Positions 1 through 64,000 of a stretch of DNA of 64,000 nucleotides are shown here, one piece after another (within the stretch, counting starts at the first letter, position 1; the number at the start of each line of letters is the position of its first letter). The translations under genes were made by a program, and so were the position numbers. Under the pieces are notes generated by a model that made no database searches, was not told where the DNA came from, and worked only from the letters and a program-made list of their open reading frames with translations. The stretch spans positions 3,673 to 67,672 of the forward strand of contig JBCLES010000011.1 in assembly GCA_038913135.1 (NCBI GenBank), given 5' to 3'. Origin of the DNA: Anaerolineae bacterium. GTDB lineage: Bacteria; Chloroflexota; Anaerolineae; Epilineales; Epilineaceae.

Positions 1-463
1 ACGCGTACCGTGGAGATGTGAAGGTGGGTCGCAGGCGTGTCAATTCTTCGGTCAGGGGGACGAGGATCCTCTCCCCGACCGAGTCGTGATAGATGGCGGC
101 CGCGCTGATGCTCATCCCCGACTCGTCCCTCAATTCCTCCAATTGGTCGATGACTCCGTTGCCGACAAGTCTGTACTCCGATGTGATGTAACCGGGCAGA
201 ATGAAGACGACGTTCAGCCCGGCCATGCAGGCACGACATTCTGACTTCACCGTCATCGATACGGTCACGGGCTCGCATTCCCGGACCGACGTCGCGGAAA
301 CGGTGCGCGTGATGGCGGTGTGGCACGGACGTGGTTCCGCCGTCCGCGCCTGGGGCGCCAGGCGCGTCGCGTCGTGAGCGTCCGTGTATGCCAGAGGTCC
401 CATTGCACTGGCGAGAAGCGTCAGTCCAGCGGCGACGGCGACGAGACGACGGATGGTGATCAT
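1..463 (-). CDS. Secreted protein, possibly degenerate vWA-like (runs off the window start)
   Basis: Read by hand: MITIRRLVAVAAGLTLLASAMG... signal-like N-terminus, Cys-containing segment, then LNVVFIL; open to position 1. Confidence 0.55.
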   Translation of the reverse strand, partial: MITIRRLVAVAAGLTLLASAMGPLAYTDAHDATRLAPQARTAEPRPCHTAITRTVSATSVRECEPVTVSMTVKSECRACMAGLNVVFILPGYITSEYRLVGNGVIDQLEELRDESGMSISAAAIYHDSVGERILVPLTEELTRLRPTFTSPRYA

Positions 464-723
464 GTGAGCCCTCACAGATCCTACGGGGTTCGAGTAGAGT
501 ATCGGAAAGTCAATCGCACGACCACGAGATTACGCACCGACCACCCCCGCGTCAACCGCCCCTTCGCGCCCCGTAACCGCGCCCGAGCGCACCACCCGCC
601 CGCTCCCGACCGAACCGCTCCCGAGCGCCCCACCCGCCCGCTCGCGACCGACCATCGCACGCTCCCGAGTCCGTCTCGTCCCCCTGGAGTGCCTCGATGG
701 CCGTCGTCGAGTGGGCCGGCACC

Positions 724-749
724 GCGCGAATGTATCGGTGGCCGAACCC
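724..749. repeat. 26-bp dispersed intergenic repeat, copy 1
   Basis: GCGCGAATGTATCGGTGGCCGAACCC, identical to 42785-42810. Confidence 0.85.
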
Positions 750-873
750 CGCAGGATCTGTGTGGTTGCACTTAGGTCGTGCTCTGCTCCAGCCTCAAGC
801 CGTCCGAGGTCCACGACTGCTGAGTTACTTCACGCCCGCGCCGATCACCATCGCCCAACAGCCACAAACCCGA

Positions 874-3800
874 CTACACCACCGCGATCGCCATCCGCGC
901 CGAGTACCCTTCGACCTCGACCTCGACGTCCGTCGCCACAGCCTCGGCGGCCTCTCCGAATTCGCCGATCGACGCGACAATCTCCACCACCAAACACTCC
1001 CGCGCGATCGTCTCCGCATGCCGCTCGACGATCCCAGCAAGCTCTTCGTCCCCCTCCACCGCCAGCCGGATCCGCGCCTGATACGGCAGGTCGGCCGCCT
1101 TCCGCGCCGCCTGCACATGGTGGATCAACTCCCGGACGACGCCCTCCTCCCTCAACGCCTCTGTGATCTCCGTCCCGATCACAACCACCCCCACCCGCCC
1201 CGGCGCCGCCGCCCAGCCTGGCTTCGCCTCGAGCCGAACCTCGACATCCTCCGCCTCGAGCACCACCACGTCCCCGTCGACACTGATCGAGACCGCGCCC
1301 TGGTCCACCACCGCTTGCCGCACCATCGCCGCGTCCATCGAGTCGAGCGCCGCCGCGATCCGCGGCACCCGCTTGCCGTGCTTCGGCCCCAGCACCCGGA
1401 AATTCGGCTTCACGCTGAACTCGACGTATTCGTCCGCGTCGTTCGTGAACTCCACCCGATGGACGTTCAGCTCCTCCGCGATCAAGTCCCCGTACGGGGC
1501 AAGCCGGGCCGCACGCTCCGGCATCGCCAGAACGATCTCCGCGAGCCCGAGCGGCTGCCGCACCTTCAGCGCCGCGTCCGAGCGCGCCGAATGGCCGAGC
1601 GACACGAGCTGCCGCACCAGGTCCATGTCCTCGGACAGAACCTCGTCGATCAACGACTCGTCCGCCACCGGATAGTCGCACAGGTGCACGCTGATCGGCA
1701 CTCGATTGGCCACATCGCCACTGACCGCCGGCTCCGCCACCAGGTTCCGGTAGATCACGTCCGCGATGAACGGCGTGAAAGGCGCGATCAACTTGGACAG
1801 ATCGACCAGTACCTCGTAGAGCGTGTTGTAAGCGTCCCACTTGTCCTGCGGATCGCCTTCCGACCAGAAGCGCTCGCGCGATCGCCGCACGTACCAATTC
1901 GAGAGCGCGTCCACGAACGTCTTCAACGCCGTCGCTGCGGGGAAGTTCTCGAAGCCGTCCATTGCCTGGCGCACCGCTTGCGTCGTGCGATGGAATTCGC
2001 TCGTGATCCAGCGATCGAGCTCGCCCCGCTCCCCCACCGGGCGCCAGCCGCTCCGGTTGGCGCCTTCCGCCAGCCCCGGGTCGAAACCATCCATCCGGGC
2101 ATAGATGTTGAAGAAGCTCAACACGTTCCAGAGCCGGACCAGGAACTCGCGCTGCGCGTCGCGGATCGCCGCCTCCTGGAAGCGGACCGATGTCCACGGA
2201 GGTTGAGCGCTGTAGAAATACCAGCGCATCGCGTCAGCGCCGAGCGTGTCGAATATGTACGTCGGACTCCGATAGTTCTTCTTGCTCTTCGACATCTTGA
2301 GCCCGTCTTCGCCCAACATGAAGCCGAGCACGATGCATGTCTTGTACGGGAACGGGTACTCCGGATCCGGCATGTCGACGTCGGCTTCGGACTCCGGACC
2401 CGAGTGATCGTCTTGGAAAAGGAGAGTGCTGATCGACATCAGGCCGTAGAACCAGCCGCGCGTTTGGTCGATCGCTTCCGAGATGAAGTCCGCTGGGAAC
2501 ATCTCCTTGAAGCGCTCGCGGCTGCCCTCGACGTGCGGATAGCCCCACTGCGCGAAAGGCATGCTGCCCGCGTCCCACCAGCAATCGATCACCTCGACCA
2601 CGCGCCGCATCCGCGCGCCTTCGGCAAACGGACTGTCGTAAGTGATCGCGTCGATCCATGGTCGGTGGATCCGGAGCGCATCGTGTAGGTTCGGCTCAGC
2701 CGCCTTTGCCTTCGTCCATACCTCGGTGCCGCCCACACCTGCCTTCGACAGCAATTCGGAGTAAGAGCCGATCGCTTCCATTTCGCCCGTGTCTTCGCAG
2801 CGCCAGATCGGCAGCGGCGTGCCCCAGAACCGCTCGCGTGAAAGCGCCCAGTCCACGTTGTTGCGCAAGAAGTCGCCGAAGCGGCCCTCCTGGATGTGGT
2901 CAGGGTGCCATTGAACCTCGTCGTTGTTCGCCAGGAATCGATCCTTGAAGCCGCTCGTGCGCACGAACCAGCTGGCACGGGCATATTGGATCATCGGATC
3001 TTCAGGCGCCCGCGGGCAGAACGGATAGTCGTGGCGATACGAATCGCGGTGGTACAGGAGCCCGCTATCGCGGAGCGAAGCGATGATGTCCTTGTCCGCT
3101 TCCTTGATATTCCGCCCGGCGAATCCGTCGCCGGCCACCTCGGTAAAAGTGCCGTCCGGAGCGACTGCGCATAGCAGCGGCACTTCATCCGGATCGACAA
3201 AGCGCCGGCGCTCCGTCTGAAGCAGGTCGAAGTCTACTTCGCCGAATGCCGGGGCCTCGTGAACGAGCCCCGTACCAGATTCGATCGTGACGAAGTCGGC
3301 CGCGAGCACTCGCCAGCCGATATGCGCCCGCCCACCCTCGACCAGCTCGGCCGTCTGCTCACCGAATTCTTGGTAATAGTTCTCGAACGGCGGACGATAG
3401 CGCCATCCGACCAGATCGGCGCCGGTCAAGGTCCGTTCGACCTCGAAGGAATGTCCCGTCAACGCCGAGACCTTATCGACCAGAGCGGAAGCCACCACGA
3501 GCCGGTCACCTACCTCGGCGTCGCGCACGATCGCGTACTCGAGTTCGGGATGAACCGCCGCGAAGTGGTTGCTGATCAGCGTCCACGGCGTCGTCGTCCA
3601 CACCAGGAGGCTGGTGCCCTCTTCGTCGACAAGCGGGAAGCGGACGAACACGCTCGGGTCCTGAACCTCGCGATAGCCCTCGCCGACTTCGCCGGCCGAT
3701 AGCGCGGTGCCGCCCTGCGGCCACCACCAGACCACCTTGTGTCCTTGGTACAGAAGGCCCCGCTCGAAGAGCGTCTTCAACGACCACCACACGCTTTCGA

Positions 3801-4266
3801 CATACGATTCGTGGAAAGTGGCGTAGGCTTCGTCCAGATCGAGCCAAAAGCCGAGCCGCTCTGTCATCTCGCGCCACTCGTCCGTATAGCGGAAGACGCT
3901 GTCCAGACAGAGCTTGATGAACGCTTCCATGCCGAATTCCTCGATCTCGGCCTTGGTGTGGATCCCGAGTTCCTTCGAGACCTCGATCTCGACCGGCAGG
4001 CCGTGCGTGTCCCACCCGGCCTTTCGTTCCACCAGATCGCCGCACATCGTGCGATAGCGCGGGAAAACGTCCTTCATGGCCCGGGTGAGCGCGTGTCCTG
4101 GATGTGGCATCCCGTTCGCGGTCGGCGGGCCCTCGTAGAAAATGAACCGCTTCGCCCCTCGACGGCCCTCGATGGAGCGCGCGAAAACATCATCGCGCTT
4201 CCAGAATGCGAGTACTTGGTGCTCGAGTGCCGGAAAATCGACCTTGCCGGGCAGCGGCTGAAACAT
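874..4266 (-). CDS. ileS: Isoleucyl-tRNA synthetase, type 2 (IleRS2)
   Basis: FYEGPPTANGMPHPGH (HIGH equivalent), GWDTHGLP, WTTTPWTL, DWALSRERFW, KMSKS; start placed at ATG 4266 behind GGAG. Confidence 0.97.
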   Translation of the reverse strand: MFQPLPGKVDFPALEHQVLAFWKRDDVFARSIEGRRGAKRFIFYEGPPTANGMPHPGHALTRAMKDVFPRYRTMCGDLVERKAGWDTHGLPVEIEVSKELGIHTKAEIEEFGMEAFIKLCLDSVFRYTDEWREMTERLGFWLDLDEAYATFHESYVESVWWSLKTLFERGLLYQGHKVVWWWPQGGTALSAGEVGEGYREVQDPSVFVRFPLVDEEGTSLLVWTTTPWTLISNHFAAVHPELEYAIVRDAEVGDRLVVASALVDKVSALTGHSFEVERTLTGADLVGWRYRPPFENYYQEFGEQTAELVEGGRAHIGWRVLAADFVTIESGTGLVHEAPAFGEVDFDLLQTERRRFVDPDEVPLLCAVAPDGTFTEVAGDGFAGRNIKEADKDIIASLRDSGLLYHRDSYRHDYPFCPRAPEDPMIQYARASWFVRTSGFKDRFLANNDEVQWHPDHIQEGRFGDFLRNNVDWALSRERFWGTPLPIWRCEDTGEMEAIGSYSELLSKAGVGGTEVWTKAKAAEPNLHDALRIHRPWIDAITYDSPFAEGARMRRVVEVIDCWWDAGSMPFAQWGYPHVEGSRERFKEMFPADFISEAIDQTRGWFYGLMSISTLLFQDDHSGPESEADVDMPDPEYPFPYKTCIVLGFMLGEDGLKMSKSKKNYRSPTYIFDTLGADAMRWYFYSAQPPWTSVRFQEAAIRDAQREFLVRLWNVLSFFNIYARMDGFDPGLAEGANRSGWRPVGERGELDRWITSEFHRTTQAVRQAMDGFENFPAATALKTFVDALSNWYVRRSRERFWSEGDPQDKWDAYNTLYEVLVDLSKLIAPFTPFIADVIYRNLVAEPAVSGDVANRVPISVHLCDYPVADESLIDEVLSEDMDLVRQLVSLGHSARSDAALKVRQPLGLAEIVLAMPERAARLAPYGDLIAEELNVHRVEFTNDADEYVEFSVKPNFRVLGPKHGKRVPRIAAALDSMDAAMVRQAVVDQGAVSISVDGDVVVLEAEDVEVRLEAKPGWAAAPGRVGVVVIGTEITEALREEGVVRELIHHVQAARKAADLPYQARIRLAVEGDEELAGIVERHAETIARECLVVEIVASIGEFGEAAEAVATDVEVEVEGYSARMAIAVV

Positions 4267-4456
4267 CGCCCGTCTCTCCAGTTGCTGGGAATGTGATTTG
4301 CGTTTGGTCTGAGCCGATTCAACTGTTTTTCGCACGCGGTCCGGCCGCAGACATTGAACGGTCGATTATACGAGGTCGTCAAAAGGGTGGCGATTCCCCG
4401 ATGTATTGGGCGACGCGACGGTCAGACCTTGTGCCCGGATAGCGACCCGCGGTCGA

Positions 4457-5068
4457 TCAGCTCCGTTCGAGTGCCTCCCACCGACGTCTCACCGCCTGGA
4501 TGTCCAGCCACATAAGCGCTTTCGGCGAACCGGGCGCGCGCGATTGGTTGCGCAATAAATAAGCTGGGTGGAAGATCGGCATCGCGGCGCGACCATACCA
4601 GTCGAACCACGTGCCACGGATCTTCGTGATGCCCCGCGTTTCGCCCAGCACCGTTTGTGCGGCCACCCCGCCGGCCAGGAGGACCAACGGCGGATCCACC
4701 AGCCGGACGATCTCGAGAAGCCACGGCCGGTAGTAATCGACTTCTTCCTGGGTCGGATTGCGGTTCTCCGGAGGTCTGCGAAATGCGGAATTCGTCACAA
4801 AGACGTCGCGCTCCGGATCGAAGCCGGCCGCGCGCAGGATGTCGTCCAGAAGCTGCCCCGAGCGTCCCACAAAAGGCTTTCCAAGCCGGTCCTCTTCAGC
4901 GCCGGGCGCCTCCCCGATTATCATGAGCCGCGCCGCCGGATTGCCCCTGTACACTACGACGTTCGTGCCGTGTACAGCCAGAGGGTCATCCTCGAGCGAC
5001 TCGAGCGCTGTGACGAGATCGTCAAGCGATTCGAATCTTGGCGGGGCGTTGAACAAGTCGAATTGCAT
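4457..5068 (-). CDS. Uracil-DNA glycosylase, family 4
   Basis: IIGEAPGAEED, PFVGRSG, RPPENRNP, IFHPAYLLR motifs. Confidence 0.93.
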   Translation of the reverse strand: MQFDLFNAPPRFESLDDLVTALESLEDDPLAVHGTNVVVYRGNPAARLMIIGEAPGAEEDRLGKPFVGRSGQLLDDILRAAGFDPERDVFVTNSAFRRPPENRNPTQEEVDYYRPWLLEIVRLVDPPLVLLAGGVAAQTVLGETRGITKIRGTWFDWYGRAAMPIFHPAYLLRNQSRAPGSPKALMWLDIQAVRRRWEALERS

Positions 5069-5134
5069 GCGGCCGAGTTTGCACCGGCTGCCCGGCAGTC
5101 GTCCAGTGGACGCGAGAAGCGCCCATTCGCCCTA

Positions 5135-6043
5135 TCAGGCTCGGGCCGGCTCCAAGATTCGATCCATGTTATGTTGCTCGATGAGATGCCCTTCGCCTTC
5201 CATAAAACGGGCGCGGCAGGCTGGGATCGATGCTGCCAGCGTCCTTCCCATGGATTCGGGAACGTTACGATCGACCATCCCTTGCCATAGGTCGACCGTC
5301 ATCGAGATATCTCCGAGATCGAAGCCCCATGGCCTCGATAGGATCCAGAGATCGCGTGCCACGCCTCCCGGCCCCTGGCGAAAAGCCTCGATGAGCTGGC
5401 GGCCGATCAGATCGCCGGCGCCTTCGCTGTCCACCGCACGCCGATCCTTTTCCGCCATCCGGCGGGCCATTCTTGGCGGCATCGCGTCGGGATTGCTTCG
5501 CGCCATCCTAGCTTGAGCACCGGCCGCAAGTCGGCAAAAGCCCGGCGCGTGCCCTAAGAGCCACCACGTGGTTCGCGCCGAAGGCGACAATCCGTCGCCG
5601 GCGCCGTCCAGATCCAAGGGCGCGAGACTGTTTACGACAATCGTCGCGATCAGACTTTCGGGCATCAATAGCGCGCAAGCCAGCGCATAAGGTCCCCCGC
5701 CGGAGGCGCCGTAAACGGAAAAACGTTCGAAGTTCAGAGCGTCGGCCAGAGCTGCGACGTCGGCCGGCCAGTCGAGGAGCCGGCGGCCTCGAAGTGGGGC
5801 CGAGCCCCCGATTCCGGGCCGATCCACGGCGACAAATAGCAATCCGTGTGTACCGGGAAGAGCAGCGAGCACATCGAGCCCGATGAGGCGCGAACCGGGT
5901 ACCCCGTGAAATATCATCACCGGTGACCCTTCGGGCTCGCCGGCTGTCGCGTAGGCCAGCGTCCGACCGTCTGGGAGCCGGATTGTGCCCTCACCGTCGT
6001 CGGCGGCGACTTCCGCGCCCGGCTGATTTCGACGGAACATCAA
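5135..6043 (-). CDS. Alpha/beta fold hydrolase
   Basis: FHGVPGSR, DRPGIGGS, GASGG nucleophile elbow, GEGH. Confidence 0.9.
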   Translation of the reverse strand: MMFRRNQPGAEVAADDGEGTIRLPDGRTLAYATAGEPEGSPVMIFHGVPGSRLIGLDVLAALPGTHGLLFVAVDRPGIGGSAPLRGRRLLDWPADVAALADALNFERFSVYGASGGGPYALACALLMPESLIATIVVNSLAPLDLDGAGDGLSPSARTTWWLLGHAPGFCRLAAGAQARMARSNPDAMPPRMARRMAEKDRRAVDSEGAGDLIGRQLIEAFRQGPGGVARDLWILSRPWGFDLGDISMTVDLWQGMVDRNVPESMGRTLAASIPACRARFMEGEGHLIEQHNMDRILEPARA

Positions 6044-7539
6044 TCCAGCGGAAACTCGGCGCCGGAAGCGGTCGTGTCTTCGACCTTCGCTTCCCAGTCC
6101 CCATACTGCCTGACCTGGATCATGTTAGTCGTTCCCGGCCGACCGATGGGCGCTCCGGAGGTAACCACGACGCGCATGTCCGGCTCTATAAGTCCTTGAT
6201 CGACCACTGCCTCGATCACCTTGCGTACCATTTCGTCGGTCGAACTGTAAAAACCGATCGAAATCGGCACCACTCCCCAGACCATAGCCAGTTGGCGGCC
6301 AGTCCTCCGACGATGGGTCGCGCCGATCAGCAGCATCTCCGGTCGCTGAACCGCCGTCGCGCGCGCCGTTCCGCCGGACGAAGTGACCGCGATAATCGCC
6401 CCGGCCTTGGCGCGCCGGGCAATCTCCACGGCAGCCTCGCTTATCGCTCCGTCAAGAGATCGTCTTGCACGCGCCGCACCGCGGCGGCTTAGCTTGCGAT
6501 AAGGTAGCGCCGGCTCGGTCGCGCGCGCGATCGAAGCCATTTCTGCTACGGCGCGAACGGGATAGTCGCCGATGGCCGTCTCTCCGGACAGCATCACGGC
6601 GTCGGTCCCGTCGTAGATCGCGTTAGCGACATCCGACGTTTCCGCGCGTGTGGGCTGCGCTTCGTGGATCATGGACTCGAGCATCTGTGTCGCCGTCACG
6701 ACAGGCACACCGGTCTGATTCGCCACCTCGATGAGTCGCTTCTGGACGACCGGTACGCGCGCCGCTCCGATCTCAAGGGCAAGATCTCCGCGTGCGACCA
6801 TGATCCCATCGGCTTGTTCTGCAATCTCACGGACGTTCTTCACGGCCTCGGGACGCTCGATCTTGGCGATCACAGGGACGTCGCTTCCGGCGTCGGCGAT
6901 CATCTTCTGCAATATCGCCACTTGAGCCGCATCGGCGACGAAGGACAGCGCGAACCAATCGACATCGTGCTTCAGTCCAAAGGCGACGTCCAAGCGATCC
7001 TTGTCGGTAGGCGATGCTATATCAAGGTGAGTATCCGGCAGATTGATGCCCTTCCGCGACCCGAGCAGACCGCCTTCGACAACCTCTGTCACGATTCCCT
7101 TTTCCGAAACGCTCCGCACGATGAGTTCTATGCGCCCGTCCGCAATCAATACGCGGTGCTCAGGTTCGATCTGCTTGATCACCTCGTCGGCATAGGCAAT
7201 CCAGACGCGTTCTGAGGTTCCGTTGGATCGATCGGCGTCAAGTACGAACGTTGCGCCGTTCTCAAGCTTCACCTCCGGCTCTACCAAGCCGATTCGCAGC
7301 CGCGGACCCTGAAGGTCGATTAGGATCGCGATAACCGCGTTCTCCAGCTCGGCAGCCTCGCGGACCATCCGGATGCGCTTCTCATGTTCCTTGTGTGAAC
7401 CATGGGACATGTTCAAACGGGCGACGTTCATACCGGCGCGGATCAGCTTCCGGATCGTCTCGAGATCGTTGGTGGAAGGACCGAGGGTCGCGACGATCTT
7501 GGTCTTGACACGGCCATGAACAGGTTTGGCACCTGTCAT
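6040..7539 (-). CDS. pyk: Pyruvate kinase
   Basis: KTKIVATLGP, ARLNMSHG, IAKIE, MVARGDL, TATQMLESM, DAVMLSGETA. Confidence 0.98.
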   Translation of the reverse strand: MTGAKPVHGRVKTKIVATLGPSTNDLETIRKLIRAGMNVARLNMSHGSHKEHEKRIRMVREAAELENAVIAILIDLQGPRLRIGLVEPEVKLENGATFVLDADRSNGTSERVWIAYADEVIKQIEPEHRVLIADGRIELIVRSVSEKGIVTEVVEGGLLGSRKGINLPDTHLDIASPTDKDRLDVAFGLKHDVDWFALSFVADAAQVAILQKMIADAGSDVPVIAKIERPEAVKNVREIAEQADGIMVARGDLALEIGAARVPVVQKRLIEVANQTGVPVVTATQMLESMIHEAQPTRAETSDVANAIYDGTDAVMLSGETAIGDYPVRAVAEMASIARATEPALPYRKLSRRGAARARRSLDGAISEAAVEIARRAKAGAIIAVTSSGGTARATAVQRPEMLLIGATHRRRTGRQLAMVWGVVPISIGFYSSTDEMVRKVIEAVVDQGLIEPDMRVVVTSGAPIGRPGTTNMIQVRQYGDWEAKVEDTTASGAEFPLD

Positions 7540-7599
7540 CCAGCACCTCCTGAATGGTTTCGCCGAAGAGCCGCAGTGCTATCAACTCTCCCTTCAATT

Positions 7600-7998
7600 C
7601 ATGTATAGAGAATATATCGTAGTAACAGTAGGACCTGTGGACTGTGGAGAGACGGCGGCTCGAAAGCGCTGATTGGTACGGCTCGGGTCTGCGCCGACCG
7701 GACCATACGACATCTCGTGGTCGGGGTGCAGGGACGCAAAAAGCTAAAAGGTGGAAGCGGTGTGGACGCCACAAGCACGGAGTTTCGTCGCGCTGGAGCC
7801 GACAATCGATGGATTATGCCCGATTCGACCACCATAAGCGGTACATATTGTGATCGAGGCATGTTAAGACGCCATATCTTGTGGTTCACGTGCCGTTAGT
7901 GATCTGCATGAGTTATCCCCATTTGGACCACGTTATCCCCACAAAGGCGCGTGTTATCCACAGAGTGAAACACTCATCCCGCTGGGTGGATGTTTCAC
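7600..7998. promoter_or_regulatory. oriC: Candidate replication origin oriC
   Basis: Perfect DnaA box TTATCCACA at 7954-7962, TTATCCCCA at 7913-7921 and 7933-7941; AT-rich stretch + GTAGTAACAGTAG (DnaA-trio-like) + GACC + overlapping TGTGGA boxes at 7601-7651; directly downstream of dnaA. Confidence 0.8.
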
Positions 7999-8049
7999 GG
8001 CGAATGATTTATTGGGGGAATTCTGGACTTTGAGCGCCAAGGCTCAGGT

Positions 8050-9423
8050 TCACTTGGCGTAGAGGCGCTCGCGGATCTGGAGGATGTCGCGCCGGAGCTT
8101 AGCGTCCCGATCGGAGAGCCGAGAGATCTTTTCGTAGCCATGCAATATCGTGGTGTGATCTCGCCCGCCGATGTGATTACCTATGGCCGGAAAGCTCGAA
8201 TCGGTCTCCTCGCGCATGAGGTACATGGCGATCTGGCGCGGTTCGGAGACCTTTGATGCCCGGCCGCGCCCGGTCAGATCGTTCTCGGTCAGGCCGTAGA
8301 ACGTGGCGACGATGCGCAGGATGTCGCCGAGCGCTGGCGGCTCGCGACGGATCATGAGATCCGACAGCGCACGCTCGGCGGTCTCGGCATTCAACGGCAA
8401 ATTCTCGCACTGAGCGAAGGCCATCACCCGATTGAGGGCGCCCTCCAACTCACGAACGTTCTGCTGCACCGCTTGGGCGATCTGCGCAAGGACCTGATCC
8501 GAAACCGACACTCCCTGGCGCTCGGTCTTAGCGCGCAGGATTGCGATCCTCGTTTCAAGATCGGGCGGCTCGATGTCGACCTGGAGGCCCCATTGGAAAC
8601 GGGAACGCAGCCGGTCTTCGAGAGTGCCGATCGATTGCGGCGGACGATCGCTCGTCAACACGATCTGACCATCTCCGCCGTGTACGGCGTTGAACGTGTG
8701 GAAGAACTCCTCCTGCGTGCTCTCCTTGCCGGCGATAAAATGGATGTCGTCGACCAGGAGGAGGTCGGCGTCGCGATACACGCTGCGGAATACGTCCGTG
8801 CTGTGAGTTCGGATCGCGTTGATCAGGTCGTTCGTGAATTTCTCCGAAGAGACGGCCAAGACGCGCAGGCCCCTGGCCAGGGTAGCATGGCCGATAGCGT
8901 GCAGGAGATGCGTCTTGCCTAGCCCGACGCCGCCGTAGATGAAGAGCGGGTTGTACCTGTGAGCGGGATGCTCCGCGACCGCCTGAGTCGCCGCATGCGC
9001 CAGGCGATTCCCACTTCCGACCACGAATGTCTCGAAGGTGTAGCGGGAATTCAGGGTCGGGATCGGCGGTGCGATCGGCATCGCCGACGACATCGGCAGC
9101 GCGTATTGCTCGAAGCGATCGGTCCCGTTGCGTTCTGAGACGTCGCGGGAGTTAGACCTATCGCCGGATCCGGGATCGCCCACTATATATCGGCACTCGT
9201 AATGCTCGCCCGCGATGCGCTGCAACGCCGAGCGGATCGTGTCGTCCAATCGATCCGCCAACCACTCCCGCGCCTGTTCGCTCGGAACTTCGATCACAAG
9301 CGCATCGCCCTCGATCGCCACGCCCTCGGTACGCGTGAGCCACGCATCGAAGGTCGCCCTCGTCACCGTGGTCTGCAACTCGTCTAGCGTATTCTCCCAT
9401 AGGACGTGGGCGGGAAAGCTCAC
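8050..9423 (-). CDS. dnaA: Chromosomal replication initiator DnaA
   Basis: LNSRYTFETFVVG, YNPLFIYGGVGLGKTHL, LLLVDDIHF, NVRELEGAL, GGRDHTT; start placed at GTG 9423 behind AGGAG. Confidence 0.98.
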   Translation of the reverse strand: MSFPAHVLWENTLDELQTTVTRATFDAWLTRTEGVAIEGDALVIEVPSEQAREWLADRLDDTIRSALQRIAGEHYECRYIVGDPGSGDRSNSRDVSERNGTDRFEQYALPMSSAMPIAPPIPTLNSRYTFETFVVGSGNRLAHAATQAVAEHPAHRYNPLFIYGGVGLGKTHLLHAIGHATLARGLRVLAVSSEKFTNDLINAIRTHSTDVFRSVYRDADLLLVDDIHFIAGKESTQEEFFHTFNAVHGGDGQIVLTSDRPPQSIGTLEDRLRSRFQWGLQVDIEPPDLETRIAILRAKTERQGVSVSDQVLAQIAQAVQQNVRELEGALNRVMAFAQCENLPLNAETAERALSDLMIRREPPALGDILRIVATFYGLTENDLTGRGRASKVSEPRQIAMYLMREETDSSFPAIGNHIGGRDHTTILHGYEKISRLSDRDAKLRRDILQIRERLYAK

Positions 9424-10023
9424 CGTTGGGCTCCTGAGTCCTGCAGCCATGGGCACACGTCACCACATCGCGGCGCGTGACGGCGCGATGGGACGAGCAC
9501 GCTTCGATTAATCGATCGATGTTGATGAACGGCGGGCCGAGCGATTTGATCACAATGTCTGTCGTTGATTCGCGTCCTGCCGGCCAAGGAATGAAATCAA
9601 GGTCAGGGAACCCATAAGGCGATCGATTCCAGTCGCCGGGTTCGCACACCGTTTCGAGATCTCGCGCTCCGGAGCATGGACGACCGCCGCTGATGTCACC
9701 GATGCCTGCTCTGGAACCGCTGCTTCTCAGTCCACGCCGTTGCCGATGCGAATGCGATCTGCGGCGATTCTACGTCCGCCCGAAACCCACCGCAAGAGGG
9801 GATCGAAGACCACGGTTTCTTCGAACGCATAGAACCTCTGTTCGACGCCGCTGGTAGTAGTAGCACCAACGCGTAAACACAACATGCAGGTCAACTCGGA
9901 GGTGCAATCGACCAGCTGGACCCTTCGAAAACTTTAAGTAAACGCATTCGAGCTAGAACTCATACGGGCTATAGGGCGCATCTCGGCGACGGCCGAGAGC
10001 CAATCTCGAATTTGTTGCGAGCA

Positions 10024-10051
10024 TTGTCAGGCTTCGGCGACCGACTATAAT
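10024..10051 (+). promoter_or_regulatory. Sigma70-type promoter of the ABC operon
   Basis: TTGTCA-N16-TATAAT about 130 bp upstream of the ATG at 10182. Confidence 0.55.
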
Positions 10052-10181
10052 CCCCGCCTGTTCTGCCGCGCCGATCAACTCCATGCAGTTGGTCGGCCGA
10101 CGCTCGTCGGCTTCCCTAGCCGAGCGTCGTGCAGCACTGCGCGGCGACGAAGACGATACGATACGTTCTTAGGAGGAGCGA

Positions 10182-11306
10182 ATGGCGCGATCTGAAGCAC
10201 GCCAAAGCGGCGAGCCGATGATCGAGGTCGATCATCTCTCGCGCTACTACGGGCCGTCGCCGGCGCTCGAGGATATTTCGTTCACCGCGTATCGCGGCGA
10301 GATCCTCGGGTTCCTCGGGCCGAACGGCGCTGGCAAGACCACGACGATGCGCATCTTGACGGGCTACATGCCCCCGAGCGATGGCACAGCGCGCGTGGCG
10401 GGCCACGATGTCGTCTCCGAGTCGATGGAAGCGCGCAGGCACATCGGCTACCTTCCGGAGTCGACTCCGCTGTATCCCGAAATGACCATCTATCGCTATC
10501 TGGACTTCATGGGGCGTTTGCGCGACGTTCAGGATCGCGGGAAAGCGATCGAGCGGGTCATGAAGCAGGTCTCGATCAGCGACCGGGCCGATCAATTGAT
10601 CGGCCAACTCTCGAAGGGCCTTCGGCAACGAGTTGGGATTGCGCAAGCCCTGCTGCATGGGCCCGACGTAATCATCCTCGACGAGCCGACCATAGGCCTC
10701 GACCCGCGACAGATCCGCGAGGTCAGGCAGCTGATCTCCAATCTTCGGGGGGACCACACGGTCATTCTTTCGACACATATTCTCCCCGAGGCGCAGCAGG
10801 TTTGTGATCGGGTGTTGATCATCAATCGCGGACGGATCGTGGCGGAGGACACGCCGGATCGGCTCACGGCCCGGCTGTCGGGCGGAGAGCGCGTTCGAGT
10901 CGCCGTGGCTAACGGTGCGCCGGTCGAGGAGGTTAGGATGACGCTCGCCGGACTTGCCGGCGTCGGCGAAGTCGAGGCGACCGGCGGCGGCGGTTTCGTC
11001 GTGACCGCCAAGCAGGACGCCGTCATCCGGCCGGCTTTAGCGCGCATGATCGTCGAGAAGGGCTGGGAGCTATCGGAGCTGACGCCGATCGGCCTTTCGC
11101 TAGAGGAAGTCTTCCTCGAACTGACCGGCGATGCAAAGGCGGCGGCGGAACTTGCCGGCGTTGGAACGGAAGGGGAAACTATCGATACGGAAAGGGACAT
11201 TGAGGCCGGTGTACAGCCGGACGATGACCAGCCCGACGATAACCAGCCGGAAGATAACCAGTCCGATGATGTTGCGGCGGACGTTGAGGAGGCGGACAAT
11301 GCGTAA
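10182..11306 (+). CDS. ABC transporter ATP-binding protein (GldA-like) with acidic QPDD-repeat tail
   Basis: GPNGAGKTT, LSKGLRQRVG, IILDEPT; AGGAGG RBS. Confidence 0.93.
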   Translation: MARSEARQSGEPMIEVDHLSRYYGPSPALEDISFTAYRGEILGFLGPNGAGKTTTMRILTGYMPPSDGTARVAGHDVVSESMEARRHIGYLPESTPLYPEMTIYRYLDFMGRLRDVQDRGKAIERVMKQVSISDRADQLIGQLSKGLRQRVGIAQALLHGPDVIILDEPTIGLDPRQIREVRQLISNLRGDHTVILSTHILPEAQQVCDRVLIINRGRIVAEDTPDRLTARLSGGERVRVAVANGAPVEEVRMTLAGLAGVGEVEATGGGGFVVTAKQDAVIRPALARMIVEKGWELSELTPIGLSLEEVFLELTGDAKAAAELAGVGTEGETIDTERDIEAGVQPDDDQPDDNQPEDNQSDDVAADVEEADNA

Positions 11307-12024
11307 TCTGATCACGATCGCCTCACGGGAGATCGGAGCCTACTTCAATTCGTCGATCTTCTGGGTGCTCGCGACCGCCTTCATGATCTTCGGCGGTCTC
11401 GTGTTCTCGTTGATCACTACAGGACAGAGCGCGTCGGCCGACATGCTGCCGTTGCTCGGTCTCTACGGGACCATCCTTCTCTTCGTCGCTCCCTTACTTG
11501 CGATGCGGCTTCTGTCGGAAGAGCAGCGCACCGGCACGCTCGAACTCCTGATGACCGCGCCGATCCGCGATTGGCAGGTCGTGTGGGGCAAATGGCTCGG
11601 CGCGCTGGTGATGACCACGGTCATCCTCGCGCTGACCATCTTTCACGTCGCGATCCTTGTAAGGCTTGCGACCAACGGCATCGAGGTCGGTCCGCTCATC
11701 TCGAGCTACATCGGGCTTTTCTTACTGGCGGCCGCCCTGCTCGCTCTCGGCGTCCTGACATCATCCGTGACGCAGAACCAGGTGGTGGCGGCCTTCCTCG
11801 GCATAATGCTTGTGATGGTGCTGTGGTTCCTGCCGCTCCTTCAAGCCGCTTTCGGCGAAGAATCGGTCGTCGGAAAGGTCATGGCGTACGCCGGCCTTAG
11901 CGATCACTACTTCAACTTTGGCCAGGGTGTGATCGATTCGCGGGACGTCGTCTACATGCTCTCGCTGATCGTGGGATCCCTGGTGCTGGCAACGCGCATC
12001 CTGGAATCGAGGCGATGGCGATGA
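11299..12024 (+). CDS. ABC-2 permease (GldF-like)
   Basis: MRLLSEEQRTGTLELLMTAP motif, ~6 TM segments; start ATG 11299 behind GAGGAGG. Confidence 0.9.
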   Translation: MRNLITIASREIGAYFNSSIFWVLATAFMIFGGLVFSLITTGQSASADMLPLLGLYGTILLFVAPLLAMRLLSEEQRTGTLELLMTAPIRDWQVVWGKWLGALVMTTVILALTIFHVAILVRLATNGIEVGPLISSYIGLFLLAAALLALGVLTSSVTQNQVVAAFLGIMLVMVLWFLPLLQAAFGEESVVGKVMAYAGLSDHYFNFGQGVIDSRDVVYMLSLIVGSLVLATRILESRRWR

Positions 12025-13601
12025 TGACTTCAGATCGAAACGATTGGCTGCCTTATGTATCGCTGTTCGGTGTATTTCTGCTCTTCGGGAGCTTGATCTT
12101 GTGGCGACTGCCGAATGTGCCGGAGTACGCCGCCCCAGCGTTGGCCGTCGTGGGCGCGCTTCTCGCCCTCGCTTGGCCCGTGCTCAACCCGGGCGAAATG
12201 CGTGAACTCATGTCCGGTCGGCGTATCCGGCACGGAGGCAATTCCTTTGTGCTCGCCCTTTCCGCGCTGGGCATATTGGTCGTTCTCAACTTTCTCGCGG
12301 CGCGCTGGTACTATACCCAAGATGTAACGGAGAACCAGCGCTTATCGATCTCGGATCAGACGCGGCAGATCCTCGACGATATCGACGATGCCGGCGAGCC
12401 GGTTGTCGTCACGGCTGTTCTCGCGTCCAACGATCCATCTTCGACAGACCTCGACCGGCTGATCGAGCAATATGAGTCGAACTCCGAAGCCGTCGAAATC
12501 GAGCGAGTAGATCCACAGCTAGAGCCCTTCGCACTGACAGCCATCGAAGAGCGAATCGGCGAGGCACCGCCCACCAACGGCATGATCGCTGAGTCGGCCG
12601 GCCGGCACGCCGTCGTCTTCTCCTCCTTCGACGAGCAGGCGATCACCGAAGTCATTGTCAAAGCGACTCGCGCAGAAGAAAAGACCATCGCCTTCATTTC
12701 CGGCCACGAGGAATATGATCCGGCCGGCAGCGAAGAAGGTGGATATCTAGCCATCAGCGAGCAGTTGGGAAGAGAAGGCTTCACCGTCGAGACCATGAGC
12801 TTGTCGACGATGACCGACACGCTGAGCGCTGATGCCGTTGTGATCGCCGGTCCCCGGAGACCGTATCTCGAAGAAGAGGTCCAGGCGTTGGAAGGCTATC
12901 TGCGGGACGGAGGCGCGGTGATGGTACTCCTCGATCCCGATACCGACGTAGGACTGGATCAACTCTTCGCTCCTTATGGGATAACGGTGCGCGATGACCT
13001 TGTGCTCGACCCGGAGCGATCTTTCCTGGGTCAAGGTCCTCAGATCCCGGCGATCGTCGGCGACGGTTACTTGTTCCATACGATAACGAAGGACCTGGTG
13101 GCCAAGAACATCACTAGCGCCATTCCCGGAGCGCGTTCGATCGAAGTCGGAACTCCCCAAGTCGAAACGATCAGCGCTAGCCCGCTCCTCCAGACCTCCG
13201 CGGCGGCCTGGGGAGAATCGAACATAGAGTCGCTCTCGTCGGGAGTACCGACTCTCGACCCTGGTGAAGACACCCCCGGACCCCTGACGCTCGGCGTCGC
13301 GGCCGAGGACTCGGCCGAAGGCGGCTACGGGCGGCTCGTCGTCTTCGGCAACGCGCAGCTGGCGTCAGACGGATTCCTGCAGGGCATGCAAATGCTCAGC
13401 CTCGGCAACGGCAACCTCGTCCTCAACGGCATCAATTGGCTCACGCAGGACGAAGCGCTGATCTCCATCCGCCCCACGGCGCCCGAGACACGCTCGATCA
13501 ACCCCGTGGAGCGTCCGTGGCTACTACTCCTGACCACGACGCTCTTCATGCCGGCGCTCGTCGCATCCGTCGGCTTCTGGGTGTGGTGGCGCCAACGCTG
13601 A
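12015..13601 (+). CDS. GldG-like ABC auxiliary protein
   Basis: N-terminal TMs, D-V-T-ENQRLSIS, FISGHEE, VIAGPR, GRLVVFG, C-terminal TM ending WVWWRQR. Confidence 0.85.
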   Translation: MAMMTSDRNDWLPYVSLFGVFLLFGSLILWRLPNVPEYAAPALAVVGALLALAWPVLNPGEMRELMSGRRIRHGGNSFVLALSALGILVVLNFLAARWYYTQDVTENQRLSISDQTRQILDDIDDAGEPVVVTAVLASNDPSSTDLDRLIEQYESNSEAVEIERVDPQLEPFALTAIEERIGEAPPTNGMIAESAGRHAVVFSSFDEQAITEVIVKATRAEEKTIAFISGHEEYDPAGSEEGGYLAISEQLGREGFTVETMSLSTMTDTLSADAVVIAGPRRPYLEEEVQALEGYLRDGGAVMVLLDPDTDVGLDQLFAPYGITVRDDLVLDPERSFLGQGPQIPAIVGDGYLFHTITKDLVAKNITSAIPGARSIEVGTPQVETISASPLLQTSAAAWGESNIESLSSGVPTLDPGEDTPGPLTLGVAAEDSAEGGYGRLVVFGNAQLASDGFLQGMQMLSLGNGNLVLNGINWLTQDEALISIRPTAPETRSINPVERPWLLLLTTTLFMPALVASVGFWVWWRQR

Positions 13602-13716
13602 CCTACGGCCGGCGAAACGGGGAGTCAATGCCGGGGAAACAATATCCGCTAGTGAATGTCCGGAAGTAAATGTCGTCGGCGCGAGTTGCCGCCGTTGATG
13701 TCTGAGGAGCCCGAAC

Positions 13717-14550
13717 GTGAACATGCGTAACACCCTGATCCTGTTCCTGGTCTTCGTCTCTCTCGCGGTGTTCGCGTGGACTCTGCGCGATCGCGAGGGC
13801 AAGCAATTTGGCAACACGGCTCCCGAGCCGACGCCCGGCCCGATGTGGGACTTCAAGACCGACGATGTCAATGAAGTCGTGGTGACGCGCGGAGCGGACG
13901 AATACACGCTCAGCCGGGACGGCGACGCTTGGCTTGTCGACGGCGAGGCGACCAGCGACGAGGTCGCCGGCCTCATCGGGCGCATCGCGGAACCTACGAT
14001 CTTGCGCGTGCTGCCTGAGGACCGCGACCCAGACGTCTACGGCTTCGATACACCGGCGCTGACAATCACGCTACGCGCGGCCGATGCTGAGACCGTCATC
14101 TACCGCGGCGATCAGGTACCGACCAGCTCGGACTACTACGTTCGTTTGGCCGCAGGCGGCCCGATTCGAATCTTGAGTGGCATCGACATCGACCGTTTGG
14201 AGGAATGGCTCGACGAGCCGCCTTTGGCCCCGACTCCGACCGTGGAATCTGAGGAAGCCGACGAAGATACTGACGGCGACGCGGACGAGGGAGTTGAAGA
14301 GGGAACCGACGAGGCGGTCGACGAGGGCGCGGATGAGGGCGGCGAGGACGAAGACGCCGACGCAACCGCCACGGCCGAAGCCGGAGTCGAAGACGCCGAC
14401 GCAACCGCCACGGCCGAAGCTGGAACCGAGGGCACTGCGACAAGCGCTTCAACGGCAGCCGCGACATCGACTGTGTCGCCGACGGCCCGCTCGACGCCCA
14501 CAACGACCGCTGAGCCGACATCGGAAGACGGCGAAGAAACACGACCGTGA
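13717..14550 (+). CDS. DUF4340-like protein with acidic low-complexity tail
   Basis: RNTLIL signal anchor, YGFDTP; usual fourth gene of gldAFG-type operons; duplicated EDADATATAEAG. Confidence 0.7.
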   Translation: MNMRNTLILFLVFVSLAVFAWTLRDREGKQFGNTAPEPTPGPMWDFKTDDVNEVVVTRGADEYTLSRDGDAWLVDGEATSDEVAGLIGRIAEPTILRVLPEDRDPDVYGFDTPALTITLRAADAETVIYRGDQVPTSSDYYVRLAAGGPIRILSGIDIDRLEEWLDEPPLAPTPTVESEEADEDTDGDADEGVEEGTDEAVDEGADEGGEDEDADATATAEAGVEDADATATAEAGTEGTATSASTAAATSTVSPTARSTPTTTAEPTSEDGEETRP

Positions 14551-15461
14551 TGCCGCGGAGTCGGATCGGTACAGCGACCGTCATGACTACGCTCTTCCTA
14601 ACGTCGGCCGGGTGTACTTTCGACCCGGCCACGGTCACGCCGTTCGTCCCGACGCCGGATCGTCTGAGCCAGGTCACACCTCCGGCGGACGCCGCCACTT
14701 TCACGCTCCTTCCGCTGAACACGGAGTTGGGCGTCGGTTTCGAGCGGTTCGCCTTTCGTCTGCTCGATGAGACGAACACTCCCGTGCGGCAGGCGATCGT
14801 CAAAACCGTCTTCTACGAAGGCCTGCCTGGTGGTGACTCTCTCCGAGAGGCGGCGGGCGACGCCGCCTTTTTCGGCCAGTCCATGCCGGGCGGTGGGGCA
14901 TGGGTGCTCTATTCCGAGATCGACAGCTCCGGTCCGTGGACCATCGATGTGACTATCCAATTGCCGGACGGCAGGCGGGCGGTAGCGCGTGAGACCGTGA
15001 CTGTGGCTGGAAGAACGGCGCTGCCGCGTTCGGGCATGCAGCCGCCGACTATCGACACGCCTACGACCGATGGCGACGACCTGAGCCCTCTGACCACCGA
15101 TCCCAACCCGCTCGAACACTTGTATCGGACCAGCATCGCTGATTCGATCGAGGCCCAGCGCCCGTTCATCGTCCTCTTTGCGTCAGCCGAGCATTGCCCG
15201 GATGAAACCTGCGAAGTGATGATGTCCGAGTTCAGGGCGCTATGGACCGGCTACCGCGACCGCATCGATTTCATTCACATCGAGTCGCGCAATCTCGAGC
15301 AGCCGAATCTGCTCTCACCGACGGCCTCGGCGTGGGGACTACCTTCAGAGCCGTGGGTCTTCATGTTCGACGGGCGCGGCTTCCTAAAGTATCGCACGGA
15401 GGGTGCCGTCGAGCGGACGGAGTTGAGCCTGCTCGTCGACCGCATGCTCCAGGGGTTCTGA
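14547..15461 (+). CDS. Lipoprotein with C-terminal thioredoxin-like fold
   Basis: Lipobox SAGC, FASAEHCPDETC, WGLPSEPWVF. Confidence 0.65.
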   Translation: MMPRSRIGTATVMTTLFLTSAGCTFDPATVTPFVPTPDRLSQVTPPADAATFTLLPLNTELGVGFERFAFRLLDETNTPVRQAIVKTVFYEGLPGGDSLREAAGDAAFFGQSMPGGGAWVLYSEIDSSGPWTIDVTIQLPDGRRAVARETVTVAGRTALPRSGMQPPTIDTPTTDGDDLSPLTTDPNPLEHLYRTSIADSIEAQRPFIVLFASAEHCPDETCEVMMSEFRALWTGYRDRIDFIHIESRNLEQPNLLSPTASAWGLPSEPWVFMFDGRGFLKYRTEGAVERTELSLLVDRMLQGF

Positions 15462-15620
15462 TCCTGCCGCGATCATCGCGGCGCTCGAATCGGCTAGATT
15501 GTTGTTTGACACGGCCTTAGCCGGGCCATGGACTTAGGCAGTAACCTTGGCCTGAATTTGAGCCTGAACTTGGACCCAGTCCTCGACGTCGCGTCGGCGT
15601 CTTTCTGAAAGGGGGCGCGA

Positions 15621-16268
15621 ATCGACGACTTCACCGCCGCGTTCACCGAAGCTTTCGCGTGGGCACAAGAGCGCCCCGACGTCTTCATGGATGCGCTAAC
15701 GCGCCACATCGAGTTGAGCGGAGCGGCCCTTGGCATCGCGTTCGCAGTCGCAGGCCCGCTTGGTGTTGTCATCGCTAGACGGCCTCAGGCGGCTGAACCG
15801 GTGATCGCTTTCTTTAGCGGTGCACGCGTCGTCCCGAGCCTAGCCATCCTCTTCCTCGCCGTTCCAGTGCTCGGAATCGGCTTCGCTCCAGCCCTTCTCG
15901 CCTTGACCGTGCTCGCCTGCCCGCCCATCCTGCTGAACACTTACGCGGCTTTTCAAGGTGTCGAAGCCTCCGTAGTCGAAGCCGCGCGCGGGATGGGGAT
16001 GTCGGCGCCGCAAGTTTTCAGGCGTGTAGAGACGCCGCTGGCCCTTCCGGTGGTGATCACCGGTGTTCGGACGGCGGCCGTGGAGGTGATCGCGAGCGCA
16101 ACGCTGGCGGCCTTCATCGGCGCCGGCGGGCTTGGAGATTTCATCACTCTCGGCTTCGCCCTCGATCGGCCGGAAGTGATGCTGGTTGGGGCGGTGCCCG
16201 TCGCCGTGCTGGCCCTGATTTCGGAAGTCGGGTTGAACGCTGTCGAACACCGGTTGCAGGTGGTCTGA
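15621..16268 (+). CDS. Osmoprotectant ABC transporter permease (OpuBB/ProW-like)
   Basis: VPSLA, EAARGMGMS, VETPLALP; first ATG is 15687 but the frame looks coding from ATC 15621. Confidence 0.85.
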   Translation: MDDFTAAFTEAFAWAQERPDVFMDALTRHIELSGAALGIAFAVAGPLGVVIARRPQAAEPVIAFFSGARVVPSLAILFLAVPVLGIGFAPALLALTVLACPPILLNTYAAFQGVEASVVEAARGMGMSAPQVFRRVETPLALPVVITGVRTAAVEVIASATLAAFIGAGGLGDFITLGFALDRPEVMLVGAVPVAVLALISEVGLNAVEHRLQVV

Positions 16269-16297
16269 TCAGATCGAATCGTCCGCTCACAGGAGAG

Positions 16298-17374
16298 ATG
16301 TTCATGGAAGCCTTCAAACACTCAATCGTCGGTAGCCGAACACATACGGCCACGTTCGCGGCTATCTTCGCCTCAATGCTGCTGATGGCCTTCGCTTTGG
16401 GCTGCTCTCCGGGACAGGTCGATGCACCCGACGCGAACGATGAGATCATCACCGACGGTTCGCAGGGCACGGCGCCCGAAGATCCAAACGATGAAGCTGG
16501 GACCGGCGATGATACTTCCGGCGCAGAAGTAGCCGATACCCCTGCCGAGGGCCTTGACCGCCCGATCGTGGTCGGCTCCAAGAACTTCACGGAGGCGTTC
16601 ATCCTGGGCCACATGTATGCCCTCATGCTCGAAGGCGCCGGCTTTGAAGTCGAACGCTCGGTCGGGTTGGGCGCTACTCCGATCGCCCATGCCGCGCTTC
16701 TGGCGGGCGAGATCGATCTGTATCCGGAGTACACGAGCACGGCGCTTATCACGGTTCTTCAGGCGGATCCGATCAGCGATCGCGACGCGGTCTACAAGGC
16801 AGTTTCCGAGGCGTACGAAAGGGACTTCGACCTCACATGGCTTGATCCATCGCCGTTCAACAACCCGCAGGCGCTCGCGACACGAAGGGACGTTGCGGAG
16901 GAGCATGACGTGTCGACCTACACGGAGCTTGCCGCGATCGCCGACCAACTGACGATCGGCGGGCCGCCGGAGTTCTTCGAGCGCGAAGACGGCCTACCCG
17001 GACTTCAGGAAGCATACGGCGGCTTTGACTTCGCCGAAACGCGCCAACTTGATTCGGGCTTGCGCTATGAGGCGCTCGTCAACGGCGATATCGACGTCGT
17101 TCTCGCCTTCGGAACGGATGGTCAGATCAGCGGCTTCGGCCTAGTCCTGCTCGAAGACGACCAGAACTTCTTCACGCCTTATCCGGTGGCGCCCGTAGTG
17201 CGCAGCGACGTCCTCCAAGCAGAGCCGGGAATAGCCACGATTCTCAATTCGCTCGCACCGCGCCTGACCAACGAGATCATGCAGGTCCTCAATTGGTCGG
17301 TCGACGGTCCTGACAAACGCGAGCCCGAGGATGTGGCGCGCGACTTCCTTATCGCCGAGGGCTTGATCGAGTAG
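16298..17374 (+). CDS. Glycine betaine/osmoprotectant ABC substrate-binding lipoprotein
   Basis: Lipobox ALGC, VVGSKNFTE, IDLYPEYT, EFFEREDG. Confidence 0.92.
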   Translation: MFMEAFKHSIVGSRTHTATFAAIFASMLLMAFALGCSPGQVDAPDANDEIITDGSQGTAPEDPNDEAGTGDDTSGAEVADTPAEGLDRPIVVGSKNFTEAFILGHMYALMLEGAGFEVERSVGLGATPIAHAALLAGEIDLYPEYTSTALITVLQADPISDRDAVYKAVSEAYERDFDLTWLDPSPFNNPQALATRRDVAEEHDVSTYTELAAIADQLTIGGPPEFFEREDGLPGLQEAYGGFDFAETRQLDSGLRYEALVNGDIDVVLAFGTDGQISGFGLVLLEDDQNFFTPYPVAPVVRSDVLQAEPGIATILNSLAPRLTNEIMQVLNWSVDGPDKREPEDVARDFLIAEGLIE

Positions 17375-17377
17375 CGC

Positions 17378-18418
17378 GTGCGCGACAAGAAGAAAGCGGG
17401 GGCGGAAGAAGGGGCTATCCGATTCGAGGACGTCTCCGTCCTATACCCCGGATCCGAGCAACCCGCCGTTGCGGATGTGACGCTCGACGTTGCGCCGGGA
17501 ACGCTCGAAGTCCTGCTAGGTCCGTCTGGCTGCGGCAAGACGACGCTGCTCAAGTCAGTCAATCGCCTGGTCGAGCCGACGCAGGGCCGCGTGCTAGTCG
17601 ATGGATTGGACACGGCAACCCTAGAACCGACCGCGCTGCGCAGACGGATCGGTTACGTGATACAGGCGACGGGGCTCTTTCCGCACATGAGCGTCGCGCG
17701 AAACATCGGCGTCGTACCGCGGCTGCTCGGCTGGTCGGACGAACGGATCGCGGCGCGCGTTTTTGAGATGCTCGAGCTTGTAGATCTGCCGCAGGACTAC
17801 GGAGGGCGAGCGCCTCGCCAGCTCTCCGGCGGCGAGGCTCAACGGGTGGGCATTGCGCGAGCCCTGGCCGCCGAGCCGGCTTTCCTATTGATGGACGAGC
17901 CCTTTGGCGCACTCGATGCGATCAATCGGCTTCGGCTGCAGGATGAACTACGGGCGATCCACAGTCGGCTGCGCCGCACCATTCTCTTCGTAACCCATGA
18001 CGTGGACGAAGCACTTCGTATCGCGGATCGGATCGCGGTGATGCGGGAGGGCAGGATAGTCCAGGCAGCGACACCACTCGAACTCCTGTTATCGCCGGCA
18101 GACGATTTCGTCTCCGAGCTGGTGGATGCGGACGATCTCTTTCGCCGATTGGGCTTGATGCGGGTGGGCGATGTAGTCGGGATGGCTGATGCTGGCGCCG
18201 GGTCGAGTGTTCCGCCGAGTGGCGATTTGGACGGCAGTTCGGGAGTTCGGCCGAGTGGCGACTCGACCACGCTGTCGAGCCAAGATGATCTCAGGGAGGC
18301 CCTATCTCATCTCCTCCGATCGGGCGGCGACGGACTGCCGGTCGTCGGTCCGGAGGGCGATGCCGTCGGGACGCTGACACTGTCAGCGCTTCAGGCGGCG
18401 GCGCGAGGACGCCAATGA
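17378..18418 (+). CDS. Osmoprotectant ABC ATP-binding protein (OpuBA/ProV-like)
   Basis: GPSGCGKTT, LRRRIGYVIQ, LSGGEAQR, LMDEPFGALD, FVTHD. Confidence 0.93.
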   Translation: MRDKKKAGAEEGAIRFEDVSVLYPGSEQPAVADVTLDVAPGTLEVLLGPSGCGKTTLLKSVNRLVEPTQGRVLVDGLDTATLEPTALRRRIGYVIQATGLFPHMSVARNIGVVPRLLGWSDERIAARVFEMLELVDLPQDYGGRAPRQLSGGEAQRVGIARALAAEPAFLLMDEPFGALDAINRLRLQDELRAIHSRLRRTILFVTHDVDEALRIADRIAVMREGRIVQAATPLELLLSPADDFVSELVDADDLFRRLGLMRVGDVVGMADAGAGSSVPPSGDLDGSSGVRPSGDSTTLSSQDDLREALSHLLRSGGDGLPVVGPEGDAVGTLTLSALQAAARGRQ

Positions 18419-18468
18419 GGACACGTGCGCCGATGAGAACACGTGCGCTGATAAGGACGCCTGAGCAG
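18415..18468 (+). repeat. Three imperfect 18-bp tandem units inside a 26-codon mini-ORF (18415-18495)
   Basis: ATGAGGACACGTGCGCCG / ATGAGAACACGTGCGCTG / ATAAGGACGCCTGAGCAG. Confidence 0.75.
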
Positions 18469-18491
18469 ATGGTCGGGAGAGAGGCAGTTCG

Positions 18492-19154
18492 ATGAACACG
18501 GAAGGGCGATGGAACGCGCTCGGCTGGGGTCTTGCCAACCCGGAGGTGATCCTGGAGCACACGCTGGAGCACCTGTGGCTGACCGCGATGACGCTTCTAA
18601 TCGCCGGGGCGATCGCGCTGCCGCTCGGCATCGCCGTTGTCCGCATGCGGATGCGCGGACTCGACGTACTGGTGCTCGGCGCTCTAGGAGTGGTCTACAC
18701 CATCCCCAGTTTGGCGTTCTTCGTATTGCTCGTTCCTTGGCTCGGTCTTGGAAGGGACACAGCGTTGGTCGCGCTGGTGGCGTATGCGCAAGTTGTCCTG
18801 GTCCGCAACGTGGTGGCTGGGTTGCGCGGGGTCGATGCGTCTGTGATCGAGGCGGCGCGCGGCATGGGGATGAGCGGCTTCGAGCGACTGTGGCACGTGG
18901 AACTGCCGTTGGCGGCGCCGGTGATGTTGGCTGGAGCGCGGGTGGCAACCGTGTCGGTGATCGCAATCGGGACGGTGGCGGCTCTGATTCGGGCCGGGGG
19001 GCTTGGAGAGCTTCTATTTGTGGGAGTGGCGACGAGTCATCGAGGAAAAATCGTGGCGGGCGCCGTAGCGGTGTCGGTGTTGGCGCTTGGCTTCAATGTG
19101 GGCTTCAGGTGGCTGGAATCGAGGGTCGGGGAGGTAGTCCGGGGCACCGGTTGA
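18492..19154 (+). CDS. Osmoprotectant ABC transporter permease
   Basis: YTIPSLA, EAARGMGMS, VELPLAAP, GGLG. Confidence 0.92.
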   Translation: MNTEGRWNALGWGLANPEVILEHTLEHLWLTAMTLLIAGAIALPLGIAVVRMRMRGLDVLVLGALGVVYTIPSLAFFVLLVPWLGLGRDTALVALVAYAQVVLVRNVVAGLRGVDASVIEAARGMGMSGFERLWHVELPLAAPVMLAGARVATVSVIAIGTVAALIRAGGLGELLFVGVATSHRGKIVAGAVAVSVLALGFNVGFRWLESRVGEVVRGTG

Positions 19155-19234
19155 TCGGTCGCTCGATTTTCGGATCGAAGTCGCGTTCGATGCTATGAGC
19201 GATCGACGCCATCGAATTCACAAGTGCGAGTGCT

Positions 19235-20722
19235 TCACTTGACGTGCGGATCGTACACGCTCAGCTTCTCGCTCGCGACCCTCTCGACCGATCCATCATG
19301 TCGAACGGCGAAGAGAGTGTCGCTGATGAGCACCAGCCGTCGCGCATAACCGTTAGGCAGTCCGGCCGCGGCGGCTACTACCGGCGCCTCAGGCAGGCGC
19401 AAGTCGATCTCCTCGTAGACTGAAGCCCACTCCTCGCCTGTATCCGACGGCATGGTGCGCTCTATGCCCGGATGCCCATCGTGACGTCCGATGAACCGCC
19501 GCACGCCCGCACCGAATGAGATCACTCCGCCGACCTGCCAATCGCCGGTCGCCTCGTCCCGGACCACGCTCCACACCCCATCCGGACCTGATGCCAGTGC
19601 CGATCGGCCTTCGGCGACGACATCCGTAGCGTACGCCAAGGCCTTTTCCGCCAATTCACCCATCGGGTCTCCGGGTGCATCGACGTTGGCGAGAAGCGCC
19701 GGTGCGTCCGGCTCGAAGAGGTCGATGACCAGCACGCCCGTCCCAGTCGTGACGAAGGCGTAGCCGTCGCCGATAGCGAGCATGGGTGACCAGCCGGAAG
19801 CCGCGTAGCTTGCCGGCAGTTCCAGCGATCCGATCTCGCGCGGTGTGTCCGGAGCTTGGAGGTCGAATACTCGAAAGTACCCTGGGTCCGAAGCGGTGAC
19901 CCAGAGACGCCCGCCCGCCGCCTCGATATCTCCAGCGGAGGTGAGCGACGAGGTCTTAGGCAGCCCGGTCAGTTTCCAATTGCCGAAGCCGCCCGAAGTC
20001 TGAAGACGGATCGACGCGATGGCTGGAAGCCAGCCGCTAGGGTCATTCGGATCGCCCACGTTGACGAGGGCGTACAAGTAATCGCCGCCGCAAGCGAAGG
20101 CAGCAATCGATGCAACCGCGATGTCGGCATTGATCCGCAGGTCGACCGCTTGGATGATAAAGGGATTCTCAGGGCGAACTTCGCGTACGGTGTTCTTCAC
20201 GCCGAGGATTATTCGACTGCCGCAAGTCCCGACCGCAGACGTATCGACCTCTAGCTCTACATTGGTCGTCCCGCTATCGCTAGGTCCGGTCGGCACGGCG
20301 GCCGAGGGGGCATTGGACGACTCGGTCGTTGCGGATACGATGGCCGGATCGGTGGTCGGATTGATGTCTAGCCCGGATGTCGGAGCCTCCGCTCCATCCG
20401 GCGAAGCGTTGCAGGCTCCGATCACCTGCGCGCCGAGCAGCATCGCGAGCATCGCCGCGCCAAAACGCTTTGCCGCGCGCGCTTTCGCTTTAGCGGCCTC
20501 GGCCTTGCGATCTTTCGACGGAGCCTGGGTCACCAGCGCGTCGAGCAGCTGGCGCGAACTCGCCGACACCTTCTCGACAGCCTGGTAGAGGGCCGCCTCA
20601 TTGACCTGCGACGGCGAGTTGAAGCCGCTGATCTTTCGAACAAATTGCAGAGCGGCGGCGTGTATCTCATCGTCGGTCGCCGGCGGCTCGAAATTGTACA
20701 GCGTGCGGATATTACGACACAT
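19235..20722 (-). CDS. DUF2277 domain fused to a lipoprotein-like LVIVD/beta-propeller region
   Basis: First ~89 aa MCRNIRTLYNFEPPATDDEIHAAALQFVRKISG...AAKRFG match DUF2277; then hydrophobic stretch + IGAC and VFDLQAPDTPREIGSL / VLVIDLFEPDAP repeats. Confidence 0.65.
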   Translation of the reverse strand: MCRNIRTLYNFEPPATDDEIHAAALQFVRKISGFNSPSQVNEAALYQAVEKVSASSRQLLDALVTQAPSKDRKAEAAKAKARAAKRFGAAMLAMLLGAQVIGACNASPDGAEAPTSGLDINPTTDPAIVSATTESSNAPSAAVPTGPSDSGTTNVELEVDTSAVGTCGSRIILGVKNTVREVRPENPFIIQAVDLRINADIAVASIAAFACGGDYLYALVNVGDPNDPSGWLPAIASIRLQTSGGFGNWKLTGLPKTSSLTSAGDIEAAGGRLWVTASDPGYFRVFDLQAPDTPREIGSLELPASYAASGWSPMLAIGDGYAFVTTGTGVLVIDLFEPDAPALLANVDAPGDPMGELAEKALAYATDVVAEGRSALASGPDGVWSVVRDEATGDWQVGGVISFGAGVRRFIGRHDGHPGIERTMPSDTGEEWASVYEEIDLRLPEAPVVAAAAGLPNGYARRLVLISDTLFAVRHDGSVERVASEKLSVYDPHVK

Positions 20723-20814
20723 CGGTGGCCTCCGACCTTCAATTCGACTCTAAGCGCGACGTCAGCTTCCATTGCTCGGCGGCAAACGATAGCAATCACG
20801 CCTGCCGTCGGCGC

Positions 20815-21190
20815 CTACCACTCTCCAGCGTAAATCGTCAGATACGGTGCCGATCGAGCGACGAGTAGTTCATGGCGCAGATCGGTAAGTTGACGAATGT
20901 GAAGGAGATCGTGGTCCACCCATGCTGCGAGCATGTCGCCAGCTCGGATCTCGAAACCGGCCGGATGGTGGTTCACATTGTCCCATGACGGAGATTCAAG
21001 AGAGCGCAGCCACGCGACGGAGCGCTTGCGTTCGGCCACGAAGTCGTCAAGGAGGGATCCGAGTTCGCGCGAGTTGTAATCGCGGACGGTCACCCACCCT
21101 TGCGGATCGATATGGGGCATGGGATCCGCCGGGGTCGTGCCGAGCAAGTGGGGGAGTCGAGTCGGTAGGCGATTCGGTAGACATGATCAT
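20815..21190 (-). pseudogene. DinB-family protein lacking its N-terminal part
   Basis: IDPQGWVTVRDYN, F..ERKRSVAWL, WVDHDLLHIRQL, YAGEW; upstream ATGs are out of frame. Confidence 0.6.
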
Positions 21191-21469
21191 CCTCGGGCCT
21201 GAATCGGCCATTTTTGGAAACGTCATTCGGTGCGATCGCCGTTCTGCCGGCGGATCAATTCGCCCAATGATATCCGCATTCGAGCGAAGGACCGATCAGT
21301 CCGAGGGTGAGCGCACGATATGGTCGCGAGCCGCGATTCGCGGCCACGAGTACTTCGGATGCAGGGGGCATCGGGCGGGAGCATGCCACGCGGAGCTATG
21401 ATTAGCGAACAGGCGGCCAACCTATCCCGTGCGATTCGACCGCGGACCCGAAATCAACTTGAGGGCTTC

Positions 21470-22042
21470 ATGATCTCCCCAGACTTCGAATGGTTCCCGC
21501 TCGTCATCCTCCCGATCCTAATCTTCATGGCCCGCATCTTCGACGTTTCATGCGGCACGCTCAGGATCGTGTTCATCTCCCGCGACATGGCCATTCCGGC
21601 CTCTCTTATCGGCTTCTTCGAGTCTATGTTCTGGCTGCTGGCCGTCACGCAGATCATGCAGAGGCTTTCCAGCCCGATCTACTATGTCGCATACGCGGGC
21701 GGCTTTGCCGCGGGCAATTTCGTCGGCCTTCAGATCGAGCGTAGGATCGCGCTTGGCATGGTTGTGGTGCGAGTTTTCACCCGGCGTGAGGTCGAGGCGC
21801 TGATCGGAGCGCTTGGGGCCGAGGGCTACGGAGTCACTCTGCTGCGTGGGGAAGGTCTGACCGGGCCGGTGAATGTCGTGAACGTGGTGGTCGCACGCAA
21901 GAAGACCGGGACCGTGCTTGAAGTGCTGCGCACCCACAACCCGGACGCCTTCTACACAATCGAGCCTATCGCGAGCGCACGCGCTTCGGAACATCCGCAA
22001 CACCGAACGTTGTTCGCGCGTTTCGCGCGTCAACGGAAGTAG
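21470..22042 (+). CDS. UPF0316/DUF2179 family membrane protein
   Basis: IFMARIFDVSCGTLR, IGFFE, AYAGGFAAGN, GYGVT...GEG, PDAFYTI. Confidence 0.88.
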   Translation: MISPDFEWFPLVILPILIFMARIFDVSCGTLRIVFISRDMAIPASLIGFFESMFWLLAVTQIMQRLSSPIYYVAYAGGFAAGNFVGLQIERRIALGMVVVRVFTRREVEALIGALGAEGYGVTLLRGEGLTGPVNVVNVVVARKKTGTVLEVLRTHNPDAFYTIEPIASARASEHPQHRTLFARFARQRK

Positions 22043-22061
22043 GGCTGTTCGCCGCCAGTGT

Positions 22062-23255
22062 TCATGATCGATTCGACAATTCGACGCCGAGAATCTCGCC
22101 CTCGACGAAATCTACAATCCCGGCCGTCACCGTTTTCCAGGAGAAGCGCCCCTCGGCCGCCGCGCGCGCCCGGCCGCCCATGCCTTGGCGATCCGCACTC
22201 TCCAACGCGAAAAGCGTCCCAAGTACGTCGGCCAAGTTGTCCGCATCGCCGGACGTGAAAGTGGCGCCAAGCCTTTCTTCAGCGACGAAGCGCAGGCTGG
22301 GCAGGTCGGAAACCAGTACTGGGCGTCCCATCGCGAGGTACTCGAAGAGCTTTATCGGCGAAAGGCCGGTTAGCCGGTTACGTTCGATGGGCGCGGATGG
22401 CAGCGCTAGAACGTCGCAGGCGGCGAGTGCTTCGGGAACTTCGTCCCGTGCCAACGGTCCTGTGAATCGAACCGCGTCGCCAAGTGCACCGGCGCGGCGA
22501 GCGAGTGCATCACGTTCGCTGCCGTCGCCGATGAGCAGAAGGCGAGCGTCGGTATCGGGTTGCAGAGCACGCAGCCGGATCACGCCATCGATAAGCGTCT
22601 CAAGCCCCTGCCACGGCGCGAAGTGGCCTACGAAGCCGACGACCCGCGCATCGGCAGGCCAGCCCAGCCGTTCCCGCGCCGGACCGATTGGCAGAGGACG
22701 CACTCGATCGGGGTCCACCCCGTTCGAGGCGACGTAAACGTGCCCGGCATCCCAGCGGCGCGCGGCGGCGGCAAGCTCAGGCGTCACGCTAACGATCCCC
22801 GATGCGGCACGGGTGTCCAGGTGGGCGAAGACATCGTAGGCCAGTCCACGGAGTCCGGCGCGCGAGCCCGCATTGAGCAGCCGATACTCAAGCCCGGGCA
22901 GGCCGTTCAGCTCCATGACCGCCGGCACACCGAGCCGCCTGGCCGTCAACAACACGCCGAGGTTGAAAGCTGCGCCTCGCAAATAGATGACGTCGGCATG
23001 CTCCGCGAGCGCAGGCAGGACGCGGGCAAGCCGCGCCTGATAGCGCATCTCGACCGGCGCTTTGGTCGGCAGCGGCACGATGTGGACACTGAGTCCTTCG
23101 ATCCGCTCAGGGGGAGAAGTTGGTGCGATCAGGGTCGTTGGACGAATGGCGGCTAGGGCGCGGCAGGTCTCGACCACGTGAGTCGTCGGGCCGAAACCGT
23201 CGAGCGGTGTGGATGTAACGTAGATCCAACGCGGATCGGAGGGCGGCTCGATCAA
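22062..23255 (-). CDS. GT4 glycosyltransferase
   Basis: NGVD, VGFVGHFAPWQG, SPIKLFEYLAMGRPV, FSW; start TTG overlapping upstream stop. Confidence 0.88.
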   Translation of the reverse strand: MIEPPSDPRWIYVTSTPLDGFGPTTHVVETCRALAAIRPTTLIAPTSPPERIEGLSVHIVPLPTKAPVEMRYQARLARVLPALAEHADVIYLRGAAFNLGVLLTARRLGVPAVMELNGLPGLEYRLLNAGSRAGLRGLAYDVFAHLDTRAASGIVSVTPELAAAARRWDAGHVYVASNGVDPDRVRPLPIGPARERLGWPADARVVGFVGHFAPWQGLETLIDGVIRLRALQPDTDARLLLIGDGSERDALARRAGALGDAVRFTGPLARDEVPEALAACDVLALPSAPIERNRLTGLSPIKLFEYLAMGRPVLVSDLPSLRFVAEERLGATFTSGDADNLADVLGTLFALESADRQGMGGRARAAAEGRFSWKTVTAGIVDFVEGEILGVELSNRS

Positions 23256-24919
23256 TCGCGTTCCGAGCGCATTGCGGCCAGCACCGGCACGATCCCGCGA
23301 TAGCATTCGCCCCAAGCCTCCCACCCACCGTGTAGCTTGGAATTGTGCCACAGGAGCGTCATCCGACCACCGACCCGGCGACAGCTTTGGGCAAGGTGGA
23401 AGACTCGTTCCGCGGCCTCGTCCGTACTGAGCTCGCGATAGCTGAGCAGCGTGGACTCCATGGCGATGAGCGGCTCTTCGACAAGGCCGAAGATCACGTC
23501 GCGTTCGAGGTCGAACGGCTGATAGGGATGGCATGTCCCCGCCCGGAAGCCTTCGTGGTCGGCATACCCGAGGCTCATGTCGCACTCAAGGCCGGCCGAT
23601 TCAAGCGCGCGCCAAGTCTCCGGTGCCGTGAAGCGAAGGTAGTGCTGCCGACTGAGGCGGACGGGTTCGGGCGAAACGGCCGCAAGGCGCTCTCGCTCGC
23701 GCGACAGGCGTGCGGGATCATCGGCCGCCGCATAACTCGGATGCAGGCCGACGCTATGTCCGGCGTCGCGTAGCCGCCGGATCACGCCCGCCACCGGCTC
23801 ACGGCGCACGTCATAATCGCTGTCAAACGGGCCGGGATCGCCGGCCTGGAACAGGAAGGCGGCCGGTATGTCGGCGGCCGCCGCGATGGCGCCGAGCTCC
23901 TCGATGCCCATGAAGCTCGAAGTCCTTTCGAGTGCGATGGCCTGCGTGACGGCGTCGCGGAGGGACCGCATCGCAGTTGCGGGATTACGCCGGCGCAGCA
24001 AATCCCCGAAAAGCCGGCGCAACGCGGCTTCCGGTCCCCGAAACGGCCGGATGCGATCGATGTCGTGCGAAAGGCGAATATCGAAGACGCGCGCCGCTGG
24101 TGTCCAACCAGGCAGAACAGCGCGCATCCAGGCCCGGAGGACTAGCGCATGTTCGTCGACCAATGGCCGGTCCAGGATGCGATGCCGGAGCGCGAAAGAT
24201 GCGCTAGCGGGAAAGCGACCGTGTTCGTCGCGCACGGACGAGACCGTCTCCTCCCAACGCGAAAGAAACATCAGAGCGGTCGCAACGATGTCCGCGCGCA
24301 GGACCGCGCCGCCCGGCACGCTGAAGGCGATGCGCGCAGCCATCCGCGGTGAGGATCCGTTCCAAGGAATCGGATGCGAAAGCAGTTCGCCGGCCGCGAG
24401 CAGCGGCACCGGGATGCGTTCGTCGACATCGAAGAGCGAGGCTGACGCCGAGTCCGTCGCCGAAGCCGTTCCACCGATCATGGGCGGCAGGAGGTCGGCC
24501 GACGCGCAGGAAGGCAGGTCGCCGGGCTGTAGGGTGAGCAGAGCGGTGGGCGCATCGATCGCGCATGGAACGATCCAGATGGTGGGATGTCCGATGGGGG
24601 GAGGGTCGATGTTCAGCGGTCCGATGGCGGGGGCGGCGAGGTCGCCCGACCGGCCCGGCGCCGCCGACCTGCCCACCCGATTCGCGGCGCCCGACGAGAC
24701 CGCGGAGATCGTCGAGCTGCTCGATTCCGCCTCGCCCCGCGGCGCGCCGTAGCGCAGCGCAATACCGTCCGCGAGAATCGACGGCACAACGTCGCCTTCT
24801 AACGGCTCGATCACGCGAGCGCCTGCGCGCAGAGCGAGCTGATGAAGTGCCCAGCGGATACCGTTCGGGGTACGGGGCATAATCGGCGATCCGACGGTTT
24901 CACCACTCATGCCGGCCAT
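23252..24919 (-). CDS. Polysaccharide deacetylase-like protein
   Basis: FLSRWEE..DEHGRF, LSHDID, VGLHPSY, RQHYLRF, GFRAGTC, LLWHN. Confidence 0.8.
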   Translation of the reverse strand: MAGMSGETVGSPIMPRTPNGIRWALHQLALRAGARVIEPLEGDVVPSILADGIALRYGAPRGEAESSSSTISAVSSGAANRVGRSAAPGRSGDLAAPAIGPLNIDPPPIGHPTIWIVPCAIDAPTALLTLQPGDLPSCASADLLPPMIGGTASATDSASASLFDVDERIPVPLLAAGELLSHPIPWNGSSPRMAARIAFSVPGGAVLRADIVATALMFLSRWEETVSSVRDEHGRFPASASFALRHRILDRPLVDEHALVLRAWMRAVLPGWTPAARVFDIRLSHDIDRIRPFRGPEAALRRLFGDLLRRRNPATAMRSLRDAVTQAIALERTSSFMGIEELGAIAAAADIPAAFLFQAGDPGPFDSDYDVRREPVAGVIRRLRDAGHSVGLHPSYAAADDPARLSRERERLAAVSPEPVRLSRQHYLRFTAPETWRALESAGLECDMSLGYADHEGFRAGTCHPYQPFDLERDVIFGLVEEPLIAMESTLLSYRELSTDEAAERVFHLAQSCRRVGGRMTLLWHNSKLHGGWEAWGECYRGIVPVLAAMRSERD

Positions 24920-24923
24920 CGTA

Positions 24924-26345
24924 TCAGCCCTGATCGTCGCGCTGGTCCCGACTGTCGCGCCCGTCCCGATGCTCGCCCCCGCCTACCCCCACCACCCTCA
25001 GCAGCCAACCAGCACTTATCGCCGCCGCCGAATCTATCGCACTTCGGCCGTCGATCAACACGGGGGTGCGGACGGCCTCTCGCAGAGCGCCCCAATCCAG
25101 ATCCTCGTAGGCCGAGTGCGCGACCATCAATACGAGGGCGTCGGCGTCCGCGGCCAGCGCCTCGACGTCGGACGTGCGATAGGCAGCCACCCACGGGTCG
25201 TGGATCCGGAGGTCGGCCACTTGAGGCCGGAGGATGTCGGCGAGCGCGGCGCTGGGCGCGTTGCGGGCGTCGTCCGTGTTGGCCAGATAACTCCAGCCCA
25301 GGATCAGGACGCGTGCTTGGTCCATAGGCCGGCCGGCGGAATTCAGGCCGCGCGCGACGAGGTCAGCTATGTGCGCCGGCATAGCTTCGTTGACGGCGCG
25401 CGCCGCCGGGATGAGGCGCGGCGTGAAGATAGGGCGTTCGGCCGCGTTTGCGATCAAGAGCCACGGATCCTTCGGAATGCAATGGCCACCGACACCTGCG
25501 CCTGGAAGCAGCATGTTTCGGCCCGGACTCTTATTCAGGAGCTCGCGCACGCGCCAGACGTCCGCGCCGAGCGCGTCGCATATCAGCGCCATCTCGTTCG
25601 CGAAGCCAATCTGAACGTCGCGATATGCGTTTTCGCCCGTCTTGACGATCTCCGCGGTCAAGGCGTCCGCTAGATCGAGGTCGGACTCGACGATGCGTCG
25701 ATAGAGGGCAAGTGCGACCTCCGCCGACTCAGGTGTCGCCCCGCCGATAACTCGGCTCATCCCGCGCAGGTTGGAGAGTAGCCGTCCCGGCATTACCCGT
25801 TCTGGGCAGTGGGCCAGGAGCAGATCGTCGCCCACTCGGAGACCCGATGAAGCCTGGAGCGCCGGGGTCACGACGTCGCGCATGGTGCCGGGCGCGAGCG
25901 TGGATTCCACGACTACGAGCGCGCCGCGGTGGAGCTGAGGACCGAGATCGTCAATGGCCCTTAGAAGCGCGGTGTAGCGCGGACGGTGATCGACGTCGTC
26001 GACCGGCGTTTCGACCGCGATGATGATCACGTCGGCGCCGGCGAGGGCGTCGTAGTCGGCAGAAGCAAGGAGCCTAGCAGATCCAACCTGTTCGGCGACA
26101 AGCTCCTTCAGGCCGGGCTCTTCGCCTTCGAAGGGCAAGCGGCCCGCGTTCACAGCATCGACCTTGGTCCGATCGATGTCTATGCCGATCACATGCAGTC
26201 CCGATGCTGCGAAAAGCGCGGCGACGGGCGTCCCGACCACGCCAAGTCCGATCACCCCGAGCCTGGCTTCGCCGGTTTCGAGCCGTAGGCGGAGCGATTC
26301 GGCTGCGGGGCAAAGTTTGGGGCTCATGGCGTCGATCTCCACCAC
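24924..26345 (-). CDS. Nucleotide-sugar dehydrogenase (WbpA/WecC-like)
   Basis: GVIGLGVVG, ESTLAPG, HCPER, EIVKTGENAYRD, GVGGHCIPKDP. Confidence 0.92.
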   Translation of the reverse strand: MVEIDAMSPKLCPAAESLRLRLETGEARLGVIGLGVVGTPVAALFAASGLHVIGIDIDRTKVDAVNAGRLPFEGEEPGLKELVAEQVGSARLLASADYDALAGADVIIIAVETPVDDVDHRPRYTALLRAIDDLGPQLHRGALVVVESTLAPGTMRDVVTPALQASSGLRVGDDLLLAHCPERVMPGRLLSNLRGMSRVIGGATPESAEVALALYRRIVESDLDLADALTAEIVKTGENAYRDVQIGFANEMALICDALGADVWRVRELLNKSPGRNMLLPGAGVGGHCIPKDPWLLIANAAERPIFTPRLIPAARAVNEAMPAHIADLVARGLNSAGRPMDQARVLILGWSYLANTDDARNAPSAALADILRPQVADLRIHDPWVAAYRTSDVEALAADADALVLMVAHSAYEDLDWGALREAVRTPVLIDGRSAIDSAAAISAGWLLRVVGVGGGEHRDGRDSRDQRDDQG

Positions 26346-26364
26346 GAGCCGTTGATATTGCCCT

Positions 26365-27360
26365 TCATGGCGTCCCGTTCCCGCCGTCCAGCCCGGCCCG
26401 AACCACGTCGAGCGCCAGCCCTAGCGCCGCTAATCCGTCCTCGCCGCTGACCGGCGAAGACGTCCCATCGCGCACCGCCGCGGCAAAAGCATCGAGCTCG
26501 GCCGCGAGCGGTTCTCGCCGCTGGATCGCCAGCTTGGTCATGTTGCCCTCGCCGACGCCATGGAGATCGCCGTATTGCTCCCAGTGGCTATCTGCTTCAG
26601 TGTTTTCGTAGAAGGTCAGCTCTTGGCGCAGATAGTCGGCGACGAACATGCCGCCCTCACCGGTTACGGACAATTCCCGCACTTTCGCCGGGGTGAGCCA
26701 GTTGATGTCCAGGATCCCGACCTCGCCTGTCTCGAAGCGCAATGTGGCAGCGACCAAGTCCTCATGATCGGTATGGATTCGCCTGGCCGTCTCAGCTTGA
26801 ATTCGCGTCACTTCCGATCCGACCAACCAGCGCATGATGTCCAGGTCATGGGTCGCCAAGTCGATGATCACGCCTACGTCGCGGACACGAGCCGGGAACG
26901 GACCCGTCCGGCGAGCGCGAATGCAGAAGATCCGGCCCAGCGCACCTTCATCAAGTCGCGTCTTGAGCGCGAGGATGGCCGGATTGAAGCGCTCGATATG
27001 CCCGACCATAAGGGCCGTCCCCGCAGCGTTCGCCCGCGCGATCAGCTCCCTGGCCTCATCGAGGGTCGCCGCGATGGGCTTTTCGACAAGCACCGCGGCG
27101 CCGGCGTCGATCGCGTCCAAGGCAACCCGAAGATGCATGCGGGTCGGCACGACGATTGAGACCAGGTCGGGACTGGTCGCTTCGAGAAGCTCTCGATGGT
27201 CCGCGAAGGTCGGCACTCCATAGCGCCGTGCGACAAATTGAGCCTTCTCCGCTTCGGGATCGGCGACTCCGGCGAGTGTTACGCCGTCGAGCTCGTGGTA
27301 GACCCGAGCGTGATGCCGCCCCATCGCGCCGACACCGATAACGGCTGCCTTGAGGGTCAT
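26365..27360 (-). CDS. Gfo/Idh/MocA oxidoreductase (WbpB-like)
   Basis: AVIGVGAMGRHH, VLVEKP, GHIERFNPA, DLATHDLD. Confidence 0.9.
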   Translation of the reverse strand: MTLKAAVIGVGAMGRHHARVYHELDGVTLAGVADPEAEKAQFVARRYGVPTFADHRELLEATSPDLVSIVVPTRMHLRVALDAIDAGAAVLVEKPIAATLDEARELIARANAAGTALMVGHIERFNPAILALKTRLDEGALGRIFCIRARRTGPFPARVRDVGVIIDLATHDLDIMRWLVGSEVTRIQAETARRIHTDHEDLVAATLRFETGEVGILDINWLTPAKVRELSVTGEGGMFVADYLRQELTFYENTEADSHWEQYGDLHGVGEGNMTKLAIQRREPLAAELDAFAAAVRDGTSSPVSGEDGLAALGLALDVVRAGLDGGNGTP

Positions 27361-28028
27361 CGGTGCGCGACCGGCGCTTCGACAAGACCGGAGCTGACCT
27401 GCCCAGGCGACCGGTAACGGCGCCCGCAAGCTTCACAGCGCCACAGTACGACGGTCGACGGCTTCGCGATGCTGTCATCGAGCCTGCTTTCGGTATCCAC
27501 TTCCTGATGTAGCCGCTCCCCGCACGCACACACCCAGCCGATCTGCCGCGCCGGCACGCCGACCACAAGCGCATGATCCGGCACGTCTATCGTGACCACG
27601 GCGCCCGCTCCGATCATCGCGAAGCGGCCGATGGTCACGCTCGTGACGATAGTCGAGCCGGCTCCGAGCGACGCTCCAAGGCGGATGAGCGTGCGGCCTA
27701 CCGTCCAATCGTCCGCCGATTTCAGCCCGCCTTCTGGCGTGATGGCGCGCGGAACGCGATCGTTGGTCAGGATTACGCCCGGCCCGACGAACACCCCGTC
27801 CTCCAGTTCGGCGCCGTGGAAGATCTGGGCGCCGTTTTGAACTTTGCAGCGGTCGCCGATCGAGACGTCGAAGTCCACGTAGACGTCCTTGCCAAGAATG
27901 CAGTCGCGCCCCAAGCGGGCGCCTTCCCGAATCTGGGTGTGGTTCCACACCTGGCTGCCGGGTCCGATCACGGCATCCGGGTGCACAACGGCCGTATCGG
28001 CGATGCGTACGCCGGGCCGATCGCTCAT
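27357..28028 (-). CDS. Hexapeptide-repeat N-acetyltransferase (WbpD-like)
   Basis: IGDRCKVQN, LEDGVFVGP..LTND..PR, GVPARQIGWVCACG. Confidence 0.9.
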   Translation of the reverse strand: MSDRPGVRIADTAVVHPDAVIGPGSQVWNHTQIREGARLGRDCILGKDVYVDFDVSIGDRCKVQNGAQIFHGAELEDGVFVGPGVILTNDRVPRAITPEGGLKSADDWTVGRTLIRLGASLGAGSTIVTSVTIGRFAMIGAGAVVTIDVPDHALVVGVPARQIGWVCACGERLHQEVDTESRLDDSIAKPSTVVLWRCEACGRRYRSPGQVSSGLVEAPVAHR

Positions 28029-28059
28029 GCTCCGCACCCACGTCGAGTTGTGACTTGGT

Positions 28060-29175
28060 TCACGCGCCGACGACTTTCGCAAAAGCGTCAACGACCTCGT
28101 CGATCTCCTCGTCCGTGATCCCGGCAAAGACGGGTGGGTTCAGGACGCTTTTCGCCAGTCGATCCGCTTCGTCGCCGCCGACCCGGCCGGCGACGAAGCC
28201 CGTCGCGCCGCTTTGGCGGCTCATCGCGCCGGGGTAGACAGTGCCGGTGCCGATACCGAGATCAGAAAGTGCATCGGCTATGGCGTCGCGGCGCTCGGGT
28301 GAGTGCAGCGTCACGGCCAGGTAGCCGTTCTCCACGTATCCGCCCGGCGGGCCGATGGTCCGAATGCCTAGCGGCGTGAGTCGCTCGCGATAGGCGGCCG
28401 TAGCCCGGCGACGGGATTCGAGCCGCGCGTCCAAGTAGTCGAGGCTAAGGTCGAGCCAGCTCGCTTCAAAGCCTCCAAGGCGGCTGTTCCATCCGACAAG
28501 TCCGTGCTCGTAGTGGTTGGCTCGCCCGTGGTTGCCTAACATCCGGATCTTCCCGGCGAGCGCTTCGTCGGAGCAAAGCACGGCGCCCGCATCGCCGCAT
28601 GCGCCGAGCACCTTGGCGGGATAGAACGATATGGTCGAAACGAGCGCCCCGGCATGGATCGATTCGCCGCGCCAAGTGGTGCCCCAACTCTGAGCCCCAT
28701 CTTCGACAAGCGGCAATCCGCGATCTCGTGAGAAGGCGCGGAATTCGTCGACCCTAGCTGAACTCCAGCCGTACAGGTGGACGAGGATCGCCGCCTTGGG
28801 CCGGTAGACTTCGACGGCTTCCACGAAGCACTCGAAGTCCATCTGGAGATCGACCGGATCGATGTCGACGGTGACGACCCGCGCCCCAACGTTGACCACC
28901 GCCTCGAACGTGGCCCAAAAGGTTGCATCAGGAATGACGACGACGTCGCCTTCGCCGACACCGAGCGCCCGCAGAGCGAGTTGGAGCGCGTCGGTCCCGT
29001 TCGCGCAGCCGACGGCCTTGGGCACGCCGGCCGCGGCGGCAAGCCGCTCCTCAAGGCGCGCGACATCCGGCCCTCCGACAAAGCGCGTGTTGGCCGCGAT
29101 ATCGGCGCTGAGCGCTGTCCAGCGCTCCAGGAAGTCGCGTTCGAAGCGCTTGAGGTCGATAAAGGGGACGGCCAA
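28060..29175 (-). CDS. DegT/DnrJ/EryC1/StrS aminotransferase (WbpE-like)
   Basis: CANGTDAL, VEDGAQS, SFYPAKVLGACGDAG, GWNSRL. Confidence 0.92.
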   Translation of the reverse strand: MAVPFIDLKRFERDFLERWTALSADIAANTRFVGGPDVARLEERLAAAAGVPKAVGCANGTDALQLALRALGVGEGDVVVIPDATFWATFEAVVNVGARVVTVDIDPVDLQMDFECFVEAVEVYRPKAAILVHLYGWSSARVDEFRAFSRDRGLPLVEDGAQSWGTTWRGESIHAGALVSTISFYPAKVLGACGDAGAVLCSDEALAGKIRMLGNHGRANHYEHGLVGWNSRLGGFEASWLDLSLDYLDARLESRRRATAAYRERLTPLGIRTIGPPGGYVENGYLAVTLHSPERRDAIADALSDLGIGTGTVYPGAMSRQSGATGFVAGRVGGDEADRLAKSVLNPPVFAGITDEEIDEVVDAFAKVVGA

Positions 29176-29242
29176 GGGCGGAACTCCGCAGAGGTTTGGG
29201 TTGGGGTGCCGGAAGTATAGACCAGCGCCGGGGGTCCTCGGA

Positions 29243-31045
29243 TTACGGCCTCACCCGCACCGCCCCCGCCGGCACCCCCTCAAGCCGCGTCTCCCCGCCG
29301 CCGATCCAACTCACGCTCAACGACTCGGCCGCCGTCGCGGTCCCGAGCCCGAAGATCATCTCCGCCGCGTGCGACCCGAGGAAGCCGACGTCGGCGCCCC
29401 ACCAGCGGATCTGCGACCCGCTCCGCGTCACGAGCTCCACCCGCGCGCCAAAGGCCCGTGACGCCGGAGCGTCGAGGGTCACGACCAGCGATCGATTCCC
29501 GGTCTCCGTTTCGTTGCGCAGGAGGATCGGCGCGCCGCGGTTGACCGAGATCGCGAGGTCCACGTCCCCGTCCGAATCGAAGTCGGCGGCGGCGAGCCCG
29601 CGGCCGACGATGGCGCGGTCGACGCCCGGGCCGGCCTTCGACGCGACGTCGTGGAAGCGTGAGCCGTCGTTCCAGAGGAGGAAAGGCGGCTCGGCCTGAA
29701 GGCTTTTCGGGTCGTCCGGCATCTCGAGCGTGCTCCCGTTCGCGACGGCGAGGTCAAGTCTGCCGTCGAGATCGAGGTCGGCGAGCACGCTACCCCACCC
29801 CACGACATCGGTCGAGATCTCGCCGAGGCCGAGGTCGCGGGTTCGGTCCCGATACTCCCACGCGCCGGCACCCGTCCGCCCTGCGCCGAAGTAGAAGGCG
29901 TTCTCCTGCGCGACCCAATGCGTGATGAACAGGTCGGGCCACCCGTCCGGCGGTCCGCCGCTCTGGTCGCCGAGGTCGGCCACGGAGAGGCCCATCGATC
30001 CGCGTGGATCGGCGATCCCCGTGAGCGTGGAGAGGTCCTGGAAGGCGAGCGTGCCATCCTCGCGATCACCCGCGACGTTCCGGAACAGCCGATTCGTCGA
30101 AACGTCGTTGTTCACGTAGAGGTCCAGCCACCCGTCGCCGTCCAGGTCGCACATCGTCACGGCGAAGCCCCGGCCCTGCGGATCATCGACGCCGAGCGCG
30201 GCTGCCACCTCCTCGAAGGTGCCGTCCCCGCGATTGAGGTAGAGCCGGTTCGACACCGGGTCGAACGCATTCGGATTGAGCGTGAACGGGATGGTCGCCT
30301 CGCCGCCGCTCGACGTCGAGAGTTGATCCGCGCCGAACCCACCTTCCTGGTAATCGACGTAGTTCGCGACGTAGAGGTCCAGGTCGCCGTCGCGGTCGAC
30401 GTCGCCCCAGGCCGCACCCGTCGACCAGGCTGGGTCGTCGACTCCGGCCGCGGCCGCGACCTGGTCGAAGCGGCCGTCGCCGTCGTTGCGGAACAGGCGG
30501 TTCGGGCCGAGGTTCGTAACGTACAGGTCCACGTCGCCGTCCGCGTCGTAGTCCGCGAAGAAGGCGCCCATCCCGAAGCCATCGAGATCGCCGACCCCCG
30601 CCTCCTCCGTGACGTCCGCGAATCGCCCACCGTCGTTCCGAAAGAGTCGGTTCGAGCCCTCAGGGACCGGCTCGGCCCCGAGCCGGCCCGGGAAGTTGAC
30701 GACGTAGAGGTCGAAGTCCCCGTCGCCGTCGATATCGCCCCACGCCAGCCCCGAACCCGTGTCCTCGGGCAGTGTCCGACCCCGCTCGCCCGGGCCGTGG
30801 CGCATGATCACACCGCGTTCGGCCGCAACGTCGGAAAAGCGGATCGGCGGCGCGTCGGCGACTGCCTCGCGCTCGCGGCTCGTCACGTTCGCGTTCGGGT
30901 CGCCAAGGTCCGTGTCCTGGCGCGCGCTGACCCACAGTGCGGCTGCGGTCAGCCCGACGAGCCCGAACACCGTCCCGGCGACCGACGCACGGAGCCGGCG
31001 CTCGCGCTTCGTGCTCCCCCGCCGCTCGCCCGCCCCTCGGCTCAC
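29243..31045 (-). CDS. CRTAC1 / FG-GAP repeat protein with ASPIC-UnbV C-terminus
   Basis: Repeated DxDGDGDxDLYV and NRLFRNDG, GRGLAAADFDSDGDVDL, AFGARV..FGLG; N-terminal TM. Confidence 0.88.
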   Translation of the reverse strand: MSRGAGERRGSTKRERRLRASVAGTVFGLVGLTAAALWVSARQDTDLGDPNANVTSREREAVADAPPIRFSDVAAERGVIMRHGPGERGRTLPEDTGSGLAWGDIDGDGDFDLYVVNFPGRLGAEPVPEGSNRLFRNDGGRFADVTEEAGVGDLDGFGMGAFFADYDADGDVDLYVTNLGPNRLFRNDGDGRFDQVAAAAGVDDPAWSTGAAWGDVDRDGDLDLYVANYVDYQEGGFGADQLSTSSGGEATIPFTLNPNAFDPVSNRLYLNRGDGTFEEVAAALGVDDPQGRGFAVTMCDLDGDGWLDLYVNNDVSTNRLFRNVAGDREDGTLAFQDLSTLTGIADPRGSMGLSVADLGDQSGGPPDGWPDLFITHWVAQENAFYFGAGRTGAGAWEYRDRTRDLGLGEISTDVVGWGSVLADLDLDGRLDLAVANGSTLEMPDDPKSLQAEPPFLLWNDGSRFHDVASKAGPGVDRAIVGRGLAAADFDSDGDVDLAISVNRGAPILLRNETETGNRSLVVTLDAPASRAFGARVELVTRSGSQIRWWGADVGFLGSHAAEMIFGLGTATAAESLSVSWIGGGETRLEGVPAGAVRVRP

Positions 31046-33165
31046 CGGGCGCCCGGTCCCGGAGTCACGGTGGCCGCCTGCGCGTCGAGCGCGATGGTCT
31101 TCGACGACGAATGGTGGGTCACGACCCGTTGGATCACGCCGCTCTCGGCCTCCATGTCCGGCACAACGAGTTCTAGGAAGTCCTGCCGATAGCGCCGGTA
31201 GTTCAGGTCGGCCGAGATCGTGATCGGGCCCTTTGCATCGACCGGGATCTCGAATCGGAAGATCTGGCTGTCGGAGTAACGCGGGAAGATCACGCGCTGC
31301 CCCACGCCGCCCGCCTTTCGCCACAGCTCGTGCTTCAGGAGTTTCGAGCCGAATTCGTCCAAAGGAATGCCCTCGAGCACGAGCGTGCCCTCGTCGCGCG
31401 GATTACCTATCTCGTGCGGCTTCCCATCGCTGTCCAGCAGGTAGCGGGTGTCAGGGTCGATCGCCCCGAACTCGGCCAGGAGCAGCCCGTCGGCATCTAC
31501 TCCCCGCAAGTGGACCCAGGATTGCATGAAGTCGAGCGGCCCGGTCGTGAAGTTGTGACCCGCCTTCCGATTCGTGACGATCGCGCGGACCTCGATTTCG
31601 TTGCCTGGAACAGCGGACGACGGCGCGAGGAGATCGACCGTCGCGACCGGGCCTTCGGGCCACACATCGGCGATTTCCGGGATGATGGTCTGGCCCTGAA
31701 TCCACTCGACCGTCAACGCGACCTGACTTTCCCAGTGCGGGAGCTTCAGCACTTCGGGCATGAGCATGTTCGTCGCGATGGTCCCGTGGTGCCGGTGAGC
31801 GCCATCGTCGGGAGCGCGCCGCTCGTCGCCTCCCTCGCCGTGCCCGGGATCGCTCGAATCCATGACCAGCCGCATGTGGCAGTCGCGGCACGAAAGATCG
31901 GTCGAGGCGTCGTCGCTGTGCCAATGGCTTTGGCGCCACTCATCGTATTGGTTCTGTCCAGGCGCCATCCCGAAGCGATTGAGGGCCTCGGGAATGAATT
32001 GCTTGTGGCACGTGCCGCAGAATTCGGGCGTGCGCAGGATGTTGCGATCGTAATCGGCGAGGTGTTGGCGCGGGTAGGCGCGGATCAGGAAGTCGGAGAC
32101 CGTCTTGCGCGGTCCTTCGGCCGCCGTCCAGAGATACTCCTGCGGCGGCGTGATCACGTAGTCGGCATTCCCGCGCTGATCGACCTCGGATATCGAGTGA
32201 CAGGCGGCGCAGCTGACACCCTCCTGCATTCCAGGAGCCGAGAGGTCGAGCGAGCCTAGATCCTTGGCGCCGGCGAACAGCGAGATCGGATCGTGACAGC
32301 CGCCGCAATAGCGGGTCTCGGCGGGCTCTCGATCGGCGGCGAAGTTCCGCTGGACGGCCTGGAAGGGCGGGTTCATCGCGGCGAAGCGATGCGCGCTCGG
32401 CTCCCATTCGTCCAGGATCTGCTCGTGGCAACCAGACGTGCCGCACGACTCAGAGCCCGAAAGCACGCTCGGATCGATGAGTGTCCCGTCAGACGTGCGG
32501 GCATAGGAGGGTGCGAACGGGCTGCCGCGATACTCCTCGAAGTTCTGGCTGTATTCGGGCAGCGTATAGCCTTCGGGCAGGGGCATCGTCGTCGGGCGGG
32601 TCGGCCAAAGGCCGGCCGCCACCGCGACCACCGCCGCCAGGGCGCCGAGCGCGATCGCGTTGACGGCCGAAAAGCGCCGCACGGAGCCGGAGAATTCCGG
32701 CCACGACGTCGCCCGAGGCCGGCGCCTGAGGTACGCCATCGTCAGGTGAAGGACGAGCAGCACGGCCACCGCGATCCCGCCGACCAGGTGAACGAGGTCC
32801 CAGAGATCACCGATGCGGAGCGCGAAAGCAGCCTGGGTCGTGAGCACGAGCCCGCTGACGATGCTCGTCGCTACGATCACGACGAGCACGTACCCCAAGA
32901 GCTTTTCGGCCGTCAGGCGTTGAGACCACCAGCCCTTCAGGTGCTTGAATGCGTAGATCGCATATGGGACGACGAGCGCCAGGCCGAGCGCAGTGTGGAG
33001 CAATACCTGCAGCTGCGACATGATCGAGAATGGGGCGAAGTACATCCATAAGCCCGTGATCGCGAGCGCGGCCAGCAGTACCACGACGAGCATGGCGAGG
33101 CGTGATCGCCAGCCGCGGAGCGCCCGCTCACGATCCGAGATCACCCCGGACGTGCTCGAATCCAC
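31042..33165 (-). CDS. Membrane-anchored multiheme cytochrome c
   Basis: About 5 N-terminal TMs with His residues; CGGCH, CAACH, CGTCH, CRDCH plus CGTSGCH. Confidence 0.85.
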   Translation of the reverse strand: MDSSTSGVISDRERALRGWRSRLAMLVVVLLAALAITGLWMYFAPFSIMSQLQVLLHTALGLALVVPYAIYAFKHLKGWWSQRLTAEKLLGYVLVVIVATSIVSGLVLTTQAAFALRIGDLWDLVHLVGGIAVAVLLVLHLTMAYLRRRPRATSWPEFSGSVRRFSAVNAIALGALAAVVAVAAGLWPTRPTTMPLPEGYTLPEYSQNFEEYRGSPFAPSYARTSDGTLIDPSVLSGSESCGTSGCHEQILDEWEPSAHRFAAMNPPFQAVQRNFAADREPAETRYCGGCHDPISLFAGAKDLGSLDLSAPGMQEGVSCAACHSISEVDQRGNADYVITPPQEYLWTAAEGPRKTVSDFLIRAYPRQHLADYDRNILRTPEFCGTCHKQFIPEALNRFGMAPGQNQYDEWRQSHWHSDDASTDLSCRDCHMRLVMDSSDPGHGEGGDERRAPDDGAHRHHGTIATNMLMPEVLKLPHWESQVALTVEWIQGQTIIPEIADVWPEGPVATVDLLAPSSAVPGNEIEVRAIVTNRKAGHNFTTGPLDFMQSWVHLRGVDADGLLLAEFGAIDPDTRYLLDSDGKPHEIGNPRDEGTLVLEGIPLDEFGSKLLKHELWRKAGGVGQRVIFPRYSDSQIFRFEIPVDAKGPITISADLNYRRYRQDFLELVVPDMEAESGVIQRVVTHHSSSKTIALDAQAATVTPGPGAR

Positions 33166-33504
33166 GTTCACCTCCAGCCTACAGTGTGCACCTATCGAAA
33201 CACCAAGCGAGCGACCTGCCGGCGATCGCCCGGTCGAGCGCCCGATCGAGCCCGACGAACATCCTATCCGATAGCTTCCGAACCCATGCCGATGCACCCA
33301 TTGCGACCAGCGCCTTCAGCATAGTCTTCTCCGCGGCGGCCCCCGTAGGCGCACACGCGGTCCGTCCTATCCGCCATTGCGCGTACTTTCCGTCTGTGGG
33401 GCAACCGATGCCGAACCGAGCACATAGCGCTACGATGATCCGCACCCGGTCGGTCGATCACCCGCACTGCGGCGCGGCGCCGATTCGCCCCGAAGCAGAC
33501 GCCG

Positions 33505-33610
33505 AACCTCTTCTTCGCCTATCAGCCCCCCAGCGGCAGCCGCGCGATGACCACCGTCCCGCCCGCCTCCCCACCGGCAATCCCGAAATCGCCGCCCATC
33601 ATCGCGGCCC
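33505..33610. repeat. 106-bp direct repeat, copy 1 (duplicate of the kinase 3' end)
   Basis: 101/106 identical to 36630-36735 by manual alignment. Confidence 0.9.
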
Positions 33611-33917
33611 TCCGACCCGGTCCGCGTCAGCCCTTGCCGAAGGGTGGATTCATCATCTGTGCGGCGGAGTACCAGAATGCTATAGCCCTGCGCTCACGTC
33701 CGAATGCTTGTGGTACCCTTCATCTGGCCGGACTCCTAAGGGTTGGGGCTTGGAGCCCGCGATTACGACTTGCAGATCCCCATGATTCTGCGATCCCGGG
33801 GATCGGCCTTCTCAAGGTTGTCTGTCCTCTTTGTCCCGGCGGCAGGTTGGAGCGTGTATCCATATGTCGTTACCAATGCTTTCGGTGGTGGCATCGCGGC
33901 ATGCCCGATCCAGGCGA

Positions 33918-34154
33918 ATGCTCCGAACGCTCGTCGCGGCCATCATCCTCGTGACCGGCGGATGCGACGTGCCGCGCGACGAGCGAGTGACGACCATCGG
34001 ATCGACGGACACGAGCGGTCAGATCGACTCAACACCGCGATCCTCGGAGCGACCTGCGCCATCGAGCGATACGACGCCGACGCCCGCCCGCGCTGGCGGA
34101 TCGAAGTCTCCGCACGTTCGGGCGCGGACCTCGGATGGTGGCGAACCGCGATAG
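33918..34154 (+). pseudogene. Short lipoprotein or fragment
   Basis: MLRTLVAAIILVTGGC lipobox followed by an S/T/P-rich linker and an early stop. Confidence 0.4.
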
Positions 34155-35910
34155 AGTGGCAGATGTATGCAGAGGAGCCCGTTCCGTGATCCGTCTGAGG
34201 CGCTGGCTGGTCGGAGATCGGTGGTACCGGAACTCCCTGGCAGAGTGTTGCGCCCTCGGCGCGATAAACATGTTGATCGCCGGTTGCGAGCCAACTCCCG
34301 ATGCCCCGGCGGTCGAACTCGCCCACGTCGCCCAGACAGGCGGCCGGCCCGGGCCGATCGCCTTTGCCGACGGCCGGATCCTGATCGCGTCCGGGACGCG
34401 CGTCACCGTGTATCCCTCGATCGACGTCGGGCCGGCCGAAGATCGATCGCCCACGTTGGTAGTTCCCTCGATCGGTGTCGATTTGGAGGTCGGCGAGGCG
34501 ATTGAGTTGGTCGCCGAAGGGAACTTCGCGGCCGCAAGAATCGAGTCAGGCCGGATCGCGATCATCGACATCGCGGAGCGTGTTCCCGAGATCTTGGATT
34601 GGCTCGACGAGCCGGGAGAGAGCATGGCGTGGCTCGAGGGGGTGCTGATCACTCTCGGCGATGGCGGCTATAAGATCCGCACGGTCGATGCGCGCAGCGG
34701 CCGGCTTGATGTCCGTTCTCTCACGAACCCGTGTGAGGAGCGCGCACGCTTCCTCGACGCAGCCGGCGGGCGCGCGATCATCCTCTGCGACGACGGCGAG
34801 ATTTGGTCGATGGCTGGCGATCGACGCGGATCGTGCGCTTCGACAGCGATAAGGGCGTCGCCGAGATCGGAGTTGCCCGAGCACTGCGAGGGGCGTTCGA
34901 GATCGTCGGCGACTCGTCCACGCTGGCCGTCCGGAGAACCGCACACGTCCGTATTTTCGACGCCCCAGATCCGCGACGGATCGTCGAGCTGGGCGATCTA
35001 CCTCAGCCGGCGCCGGTAAATCGGGTAGCGATCTCACCGGATGGGCAGGGCACTACGAATCGTTGCCGACGAGCGCTCTGTCGGGATCTTGGCAGAGATT
35101 TACCCGATAGGGGGTGGCTTGGCGTCGTATCCCTACGGGGCGATTGCGTCCTTCGCTACCGGGAATGAGCCTCTCGACGGATTGACGCGAAATTCGGCCG
35201 CGTCCGTCGAAGCCACAGCAGGACGGTGGCTCGCGCTCGAATCCAATGGCGATGTACTCCACTCGGGTATGAACTCCGATTCGATGCTGCGTTACAAAGC
35301 GAACGTCCCCGAATCAGAGTCGAGTATGAGAGATGAAGCCCTCGGCACCACTCGGGACGGCTACATCATCGACGCGGAGGTCATAGACGGCCGGATCCTT
35401 GTCCTCTTGCAATCAGACCCGAACAGGCAGCGCGCCTGGATCGGATTCGTCCAGCCGTGGCGTGAGCCGGTGCAATCCGGAACGCGGATCGGCCTCAACC
35501 CATTGGCCGGGGCTGGATTCTCCGGGCGGCCCGTCGCGCTCGCCGTCGGTGATGGCAGGGCATTCGTCGGGTTGGAGGACGGCGATATCGTGGAGTATGA
35601 CATCAGCGAAGGCGCATCTTCGGACGCACGTCGGCGACTTCCGCGCGTGGGGCGCATCGCAGATGTCGGTGAAGCGACACGTCTCGTCGTCGACGGCGAC
35701 ATTCTCTTCGCGCTCGTCGAGGGCGGAACGCTGTCCGCCGTAGACATCACGCCAGGACGGCCGATGCGCCACGCGCCGGTCGTGGTCCTCGACGCGCTCG
35801 ACAATGAGCCGATCGCTCTCGACATCGCGGCGGCGGGAGGGCTGCTCGTCACCGCCGAAGGTGCGGACGGCATGGGCGTGTATCGGGTGGCTCGCAAGGC
35901 GGTACGATAA
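34135..35910 (+). pseudogene. LVIVD-like beta-propeller lipoprotein with two apparent frameshifts
   Basis: LIAGC lipobox, ELAHVAQTGG, IFDAPDPRRIVELG, TAEGADGMGVY spread over three overlapping frames (breaks near 34820 and 35050). Confidence 0.55.
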
Positions 35911-35992
35911 CGCGAATTCGGTCGAGATCTCGCCGAGCCCACCGTCCTGGTGCGCACCGAGCGGAGGTCGAGCCACCCCGGCAACCGGCCTG

Positions 35993-36291
35993 TCACGCGA
36001 GCGCCTTCACCTCACGTTTGAGCCGATCGCCCAGTTTGATCGTCTGCACGTCGAGGTCGTAGTGGGTCTGTAGGTTGAGCCAGAATCGTGCTGAGGTGCC
36101 GAAGTACCGGCCGAGCCGCAACGCGGTGTCGGCGGAGATGGCCCGCTTCCCGTGCACGATCTCGTTGATGCGGCGGGCGTCGACGCCGATGTCCTGCGCA
36201 AGCCGGTATTGGCTGATGCCCATCGGACCTAGAAAGTCTTCGAAGAGGATCTCGCCGGGATGGATGGGGGGGGGATCTCACGTGTGCTCAT
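35993..36291 (-). CDS. higA: HigA antitoxin (XRE HTH); 5' end shifted out of frame by a C9 tract
   Basis: PIHPGEIL, RINEIVHGKRAISADTALRL, FWLNLQTHYDL; ATG 36291 is out of frame across G9 at 36266-36274. Confidence 0.85.
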
Positions 36292-36302
36292 CGCAGGGCC
36301 CC

Positions 36303-36374
36303 TCAGGGATGGTAGTCGACGATCTCGACGGCGTAGGCTTTGCGGTCTCGCCACTCGAAGCAGACTCGCCATTG
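36303..36374 (-). pseudogene. higB: C-terminal remnant of HigB toxin
   Basis: QWRVCFEWRDRKAYAVEIVDYH directly upstream of higA; N-terminus absent. Confidence 0.75.
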
Positions 36375-36629
36375 TATCTTGCCCCCCACCAAAAGCGGGC
36401 CACCATTAGTACGTCTGGCTGGCCCGACGCGAGTAGGACGAATCGATGGCAGACGAGATTCCTGACACGCTGCGACGATAGACCGCGAAGCGCCGCGGGT
36501 AATGCCGACTGGACGGTTTGGCTGCCGTGGGGATGGCGGTAATCGGTAGCGGCTAACCTCATCTGCCTGGCGGCGCTTACCCTGAAGTCGATCCGGGACA
36601 GCGAAATCGTCGAGACCATGCTCGCGGCC

Positions 36630-36735
36630 AACCTCTTCTTCGCCTATCAGCCCCCCAGCGGCAGCCGCGCGATGATCACCGTCCCACCCGCCTCCCTGTC
36701 GGCAATCCCGAAATCGCCGCCCATCATCGCGGCCC
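36630..36735. repeat. 106-bp direct repeat, copy 2
   Basis: Spans the kinase stop codon; matches 33505-33610. Confidence 0.9.
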
Positions 36736-38323
36736 GCTCGCGCATCCCCGTCAGGCCGAGGCCGCCCCGCTCGTCGCCTCCGCCGCGGAGGGCGATCGCG
36801 TTGTGATCAAAGCCGGCGCCGTCGTCCGACACGCGGAACTCGACGCTATCGTCGCCGACATCCAGGACCAAGCGGACGGTTTGGGCACCGCTGTGCCGGC
36901 GTACGTTCGTCAGCGCCTCCTGGGCTATTCGGAAGAGGGCCGTGCGGACCGCCGTGCCCAGCCGGCCCGCTTCGCCGCGGACCTCGAGCTTCACGTCGAG
37001 GCCGTCGTCCCGGAGCGGGCGACATAGGCCTTGCAGCGCCGCTTCGAGGCCAAGGTGGTCGAGCGTCGACGGGCGAAGATTGCGGCTCAGCCGGCGGACC
37101 TCGTCCGCCTCGGCCAATGCGGCCTCAGCGAGATCGGCGAGTTCGGTCCGCCGGTCCTCTACCCCGGGATCCTCGGCGTTCGACGAAGTGGGCATCGCGG
37201 AAGCCAGGCCATGGAGGCGGCGACCGATCGCCGTGAGCGTCTGGACCGTCGTATCGTGCAGATCGCCCGCTATGCGCGCCCGCTCGTCCTCCTGGGCCTG
37301 GATGAAGAGCGCCACGAACTCTCGCAGGCGCTCGCCCTCGCGACGCGTTGTGAGCAGCTCACGCGAACGATCCGCCATCTCGCGCGCCAGGGTGTTGCGA
37401 TCGGTCACATCCCGGATGATCCCCTGGTAGCCCCCTCGCTCCCGGCCGTCGGGCACCAGGCTGACCTCTAGATCATGCGCGCTGCCGTACGCGTCCGGTG
37501 CTCGCATCGAAAAGCTAACGAGCGGCGCGCCGGAAGCCATCGACTTCAGGTGTAGGTCGACGATCGCACGATCCTCGGCCACCACGAGATCGCTGAGTCG
37601 CCGGCCGACGTAGTCTTCGCGATCACCGCCGAGCACGGCGAAGGTGCGGGCATTGACGTACGTGACCACCCCACTCTCATCCGCCGCGAAGACGATCTCC
37701 GGCGCACGTTCGGTCAGCAAGCGGTACCGGCGCTCGGACGCGCTGAGGGACTCGTGCAGCCGCGCGTTGACCACGGCGAGCGCCGCATGGCGCGCGAGCA
37801 CTTCCACGAACGCTTCGTCATCGTCCGAAAAGCCCGGCGCCCCTATCTTCTCGGTTAGATAGAGCGCGCCGACGATGACCCCCGCCTGCCTGAACGGCAC
37901 CCCGAGGAAGGAATTCATCGGCGGGTGGTTCGGCGGGAAACCGAACGACGACGGGTGGGCGGCGATGTCGTCGATGCGCAAGGGGCCGTCCGCGCGGAGC
38001 ATGACGCCGAGCACGCCTCGGCCGCGCGGCAGATCGCCGATCCGCTCGATCTCCTCGGGCTCGAGACCCGAGACCACGAAGTGCTCGATCCGATCCGTGT
38101 CCGCGAAGGGAATCCCGATCGCCGCGTATCTCGCTCCGGCTGTGGCGCGCGCGCGATCCGCGATGGCGAGCAGCACGCCCACGAGATCGTTCTCAGCGCT
38201 GATCGCGAGCACGGCCTCGCTCAGCGCGACGATCGCGTCCCATGGGGCGATCTCGCCGGCAGGGCCATCGCCCACTTCGGTGCCCTCCGGATTGCGTTGC
38301 TCGCGCACTCGATCTTGGTCCAC
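36647..38323 (-). CDS. GAF-PAS sensor histidine kinase (HisKA_3), DosS/DevS-like GAF
   Basis: PRGRGVLG...GFPPNHPPMNSFLGVP; ERARIAGDLHD; FRIAQEALTNVRRH; DDGAGF; GLGLTGMRER. Confidence 0.92.
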   Translation of the reverse strand: MDQDRVREQRNPEGTEVGDGPAGEIAPWDAIVALSEAVLAISAENDLVGVLLAIADRARATAGARYAAIGIPFADTDRIEHFVVSGLEPEEIERIGDLPRGRGVLGVMLRADGPLRIDDIAAHPSSFGFPPNHPPMNSFLGVPFRQAGVIVGALYLTEKIGAPGFSDDDEAFVEVLARHAALAVVNARLHESLSASERRYRLLTERAPEIVFAADESGVVTYVNARTFAVLGGDREDYVGRRLSDLVVAEDRAIVDLHLKSMASGAPLVSFSMRAPDAYGSAHDLEVSLVPDGRERGGYQGIIRDVTDRNTLAREMADRSRELLTTRREGERLREFVALFIQAQEDERARIAGDLHDTTVQTLTAIGRRLHGLASAMPTSSNAEDPGVEDRRTELADLAEAALAEADEVRRLSRNLRPSTLDHLGLEAALQGLCRPLRDDGLDVKLEVRGEAGRLGTAVRTALFRIAQEALTNVRRHSGAQTVRLVLDVGDDSVEFRVSDDGAGFDHNAIALRGGGDERGGLGLTGMRERAAMMGGDFGIADREAGGTVIIARLPLGG

Positions 38324-38387
38324 GGGTGGAGCTTACCACATCAGTATCGCTGCGCTGCCGGCCGGCGACACAGGCCGGCAGCGCCGG

Positions 38388-38822
38388 TCACTCCAGCGTT
38401 CGAACGTAAGCGATGATGTCGTACAAATCCTGATCCGAAAACGCCGGATTGCCGCCCTTTGGAGGCATGTCGACGCCCGTGGTGTTCAATTCATGCGTCG
38501 CCGGCCGGCCGGTCTTCAAGAAGGCGACGGCCTCGTCGTCACTCATGGCGGCGATGAATTCGTTGGAATGCAGATCCTTCCCGAGGTTCTGGACACCGCG
38601 TGCATCGGGTCCATGGCAACCGGCGCATGGCGTGAAGATCTCCTCGCCATGCTCCGGATCGCCTTCGAGGGCGGCCGCCTGCTCGGCCGGTGCTCCCGAA
38701 TCTCCGGACGGGCTCGTCGCCGGTGCCGGCTCGGACCCGCCGCAGGCGGCGATGGCGGCTCCGAGCGTGAGCAGCAGGGCGGGCAGGAGGGTTCGGAACA
38801 GAGTCTTCGATCGATGGATCAT
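38388..38822 (-). CDS. Monoheme cytochrome c lipoprotein
   Basis: Lipobox IAAC, CAGCH, DMPPKGG; start behind AGGAG. Confidence 0.88.
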   Translation of the reverse strand: MIHRSKTLFRTLLPALLLTLGAAIAACGGSEPAPATSPSGDSGAPAEQAAALEGDPEHGEEIFTPCAGCHGPDARGVQNLGKDLHSNEFIAAMSDDEAVAFLKTGRPATHELNTTGVDMPPKGGNPAFSDQDLYDIIAYVRTLE

Positions 38823-38913
38823 GCGGTTCTCCTGGAGCTGGGATGTGATCGGATGCCAGGTTAATCGGAAGTTGGGAAATGGGTAAGAATCGGAGGGGCG
38901 CATCGAGGGTCGT

Positions 38914-39744
38914 TCATGTAAGCGCGGTCCGCCGCAGCACCAGCGCCGAGATCGCGGTAGAGGCGGCGATCCACAGCACGAGCACGCCGATCGCCACGGG
39001 CGACAGCGCATCGCCCAGTCGTAGCGCGGCATAGGCGCCGGCCGGGCCGAAGACGTCAAGTGAGCCGGTCAGAACGCTCACCGTGGCGATCTTGTAGGCG
39101 TCGAGTGGGTTTACTAGCGTGAGCGCGAGCAGCGTACTCGGGCGAAGGTGGAGTGTAATCGCACTGCTCATCAGGCCCAGGTCGCCGAGGAAGACGAAAA
39201 CGAGCCAAGCCGCCAGCGCGGTTCCGGTCGCTCCGCCGACGCGGCGCGAACCGGACGAGATCAACAAGCCCACTGCGAGTGTGACGAAGGCGAGCAGCAT
39301 CGAGTATCCGACGAGCACTGCGAAGATCCTGGGAGAGATCGCCAATCCACCCGTCGCGGCCGTCAGCGCGGAAAGGCCGAAGCCGAGTGCGATGGCCGCC
39401 CCGAGCGCGAGCTCGAGCCCGAGCAGCTTGCCGAAGAGGACGTCGACGCGGGCTATCGGCTGGGCCATCAGCGTGGAGAGGGTCCCGCGCTCGCGCTCGC
39501 CCGCGATGCTCGCGGCCCCGAGCGTCAAGCCCATCAGCGGGACGACGAGCAGCACAAGGTTGACCAAACTGGCCGCCGTGCGCCCGAAGCCCGCGAAACC
39601 GGCGAGATCCGCGCCGTCGAGCGCCAGTCGCGACAGCGCGTGGGCCAGGCCGGCGAAGGCCGCGGCGTAGAGCAGGAACCATCGGTTGCGCAGGGCGTCG
39701 CGCACTTCCTTCCTCGCGATCAGGACCACGGCATGCCAGGTCAT
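38914..39744 (-). CDS. nosY: NosY ABC permease
   Basis: KEVRDALRNRW, SLVNLVLLVVPL, IAGERERGTL, NPLD; nos context. Confidence 0.88.
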   Translation of the reverse strand: MTWHAVVLIARKEVRDALRNRWFLLYAAAFAGLAHALSRLALDGADLAGFAGFGRTAASLVNLVLLVVPLMGLTLGAASIAGERERGTLSTLMAQPIARVDVLFGKLLGLELALGAAIALGFGLSALTAATGGLAISPRIFAVLVGYSMLLAFVTLAVGLLISSGSRRVGGATGTALAAWLVFVFLGDLGLMSSAITLHLRPSTLLALTLVNPLDAYKIATVSVLTGSLDVFGPAGAYAALRLGDALSPVAIGVLVLWIAASTAISALVLRRTALT

Positions 39745-40601
39745 GGAGACTCCTCCAGTGCGATGTCCTGAACGTCGATGCCGGCGCGCCACAAGGCCGA
39801 AAGCGGCTCGGCGCGCCGGCCGACCGGGATCCTGATGTGCACGCCGCGGCCGTTCCGCCTGGCGTCGAAGCCGGCGGCCGCTAAGACCGCGAGCGCCTCG
39901 TCCATGGTTTCGCGGGACAGGTCGAGCCGGAGAATGCCCATCGGCGCGATCGCCGCCTCGAGCGCGTGCGCATCGCATTCCACGCGCGTCCGGCCGAGAT
40001 CGAGCACCACCACGCGGTCGGCGACCGCCCTGACCTCGCCGAGCCGATGCGAGGTGACCAGGAGCGTCTTGCCGCTCGTCCTGAGGTCGGCGAGCAGCCC
40101 TAGGACGTCGGCGCGGGCATGCGCGTCAAGGCTCGCCGTCGGCTCGTCGAGGATGAGGAGCGGCGGGTCGCCGATCAGCGCTGCCGCGAGCGCGAGCCGC
40201 TGGCGCATCCCGCCGGAAAGCGCGCCGACCGCTTTCTTAGCATGATCCGTCAGGCCGACGCGCTCCAGCCTTGCCGACGGCTCGTCCTTGGGTGCCTTGC
40301 GCAGATCGGCGACGAAGCGGAGCAGGCCGATGGCGGAGAGTTCGTCATAGAGCGCTAGCCGCTGTGGTACGTAGCCGAGCAGCGCGCGTGCGGCACGGCC
40401 ATCGCGGCGCGCGTCATGACCGCCGACCGTGATCGTGCCGCGATACGGCACCTGCCCGAGGACGGCGCGGATTATCGTCGTCTTGCCGGCCCCGTTGTCA
40501 CCCCATAGCGCAAGGCTCCCGCCGTCGGGCACGTCGAAGGAGACGCCGTCCACCACGGTCGAGCGACCGAATCGGACGTGCAGGTCAGAAACGCGGATCA
40601 C
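39741..40601 (-). CDS. nosF: NosF ABC ATP-binding protein
   Basis: GDNGAGKTT, LSGGMRQR, ILDEPT; between nosD and nosY. Confidence 0.88.
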   Translation of the reverse strand: MIRVSDLHVRFGRSTVVDGVSFDVPDGGSLALWGDNGAGKTTIIRAVLGQVPYRGTITVGGHDARRDGRAARALLGYVPQRLALYDELSAIGLLRFVADLRKAPKDEPSARLERVGLTDHAKKAVGALSGGMRQRLALAAALIGDPPLLILDEPTASLDAHARADVLGLLADLRTSGKTLLVTSHRLGEVRAVADRVVVLDLGRTRVECDAHALEAAIAPMGILRLDLSRETMDEALAVLAAAGFDARRNGRGVHIRIPVGRRAEPLSALWRAGIDVQDIALEESP

Positions 40602-41971
40602 GATCGACCTCCGGTGGGCGTGCCGAATCCCCATCCGACCACGCTCGCCGCCCCGCCGACCAGCAGGGCCGCGAGCCATGCAAGCCCGCCTGCGGAAGTA
40701 GCAGGCGACACGACGCTGGCCGGCGGAGCAGCGACAATCGGGGCGTCGTCGGTGAGCGTCGGCGGCGGGCGGAAAATGGGGAAGGCGCGAGCCGCCAGGT
40801 CGAGCGCGTTCGCGGCCGGACTGTGGATGAAGAGCCGCAGCAAAGGGTGACGCTCGAGCATCGCGTCGAAGAGCGCGACCTCCACGTGCGGCCGGTCACC
40901 GATCCCGTCGCCGTCGGCATCAAGACCGGCGTAGTTGCTCCAATGATTGCCGACGCCTTCGAACGACCAGGCGTTGCCGTCCGCCGTCCGGCCGCCGGTC
41001 AGCGCGACCTGCTGGCCGTTCTCAACGAAACCGTTTCCTGAGAAATTGTTGCGCGCGACCGAAGGCTGGAGCAACGCGCCGATGTCGTTCCATGCGATCG
41101 TGTTGCGCTCGACCGTGTTGTGGACGTCCTGCCGGGAGGGCGAATTGTCGAGATAGAGACCAACCCGATTGCCGGCCATGACGTTGTCCGAAATCGAGAC
41201 CTCGTCGCTGTCCTTGAGCGCAAGCCCGTACCCGCTCGAGCCGTGGTTGGCGGCGAAGACGTTGTCGCGGATGGATAGGCCGGTCGAGTACATGATGAAG
41301 GCGCCGACCGAATTCCCTTCGAGACGATTGCCCTGAATGTCGCCATGATGCGAGTACATATAGTGCAATCCGTATCGGCCGTCGCGGATCGTGTTACCGG
41401 CGATGCGGAGGCGCTCGGAGTACCATATCACGACGTCGCGCGCGCCTTCGACGACGTTGTCCTCAATAATCGAGTCGTGGCTTTCCCACGCTCGGATGGC
41501 GTCGCCGCGGCGGGCGATGTGGATGTCGCGCCCTCGCACGATGTTGCCGCGCAGCACGCTGCGGCGCGCCGCCTTCAGGTTGATGCCGTACAGGACGTCT
41601 TCCAGGATGACGTCTTCGACGGTCACGCTCGCCTCCGCCCGGATGCCCGAGTCCTCCTTGTCGCCCCGATCGCCGCTGTTCCGGATGAGAAAGCCACGGA
41701 TCGAAGCACCCGCAGCCGTGATGGTCACCACGGTCCCCTCCCCGCCGCCGTCGATCACGGGCCGCTCGAAGCCGACGATGTCGACCGCGTGCTCAACCAA
41801 GATCGGACCCGGATGGACTCCGCCGCGAACCTCGATCCGATCACCGTCGCGAGCGGATTCGAGCGCGGCCGCGAGCCCCGCGTGATCGCCTCCAGGTGCG
41901 ACGACGATCGTGCGCGGCGTGAGCGTGAGCGCGAGCCCTACGATCGCCGATGCGGTGAGAAATCCGTTCAT
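40598..41971 (-). CDS. nosD: NosD maturation protein
   Basis: PVIDGGGEG, RRGDAIRAW, RYGLHYMYS, GNHWSNYAGLDADGDGIGD. Confidence 0.93.
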   Translation of the reverse strand: MNGFLTASAIVGLALTLTPRTIVVAPGGDHAGLAAALESARDGDRIEVRGGVHPGPILVEHAVDIVGFERPVIDGGGEGTVVTITAAGASIRGFLIRNSGDRGDKEDSGIRAEASVTVEDVILEDVLYGINLKAARRSVLRGNIVRGRDIHIARRGDAIRAWESHDSIIEDNVVEGARDVVIWYSERLRIAGNTIRDGRYGLHYMYSHHGDIQGNRLEGNSVGAFIMYSTGLSIRDNVFAANHGSSGYGLALKDSDEVSISDNVMAGNRVGLYLDNSPSRQDVHNTVERNTIAWNDIGALLQPSVARNNFSGNGFVENGQQVALTGGRTADGNAWSFEGVGNHWSNYAGLDADGDGIGDRPHVEVALFDAMLERHPLLRLFIHSPAANALDLAARAFPIFRPPPTLTDDAPIVAAPPASVVSPATSAGGLAWLAALLVGGAASVVGWGFGTPTGGRS

Positions 41972-42636
41972 CGACCGCGTTCCAGCTCGGCCGTCGCCGC
42001 GCGCCGGGCCGACCGTCGATAGTGCAGGCCTACGAGGATGAAAATCGAAGTGACCGCCGCCATCCAGAAGCCAGGGCCGACGGCCGCATCCGTCGAGAAT
42101 TGCCCGATAACACCGTGCCCGAGCAGGGTCGGCGTGAAGGGCTTGACCGCATTGGAGAGGGCGGCCCTCGGATCGAGGCCCTGGCCGTAGCTGCGAAGCC
42201 AGTAATACATGTCCCCGAGGAAGATGACGGGCAGGAGCACAGCCGGAAGGATCATCGGGGCGAACCACTTGCGATGGATGAAGGCCGTCGCCGCGACCAA
42301 GAGGACGATAACGGTCATCGCGATCGGCGCGAGCTGACGCTCGATCGAGGCGGCGTTCTTCAGTGGTGCCATGCCGATGTAGTGGTTGAGCCCGTCTATT
42401 TCGCTGATGTCGCCTTCTAGGTGGTCGATATAGACCGTGAGGTTCAGACCGGACGGGTACTGGGGTGCATTCAGCCGCATGTGCCAATACGGCATGAAGA
42501 TCGAGGCGACCAGAATCGCTGTGGCGGCGACGAAGAGGGTCGTCGAGACCATGAAGCCACGATGCCTTACGGTCGCTCGCGTGTGGGCGAGGTCGCGCTC
42601 CGTCGCTCCGAGCACTCGATCGATTATCCCGGCCAT
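41968..42636 (-). CDS. NosB-like membrane protein of clade II nos clusters
   Basis: PYW...APQYPSGL, GDISEIDGLNHYIGM, YGQGLDPRA; position after nosZ. Confidence 0.8.
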   Translation of the reverse strand: MAGIIDRVLGATERDLAHTRATVRHRGFMVSTTLFVAATAILVASIFMPYWHMRLNAPQYPSGLNLTVYIDHLEGDISEIDGLNHYIGMAPLKNAASIERQLAPIAMTVIVLLVAATAFIHRKWFAPMILPAVLLPVIFLGDMYYWLRSYGQGLDPRAALSNAVKPFTPTLLGHGVIGQFSTDAAVGPGFWMAAVTSIFILVGLHYRRSARRAATAELERGR

Positions 42637-42663
42637 CACTTGCTCCAATTCCACGGGTTGACG

Positions 42664-42693
42664 TGAGACGATTTGAGACAATTTGAGACGATG
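42664..42693. repeat. 10-bp tandem repeat x3
   Basis: TGAGACGATT TGAGACAATT TGAGACGATG. Confidence 0.75.
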
Positions 42694-42784
42694 TGTAAAG
42701 ATGAGGCGGGCCCGACCGTTGCCCAGGTTCGGGCCCGCCCTCCTGCACGTCGCGCCGCTGTGCGTATGCGTTCGTCGACGTCCG

Positions 42785-42810
42785 GCGCGAATGTATCGGT
42801 GGCCGAACCC
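42785..42810. repeat. 26-bp dispersed intergenic repeat, copy 2
   Basis: Identical to 724-749. Confidence 0.85.
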
Positions 42811-42828
42811 GACAGATTCAGCGTGGCG

Positions 42829-44901
42829 CTAGCGCTGCAGAGAGACGGCGCCTGACGGCTCGACCAGCATGTAGCCCGCCATCTCTAGGTGGAGCGCCGA
42901 GCAGAATTCCGTGCAGTAGTAGGTGAAGACACCGGTCTCGCTGGCCGTGAACGAGAAGCTCTCGCTCTCGCTGGGCTCCAGCGACAGGTTGATGCCGTAG
43001 ACCGGGATGGCGAAGCCGTGAGTCGCGTCGTGCGCGGTTTCCAGGCTGGTGATGTGCCACGTGACCTCGTCGCCTTCCTGAAGTTCCACGCGCTCCGGGG
43101 TGAAGTGGCTTCGGATGGCCGTCATGAAGACCTCGACCTGATTGCCATCCCGCTCGACGCGCTCCTCGCCGGGAGCGACTGCGTTTTCGGATCGCGTCTG
43201 CGTGCTTGGATCCCAGCCGACCTCCGGATAGATCTCCCATCCATTGAGCTTGTCGGCCTTGATGATCTGGGCATAGTGCGGTTCCCCGACACCGAGCGGC
43301 ATGTCGTAGATCACCGGCATGTTCTGACCGGGCGTCGAGATGTCGATCAGCTGCAAGTTCTGAGGCAGGAGCGGCCCGACGTTCTGGAAGCGATCGATCG
43401 ACCACTTGTTGAGCGAAACGAGGAAGCCGCCGTCAGGGCTGACGGTATCCCCTTCTGCGGTCGCGATGTGACCTACGTTGTATTGCACCGGCGTCTTCGT
43501 CACGAGCGTCCACGGCTCCTCGCCGTCAGGCAGCGAGTCGCCGTCCATCGTCCAGCGGGCGACCGCCGTGTCGAGGAAGAGGCTGGTGTACGCATAGCCG
43601 TCGGGGCCGAACTGAGTGTGCAGCGGGCCGAGCCCGAGCTCGACCTGCGCCTCGACGACCGCGTCGAACGGCAGCACCGGTACGCCGTAGTCATCGGTGT
43701 CCCACTCCCCGGCCGCGATAGCGTCCTGGATCTTTTGCCAGCTGTAGACCGTCACATGTGGGTCGAGCTTGCCGGCGACAACGATGAACTCGCCGTCCGG
43801 CGAGACATCGGCCCCATGCGGGCTCTTCGGCTCCGGCGCGAAAAAGAGCAGGTCTTCCGCAATAGCGACGTCGAGCGGGATAACCGTCATGCCGTTGATC
43901 TCGACCGTCGAGTTGCCAGTCGCGACCTCGGCGGCCTTCTCGAGGTTGATGATATGGAGATAGTCCATGTCGTTCTGCGACGCGCCGGATTCGAAGAAGA
44001 CGCCTTCGTCCGTGCCATCGTGGCCCGTGGCCATCTCGGTGTTGAGGCTATTGCAGACGACCCAGCCGTCGCTGGCCAGCTTGCCCGCGTCGCAGAGGTC
44101 CTGCCAGTACGGCGGAAGCTCCATCGCGAACGAGGCATCCTTGTCGATCCGGCCATTCTCGCGATCGAACTTCCACATCGTGATGTGGCCGCGATATTCA
44201 TCAGCGTAGTCTTCGATCGGCGCGTATGTCCCGCCGAGCGGCTGAGGGAACTGCCCGCCTTCGATCACCCAATCGGTGTTCGGCGTGACCATCGCCGCGC
44301 CGTGGTCGCTGTCGCTGATCGGGTTCTTGACGATCTGCTTCGTCTCGAAGTCCCGGAGGTCGATCACCGCGATGCGCGCGTTCGCCTTGTCGTTGATGAA
44401 CACGAACTCGCCGTCGTAATCGCCGTCGGTCTCGGAGAGCGCCGGATGGTGGGTGTCGGCCCAGCGAACTTCGTTACCGCGGATGTCCCCTTCAGCCAGC
44501 ACGTCCATGGAGCCCTGCGCCCCGAAGCCCCACCCCTGCCACGGCTCGGGCGTGAACACACCGATCATCTTCAGGAGGCGCATCGAGGGGACCCCGATCA
44601 CCAGGAGTTGACCGCTGTGGCCGCCCGACGCGAACATCACATAGTCGTCGTGGCGCCCGCTCGGCATGAAGGTCTTGAGAGCCGCGCTCACGTCGTCAGG
44701 CGAAAGCCCACGTGCCGCCGCGATGTCTTCCGCTGAACCGGAGACAGCGATCTGCCCGCTGCCGCCGGAACCGCCCGGCCGATCGGCCGCCGGCGCCTCG
44801 CGCGGCTGGCCGCTGGTATCCACATCTTCGCGGCCGCATGCGATAGAGAGCATAGGTAGGACCAAAGTAATCCCCACTAATACAATTAAGCGCTTCATCA
44901 T
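42829..44901 (-). CDS. nosZ: Nitrous-oxide reductase, clade II (Sec-type, lipobox)
   Basis: SGGHSGQ, DTHHP, SPHG, GLGPLH, EPHY (CuZ) and HGF...YCTEFCSALHLEM (CuA); LSIAC lipobox, no Tat motif. Confidence 0.97.
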   Translation of the reverse strand: MMKRLIVLVGITLVLPMLSIACGREDVDTSGQPREAPAADRPGGSGGSGQIAVSGSAEDIAAARGLSPDDVSAALKTFMPSGRHDDYVMFASGGHSGQLLVIGVPSMRLLKMIGVFTPEPWQGWGFGAQGSMDVLAEGDIRGNEVRWADTHHPALSETDGDYDGEFVFINDKANARIAVIDLRDFETKQIVKNPISDSDHGAAMVTPNTDWVIEGGQFPQPLGGTYAPIEDYADEYRGHITMWKFDRENGRIDKDASFAMELPPYWQDLCDAGKLASDGWVVCNSLNTEMATGHDGTDEGVFFESGASQNDMDYLHIINLEKAAEVATGNSTVEINGMTVIPLDVAIAEDLLFFAPEPKSPHGADVSPDGEFIVVAGKLDPHVTVYSWQKIQDAIAAGEWDTDDYGVPVLPFDAVVEAQVELGLGPLHTQFGPDGYAYTSLFLDTAVARWTMDGDSLPDGEEPWTLVTKTPVQYNVGHIATAEGDTVSPDGGFLVSLNKWSIDRFQNVGPLLPQNLQLIDISTPGQNMPVIYDMPLGVGEPHYAQIIKADKLNGWEIYPEVGWDPSTQTRSENAVAPGEERVERDGNQVEVFMTAIRSHFTPERVELQEGDEVTWHITSLETAHDATHGFAIPVYGINLSLEPSESESFSFTASETGVFTYYCTEFCSALHLEMAGYMLVEPSGAVSLQR

Positions 44902-45100
44902 CGTCTCCTCCAGCGTCGGGCTCAGCACAGATCGCTCGTTCGCGATGCTCGGCCCGCAGTTGTACTTCAGGCTACTTTCAGAGCGACCACTCAGCATCGG
45001 GCAGGTTGGCATGGTGTTATCCGCCGAATGGCTTAGGGGCCGGCAGACCGCCGAACTCGACTGATGGCCCATGATCCGGCCTGGGCTATACTCGCCGGCC

Positions 45101-45763
45101 ATGACCACGATCTCAGTACTTGTAGTCGACGACCATCCGCTTTATCGGCGAGGAATCCGCATGGCCTTGTCCGGGCAGCCGGACGTGGACATCGCCGCTG
45201 AGGTCGGCACTGCGGCCGAGGCCATCGAGTGCTGTCGGACACTTAAGCCGAACGTCGTCCTGCTTGACCTCAACCTGCCGGACGGCAGCGGTATCGATGC
45301 CGCGCGCACCATCCGCGTCGAGTGCCCCGAAACCCGCGTGATCGCTCTCACCGCATATGCCGACGACGCCTATGTCTTAGCGCTCGCCGATGCCGGTGCC
45401 CGGGGGTATCTGCTGAAGAATTCGACCGACGCCGAGATAGTGGGCGCGGTGCGCAGAGTAGCGGCCGGGGAGTCCGCTTTCACTGGCGCAGCCACAGACG
45501 TGCTGCTCAAGCGAGCGCGAGGCGAAACCGACGATTTGGACGAATTGACCGAGCGTGAGCGCGAGGTGCTCCAACACGTTGCTTCAGGGCTCACGAATCG
45601 TGAGGTGGGACACGTGCTCGGCATAAGCGACAGGACGGCGCAGGCGCATCTTTCCCACATATTCGAGAAGCTCGGGGTGGCGTCGCGCACCGAGGCGGTG
45701 ACCGTCGGACTGCAGCGCAGACTTATTCGCCTGGCCAAGCCGGACGGCGGCGCGGAAGCCTGA
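45101..45763 (+). CDS. NarL/LuxR-family response regulator
   Basis: VVDDHP, VLLDL, GYLLK, LTEREREVL...HIFEKLGV. Confidence 0.95.
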   Translation: MTTISVLVVDDHPLYRRGIRMALSGQPDVDIAAEVGTAAEAIECCRTLKPNVVLLDLNLPDGSGIDAARTIRVECPETRVIALTAYADDAYVLALADAGARGYLLKNSTDAEIVGAVRRVAAGESAFTGAATDVLLKRARGETDDLDELTEREREVLQHVASGLTNREVGHVLGISDRTAQAHLSHIFEKLGVASRTEAVTVGLQRRLIRLAKPDGGAEA

Positions 45764-45927
45764 AGTGGCCATGACCATCACTTTCGTCGCGTGACTCGAT
45801 CGCTCGTGGATTTTGATTTGCGACATCGAGAATTTTGACGTACCTTGCCGCCATGGCGATAGGGTTCGGGGATTTCATCCGCTCCGTTCGTCCGGCGGTC
45901 GCGCCAATTCGGAGCCGACCTCATCGC

Positions 45928-46542
45928 ATGACGACCGACGAAGATATCCGTAACCTTCCGCTCGCCGCCATCATTGCACACTGCGGCGAAGAGACAGCCA
46001 ACTATCGCCAACGCCGCGCCCACGATTCGCGCTATTGCTTGGAACTGTTCCGGCGCTCGTTCGAGGACGGGGATCAGCGGGCGTGGGACGCCGTGTTCGC
46101 GCGCTTCTGGAAAGCTAAACGGAGCACCGATTTCGACTTCTCCAGCCTGTCCAAGGTCTTGTCGTACCTCGCCTATTGCGTCGGCACGGAGATAATCGAC
46201 GACGACAGGCGCCGTAAACGCGACGCGCTCGAAGGCTCGGGCGAACTAGACGCGAAGCTTCCATCGGAGGACGATCCGGAAGAACAAGCCCTTTCAGGAG
46301 CGCGCAGCGATCCCTGTTGGCAGGCGATCATGGACCGGGTGAAGAATGAGAGTGAGCGGCTGTACTCCAACCTCGGATTACGCCTCGGATTCAAGCCGCG
46401 GCAGATCGCTGCGATGCATCCCAAGCTGTTCCCGGACGCGGCCGCCGTGCATCAGACACGCGCTAATTTCATCGCGCGTCTCCGCCGCGACGACGATCTC
46501 CGGGCAATCTGTGGAGTTCTGCTCAACGATAGGGCCGCGTAG
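45928..46542 (+). CDS. ECF-like sigma-70 factor, probably internally deleted
   Basis: CGEET..YR, YCLELFRR...AW, FARFW, GFKPRQI...P.LF; next to an anti-sigma-like gene. Confidence 0.6.
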   Translation: MTTDEDIRNLPLAAIIAHCGEETANYRQRRAHDSRYCLELFRRSFEDGDQRAWDAVFARFWKAKRSTDFDFSSLSKVLSYLAYCVGTEIIDDDRRRKRDALEGSGELDAKLPSEDDPEEQALSGARSDPCWQAIMDRVKNESERLYSNLGLRLGFKPRQIAAMHPKLFPDAAAVHQTRANFIARLRRDDDLRAICGVLLNDRAA

Positions 46543-46617
46543 ACTGGGTACATCTACCGAACCCCCACGTACGATTTTCCCGTCAGTTGCGTTCATCTTG
46601 TTACCAGGAGTCGCCTT

Positions 46618-47421
46618 GTGTCGACCGATAGACTGGATGACGCCAAATTCGCCCCATTCGATGACGCAACCCTGTACTCCTTCTTGGACGGCGCTGTTGA
46701 CCCGTTGACGGCGGAAGCAATCCGAGCTTCGGCCGAATCGATGGCCCGCGCGGAAGCGCTCCGCCGCGAGTACGTCCGCCTGCGGACGGCTTTCGACCGC
46801 ATCGATTGCCTGGAGACCGATGTCCTCTTGGATCACGTGACCGGCACCCTGAGCCGCGATTCCATGCGCGCCGTCGTCGCTCATCTCGAACAGTGCCCTC
46901 TCTGCTCCGGGGAGGCCGAGATGTTGGCCTCCTTTCGCGAAGTAGAGAACGAACTGGAGCCTGAGACGATCGGAGAGCGGTTGAGGCGGATCATCGCGAC
47001 GCTCGTTTCGGGACCGGGCTTCGTGGGCGGCGGGCAGACGGTTGAGTTGCGCGGCGGTGACGGCGAGCCCTGGATCTTCGAGGCCGGCGAAGCGCTGATC
47101 TCACTGGTCGCCGGCGTCGATCCTGAGTTGCCGGACCGGAGGGAGATCGCCGGGCAGGTCACCGGGGTCGAGGCGGCGGGTTGGACCGCGGAGGTGTGGG
47201 CGGCAGTCGTCGAAGGTGGGGACGACGTGGAATTTGAAGTCCTCGAGGGGGCTGAGGGTGACGACGCGGACGAAGTCGGCCAAGTGGGACGGGATTCTGT
47301 GGCTTCCTCGATCATCGACGACTTTTCGACGTTCGCGATCGGCGGTTTGATGCCGGGTACATACGTTGTGGTCCTGCGCGGTCCCGAAAGCCGTATCCGG
47401 GTAAGCAAGCTCTCGCTCTGA
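46618..47421 (+). CDS. Zinc-finger (HxxxCxxC) anti-sigma-like protein
   Basis: HLEQCPLC, LRRIIATL, LRG, F...GLMPGTY. Confidence 0.7.
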   Translation: MSTDRLDDAKFAPFDDATLYSFLDGAVDPLTAEAIRASAESMARAEALRREYVRLRTAFDRIDCLETDVLLDHVTGTLSRDSMRAVVAHLEQCPLCSGEAEMLASFREVENELEPETIGERLRRIIATLVSGPGFVGGGQTVELRGGDGEPWIFEAGEALISLVAGVDPELPDRREIAGQVTGVEAAGWTAEVWAAVVEGGDDVEFEVLEGAEGDDADEVGQVGRDSVASSIIDDFSTFAIGGLMPGTYVVVLRGPESRIRVSKLSL

Positions 47422-47471
47422 TCCGGCGCTCCATCGTCAGTTGGAAATATCGCTCATCTAGCCGGCACTTC

Positions 47472-49429
47472 ATGCACGATTTCTCAAACGACACTCTTTT
47501 CGAGCACCTCATCGCCCTCCCGACGGCCGGCGAGCGGAGCCTGTTGCTGCGCCAGGAAGACGGAGGGCTCGACGCCGCCGGTGTCGAACGCCTCGCCGAG
47601 CGCCTCAAGGATCACGCCAACGCCTGCTTCCTGAAGAGCGTCGAGGAGTGCGACGAATTCGCCGAGTTGATCCTTGAGCTTGGGCGGATCGCCGAGGCTC
47701 CATTGGTCCACGCCACAGGCACTCGGATCAGCGCGTTAGTCGACTATGTGCGGACCAACGACGCGGCGGGAGCCCTGCGCAGATTCGACGAGGCGTCGGC
47801 AATTCACCTTGATCACGATGATCCGGTGGGCTGGGCGCTCGTCCAATCCCTTAGGATCATCCCACTCGCCGAGCTCGGCCGGCTCGACGAGGCGCTCGAG
47901 ATGCTGCGGGCCGCCGGCGACGACGGGGCGCGGGACGTCCCGAACACGCAGCAGACGAAGGGCACGATCCTGGTCAATCTGGGTCGGTCGCGCGAAGCGA
48001 TTGAGGTCTTGCTCGATGCCTTGGAGGAATCGAAACGGCTCGGGCAGACGTCGATTGGCGCTCAGCTCATCGCGAATCTCGGCCGAGCGCGTTTCGCTGT
48101 CGGCTTGTTCGCGCGCGCGCTTTCGGCCTACGAGCACGCCCATGATCTGTTCAGGAAGAACGCCGCCGCGATTTCGCATGAGCTCGGCGCGACGGAACGG
48201 GCCGTGGAGCTGATCGACGCGGTCGTTGACTTCGCCGCGAAGGAAATGATCGACCACCTCATGCTCGATGCCCTTAGGCTCCGCGCGGACATCGACCACG
48301 ACGCCGGCGAAATGGAGACCGCGCTCGCGTTCTACCTGAGGGCGATCGGCTGGTGCTCGAACGGGCTCGGCTCATCGAACATTCTTCTCGACTGGACTCA
48401 GACATCAGAGAGGGGCCGGTTCAGTCGGAGTCGGAAACCGATATGGGACTTGCACGATCGGAGTCGGACAAGGACAAGCGCGCGATCAGGCGGATCGAAC
48501 GACAAATCGGGGCGCTTCGGGATTCGCGGATCGTACGGAGCCTGGACTTTGTCGGCGACGGCGACGTTTGGTCGATGGAGGCACCGGATATCGGACCGTA
48601 TATCCCTCCGCGGACGGTGTTGCTGGAGTTCTTCCGCGTCGGCGACAGTTTCGTAGGTTTCGCGATCACAAGGGACGGAGCGTCCTCGGTTCGCCTGGAT
48701 ATGGACGAACGAAAAGTGCGAGAACTTTTACGCGCGTTGAACTTTAATTTCATGACGGCGCCACATGCCGATGCACGACACCTCGCGGATCTGACGGCGA
48801 GAGCGAACACCATCCTTGGGCAATTCCACGCGGGCTTGATCGCTCCCTTCTCGGACCAGATCGCCGCCGCCACCACCATCTTGGTGGTACCCCACGGCAA
48901 CCTTCACTACGTGTCGTTCCACGCGCTCCACGACGGCCGAACGTACCTCGCCGCCACCCACAACGTGAGCTATCTGCCGGCGGCGAGCCACCTCATCGCC
49001 ATCCGTTCACGTGCCGAGAAAACGGGAACGGCGACGGCCGCGCCGTTCGCCATGCTCGCGATCGGCCACGATTGCGGAGGGCGCCTGCCGAACGCCATCG
49101 AGGAGGCACGCGAGGTGGCGAGAATGTGGGGCGGAACGACATTGCTCAACTCGGCGGCGACCAGGGCGAGCTCGATTGTGGCCAGCCTCTGGAAGATCGA
49201 GGACCGCTGCGGAAGCGACTTCATGCGATGCTTCTATTCGGCACTCCGCGGCGGCCGGACGAAGGGCGAGGCCCTGAGCGCGACGTATCGCGAATTCATG
49301 GACGGTCGGGTCGGCGGCACCGATGAAGCGGGTAGTGCGCGCGAGAAATACGGCGATCGATACGTTCATCCGTACTACTGGGCCCCGTACATGTTGATCG
49401 GGGATCCGGGAATGCTCCGATCGATATAG
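47472..49429 (+). pseudogene. TPR + CHAT (caspase-like) protein, frameshifted and internally deleted
   Basis: TPR-like helices in 47472-48350; second frame has LVVPHGNLHYVSFHAL, IVASLWKIED, HPYYWAP but no HG or SAC catalytic segments. Confidence 0.75.
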
Positions 49430-49478
49430 GCGGGCGGGCGAAAGTGCGCGCATCACACATATGTCCCGGGGGGGGATC

Positions 49479-50682
49479 ATGAATACCGAGCCTTCGAATA
49501 CTGTCCAGCGCTTTATACCAAGGTTGATCGACTACATCCGACATTATCGGGTGATCGCAGTGCCGTTGATCGTGGTCCTGTTCATATGGTTGCTCTACTG
49601 GACGCTTGCTGAGAAGCGCGAGGATCCGTCGTATGTCGCGAATCAGATCATCGTGGCGGGGGACCCTGACGTCATCGATGAGGTCATCCAACGGGCATTG
49701 CCCGGAGCGATAAGGCTGAGCTCGATCGAGAGCGTGAAATCCTCCGATTGCGATTGCGATCTCGAGTTGGAGCCCATCGAGACGAGAGAGCCTCCGCTTG
49801 AAGATGCTGAATCAGCGACAACAACGCTTGAAGGAACGACTTCAACTCCCTTGCCTCCGGCGGTGGAGGAGTCAATTGACGATCCTTTTGAGCACCCGCT
49901 CAACTTCGCCATTCAGTTACTCGACGTTTCAAGCGTGGTATATGCCGAGGAATCGAGAGACGGAGCTAAGTCCGGTGGATCGACCTCGGTCGACAACACC
50001 GTGCGCGCGATCGGTGAAGTGTATGAGGCTGTCAACAGTATCAACGGGAAGCCAGGCGCTATACCTGCGGCTTTGGTCGCGGATCCGAACTACATCGTCA
50101 CGAGTTCTAAGAAGACCATGGATCCGAACGATGGTCCTGGCGGAATCGGTGCCCGCTTTCGTCGTAATACACAAGACTTCGAAGCTTCCTGCCCTATACG
50201 ATTCCGTCATCAGCGTCACCGGAACGCGGATCGACACTTCCACTAGGTCGTGCTTCGCGAACGCGGGTCAAGTCTCGGCGGCGGCAGGAGGAGACACCGC
50301 CTCTCCTTGTGCAATAGGTGTTGCCGCCGCTTGTCGTGATGCGAATGCCTCACGGACAGCGGAAGGTTGTGATAATGCGATCATCGCGCTCGTCAATCCA
50401 GCGTCCTTCATCGGCCTCCCCAACAGTGCTGAATTCTCTAGCGGATATGCTTTCTGGACCGGCACGTCGTTCGCGTCTCCTCTGGTTGCGGGTGGCATCG
50501 CCAGAGTCATGGAGAAGTATCCGGCAGCGGCGCGCACACCAGCCACCATCAGGCAGGTGGTCCATTGCGGGGCCATCGGCACGAGCAATCCCGGCCCTCT
50601 GCCTACGCCCGACATTAACACGCCGCTAGGGGCCGGCAGTATCGATTGGGCGGTTGCGCTCAGCACTCAATGCGCGCCCTGA
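49479..50682 (+). pseudogene. S8 subtilase remnant
   Basis: N-terminal TM and prodomain-like part, then another frame with GYAFWTGTSFASPLVAG; catalytic Asp/His motifs not seen. Confidence 0.65.
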
Positions 50683-50811
50683 TCGAGAGCAGGCAACAAG
50701 GGTCGCGCTAAACCGAATGATCCGGCAGACGTCGAAGCCAACCGCCTGATCGAACGGATCGAACGCATCGACCTCCCTCACGACGCCCCTTGTCGCCCAC
50801 GGCAAGGGGCG

Positions 50812-52308
50812 TCACACCACCCGCCCCGCCCCATCCCGCCGCGGATCCCCACCGGCCTCCGCCTTCGCCCCACCTTCCGCCCAACGCACCGCGTTCGCGC
50901 CGCCGAAGTAGCCGCCTCTTTCGCGCCAAGCTTGGACGCGCCAACCCATCGATCTCAGCGAGTCGGGCACTCCGAGATCGTAGCCGGGTTCCAGGTGAAG
51001 GACGCCGTCCTCGAAGTGGACCCGTTGGTGGCCTACCGCCCGGGCCACGTCGGAACCGTCGACGATTAGGCGCGCAATCTGCGATAGCGCGGTTCGTATG
51101 GGGGCGGAGCCGCCGCTGCCGACGGCGACGAGGTCGCCCTCCGCACGCATCATCAGCGTCGGCGACATCATCGTCCCCAACGGCGCGCCTGCTGGGCCCG
51201 CGTGAAATCCGTCCGGGAAGAGATCCGCTTCGCCCAACATGTTGTTGAGCATGAGGCCAGTTCCCGGCACGAGGTAGCCCGCCGTCTCGCCCGCCGACGC
51301 CGTGATCGAGACCGCCATCCCGTTGGCATCGACTACGGAGACATGGGTGGTCGATCCGCGGCCAGCGGGCTCGGCCTCGCCGTTGACGGCCCGCCGCTCA
51401 CGCACCGCGGCGAGCGCCTCGGGCAGCAGGCGGGCGACAACATCGTGGATTTCGCGCTGATCGAACGTCGACAAGTCGCCCGACCAGCCGCCCACCGCCC
51501 CATTCACCGCCGCGATCACCACTCCCCAGCGATGAGCGTCTTCCGCCGTGCCGGGTGCAGACGGCGGTTCATGCTCCGAAATCGCGCTCCAAAGGCCGAG
51601 CAAGCGGGCTAGCATGATGCCGCCTCGCGACGGCGGCGGTGGGACCAGGATCTTCCACCTAGAGAAGTCGACTTCAATTGGCGGCGCCTCGCGCACCTTC
51701 AGTTCGGCTAGGTCGCGCGCCGTGAGCAGGCCTCCGTTCGCCGCTTGGTCCGCGACGATCCGCTCGGCGAGATCGCCCGAATACATCGATCCGAAGCCTT
51801 CGTCCCGAAAAGTACCGAGTAGGTCTGCGAGCGGGCCTAGATCAACGGCGCCCGGATCGTTCATATACGCGCCCGCCCCTCCGAAAAGGGCAGCGCACTC
51901 CGGGGTGTCGGTCATGATCGGCTCGAGCGCGCGCGAGATCGCGATGTGGCCCGGCGGGAAGATCGCGCCTGCTCGTGCTAGCGCTATCGCGGGCTCGATG
52001 ACGTCGGCGAGAGGCATCGACCCCCATCGACGGTGCATGTGAGCTAGGAGCGCGACCAATCCCGGCACTGCGACGCTGGCCCTGCCGACATGGAAGCGGA
52101 TCTGCGTTTCGCTGTATTGAAGGACTTTTTCCCGAAAGTCGAGTTCACCTGCCTTCAATCGCTCGGCCGGTGTGCGCTCGGCCCCCAAGCCCGGCATCGC
52201 GGCGATGGAGGCATCGATCGCATTCCCTCCGCCGGCAAGGATCTCCGCAGCGACGTCGGCCGTCGCCGGCGCGCCGGCAGCGACGGCGCCCTTCAAGCGG
52301 CGCTGCAT
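50812..52308 (-). CDS. ggt: Gamma-glutamyltransferase family protein
   Basis: GGNAIDA, SVAVPG, STTHVSVVD, LNNMLGE, MMSPT, GSGGS; short N-terminal segment seems missing. Confidence 0.88.
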   Translation of the reverse strand: MQRRLKGAVAAGAPATADVAAEILAGGGNAIDASIAAMPGLGAERTPAERLKAGELDFREKVLQYSETQIRFHVGRASVAVPGLVALLAHMHRRWGSMPLADVIEPAIALARAGAIFPPGHIAISRALEPIMTDTPECAALFGGAGAYMNDPGAVDLGPLADLLGTFRDEGFGSMYSGDLAERIVADQAANGGLLTARDLAELKVREAPPIEVDFSRWKILVPPPPSRGGIMLARLLGLWSAISEHEPPSAPGTAEDAHRWGVVIAAVNGAVGGWSGDLSTFDQREIHDVVARLLPEALAAVRERRAVNGEAEPAGRGSTTHVSVVDANGMAVSITASAGETAGYLVPGTGLMLNNMLGEADLFPDGFHAGPAGAPLGTMMSPTLMMRAEGDLVAVGSGGSAPIRTALSQIARLIVDGSDVARAVGHQRVHFEDGVLHLEPGYDLGVPDSLRSMGWRVQAWRERGGYFGGANAVRWAEGGAKAEAGGDPRRDGAGRVV

Positions 52309-52454
52309 GTTGTCGCGTATCTAAGCACGTCGAGTCTCGGTTGATTTGGGGCGGGTATGATCCCGACGCGTGTTACGACGAATCCGGCGAAACGACCCGA
52401 CGGATCGTACTGGAGGGTTCGATTCGACCAGCCTCACGAATGGTAGCCCCGCCG
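52127..52454. repeat. Left direct repeat of the DGR block (ggt 5' end + upstream)
   Basis: 52321-52454 matches 63867-64000 at 128/134; 52127-52196 and 52274-52292 match 63756-63837. Confidence 0.9.
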
Positions 52455-52509
52455 GCACCCACTGTGGCAGGGAAACAGCGAGATTCGGGACGAAGGGTCA
52501 TTTCACGCG

Positions 52510-53874
52510 TCATGGGGGTCGCTCGTCCCTCGACCCAAAGTGTTCTCCGCCACTTCGTTCGAGGTGCTTCTGCACCGATCGATAGAAGCTCGGCCGCCTG
52601 AAGTACATTCCATGAGCCGTGCCGAGGTCTGTCCCGGTAGGGTATCGAATGTCGATGGCGTCCTCGAACACCGGTGCCGCCATAAAGCTGAACACATCGG
52701 CCGGATCGTAGACATTAAGCCACGCGCCCACTCGGCCAGAGAGGCCGGCGACGCGCTGAGGGTGGCGGATGTCGGTGTTGCTGACCATGAACAGCTTCAT
52801 CTCTTCGAACTGTGCCACCTGCCCGCCGACCGATATCCACGCATCAACCGTTAGATCGGGCGCGAAGTACGTCAAGATGTCGTAGAAGATATTGCCGCCC
52901 ATCGAATGGGTCATGACGATCAACGGCTCGTCCGGCGCTGCTGCGCGGGCGTCCTCGATGGACGCGCGGAGGCGGAGCACGATCGGACCGGGGTCTTCAA
53001 AGGTTCCGCGCTGGTTCAGGTAGGCGAAAACATCTCCAAGGAAGTGGGCGGCGTATTCGTGGACGCGTCGGCGGCGGGCTTGGAGCAAGGTCATGCTCAG
53101 CGTACGGCCAAGACGCGAATGGGAGCGATCCAACAACTCCTTGACCTGCCTGTCGAGCGACGCGATCCAGCGCGGGGTGTACGAACTCTCGAAGCCGCCG
53201 TCGATGGCGACAGGGGCTTCGAGGTCAGGCGCGGCGGTCGAGGCGCGAAGGAGCGCCTCGTAGCGACTTCGAATCTGGTCACCGATCACTTCCTGCGCCT
53301 GCTTGTCATTCGTCAGGCGCTGGATCGAGGAGCGCAGATTCGAATCGTGCGCCGCCTCGTCGGCCGCCAGCAGCAAGAGCGCTTCACGCTCTCCGCGCCG
53401 GCGGGCGCGCGCGCTTTCTGTGGCCGTGGCATCTTCGGGGAGGCCGAGCGCCAGTTCCTCCATGATGATCGGTGAGAGCAGGAGATCGACGGCTTCGGGC
53501 AGGTTGGTTTGTGCCAGGCGAAGAAAGACCGGCGATGACCGGTCATCGTTGGCGACGGACTCGGTGCCGCCGGAGTCGAGGGCCAGGCCAGCGAGTGCCA
53601 GCCGCTCATCGGTGATGGGGAGCACGAACTCCTCGCTTGCGACACCGCCTTCGGCGCGTTCGTAGAAGCGCACGTCGGGCAGGGACCGCAGGCCCCACGC
53701 AAAGTCGACCCCGAGATCGCCCCAATATGGATCGTGGATGGCTGCTTTAGCCAGTCGGCCGCCGGAAAGTGGCTCGAGCAGGCAAGCTCGCAGGAGCCGC
53801 TCGCGGACGTGACGATCCGACTCGTAGCGCGGACCTCTCCGGATGTTGACGCCGTGGATGAAGACGAGCGGCAT
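52510..53874 (-). CDS. Alpha/beta-hydrolase-fold protein
   Basis: LVFIHGV, YWGDLG, FLGDVFAY, IVMTHSMGG, WLNVYDPAD, AHGMY (Ser-Asp-His pattern). Confidence 0.75.
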   Translation of the reverse strand: MPLVFIHGVNIRRGPRYESDRHVRERLLRACLLEPLSGGRLAKAAIHDPYWGDLGVDFAWGLRSLPDVRFYERAEGGVASEEFVLPITDERLALAGLALDSGGTESVANDDRSSPVFLRLAQTNLPEAVDLLLSPIIMEELALGLPEDATATESARARRRGEREALLLLAADEAAHDSNLRSSIQRLTNDKQAQEVIGDQIRSRYEALLRASTAAPDLEAPVAIDGGFESSYTPRWIASLDRQVKELLDRSHSRLGRTLSMTLLQARRRRVHEYAAHFLGDVFAYLNQRGTFEDPGPIVLRLRASIEDARAAAPDEPLIVMTHSMGGNIFYDILTYFAPDLTVDAWISVGGQVAQFEEMKLFMVSNTDIRHPQRVAGLSGRVGAWLNVYDPADVFSFMAAPVFEDAIDIRYPTGTDLGTAHGMYFRRPSFYRSVQKHLERSGGEHFGSRDERPP

Positions 53875-54075
53875 GATCGCGTTGCCTCCGCATAATGTCT
53901 TAAGGCCGGACGAGCACGGCGATGATACCTCACCGCCAGGACCAACATGCCCACCTCCGGCCTATCGATGGCCCTACCTGTGGGGTGCATGGTATCTTCC
54001 CGGTGGCCGGAGCGCTCCCCGCGCGCGCATGATGCTAGCCGGGCCGCACGCCAAGCCGATGCGGAGGTGTCCTGA

Positions 54076-57000
54076 GTGCCTGATCACTTCCTGAACGAAC
54101 GTGAACTGCGATGGGAGCGAAGCGAGACCCGCGCTCTGCACGACCTGCTGAAGTCGATGTACCCGCGCCAAGACGATGCGATCGAAGCGCTCCAGGCTCT
54201 CGGTTTCGCGTACCCGGAGGCAGACTTCGAATTTCATCCCAAGATGGATCGAAGCTGGCGCAAGATCATGACGGACTTGCACAGGCGGGCCAGGCTGATC
54301 CGCCTTATCGAGATCGCGTCGGCGGATGAGCGGCTGAGCCGATTCCACTACGAACTGCGGGTTCTTAGAGGTGGTGTCGCAGCCGAGCCGACTCCGGACC
54401 CAAGCTCCTCCGCGGACCTGGATTGGCGGGGCGCGCCAATTACGTCTGCCGGTGGTTTCGAGCGACTCTTGCGCGACGGCCGGTCGCTCGTTCCGACGAG
54501 CTTCTTGTCCGAGGGAGCGCGCGTGGCCGCGGCCGTCGCATGGATCGAGGCTAAGTTTCCGAACGATCACAGCTGCAAGGGATCGGGCTTCCTGGTGGGG
54601 CCGGATCTCCTGCTGACCAACCACCACGTGCTCCACGACGCGACGGCCGGCCAGGTGGCCGCTGGCGAAGTCGAGGCCCGCTTCGGCTATGAGGAAAGCG
54701 GTTATGGTTTGATGCCGCCTTGGCGTACCGTGGCGGGTCTTGTCGACACCATCCGGGGTGATGCAACGCACGATTGGGCGGTGATCCGCCTCGCGGAAGC
54801 GCCGGGCAATGAGTACCGGTGGATACCGCTGGCGCAGGATTCATTGATCGCTGTGGACGAGCCGGTGTACATCATCCAGCATCCGGGCGGGCGTCGGAAG
54901 ATGGTGTCGATCGATCCGGCCGGCGTGGTGCGCTTCTTAGACGACGACCGGATCCAGTACCTGACCGAGACCGAGGAAGGCTCCTCCGGCGCTCCGGTGT
55001 GCAATCGCTCATGGCAGGTTGTCGCCTTGCACCATCGCTGGGAGGATGTGAGTCACGGTGACGGTCAGGAAAAACGAAACCAAGGTATACCTATCGCCCG
55101 TGTCATCGAAGGACTTACGGCAGCGGGGATTGCGATCGGCGGAAACGCGGCTGATGCCGCGCCCGGTCTGCCTCCCAGCGCGGTGTCGCTGGAGAGCATC
55201 GCACGGCGCAAGGCGGCCGTGGAACCCAGCACCGAGCTGCCGAGCGCCCGCGAACCGATAGGTCATGGGCACGAAACCGAACAACTGCGGCGCTGTCTTG
55301 CTGAAAATATCGAGGCCGGCCGAGGCGGCTTCGTGGCCCTGTACGGCGGGCGCGGCTACGGGAAGTTCGCCTTGGCTCGGAGTGTCCTGGAGACATTGGC
55401 CGACGACGGCGCGACGGTGCTGGCCACGAGCTTCGGAAGCCCGCCGACGGTGGGAGAGTCGACGGCTTCAGTCGCGCTGCGCGAACGGTGGCCGCAGGCA
55501 TCGGATCGGGCGGGTTGGGCATGGCTCGATCTCGTGATGCAGGCTGAAGCCGCGATCGCTCAGAAAGGCCGCACGCCACCGTCGGAACATGATACCGACG
55601 GCGCCGCGCATCTGCGCGCCCTGCTGCGGGCTCTGGCCGCCGATGGCCCGGTGCTCCTGCTCCTGGACGAGTTGAGCAGGGCCGAGGGCCCGTCGTCGGA
55701 ATGGTGGCCGCGCTGCCTCCTTGACCTTGGAGAGCAGATGCGGAACGGCCTGCCCTGCAACGTGATCATGACATTACCGCCCCTTCCCTTCGACTGGGGG
55801 ACATGGATCGGCGAAATGCTTGAGCAGGTCGACGATCTGCTCCAACTGCGTGTAGACCTGGACCAGATCTCGGGTGAGGATGCCGAACGCTATCTCGCTC
55901 AGCGCCTCGACGGTGCCGTGGAAGGTATGGTGGCCGAGAACTTGTGTCGGTTGGCCGACGGTGTCCCAGCAGTGTTCGAGGAAATCGTCGATTGGAGTCT
56001 CGATGCCCGCGTCCCCGGTCCTGACGGCCGTCCTGTCGCCGCCCTCACCTGGGATGACCAGGAGATGATGTGGCGCGCAGCTCCGGGTACGGGGGATCTT
56101 GTTTTCGAGACGGCGCATGACAGTGTGCTGAAGGTGTTGGACGCCCTTGTTCCAGCAGAAGACGCCAGCGCCTGGGCGGCGGCGGCCGGGATGCTGAACC
56201 ACCGCGATCATCCGTCTCCCGCGGCACTCCGCCAAGAGGTGAAGTTCATCCTGGGCTGCGCTGCACTCGAAGGGCGGAGCTTCACAGTGGAGGTCGTCGC
56301 CGCGGTTCTGGGTCTCGATGCCGAACTGCTCATCGACGGGCTGGACGAGTATCTGGTTCGGAATGACGAGACCGGCCTCTTGGAGGACGATGGGTTCACG
56401 GAATTGTCGCCGGCGCTAGCGACCGCGCCGCTCCCCGTTCCGCCCAGCGGCTCTGGCGCGTCGCGCTACCTGCATCACTATCGTTTCCGCTGGGCATGGC
56501 AGTGGCGGACGTGCGCGAAGTACTTTCTCGACGACACGGGGAGGGCCCAATTGATCGGCCCTCTCACGAGTGCGATCGAGGGGCTGGTTCCGACCATGCA
56601 TCGCTCCGCGTTCGCGCCCGCGCTGCGTGGCCTGTTCCAGCTTGGAAGCGAACTCGAAGCGCGTGGCGCCATTCGAACCGACGTCGAGAACTATTGGCAT
56701 CTCCGGGCCGACGAGTACCGGAGCCTGGGCCGCCTCGGCGAACTCCAGTCACCTGCGCTTGCGACCCTCCAATGGCATGTCGAAGTGCTCGATCAGCGTG
56801 ACGATCGGCGTACGCCCGATCACGACCGGCTCCTTCTTCAACTACGCCTCACGTTGGCAGAGGCTATTTTGCATGCCGTCGCGGACGGTGAGCTGGACGA
56901 CGCGCGCCTCGCCGCCGCGGAGGCGGAGCGCGCAGCCACACTAGCGATTACCCTCGGAAGCAAGCAGAGCGAGGAACAGGCCCGGACCCTCCACCAAGCC

Positions 57001-58308
57001 GCCGCGATGGCCGATGCGCTGTTGCGCACGACGACGTCCGACGACGCCCGCGAGTCGCTGTCGAACCTGCTCGCCGCCGGTCTGGGCAAAGCCGCCGACG
57101 CGAACCAATTGGACCCGAGTGCCCTGGCCGCCGACTCCCGCCAACCACTGGCGCAAGCCATGGTAACCATCCTCGATCACCGCGAGATCGATCTGGATGC
57201 CCGCATCGCGGCCAGTCTGACCCTCGGCCGCATCGGCGACCCGCGCTTCGAGCGCCGCGACGGCCCTGAAGGCGCGTACATTTCCCCACCCCTCGTCGCC
57301 ATACCCGCGGGCAGCTATCCCATCGGCTCTTCGGCCGACCCGGACAGCCTCTGGTTCGATCCGAAGGGCTTTGCAGATGAACGTGAAGCCCACGAAGTCG
57401 AGCTTGATGCCTTCGGAATCGGGCGCTACCCAGTGACGAATGCCGAGTGGGCGTGCTTCATGGCGGCGGATGGCTACGTTGATGAGCGTTGGTGGACGAA
57501 TCCGGTGGCGCGTGCGTGGTTGGCGGGAGATCCGAAACAGCAAGAGCTCGGCCGCGAGGGGTGGCGAAATTGGTGGCGCTCGGCCCAAGAGCAGGTCAAT
57601 CTCGAAGCGTGGTTGCAGAGCGAAGCCGCGTCCAGGCAATGGTCAGCATACCAGCTGCGAGACCGCCGCGGGATCGCGCGGCTCGAAGCTCGCCGCTTGG
57701 AAGAAGTCGTGCATGGATGGTATCCCGATAGACCTCCACACGAACCATCCGAATGGCGAAATCCGAAGTTCAATAATCCCTCCCAGCCCGTGGTCGGCGT
57801 TTCATGGTTCGAGGCATTGGCGTACTCCAATTGGCTCTCGGCACAGACAGGGCTGGAGTTCCGTCTGCCATCGGAGGTCCAATGGGAGGCAGCAGCCCGG
57901 GGAACGGCCGGCCGGCGCTTTGCCTTCGGCGACGTCTTCGATCAAGCACTCGCCAATACGGCGGAGACGGAGCTCGAGCGGACAACGCCGGTAGGCGCGT
58001 ACTCCGGCGGCTCGACGCCGGAAGGAGTGCACGACTTGTGCGGCAATGTGTGGGAATGGACGCGATCGCTTTGGGGCACGAACGGCGAGCAGCCGGACTT
58101 CACGTACCGGTACGTCGCCGACGACGGTCGCGAGAAGGAAGAGGCGCCAGCGCAGCGCCTGCGGGTGTTGCGGGGCGGGTCTTGGATCGATACAGAGCTC
58201 GGCGCCCGCGCGGCGGTCCGCTACGGGAATTTCCCGACCGAACGGTTCACGAGCAGCGGGTTTCGGCTGGTTTGCGCGTCCCCCATCTCGCTGGCCACTG
58301 AGCGCTGA
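54076..58308 (+). CDS. DGR target 1: EAD-like + trypsin protease + P-loop NTPase + FGE-sulfatase/C-type-lectin fold
   Basis: GSGFLVGPDLLLTNHHV, DWAVIRL, TEEGSSGAP; GGRGYGKF and LLLLDE; YPVTNAEW, PVVGVSWFEA, RLPSEVQWE, GNVWEW, RVLRGGSW...GFRLV. Confidence 0.92.
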   Translation: MPDHFLNERELRWERSETRALHDLLKSMYPRQDDAIEALQALGFAYPEADFEFHPKMDRSWRKIMTDLHRRARLIRLIEIASADERLSRFHYELRVLRGGVAAEPTPDPSSSADLDWRGAPITSAGGFERLLRDGRSLVPTSFLSEGARVAAAVAWIEAKFPNDHSCKGSGFLVGPDLLLTNHHVLHDATAGQVAAGEVEARFGYEESGYGLMPPWRTVAGLVDTIRGDATHDWAVIRLAEAPGNEYRWIPLAQDSLIAVDEPVYIIQHPGGRRKMVSIDPAGVVRFLDDDRIQYLTETEEGSSGAPVCNRSWQVVALHHRWEDVSHGDGQEKRNQGIPIARVIEGLTAAGIAIGGNAADAAPGLPPSAVSLESIARRKAAVEPSTELPSAREPIGHGHETEQLRRCLAENIEAGRGGFVALYGGRGYGKFALARSVLETLADDGATVLATSFGSPPTVGESTASVALRERWPQASDRAGWAWLDLVMQAEAAIAQKGRTPPSEHDTDGAAHLRALLRALAADGPVLLLLDELSRAEGPSSEWWPRCLLDLGEQMRNGLPCNVIMTLPPLPFDWGTWIGEMLEQVDDLLQLRVDLDQISGEDAERYLAQRLDGAVEGMVAENLCRLADGVPAVFEEIVDWSLDARVPGPDGRPVAALTWDDQEMMWRAAPGTGDLVFETAHDSVLKVLDALVPAEDASAWAAAAGMLNHRDHPSPAALRQEVKFILGCAALEGRSFTVEVVAAVLGLDAELLIDGLDEYLVRNDETGLLEDDGFTELSPALATAPLPVPPSGSGASRYLHHYRFRWAWQWRTCAKYFLDDTGRAQLIGPLTSAIEGLVPTMHRSAFAPALRGLFQLGSELEARGAIRTDVENYWHLRADEYRSLGRLGELQSPALATLQWHVEVLDQRDDRRTPDHDRLLLQLRLTLAEAILHAVADGELDDARLAAAEAERAATLAITLGSKQSEEQARTLHQAAAMADALLRTTTSDDARESLSNLLAAGLGKAADANQLDPSALAADSRQPLAQAMVTILDHREIDLDARIAASLTLGRIGDPRFERRDGPEGAYISPPLVAIPAGSYPIGSSADPDSLWFDPKGFADEREAHEVELDAFGIGRYPVTNAEWACFMAADGYVDERWWTNPVARAWLAGDPKQQELGREGWRNWWRSAQEQVNLEAWLQSEAASRQWSAYQLRDRRGIARLEARRLEEVVHGWYPDRPPHEPSEWRNPKFNNPSQPVVGVSWFEALAYSNWLSAQTGLEFRLPSEVQWEAAARGTAGRRFAFGDVFDQALANTAETELERTTPVGAYSGGSTPEGVHDLCGNVWEWTRSLWGTNGEQPDFTYRYVADDGREKEEAPAQRLRVLRGGSWIDTELGARAAVRYGNFPTERFTSSGFRLVCASPISLATER
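58157..58289 (+). repeat. DGR variable region VR1
   Basis: Inverted copy of 60093-60225; mismatches concentrated at A-involving sites in codon positions 1-2. Confidence 0.88.
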
Positions 58309-58323
58309 TGCCGCGTAGCGGCA
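58309..58323 (+). other. Post-VR hairpin (candidate DGR target-recognition stem-loop)
   Basis: TGCCGC-GTA-GCGGCA immediately after the target 1 stop codon. Confidence 0.6.
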
Positions 58324-58391
58324 GGCAGTTCACGCCGTTGGCATCTCGACCAAGGTTGGTGACCACGATCCACGCTGATCGGTGCGGGTCG

Positions 58392-59501
58392 TCAGCTCTC
58401 GTCCGGACTTTCGACCCCGGCGATAGACTTCGGCTCGGCCCTTGGTCGACCGGACAATGGCCGGCCAAGAATGTGATTGCGCAGGCCCCACGTGTCGGCG
58501 TAGCTGACGTGGGCGAGCCAGCCCTGGACGCTCGCGTCGAACTCGGCGAAGGTGATCTGGCCGGCGCAGTACTCGCTCCAGTGAAGGCGGAGGCGGCGGT
58601 CGAAGTTCACGATCTTGCGCGCCTTAATCCGTCGGTGGGACGGGTAGACGATGAAGCCTAGCCACGGGGTGCCGGTGGTGACCGGCGCGACCTGGGCGTT
58701 ATGGTCGTGGATGGTCAGACGCAGGTCCGCAAGGCGCTGGACGATGTCCGACTTCCATCGCCAGAGTTTGCGCTTGTCGTCGGAGAAAAGCGCAAGGTCG
58801 TCGACGTAGCGCACGTAGGCGGAGCATCGGAGATGGCGGACGATGAAGTGATCCAGCGGATCGAGATAGCAATTGGACCAGAACTGGCTCGTCAAGTTGC
58901 CGATGGGAAGGCCGCGCGGACGCTCGGCGGCCATCAGGTCGTCGCCCGGGAACCAGACCATCTCGTATTCGTCGGCCAGGACGCCACGGCCGCTCTCGAG
59001 GATGCGTCCGACCAAGTCCATGATGTCGTCTTCCGGTATGGCGCGCGCCAGGAGATCCGTCAGGATGGCGTGATCGATCGAAGGGAAGTGGCGCACGACG
59101 TCCATGCGCAGGGCGAAGCGATAGCGCCGCGCGTGGTCCTGCAACCGGTCCACGGCGCGGTGGGTGCCTTTGCCGCGGCGGTTGGCGTAGCTGTGCGGCA
59201 GGAAGCGGCGTTCGAAGCGGGGTTCGATGATGTTGCAGAGCGCGTGGTGCACCACCCGGTCACGGAAGGGTGCGGCGCTGATCTTGCGGACCTTGGGCTC
59301 GTGGATGTGAAAGTGCACGTAGTCGCCCGGCGTGTACACGTGCGTATACAACTCGGATTCGAGCTCGATGAGTCGATCGGTGAGCCGGTGCTCGAAAGTG
59401 GCCGCCGCGCCCATGCCTCGCTTTCCACGCGCCGCCTTGCGCCAGGCCTCGAGCAGGTTGTCCCAGCCGACAAGACGCGCGTAGGCTTCACTGTGAGACA
59501 A
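58392..59501 (-). CDS. DGR-type reverse transcriptase
   Basis: [65 protein letters not shown]; no maturase or endonuclease domain. Confidence 0.95.
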
Positions 59502-59512
59502 GGAGTCGCCCC

Positions 59513-59854
59513 TTGGCCGACGACATGGTCATCTTCAGCCGTACATTCGACATGCTCGACTGGCTGCTGCCCAAAGGCGAGAGCTTTCCAAGGACCTATC
59601 GGAACACGGTCACGCAGCGGATGATGGATTCCGCGCTCGACTTCCACGAGGAGCTGAACGCGGCACGCAACCAGGGTGGGAGCACGCGGCAGCGGCATCT
59701 CCGCAGCGCAAGCGCCCACCTCGATTCGTTGCGACTATACCTGCGCTTGGCGCAGCGTTGGGGCTGGATCACGCCGGGCCAGCACCGACACGCCAGCGGC
59801 ATGCTCGCCGAAATCGGGCGCCTGCTCGGCGGCTGGCAACGCGCCAAAGAGTGA
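59513..59854 (+). CDS. avd: DGR accessory variability determinant Avd (four-helix bundle)
   Basis: 113 aa, basic: [35 protein letters not shown]; AAGGAG RBS. Confidence 0.92.
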
Positions 59855-60092
59855 GGCGCCTCGCGGCCCGTGGGCCAGGGAGGCGCCTCGCTTGAATATG
59901 TGCCCGGCGGTGGCCCCGGAAGGCCGACCGCGCGGACGGGACGAGCCTGCGCCATCTCGATACCTTCGCCTCGGCCCGCGAACCGTGGTCGGCGGGCAAT
60001 GCCGGAAGCCTTACCCTTGCCTGCGTCCCAGGACGCTCCAGGGGGCCGGCTCGCAACGGGCGGCATTTCACCCGCGCCTTCGAAGGGGGACA
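59853..60092 (-). ncRNA. Structured region resembling the TR-to-RT spacer of DGR RNA
   Basis: GC-rich stems (GCCCGC...GCGGGC; two GAGGCGCCTC palindromes at 59853-59862 and 59880-59889) between a VR-like repeat and the RT; role inferred from position and recalled similarity. Confidence 0.45.
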
Positions 60093-63000
60093 GAGGTGTG
60101 GGACGCGCAAACCAGCCGAAACCCGTCGTACGTGAACCGTACGGCAGGTAAACCCCCGCTGCGGACCGCCGCGCGGGCGCCGAGCCCTGAAGAGATCCAA
60201 GACCCGCCCCGCAACACCCGCAGGCAGCCGGCGTCAGCGCCGACCTCCTCGCGCCCGTCGGCGGAATCGTACGGGTAAGCGAAGTCGGGTGCCTGGGAAT
60301 CTCGCCCCCAAAGGCTTAGCGTCCACTCCCAGACGTTGCCTGTCATGTCGACCAGGCCCTCGGGCGTCCGGCCGGCAGGAAAGACGTCGATCGGCGTGGT
60401 GCCTCGAATGTGCGTCTTATACGTGTTGCAGGCAGCCGCATCAAAGTCCTTCCCGTATGCGAAGTCTCGACCCTTCAGACCGCGACAAGCGGCTTCCCAC
60501 TCGACTTCGGTCGGCAGACGATAGTTCCGGCCGATCTTGGCCGAAAGCCAGGCGCAGTACGCTCGCGCTTCGTACCACGACACGCCGACCACGGGTTGGG
60601 CCGGACTGTTGTAGCGCGGATTGGTCCACAAATGCGGTATGGAGTATTGCTCGGATGGATACCAGTCATCGAGCTGGGCTTCGAGAGCTTCCTCGTCGAG
60701 GCGGCGGAACCAATCGACCCAATCATAATGTGTCTCCGGCAGCCCGGCATTGGCCTCGCGCCACCTCCCGAATCCGTCATCATCCTTCGGGTAACGCGCC
60801 CAATCGTCTCGCTGCCACTGCTTAGCCGGCTCCACGATGGTCGGGTCGCCGAGCCGCCAGGCCTTCGCATCGTCCGTTTCCCACCAGCCCTCATCGTCGT
60901 AGCCGCCGTCTTCCACAAAGCAGCGATACTCGGCGTTCGTGATGGGGAAGCGGCCGATTTCGAAGGGGGCGATGCCCACCGTTCCGACCGGGCGCTTGTC
61001 CGCCCAACCATCTTCGGTACCGATCGGGTACCGTCCGCTAGGGATCGGGACCATCGGCGTGACAAGGTGGCTGAGTCGGCCGTCCGCGGCGCGCACGGTC
61101 TCAAAGCGGTCGTCACCGAGCTCGCCCAGGGCGTTGGCGGCGTCGATGCGGGCCCGTAGATCCGCGTGTTCGTCGTCGCAGCGTTCTCTGAGCAGGCGTC
61201 GGAGTTCGGACGCCGTCGCCTCTGGAACTTCAGCGCCAGGCTCAACGGTACAGCGCGCGGCAAGCGGCAGGTTGGTTTCGGCAAGCGCCATGACGAAGGC
61301 GTCTGCATTGCTCGTCATGGCCGCGGCGAGGCGCATCGTGACTTCCCAGCCGGTCTGTTCGAGGCCTGGCAGCGGGTCTCCGTGCGCCAGACCCGCCATC
61401 GTGTGCGCCAGCGTCTCCGCGACCTTGTCCTTGTGCCATTCGCTGCACGCCAGCTGCGGCTCGGGCTCCGCGGCCAAGACGCGCCCGGCGAAGAACTCCT
61501 GCATAAGTTGATGGTAGAAGCGCAGCTGCTCTTGCCCGCTCGTGGAGTCGAAGGATAAGTCGAGCACGCCGATCGAGTACCCCGCCCGCAGGATTTGCTC
61601 GCGCTGCGCGTCGTCGAAGCCTTCACCCAACAGAGCCGGCGCAGCGTCATAATCGACGACAATCTGCTGGCCGGCGCCGATGGTCGTCTGCATTCCATGG
61701 GCCAATCGCGCCAGCGCACCGACCAAAGGCCCGCGAGTCGGAAGTGTGTGGCCCCGCATCTGCGCCAAGCGTGCTCGGTCCAATGGGTGGAGGAGGTCAT
61801 TGGAGAAGAGTTACTGGTTGTCCCTCATGATCTCGCGCAGCATCGATTGCCGCACGAAGCCTGCGAACAACGCCGCGCGCCCCACTGGAACTTCGCCATC
61901 GTCGCCGACCTGGTCGACCAAAAGCCTGAGGTAGTACGGCGTCCGATAGATGTCGATCTGCCCACTTTCGCGAATAGCATTCCAGAGCTTGGAAGCCAAC
62001 TCAGGTCGGTAAACGTCGAGGAAGTTCCGGATCTGTTCGTCGACCAGGCGCTTGACCAGTACGTGCGGTACGCGCAGCGCATCCGATGACAGGAACGTAC
62101 TGTAATCGAGGCTCCGGCAAGAGATGATGACGCGGATAAGTGGGTGATCGCGATACAGTGTATGCAGGTCGTCGCGCCAGGCCTTGACGCGATCCTCGTA
62201 GCTCGGCCGCGCGCCACCGTAGGGTATCTCGTTGAGCGCATCGAGCAGCAGGATCATGGGTTGGTCGTCCAACAGCGTCTCGAGCGGCGGCATCTTTGTA
62301 TGAGCAGCCTTCCAACTTTGGGCCAGCCAGTCCTTTGGCTTGACTGCCGCATCCCGATGCTCCGCCAGTGACAGATAGAACGGCAGAAGAGCGGCCGCGC
62401 CGCCTTCTACAGGGCCTGCCGCCGCGGCGTCCGGATCGGCGTCAGCCCAGCCTAGAGCAAGACACGCCAGTTCGATCTCGATGCGGCGCAAGAGCGTTGT
62501 CTTGCCGGCGCCGGGTTCGCCCAGGAGCACGAAGACGGGATTTTGCGCTCCCGCCGCGCGTACGACTTGGCGCAGATCGTTATAGTCGCGCTCCTGTTCG
62601 CTCCAGCGCATCTGGGCGCTCTCGCCCTTGTCGACAAACAGTCCCAGGCGCGTGAAGCGGCGCAAGTCCTCGCCACGACCGAGGAGATGCGGCTCCCGCC
62701 AGTTAGCGATCCGCCGCAGTCGATACTGTTCCGCGGTGCCTGGGTCGCTCGTGCGGAGGGCTTGCGATTCGTCATCGGACAGCTCGATCATCGGACCATC
62801 CGATCGTACGCGGATCAGGAGCGCTTCTAGTTCGTCGGGGCCGAGGAGCGCGTCGATTGTGCCGCGCGGTGGGCGCTTGCGTATCGCAGACAGATCGGCG
62901 TGGTATGCCGTGACCGCCGGGTCGTTCAGCACGTGCGTGACCAGATCGTTCATCCGGCCGCCGCGGCTCAAGAGGTTGATCATGTGCCGCCAGACCTCGC

Positions 63001-63232
63001 GCGCGGCGCCATCCCAATTGATCTCATATTCGCGAACGCCGATCTCGCTGGTGATCGCTTGGATCTCACGAACGTTGGGATAGGCACTGGCCAGCAGCCC
63101 ATGCAGCTCCAAGGCTGCCGGATTCGCCCAATCGAGCGGCGCCTCATCGAGGAAAGTTGAAGCGCCGGCCGGTGTCGGACGTACGCCAGTGCCTTTGCCG
63201 CTGCTGTATCGAGTGTCGCTGCGATCCGCCAT
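60068..63232 (-). pseudogene. DGR target 2: EAD-like + NACHT NTPase + FGE/C-type-lectin fold, split by one in-frame TAA
   Basis: ORFs 61811-63232 and 60068-61783 share a frame (..RDNQ*LFSND..); GEPGAGKTT, LLLDALNE, ISCR, FYHQLMQEFFA, GNVWEW, RVLRGGSW. Confidence 0.88.
60093..60225 (-). repeat. DGR variable region VR2
   Basis: 110/126 identical to VR1 over the core; encodes RVLRGGSWISSGLGARAAVRSGGLPAVRFTYDGFRLV. Confidence 0.88.
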
Positions 63233-63346
63233 CGGGCACCTCGTCGATCCAAGAAAGCGGTGCCCATCTTGGCACGGGTAGGTAGCCGACGCAATGTCTC
63301 GTCAGGGTTCGGAAATCGCGCCGGTCGACTTCAGTGTTGCGGAGTC

Positions 63347-63530
63347 CTAAGCCTGCACGACAGTCACTTCCCGCCCCGCCGGCGTTGTCGTATCACCCGC
63401 GCCCGTGCGCGCCTCGATCGGCGGCTGGCCGCTGCGGCGATCGAAGATCACAAGCCAGCCGGTCGGCTAGCCCAGCCGGCCCAGGTAGGCGTCCAGCTGC
63501 TCGAGCCCTTCGCCAAGGGGTCCGGCCGGC
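63347..63530 (-). pseudogene. C-terminal remnant of an AAA-ATPase/PD-(D/E)XK-type protein
   Basis: EGLEQLDAYLGRLG*PTGWLVIFDRRSG...TPAGREVTVVQA*. Confidence 0.6.
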
Positions 63531-63755
63531 CAGCGGCGCTGGCGGCTGCGTCGTGAACGCGGTGGCGGGGGCGCCGAGGCACGTGACGGAGCGGAGACGG
63601 GGCTGATGCGCGGGTGCAGGCGGCCGCGAGGCGGCGCGTTGGGGGGCGAACGGGGTGTGCGGGAGGCTGGCGCGAGGCGCGGTGGAGCGGCGTGGGGCCG
63701 CCGGAGGTGGTTGAAGGGCGGGCGGCGGGGTGCGATTGAAATTACTATTCCACTG

Positions 63756-64000
63756 TTTTCCGAAAGTCGAGTTCACCTGCCGTCAATCGCTCGGTCGGTG
63801 TGCACTTCGCCCCCAAGCCCGGCAGCGACGGCGCCCTCCGTTGGACAGGTTGTTACCGGACGAGCCCTAAGCACGTCGAGTCTCGGTTGATCAGGGGCGG
63901 GCATGATCCCGACGCGTGTTACGACGAATCCGGCGAAACGACCCGACGGATCGTATTGGAGGGTTCGATTCGACTAGCCTCACGAATGGTAGCCCCGTCG
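63756..64000. repeat. Right direct repeat of the DGR block (may extend past the window)
   Basis: Diverged copy of 52127-52454 with an 83-bp deletion between two CCGGCA hexamers. Confidence 0.9.

Follow-up and report, generated by a model that had tools for sequence, protein, structure and literature searches.

What is the block of five genes near the right-hand end of this window (the whole stretch of 64,000 nucleotides that was analysed), and does it still work? Over ~11.3 kb the genes encode a hydrolase, a trypsin sensor, a reverse transcriptase (RT), Avd and a NACHT-FGE sensor, and the RT and Avd form a DGR core that once hypermutated the C-terminal lectin-fold repeats of the two NTPase sensors. 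It is likely that this cassette is a discrete, transferable unit and that it belongs with the conflict (abortive-defence) systems of the class "EAD - STAND NTPase - FGS lectin + DGR". That is one joint judgement, which also takes in the mechanism proposed below for intact copies and the partial decay of the present copy. The cassette is laid out as follows.

52510-53874, minus strand: alpha/beta-hydrolase, 454 aa; S324/D390 or D393/H421; helical insert at ~residues 87-288; conserved R289-G290
53875-54075, no strand: divergent intergenic region, 200 bp, between the hydrolase and trypsin-sensor genes
54076-58308, plus strand: DGR target 1, the trypsin sensor, 1410 aa; EAD1, trypsin, STAND-like NTPase (deviant Walker A), helical region, FGE/C-type lectin
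54076-54375, plus strand: EAD1 of target 1, ~residues 1-100
54580-55029, plus strand: Trypsin_2 domain, residues 169-318; triad H184, D233, S304
55258-55734, plus strand: NTPase core of target 1, AAA_16, residues 395-553; Walker A GGRGYGKF, Walker B LLLLDEL
57292-58272, plus strand: FGE-sulfatase (C-type lectin fold) domain of target 1, 157.4 bits; also matches TvpA, 2y3c
58157-58289, plus strand: VR1
58392-59501, minus strand: DGR reverse transcriptase, 369 aa; aligned with its counterpart in the orthologous cassette L009 at 69.6% aa identity
59513-59854, plus strand: Avd accessory protein of 113 aa, with the RT in divergent orientation; bAvd 67.2 bits, DivGenRetAVD 78.6 bits (cut-off 80)
59855-60092, minus strand: conserved non-coding stretch, directly downstream of TR in the orthologous cassette
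60093-60225, minus strand: VR2 with a TR-type 3' end (VR2/TR fusion)
60068-63232, minus strand: DGR target 2, the NACHT sensor, one frame of 1054 codons with TAA at codon 474; EAD1, NACHT, helical region, FGE
60110-61060, minus strand: FGE-sulfatase (C-type lectin fold) domain of target 2, 159.8 bits
61811-61813, minus strand: in-frame TAA stop, splitting the frame 63232-60068; N-terminal part 63232-61811(-)
62027-62533, minus strand: NACHT NTPase, residues 234-402; Walker A GEPGAGKTT
62921-63112, minus strand: EAD1 of target 2, residues 41-104 matched by Pfam

The original prediction described two DGR targets with similar, EAD-like helical N-termini, one with an intact trypsin triad and a degenerate Walker A (GYGKF) and the other with a canonical NACHT, and this description is borne out throughout. 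Both targets have C-terminal FGE/C-type-lectin variable repeats. The Trypsin_2 match in target 1 scores 80.3 bits, and H184, D233 and S304 (GSSGAP) are unchanged in 4/4 orthologues. The deviant Walker A is kept in the orthologues as GARGYGKF and GPRGYGKL (GYGK[F/L]). Because this motif is non-canonical and the L009 trypsin sensor lacks the second acidic Walker B residue, the NTPase of the trypsin sensor may not hydrolyse NTP, as far as its motifs indicate. The NACHT match in target 2 reaches 31.9 bits (cut-off 26.7), and the NCBIfam antiphage EruA NACHT model gives a weak match (39.5 bits, cut-off 1000).

The first 130 aa of the two sensors share 26% identity over 96 aa (BLASTP, E 5e-9), and with orthologues added the EAD1 regions align with an hhalign probability of 98.65% (E 4.8e-16, 94 columns). 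Pfam EAD1 (PF19955) is the top match for both, with 33.6 bits for the NACHT protein, over the 24.2 cut-off, and 17.4 bits (E 0.0063) for the trypsin protein, under it. Judged from these alignments, the N-termini are homologous and both are EAD1. The source genome is a 190-contig metagenome bin, 76.9% complete, and its sole EAD1 candidates are these two sensors, the Pfam model detecting the NACHT protein and its homologue lying next door.

The Ser-Asp-His hydrolase was predicted to flank the sensors in divergent orientation, as it does here; in L009 the arrangement with the trypsin sensor is likewise divergent, with a 55-bp spacer. It belongs to a large, uncharacterised family, mostly actinobacterial or proteobacterial, in which S324 (HSMGG) is present in 239/239 aligned members, D390 in 236, D393 in 238 and H421 in 236. 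R289 is found in 232/239 members and G290 in 194/239, and together they make up the single conserved R-G, the other conserved x-G being [LF]-G. The hydrolase model has a confident core flanked by low-confidence loops (70-85, 100-113 and 221-262), and its fold likeness to minimal lipases, the ground for the lipid hydrolysis suggested in the original prediction, is weak. Members are usually caspase-linked: a caspase-type neighbour cluster occurs in 67/80 loci, L061 adds one to give at least 68/80, and Peptidase_C14 was confirmed in 5/5 tested members of that cluster. EAD1-trypsin neighbours are seen in two of the 80 loci, L009 and L010. The hydrolase is a putative protease-activated effector zymogen. 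The cassette departs from the regular pairings set out in the relevant part of PMC7159879, which are Trypco-trypsin and hydrolase-caspase (Kaur et al., 2020).

Co-occurrence of the hydrolase with such genes elsewhere, which the original prediction had made a point of, was found. The cassette of L009 (genome G001) reads NACHT sensor - TR - Avd - RT - trypsin sensor - hydrolase; similarity to the window ends exactly at the two end genes, and the flanks are unrelated. The cassette is present in 2/35 genomes of the order. Cassette components at 63-71% identity (P0002, P0122 and P0139) each come from an entry with a longest contig of 10,165 bp, which probably holds a third copy. In the window the cassette lies between imperfect direct repeats.

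52124-52518, no strand: left copy; the 5' end of ggt and its upstream region, ending in the last codons and stop of the hydrolase
63752-64000, no strand: right, degenerate copy, extending ~65 nt past the window end

The paired segments are 89% (52124-52199 and 63752-63827) and 96% (52321-52454 and 63867-64000) identical, and homology stops at ~52518. The right flank resembles a defence island, with a SNF2 helicase with a NOV_C domain, Schlafen/AlbA_2, DUF1156 methylase-type fragments and DUF5131. To the left of the cassette lie overlapping ORF pairs (TPR/CHAT, 47472-49429; S8, 49461-50682).

How would an intact copy act? The variable lectin domain would bind an invader molecule, the NTPase module would oligomerise and the EAD1 domains would cluster. 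The NACHT sensor, which has no effector, would borrow its neighbour's trypsin through EAD1-EAD1 contact, a step that we infer by analogy; EADs are described as coupling components through homotypic contact in the part of PMC7159879 concerned. The trypsin sensor could also fire in cis. Activated trypsin would cut the hydrolase zymogen in the flexible loops around the helical insert, again by analogy, with R289|G290 as a candidate site, and the freed minimal lipase-like core would kill or arrest the cell. Among solved structures the trypsin domain stands closest to Glu-specific endopeptidases, so cleavage after Arg is not favoured.

The window copy itself looks partly decayed: its NACHT sensor is cut by the TAA and its TR is lost. 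Both kinds of damage had been overlooked in the original prediction. The orthologues P0138, P0139 and L009 are unbroken at the TAA position, without an indel. VR1 and VR2 are 86% alike, and the orthologous TR has A at 13/16 of their mismatch columns; in the orthologue's own VRs, mismatches fall on TR adenines in 16/16 and 15/16 cases. A separate template repeat is absent from the window and from the assembled genome. In L009 a distance of 319 nt separates VR2 from TR, its direct repeat; the same amount is missing in the window, and the VR2/TR junction is a clean chimera within the repeat's invariant 3' stretch. With the template lost via this fusion, diversification would have stopped. The non-coding stretch beside VR2 is identical to the orthologue at 207/249 aligned bases (83.1%, against 74.5% for the RT gene) and has predicted stems with 4 compensatory pairs, counted in two sequences only; the DGR RNA probably includes it. 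Both the trypsin sensor and the hydrolase are intact.

The TAA and the TR loss are known at assembly level and may be assembly errors in such a fragmented bin, and a fully functional cassette, with the TAA a consensus error and the fusion an assembler collapse, has an appreciable if lesser chance of being the truth. Two 134-nt direct repeats ~320 nt apart, with long identical stretches and VRs that are heterogeneous in the population, could collapse; the missing length is exactly the L009 VR2-TR spacing, and the overlapping ORF pairs to the left could signal indel errors. A clean chimera junction is, however, equally expected from real homologous recombination. Moreover, a near-identical assembly exists (P0121, 99% in target 1), from which an intact NACHT-FGE gene should have appeared, yet the search for long relatives of its C-terminal half gave none above 72% identity. 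Nor do the two assemblies differ in VR1, in keeping with a dead DGR. Partial decay is the reading that we retain.

Cooperation between the sensors can also be questioned. They could be independent single-protein systems that share a DGR, with EAD1 serving other partners or self-association only and the NACHT sensor signalling without its neighbour's trypsin. More than one NTPase-FGS system, differing in NTPase and N-terminus, is often present in the same organism, which the text of PMC8195603 on this point reads as diversification and not cooperation; the trypsin sensor unites sensor, switch and effector in one chain, and the low identity of the two EAD1 domains fits the same view. We think this unlikely: no further EAD1 candidate is seen in the assembled genome with which the NACHT sensor, lacking an effector, could pair; the two sensors are kept together in L009/G001 and, it appears, on the contig of 10,165 bp; and the pertinent section of PMC10907252 takes the published analogue, in which two sensors and a trypsin protein carry EAD8, as a case of recruitment. 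Less probable again is a role outside phage defence, in which a filamentous bacterium would use the cassette as a device for cell death or signalling, of a self/non-self or developmental kind (e.g., kin discrimination or regulated lysis in filaments), and the lectin would read a cellular or environmental ligand. The ligands of STAND-linked FGS domains are called "not yet experimentally characterized" in a passage of PMC10907252, and neither the hydrolase nor the FGE half of target 2 has a PADLOC model. The defence-island-like right flank and the patchy, cassette-like distribution speak against it, and NACHT and protease-effector modules of these families are reported, in the portion of PMC12642450 used here, to defend other hosts against phage. 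That the hydrolase is an unrelated neighbour, a housekeeping esterase, is scarcely credible. No part of it resembles EAD1 (hhalign probability 0.1-0.2%), its Pfam match is weak and under threshold, and NCBIfam has no family for it, but it lies inside a block conserved between two genomes with otherwise unrelated flanks, is single copy in the genome, and at least 70/80 loci of its family show a link to protease genes.

Preferring a cooperating defence cassette, how does it compare with known systems? The STAND NTPase-FGS (C-type lectin) conflict systems linked to DGRs (Kaur, Burroughs, Iyer and Aravind, eLife 2021; PMC8195603) have, as described there, an N-terminal EAD or effector, a STAND NTPase and a C-terminal FGS, with EAD1 and trypsin among the N-termini and an RT and a four-helix accessory gene close by. 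The window differs in joining EAD1 and trypsin on one sensor and in including an alpha/beta-hydrolase, which the passages on those systems compared here do not mention. The Thiohalocapsa PB-PSB1 DGR 6 and clade 5D DGR loci (Doré et al., PNAS 2024; PMC10907252), in the account that concerns them, have two targets per DGR, each with an EAD at the N-terminus, a STAND NTPase (nSTAND1 or NACHT) in the middle and a single CLec/FGE, and a trypsin-like peptidase that also bears this EAD and for which recruitment by homotypic contact is proposed. The adaptor there is EAD8 and not EAD1, the trypsin sits on a separate WD40 protein whereas that of the window is fused to one of the two sensors, and the word "hydrolase" occurs 0 times in PMC10907252. 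Bacterial NACHT/Avs antiviral STAND proteins share the tripartite plan of effector or adaptor, NTPase and sensor, and the canonical NACHT Walker A; in the window, by contrast, a DGR-diversified lectin fold takes the place of TPR or other repeats as the sensor, the effector would act in trans, and the copy has a premature stop.

For the hydrolase, the closest parallel is LcHydrolase/LcCaspase, a protease-activated alpha/beta-hydrolase zymogen (Evans et al., bioRxiv 2025; PMC12642450), and an "alpha/beta hydrolase-CASPASE pairing" is named in the corresponding lines of PMC7159879. In the published description, as in the window, a stand-alone alpha/beta-hydrolase of lipase-like fold lies beside a protease fused to sensors, and a removable middle stands between a small N-terminal piece and the C-terminal core, which has ~165-180 aa and a conserved R-G at its start. 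The partner in the window is trypsin and not caspase, and the middle part is ~215 aa of helices versus ~44 aa. Compared by description, LcHydrolase has ~295 aa and two R|G sites, against 380-450 aa and one conserved R-G in the window family.

The suggestion that this exact combination may be undescribed was overstated, since all of the cassette logic is already in print in the relevant parts of these sources: two-target EAD1/EAD8-STAND-FGS-DGR systems with a trypsin effector (Kaur 2020/2021; Doré 2024; PMC8195603, PMC10907252) and protease-paired, protease-activated alpha/beta-hydrolase zymogens (Evans 2025; PMC7159879, PMC12642450). What stands is the hydrolase-trypsin pairing within a DGR cassette, the sole new element found against the literature text compared. 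The cassette is best read as bacterial suicide immunity of a kind already known, in a rarer arrangement.

Gene calls and domain searches place five genes inside 52510-63232:

52510-53874, minus strand: alpha/beta-hydrolase, 454 aa
54076-58308, plus strand: target 1 (trypsin sensor), 1410 aa, with Trypsin_2 at 169-318 (80.3 bits), AAA_16 at 395-553 and FGE-sulfatase at 1073-1399 (157.4 bits)
58392-59501, minus strand: reverse transcriptase (RT)
59513-59854, plus strand: Avd (bAvd, 67.2 bits)
63232 to 60068, minus strand: target 2 (NACHT sensor), a single frame with EAD1, NACHT (31.9 bits, cut-off 26.7) and FGE-sulfatase (159.8 bits)

This five-gene cassette moves as a unit. Locus L009 carries it in the order NACHT sensor, template repeat (TR), Avd, RT, trypsin sensor and hydrolase, which is the mirror image of the window, and a genome of the same family as the window's, G001, has a cassette with the identical ORF series. 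Protein identity between window and L009 is 53-58% for the NACHT sensor, 67% for Avd, 70% for RT, 45% for the trypsin sensor and 49-51% for the hydrolase. The flanks of the L009/G001 cassette (12 kb on the left and 4.6 kb on the right) show no likeness to the window or its continuation at E <= 1e-10, and among 35 genomes of the order the full-length hydrolase is present only in G001 and the window's own genome. Homologues of the hydrolase (P0002), target 1 (P0122) and target 2 (P0139) are probably also co-located, the sole basis being that the same 10,165-bp longest-contig figure is attached to each. In the window an imperfect direct repeat of ~390 bp flanks the cassette on both sides (52124-52518 and 63752 to ~64065, 89-96% identity), with no integrase or transposase gene between the two copies. 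Flanking direct repeats were searched for around the G001 cassette and none were found, and an insertion-point (empty-site) search in 30 relatives gave only short weak DNA matches, no relative being close enough to inform.

The left repeat copy consists of the 5' end of ggt (gamma-glutamyltransferase, 50812-52308, minus) together with the DNA upstream of it. The right copy, which extends ~65 nt past the window end, is degenerate and has lost an internal segment. The right flank resembles a defence island, with an SNF2 helicase with NOV_C, Schlafen/AlbA_2, DUF1156 fragments and DUF5131. Here, at G000:C11:66500-75874 (locus L008), lie a 1172-aa SNF2-type helicase with NOV_C, a Schlafen/AlbA_2-HATPase_c_4 protein, a 486-aa ORF that matches a fragment of DUF1156, a DUF5131 protein and another ORF whose DUF1156 is complete; the layout of the DUF1156 fragment and ORF suggests a methylase gene split by an inserted gene pair. 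To the left of ggt, a TPR ORF (47472-48656) and a CHAT (caspase-like) ORF (48353-49429) overlap in different frames and adjoin a further overlapping pair (49461-50246 and 49798-50682), one with a Peptidase_S8 match; the overlaps within 47472-50682 may reflect frameshifts in protease genes or indels of the assembly. Further upstream (40598-45108) are NosD-like and nitrous-oxide-reductase-like genes (nos_propeller, COX2), an ordinary metabolic context.

Effector-associated domains (EADs) are described as coupling adaptors that act via homotypic contact (Kaur 2020, PMC7159879), and the original prediction held that the two sensors begin with related, EAD-like domains. The N-termini are homologous by BLASTP (26% identity over 96 aa, E 5e-9), and a profile comparison of the two (hhalign, three and four orthologues per side) gives 98.65% with E 4.8e-16 over 94 columns. 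Pfam EAD1 (PF19955) is the top match for both, target 2 scoring 33.6 bits (33.7 in the genome scan), above the curated cut-off of 24.2, and target 1 alone 17.4 bits, under it. Scanning the assembled genome, which is 76.9% complete, with Pfam EAD1 found only the domain of target 2, so that the two sensors are each other's only visible EAD1 partners. An EAD1-NACHT-FGE protein adjoins an EAD1-trypsin-NTPase-FGE protein in line with the "EAD principle" (Kaur 2020/2021), and L009 has the same pair. Modelled as a complex, the two EAD1 domains (residues 1-105 of target 1 and 20-125 of target 2) scored 0.01, a control-free value that speaks neither for nor against contact.

Target 1 was aligned with P0121 (99% identity, from another assembly), the 64% orthologue P0122 and the 45% orthologue of L009. 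The trypsin domain is of S1 type (PF13365) and its triad is intact as claimed, H184, D233 and S304 being invariant in 4/4 sequences. The deviation of its Walker A motif (GYGKF) is likewise real, but it had been read as degeneration; since the motif is conserved across the orthologues as G-x-R-G-Y-G-K-[F/L], it is a family trait and not decay. Walker B reads LLDEL in the window and VLDGL in L009, and to judge from these motifs NTP hydrolysis by this NTPase is doubtful. The closest solved relatives of the trypsin domain are V8/Spl-type endopeptidases, which are Glu-specific; an Arg-specific S1 pocket, considered because of a Glu six residues before S304, was dropped on account of these relatives. 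Between P0121 and the window protein there are 11 differences, confined to residues 92-211 (window 54349-54708), a stretch made up of the EAD1-trypsin linker and the first part of the trypsin domain; the remaining ~1200 residues, variable repeat included, are identical. Local recombination and selection are both possible sources of this clustering.

The NACHT of target 2 is canonical, as predicted, passing the PF05729 cut-off and carrying a Walker A (GEPGAGKTT) that fits GxxxxGK[ST]. In the sequence as assembled, one TAA in frame (61811-61813, codon 474 of 1054) breaks the NACHT-FGE gene, a stop that the original prediction did not mention. Two homologues of target 2, P0138 (72% identity) and P0139 (70%), and the 1051-aa protein of L009 read through this site without an indel, uninterrupted orthologues measuring 1051-1068 aa. 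A wider set of 615 long relatives (1001-2855 aa, E <= 0.001) exists; among the 120 matches listed, none exceeds 72% identity, and N-termini are of TIR, EAD, trypsin or cyclase type. The TAA is probably common to the assembly that holds P0121, because that near-identical neighbour gene exists and yet no relative of target 2 above 72% accompanies it.

Both sensors were said to be targets of a diversity-generating retroelement (DGR), and rightly, since both FGE domains end in DGR variable repeats. These repeats, VR1 (58157-58289) and VR2 (60093-60225), form a 133-nt inverted repeat, 86% alike, inside FGE-sulfatase domains that match TvpA (2y3c) by profile. The machinery is recognizable from RVT_1 (57.4 bits), DivGenRetAVD (78.6 bits, slightly under the cut-off of 80) and a PADLOC RT match (1.4e-46) besides bAvd. 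PADLOC has no model for Avd or the FGE half of target 2, and gave generic RT and protease matches only. Avd and RT (58392-59854) are divergent and lie 11 bp apart, an unusual layout that is also found in L009; as the TR is, or was, located past Avd on the strand of the RT, Avd is antisense, between TR and RT. In L009, VR2 (3298-3431) is followed by the TR (3617-3750), 319 nt later on the same strand, and VR mismatches there fall on TR adenines at 16/16 and 15/16 positions. Likewise, 13/16 of the columns at which VR1 and VR2 of the window differ are TR adenines in L009, a record of past A-directed diversification. VR1 is identical in the window and in P0121's assembly.

A third copy of the repeat, which would be the TR, is absent from the 64-kb window and from the assembled genome. 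Where did the template go? The 3' end of the window's VR2 is of TR type, and the sequence past it, from 60092 down to 59840, aligns with the post-TR and not the post-VR2 sequence of L009; over this stretch 207/249 bases (83.1%) are identical, compared with 74.5% in the RT gene and 66.3% in the hydrolase gene. In its variable part VR2 does not resemble the TR and has A at only 4 of the 16 columns that separate it from VR1. The simplest reading is that the template was lost when recombination between VR2 and TR, which are direct repeats, deleted ~320 nt. Alternatively, an assembler may have collapsed the same two direct repeats into one. Whether by deletion or by collapse, the window sequence as given is without a template. 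As sequenced, the window cassette is in decay.

The non-coding DNA that follows the orthologue's TR (59855-60092, minus; L009:3751-4000) is the best-conserved of the cassette. Several stems are predicted in it, with 4 compensatory pairs, from only two sequences; it is probably a structured part of the DGR RNA, and an Rfam scan of 58250-60300 at E <= 1 returned no family. Elsewhere in the window's genome, contigs C56, C65 and C169 (loci L003-L007) match VR1 in its invariant 5' part over 24-45 nt (82-96% identity), which suggests more FGE-type DGR targets or repeats.

The claim that a Ser-Asp-His hydrolase flanks the sensors holds well: in 239 aligned family members the triad residues are nearly invariant (S324 of HSMGG 239/239, D390 236/239, D393 238/239, H421 236/239). 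The family is unnamed and large: a search at E <= 0.001 gives 2250 cluster representatives, of which 632 reach E <= 1e-30, and members are mostly of 380-450 aa; the best 150 representatives listed are all high-scoring and span ~290-470 aa. Its Pfam match is weak and sub-threshold (Hydrolase_4, 19.4 bits, cut-off 27), there is no NCBIfam family or PADLOC model for it, and a PDB sequence search with its profile gave chance-level matches only (E 0.27 or worse). Its nearest clusters in the Protein Atlas are unnamed or generic alpha/beta-hydrolases; some proteobacterial clusters of 292-329 aa have Lipase_3/PGAP1/LCAT on a minority of members, which we take as a lead only. The AlphaFold (AF2) model (pLDDT 76.9, pTM 0.79) has a confident core of residues 1-60 and ~290-450, broken by a helical insert that is flanked by low-confidence loops (70-85, 100-113 and 221-262). 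In Foldseek the model resembles minimal lipases, among them Bacillus LipA, only weakly (E ~1e-3, TM ~0.5 on the target). An EAD1-like region in the helical insert was ruled out (hhalign probability 0.1-0.2%). Two arginines are strongly conserved, R268 in 236/239 members and R289 in 232/239, the latter followed by G290 in 194/239. This is the single conserved R-G of the family, the first boundary being [LF]-G (G in 218/239) and not R-G.

Does the hydrolase keep similar company elsewhere? A survey with one genome per species gave 165 pattern matches and 114 confirmed relatives, from which 80 loci were kept; neighbours were clustered from stop-to-stop ORFs of >= 120 aa by BLASTP with single linkage. 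The original prediction would have been undermined had the hydrolase not co-occurred with such genes, and this objection fails, because the hydrolase lies beside protease genes across the loci. In 67/80 loci it is followed by a same-strand protein of ~390-430 aa, which is Peptidase_C14 (caspase) in 5/5 members tested. At L061 a different caspase gene is directly downstream, followed by an NB-ARC-TPR gene, and upstream is a DGR with NACHT-FGE targets. Apart from L061, L009 and L010, ten loci lack the caspase cluster, several of them on short contigs, and five neighbour ORFs tested from four of these ten included no protease. Of the window's domains, trypsin was found at 4 loci (L009-L012), FGE at 2, Avd at 2 and RT at 3 (one weak). 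Neighbours of EAD1-trypsin type are found at L009 and at L010, where IS-type genes separate the hydrolase from an EAD1-trypsin and a STAND-EAD1-trypsin protein 3-9 kb upstream. The usual partner of the hydrolase is thus a caspase, and a trypsin/EAD1 partner is rare; in the window the hydrolase adjoins the divergent trypsin sensor, a sensor-linked protease.

A third gene follows hydrolase and caspase in 59/80 loci (L013, L019, L053 and 56 others) and is an uncharacterised partner of the pair. In 3 compact members tested, its core of ~380-480 aa matched no Pfam family; what is added at the C-terminus differs between loci (pentapeptide repeats, trypsin, a CATASP-containing stretch).

Much of this architecture has been described. 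In the STAND NTPase-FGS combination, N-terminal EAD1, EAD2, EAD7, EAD8 or effectors including trypsin are reported, often in two or more copies with different NTPases, and an RT and a four-helix protein are frequently linked to it (Kaur 2021, PMC8195603); the same order of N-terminal EAD or effector, STAND NTPase and C-terminal FGS, with a DGR nearby, is seen here. One DGR serving two nSTAND1-EAD8-CLec targets, together with an EAD8-trypsin protein, has been described, and clade 5D DGRs are commonly found with two STAND-CLec targets (Doré 2024, PMC10907252). A role as bacterial antigen receptors has been proposed for DGR-diversified STAND sensors, none of them tested according to Doré 2024. 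Trypsin is said to pair with Trypco1/2, and caspase "always" with a neighbouring alpha/beta-hydrolase (Kaur 2020, PMC7159879). A protease-gated hydrolase zymogen with a caspase partner has recently been demonstrated; FGE sensors are named there for Pepco-linked proteases and DGRs for EACC1-linked ones, neither for the hydrolase (Evans 2025, PMC12642450). In that zymogen, LcHydrolase of Lysobacter capsici AZ78, two conserved R|G sites are described as bounding a removable middle fragment, whereas the window's family has one conserved R-G and its member here a trypsin instead of a caspase partner. The word "hydrolase" does not occur in the text of PMC10907252. In full-text literature searches and in passages of PMC7159879, PMC8195603, PMC10907252 and PMC12642450, no hydrolase-trypsin pairing was found in print, and no other relevant paper emerged.

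The original prediction envisaged a sensor pair, linked through EAD contacts, that triggers proteolysis or lipid hydrolysis. This is broadly sound but largely restates published models (Kaur 2020/2021; Doré 2024; Evans 2025), and its new elements are modest: trypsin in place of caspase as the partner of this hydrolase family, EAD1 and trypsin fused on one of two DGR-diversified sensors, and a five-gene cassette that moves as a unit. The observed domain content, conserved active sites, adaptor homology, cassette unity and family-wide hydrolase-protease linkage offer the parts of a candidate pathway. The lectin domains would bind ligand, the NTPase would drive oligomerisation and the effector-less NACHT sensor would recruit the trypsin sensor via EAD1; the trypsin might then cleave the hydrolase around its helical insert, with R289|G290 as a candidate site, and the freed lipase-like core could kill the cell. 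Three features point against this mechanism: the NTPase motifs of the trypsin sensor are deviant, the hydrolase family has one R-G where two would be expected, and the protease has V8-like, Glu-specific relatives. We suggest only tentatively, and with more doubt than confidence, that intact copies, that of L009/G001 for example, form a self-contained and horizontally mobile "inflammasome with hypervariable receptors", in which two DGR-mutated lectin sensors with different NTPase switches act through EAD1 on one trypsin, and this on a lipase-like hydrolase zymogen licensed by excising a ~215-aa helical plug.

The window copy is a natural example of system death, with VR/TR recombination removing the template and a nonsense mutation removing one sensor. 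Some 11 kb hold sensors, switch, adaptor, protease, putative death effector and the machinery for mutagenesis; with one or more orthologues intact, the unit is a compact candidate for reconstitution. The logic of the protease-gated hydrolase zymogen may extend from a caspase to a trypsin partner. If true, trypsin with this hydrolase family and a DGR-diversified lectin sensor would be a pairing not yet connected in print, and the adaptive-like immunity proposed for filamentous bacteria would become testable with five genes.

Follow-up and report, generated by a model that had tools for sequence, protein, structure and literature searches.

Two convergent genes that end in almost the same sequence, with a reverse transcriptase (RT) gene between them, raise the question of whether their locus is a diversity-generating retroelement (DGR) and, if so, where its template repeat (TR) lies. 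The DNA analysed, here called the window, is a stretch of 64,000 nucleotides on contig JBCLES010000011.1 of an Anaerolineae metagenome-assembled genome (MAG). A preliminary description of its letters had proposed that one DGR diversified both genes as receptors. The features to which we refer, including the two target genes and their variable repeats (VRs), are these:

52510-53874, minus strand: alpha/beta-hydrolase-like protein, 454 aa (Pfam Hydrolase_4 weak, E 7e-4, under the cut-off)
54076-58308, plus strand: target 1, 1410 aa, intact ORF; EAD1-like N-terminus, trypsin-like peptidase, AAA_16/STAND NTPase and C-terminal FGE-sulfatase domain
58157-58282, plus strand: VR1 (copy A), at the 3' end of target 1; the repeat homology reaches 58289
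58309-58323, plus strand: predicted hairpin 3' of VR1 (stem 6 bp, loop GTA)
58392-59501, minus strand: DGR reverse transcriptase, 369 aa, intact (Pfam RVT_1, E 2e-15)
59513-59854, plus strand: accessory protein Avd, 113 aa (Pfam bAvd, 67.2 bits against a cut-off of 40)
59855-60092, minus strand: spacer of the DGR RNA, in relatives a structured non-coding segment directly 3' of the TR
60093-60225, minus strand: copy B, at the 3' end of target 2; VR-like body, joined to the TR-type spacer
60068-61783, minus strand: distal part of target 2, a 571-aa ORF with a helical region and an FGE-sulfatase domain (Pfam E 1e-46)
61811-61813, minus strand: in-frame TAA dividing target 2 at codon 474
61811-63232, minus strand: proximal part of target 2, 473 aa, with an EAD1 adaptor and a NACHT NTPase

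In a normal DGR, RT-Avd binds an RNA composed of the TR and a structured spacer and reverse-transcribes it, inserting random bases wherever the template has an adenine. Targets that carry a VR-type flank and hairpin then have their 3'-terminal VR replaced by this cDNA, so that the ligand-binding face of the FGE/C-type-lectin domain is recoded. By analogy, this cycle presumably also applied to the present locus.

A repeat search revealed a single inverted pair, 58157-58289 and 60093-60225, of 133 nt and 86% complementary. Compared position by position, copies A and B differ at 18 of the 133 nt, and 16 of these mismatches lie in the first 126 nt (58157-58282 versus 60225-60100). Fourteen of the 16 variable sites have an adenine in one copy, and by codon position 1/2/3 they are distributed 7/7/2, with 14 at positions 1-2; our recount gave the same figures as the preliminary description. 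The adenine is held by copy A at 10 sites, by copy B at four and by neither at two (both G/T), and thus neither copy is the template of the other. Only five adenines are common to both. Considered as the TR of copy B, copy A has the mismatches at its adenines in 10/16 cases, whereas this share reaches 70% or more in 145 of 162 related repeat pairs collected with no A-bias filter; copy B, considered as the TR of copy A, has them in only 4/16. Both assignments were rejected.

We then compared the repeat with the coding sequence upstream of it in a protein-guided codon alignment. The 42 VR codons contain 17 mismatches in 126 nt (87% identity), of which 14 involve an A and 15 lie at codon positions 1-2, whereas in the upstream control an A is involved in 202 of the 451 mismatches in 999 aligned nt (55% identity), and 260 lie at positions 1-2. 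Both the A excess (Fisher P=0.0025) and the codon-position excess (Fisher P=0.0115) distinguish the VR from its upstream sequence, and the fall from 87% to 55% at the boundary agrees with the earlier statement that the genes diverge just upstream of the repeat. These A-centred differences fit two VRs written from one adenine-rich template.

The proteins of the cassette are those of a DGR. The 369-aa ORF holds both motifs that had been noted in it, IGNLTSQ and YVDD, which are of the [LIV]GxxxSQ and YxDD types. Its closest solved structure is 8ub7_A (E 5.7e-45), labelled just 'Reverse transcriptase' in the structure table and which we take to be the BPP-1 bRT complex; the best group II intron RT reaches 2e-15, which leaves the 8ub7_A match 30 orders of magnitude ahead of any group II intron or retron RT. 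The protein is 33.7% identical to BPP-1 brt with 96% of its length covered (E 6e-37), and it scores far under the cut-offs of the NCBIfam group II, retron and Drt models. Homology searches thus uphold its assignment to the DGR type and not to group II introns or retrons. The Avd that the preliminary description had recognised clears its Pfam cut-off and falls narrowly under that of NCBIfam DivGenRetAVD (78.6 bits, cut-off 80). It adjoins the RT gene, and the two are divergently transcribed, with start codons 11 bp apart.

A syntenic DGR locus belongs to a relative, an uncultured Anaerolineales MAG (G001, locus L018/L106). Gene order and orientation are alike over about 11 kb: an EAD1-NACHT-FGE target, the spacer, avd on the opposite strand, RT, a trypsin-STAND-FGE target and a hydrolase-like gene. 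Identities to the window are 70% for the RT, 74% for Avd and 84% for the spacer (nt). Unlike the window, G001 carries a separate TR (L018 9051-9184), 186 bp downstream of VR1, VR-type flanks on both VRs, and an EAD1-NACHT-FGE target that is one unbroken 1051-aa ORF. The adenines of its TR account for 17/19 mismatches with VR1 and 16/19 with VR2.

G001 also tells the two flanks of the repeat apart. Over 239 nt, the window spacer has 84% identity with the segment that follows the TR in G001, compared with 67% over just 55 nt for the flank of G001 VR1. It aligns through the helices of a consensus fold drawn from 22 loci (the window and 21 related ones), which has 36 pairs, 26 of them with compensatory changes; a search of 50000-64000 against Rfam at E <= 0.1 returned no matches, and the spacer is in no Rfam family. 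The 3' flank of VR1 is of the VR type: across 31 nt it is 87% identical to the flank of each of the two VRs in G001, and the identical hairpin sequence occurs downstream of both of these. We therefore consider the segment at 58309-58323 a likely target-recognition hairpin. Its support is conservation and not thermodynamics, because its folding energy is no better than that of shuffles (z -0.45). Neither the VR-type flank nor the hairpin was found downstream of copy B, where the flank is of the TR type.

Two genes with FGE/C-type-lectin domains do face the cassette, as had been described: the FGE-sulfatase matches have E values of 7e-46 in target 1 and 1e-46 in target 2, and both genes point inward. 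Target 1 also matches Trypsin_2 (E 3e-22) and AAA_16 (E 2e-10), and is 44.6% identical to its G001 ortholog over 1429 aligned residues. Its N-terminus is assigned as EAD1-like indirectly, because that of the G001 ortholog matches tC residues 24-154, the EAD1 region (E 2e-9). Target 2 consists of two ORFs in one frame with a single stop between them. The proximal ORF exceeds the Pfam cut-offs for EAD1 (31.8 bits, cut-off 24.2) and NACHT (31.9 bits, cut-off 26.7); the distal one is 58% identical to the distal portion of the single G001 ORF, and its final eight codons and stop codon fall in spacer sequence. At the position of the TAA, G001 has a Leu, and the frame is likewise unbroken in another relative, G005 (1059 aa). 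The TAA could be a minority variant. Judged by their domains, both targets presumably act as sensor-effector proteins in a system that counters invaders or brings about cell death. The NCBIfam antiphage model EruA gave a match of only 39.5 bits against a cut-off of 1000.

With an intact RT, an adjoining Avd, a structured spacer and a VR that varies at codon positions 1-2 at the 3' end of an FGE/C-type-lectin-fold gene, it is very probable, to say the least, that the cassette is a real DGR with past adenine mutagenesis. Related loci behave in the same way. Relatives with 57-70% identical RTs sit in canonical DGRs, the nearest in Anaerolineales MAGs, and a scan of metagenome and genome contigs for RTs of the same species found nothing above 71% identity. 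In 162 repeat pairs from 104 related loci, taken with no A-bias filter, 2643 of 3141 mismatches (84%) fall at adenines of the spacer-adjoining copy, which is the enrichment at template adenines expected by the preliminary description. We use this figure instead of an initial 93.6%, which was circular because its pairs had been pre-selected for at least 70% A. The self-BLAST length filter was 400 nt, and the window's own inverted pair (508-nt alignment) fell outside it.

The same survey defines a fixed architecture for the clade: the order is target 2-VR, TR, spacer, avd (opposite strand), RT and VR-target 1, with the TR-spacer antisense to avd and avd divergent from RT. This divergent order is present in 154/169 related loci, a set that includes duplicates (at least L018/L106, L019/L170, L020/L145 and L044/L116 are the same places). 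An inversion between the inverted repeats had been considered as the source of the avd/RT order, and was rejected because divergence is the rule in the clade. Both convergent VRs occur in 34/68 related loci with room on both sides, a set chosen by the A-bias filter. Of 149 loci scored, 100 are canonical, 26 have no TR (mostly on short contigs), 19 have too little upstream sequence, three are fused as described below, the window among them, and one (L144) is ambiguous.

The window departs from this architecture in one respect: a non-coding TR with adenines that explain the TR-VR differences was found neither in the locus nor in the 3.45-Mb MAG. The repeat search gave no third copy in 53500-63500, and none above 70% identity in the MAG, which comprises 190 contigs, is 76.9% complete and has a smallest contig of 2027 bp. 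Queries with the VR copies and with the G001 VR1-to-TR segment gave no orphan TR/VR2-tail contig among these contigs of at least 2027 bp. The TRs of the MAG's other DGR loci (contigs C56, C65, C169 and C141) were considered as trans templates and rejected, being 61-66% identical to the VRs. Retrohoming from a shared template, as first proposed, thus retains the A-centred pattern that fits two VRs and lacks the template itself.

What occupies the place of the TR is copy B, which runs directly into the TR-type spacer. Its body is VR-like up to index 98 and its flank is TR-type from index 126, so the switch from VR to TR lies within a 27-nt stretch that is identical in all copies. The spacing is in agreement with this. 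In G001, 704 nt separate the start of the VR from the stop of avd, and VR and TR recur with a period of 319 nt; removal of one such unit predicts 385 nt, and the window has 371 nt. On this reading of the assembled sequence, one repeat unit of about 320 bp is missing here relative to G001. Nor is copy B an ordinary VR: its body is VR-like, but it is fused to the 3' spacer of a TR and is without VR-type flank and hairpin. Likewise, the diversification of both receptors by one DGR is well supported as a past event, and a currently working two-target DGR is unsupported.

We hypothesize that both 126-nt copies are VRs that would have been written from one lost adenine-rich TR which, where the copies differ, would have had adenines in five AAY-type codons and at seven further single positions. 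VR2 and the TR would have recombined by unequal crossover within the 27 nt common to their 3' ends, which would have removed the VR2 tail, a gap of roughly 190 bp and the TR, and left VR2 fused to the spacer. The element would then have been disabled recently, with RT, Avd, spacer and target 1 intact, with no adenine-rich template, and with both VRs frozen. The deletion would have to be recent because the RT, Avd and spacer show no decay. As a whole, this explanation is slightly favoured; the deletion being real and not an assembly error is, taken by itself, somewhat favoured. As assembled, without a template copy, the locus looks either recently disabled or mis-assembled, and it is an ordinary member of a known DGR group, probably one that was disabled recently.

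The main competitor, which we hold as a tentative possibility of some weight, is that the DGR is intact and canonical (VR2-TR-spacer-avd-RT-VR1, as in G001) and that the assembly lost the 320 bp by merging direct repeats about 320 bp apart, aided by the heterogeneity of an actively diversified VR2. DGR repeats are trouble spots for short-read assembly. The copy B-spacer junction is read from the assembly alone, which counts against a real deletion, and the join lies inside the 27-nt stretch common to all copies, where a graph assembler could change path. Moreover, the integrity of the RT, Avd and spacer is equally well explained by an intact, mis-assembled element, and target 1 is intact as well. 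Short contigs of the MAG break in DGR elements (C169 starts in a spacer and C141 holds a target end), so the assembler struggled at such loci; as contigs below 2 kb are missing from this fragmented MAG, an orphan TR piece would go unseen and a real TR fragment could have been discarded.

Several observations argue for a real deletion instead. A collapse would require a word of at least 29 nt spanning VR- and TR-flank-specific bases, and most final k values presumably exceed this length. The same assembly kept VR and TR separate on C65, with a period of 325 nt, and on C56, where it is about 700 nt. Target 2 carries an independent lesion, the in-frame TAA, and other DGRs of the MAG have decayed: C65 retains a TR and a VR with an RT cut to residues 170-346 and carrying a TAG, and no avd, while C169 has avd without RT. 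Finally, there is a natural precedent in G041, a highly contiguous assembly (contigs >1.7 Mb) that may, as a guess from its contiguity, derive from long reads. In this genome a target ORF of 1077 aa, itself intact, has a hybrid copy at its 3' end; the spacer comes next, and a separate TR is lacking. Of its 13 body mismatches, three of the first four (indices 21, 25 and 31) are off the adenines of the hybrid copy, and from index 36 on 9/9 are at them. The fused layout is present at three evaluable loci, the window, G041 and L049; the latter two, however, are only 2/129 of the other evaluable related loci, and L049 is a 2.8-kb short contig. We found no description of natural VR×TR fusion deletions in the literature, the supplements of which may hold cases, and reconstituted BPP-1 systems are stated to show TR-VR recombination only rarely.

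Should the fusion be real, copy B might serve as the template of an element that still works. The DGR RNA would then be supplied by the 3' end of the target 2 transcript, its cDNA would home into VR1, and the sequence of receptor 2, with about eight mutable adenines, would be copied into receptor 1. In favour of this, copy B stands in the place of a TR, immediately upstream of a spacer that is intact, as are RT and Avd; VR1 retains both flank and hairpin as the only copy that has them, and the corresponding slot in G041 is filled by a hybrid copy belonging to an intact ORF. However, copy B has a non-A base at 12/16 differences, so no rewriting of VR1 from copy B has followed the fusion, and the G041 pattern may be wholly pre-fusion history. 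In addition, the segment upstream of the TR, which in BPP-1 pairs with the spacer and is required (bioRxiv 10.1101/2023.10.23.563531), was lost here. We consider continued function of this kind quite improbable. A broader proposal, that VR×TR crossover is a recurrent natural fate of DGRs which puts into the template slot either the VR that a target has evolved or a VR/TR hybrid, and has made the present DGR 'self-templated', appears improbable too. If true, RT-Avd would write the selected specificity of receptor 2 (copy B plus spacer) into receptor 1 with a much reduced adenine set, and a successful sensor would be locked in and shared rather than randomised.

It is hardly credible that the gene ends were homogenised by gene conversion and then shaped by positive selection, with RT and Avd as bystanders, since conversion alone could give the abrupt step from 55% to 87% identity but selection predicts neither an A in 14/16 differences (with its excess over the upstream sequence) nor the explanatory power of the G001 TR adenines, and a TR-type spacer abutting copy B is equally unpredicted.

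We next compared the locus with known systems. Its domain architecture matches the published lineage that diversifies the FGE/C-type-lectin tips of STAND NTPases, the clade 5D cellular DGRs of multicellular bacteria, for example Thiohalocapsa PB-PSB1 DGR 3 and DGR 6 (Doré et al. 2024, PMC10907252). As described there, these have two targets, each with one C-terminal CLec/FGE domain bearing the VR and a central STAND NTPase (NACHT/nSTAND), some with N-terminal peptidase effectors or EAD adaptors; here, target 1 combines AAA_16 with FGE and target 2 NACHT with FGE. Clade 5D hosts include filamentous Chloroflexi, Accumulibacter and Nitrosomonas (PMC10907252), taxa that also hold relatives of the window RT with 58-70% identity, and it is through this host overlap that the RT is tentatively linked to the clade. 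Unlike the clade 5D systems, the present locus is without a separate TR and has one stop-interrupted target, although the supplements of Doré et al. may list TR-less loci. The targets also resemble the EAD/STAND NTP-dependent conflict systems (Kaur et al. 2020, PMC7159879), as well as bacterial NACHT/Avs defence proteins. Target 2 joins EAD1 to NACHT and target 1 joins Trypsin_2 to AAA_16, giving a putative EAD1 adaptor on both, a trypsin-like effector and, as in those systems, a hypervariable FGS/FGE sensor linked to a DGR; a defence role is putative here.

With the prototype, the BPP-1 DGR (mtd-avd-TR-brt), the locus shares a homologous RT and Avd, adenine-specific codon 1-2 differences in a C-type-lectin-fold VR at a gene's 3' end and, following the TR and the VR respectively, a structured spacer and a hairpin. 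In contrast, the BPP-1 element belongs to a phage, has a tail fibre as its single target and carries avd-TR-brt in one direction, whereas the present element is chromosomal, has avd divergent from RT and its TR-spacer antisense to avd, and faces two convergent intracellular STAND targets with the TR missing.

DGR-diversified STAND/NLR-like sensors have been proposed to provide anticipatory immunity in multicellular bacteria. The window adds an Anaerolineales example in which a trypsin-armed target and an EAD1-NACHT target share one cassette. It also illustrates a route to cassette death or to mis-assembly, as one VR×TR crossover removes the template and leaves all protein genes unharmed. DGR callers that require a TR would miss such a locus, and RT-only callers would overcall it. 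A real and recurrent fusion would bear on the persistence of DGR-written receptors after the loss of their writer. For the RT clade as a whole, the survey defines a conserved, covarying spacer RNA.

The hydrolase-like gene, finally, is divergent from target 1, and its G001 ortholog (51% identity, 441 aa) adjoins the target 1 ortholog in the same manner. This neighbour is a possible further component of the system.

The element of the window is a diversity-generating retroelement (DGR) of a known lineage. Its coding features are as follows:

54076-58308, + strand: target 1, a protein of 1410 aa with Trypsin_2, AAA_16 and FGE-sulfatase domains
58392-59501, - strand: RT
59513-59854, + strand: Avd
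60068-61783, - strand: distal ORF of target 2, 571 aa, with an FGE-sulfatase domain
61811-63232, - strand: proximal ORF of target 2, 473 aa, EAD1-NACHT

The start codons of avd and RT point apart, with 11 bp between them (59502-59512), and the template repeat (TR)-spacer unit, the spacer being the RNA segment 3' of the TR, lies antisense to avd.

The best solved homolog of the RT was 8ub7_A (E 5.7e-45), whereas group II intron and retron RTs appeared only from 2e-15 on, and the NCBIfam models for group II, retron and Drt RTs all scored far under their cut-offs. This agrees with the preliminary description, which had read the RT as part of a DGR. The brt protein of Bordetella phage BPP-1 is 33.7% identical to the window RT across 96% of the protein. 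Matches to the RT were present in 25 of 41 related genomes, a count that includes the window genome itself, and the top match, at 70% identity, was in the uncultured Anaerolineales MAG G001. This MAG and Candidatus Epilinea brevis (G009) belong to the same family as the window genome. RT relatives at 58-69% identity were found in Accumulibacter, Nitrosomonas, Competibacteraceae, Chromatiaceae, Bryobacterales and other Chloroflexota. A known DGR lineage that matches this situation, with hosts including filamentous Chloroflexi, Accumulibacter and Nitrosomonas, is described in Doré et al. 2024 (PMC10907252). For conflict systems of this kind, Kaur et al. 2020 (PMC7159879) report trypsin effectors, EAD adaptors, and FGS domains linked to a DGR.

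At their 3' ends, the two FGE genes carry an inverted repeat of 133 nt (58157-58289, copy A or VR1, and 60093-60225, copy B; 86% complementary). Base-by-base comparison revealed 16 mismatches within the first 126 nt. At these variable sites copy A carries the adenine in 10/16 and copy B in 4/16, the remaining two being G/T, and 14 of the 16 fall at codon positions 1-2; only five adenines are common to both copies. In a codon alignment, the two targets are 87% identical in the variable repeat (VR) but 55% identical in the 999 nt upstream, where A is involved in 202 of the 451 mismatches and position 3 accounts for 191. Compared with this upstream region, the VR has an excess of mismatches with A (P=0.0025) and at codon positions 1-2 (P=0.0115), and therefore neither excess is background. 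Thus, the near-identity over 126 bp, the adenine at 14 of the 16 sites, their codon positions and the free upstream divergence, silent sites included, all stood as the preliminary description had given them. The homology of the window parts to working DGRs and the adenine signature are both direct observations.

We surveyed 169 loci, comprising the window, eight regions from a genome search and 160 from two collection scans, duplicate loci included. The avd gene was directly upstream of the RT gene on the opposite strand in 154/169 loci, and an adenine-biased TR lay upstream of the avd 3' end in 100 of the 149 scorable loci, separated from it by a spacer (median 235 nt in 91 loci). Across 162 repeat pairs, taken with no filter for A, 84% of mismatches (2643/3141) were at adenines of the spacer-adjacent copy. 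Two convergent VR-bearing targets surrounded the cassette in 34 of the 68 loci that had sufficient flanking sequence on either side (A-filtered set). As divergent avd and RT genes with an antisense TR-spacer are the rule in this clade, the promoters must sit inside neighbouring coding sequences. The spacer itself is a conserved structured RNA with strong covariation: a consensus fold from 22 sequences (window 59855-60092, - strand, and 21 related loci) contains 36 pairs, 26 of them with compensatory changes. At its end, the spacer has a hairpin that stands back-to-back with the stop codon of avd. As the spacer matched no Rfam family, it could be used to mark TR position and strand.

G001 carries a syntenic DGR (locus L018), arranged as follows:

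8732-8865: VR1, in the EAD1-NACHT-FGE target
186 bp: gap from VR1 to the TR
9051-9184: TR
between TR and avd: spacer
9436-9768, - strand: avd
9780-10877, + strand: RT
10985-11118, - strand: VR2 of the trypsin-STAND-FGE target

Hence, G001 has a separate TR between VR1 and the spacer, whereas in the window copy B is joined straight to a TR-type spacer. The 238 nt downstream of copy B match the spacer downstream of the G001 TR (84% over 239 nt) and do not match the G001 VR-downstream flank (67% over 55 nt), while the flank of copy A matches the G001 VR flanks (87% over 31 nt). A small hairpin with a GTA loop follows both G001 VRs and copy A (58309-58323) and is absent 3' of copy B. Copy B is VR-like through index 98 (position along the repeat) and has the TR flank from index 126; therefore, the switch lies within 27 nt that are the same in all copies. 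From VR start to avd stop, G001 measures 704 nt; removal of one period of 319 nt would leave 385 nt, and the corresponding distance in the window, from the start of copy B, is 371 nt. These lengths agree with a putative loss of exactly one repeat period.

Sensitive blastn with both copies as query found no third repeat copy in the whole MAG, the next matches being paralogs in other DGR loci (61-66% identical). Of the proposed DGR with a shared template, the DGR stands by its RT, Avd and spacer, while the template is missing from the assembly. The adenine split (10 versus 4, neither copy holding A at two sites) excludes either copy as template of the other.

We lean towards a real crossover deletion between VR2 and TR. 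An in-frame TAA in target 2 (61811-61813), where G001 has Leu in an uninterrupted ORF of 1051 aa and a further relative (G005) has a frame of 1059 aa, is a lesion independent of the fusion and counts in its favour, as do the decay of other DGR loci of the MAG (contigs C65 and C169) and the observation that this assembly kept the VR/TR pairs on C65 and C56 separate. Moreover, the highly contiguous assembly of a Sedimenticolaceae MAG (G041, contig C1) has the same layout as the window: an intact target ORF of 1077 aa (L186 5783-9016) terminates in a VR/TR hybrid copy (L159 3349-3473), directly followed by the spacer without a separate TR. Among the 13 mismatches in the repeat body of this hybrid, three of the first four (indices 21, 25 and 31) do not coincide with its own adenines, while all nine from index 36 onward do. 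On a short metagenome contig (L049, about 540-660) a target ORF likewise runs straight into a TR-type spacer with no separate TR, giving three fused against 100 canonical layouts among the 149 scored loci. That the assembly collapsed VR and TR in the window is possible but somewhat doubtful; it would fit the undamaged RT, Avd, spacer and target 1, and the MAG is fragmented (76.9% complete, smallest contigs not below 2027 bp), with several short contigs breaking within DGR elements. A still active element using copy B as template is very improbable, since copy B has a non-A base at 12/16 differences, so VR1 was not rewritten from it.

In a complete system, following established DGR biology (BPP-1; bioRxiv 10.1101/2023.10.23.563531), RT-Avd would bind the TR-spacer RNA, cDNA synthesis would be primed in the spacer, RT-Avd would misincorporate opposite template adenines, and the cDNA would replace VRs bearing the VR flank and hairpin. 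From their domains, the targets would be NLR-like sensors whose diversified FGE tip recognises a molecule of the invader. Recognition would be followed by oligomerisation of the STAND NTPase and action of the trypsin domain, in cis on target 1 and perhaps recruited via EAD1 for target 2. The writer as assembled has no template, so both target tips would be frozen. The divergent partner of target 1 (52510-53874, - strand) encodes a protein of 454 aa whose only match, a weak one, is to alpha/beta-hydrolases; G001 has an ortholog at the same position (51% identical), and the protein could act as another effector here.

The window DGR belongs to an already known kind of element, and its TR-less fused state is a small variant, possibly artefactual. 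Natural VR×TR fusion deletions were not described in the article texts searched; the practical interest of the fused state lies in DGR annotation and in the way DGRs decay.

Further DGR material is present in the same MAG. C56 (L024) carries a co-directional VR-avd-TR-RT element plus a second VR. C65 (L025) has a TR and a VR but lacks avd, and of its RT only residues 170-346 are left, with a TAG. C169 begins in a spacer and carries avd together with a TR-like copy, without RT, and on C141 the end of an FGE target precedes a spacer-like piece of 72 nt. Several of these elements are decayed or assembly-broken. On C64 (4100-4195), 96 nt are 74% identical to the spacer middle; none of the avd, RT and FGE queries used matched this contig.

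Finally, a non-coding direct repeat of 195 nt (95% identical; 52321-52515 and 63867-64000, extending to 64061 on the contig), with no Rfam match, surrounds the whole DGR island of ~11.3 kb. An 82-nt piece (89% identical; 52124-52205 and 63752-63833) represents codons 37-62 of the 50812-52308 gene (- strand). The right flank therefore contains a fragment of the 5' end of this gene with its upstream region, and the flanking repeat may be a trace of island insertion or duplication.
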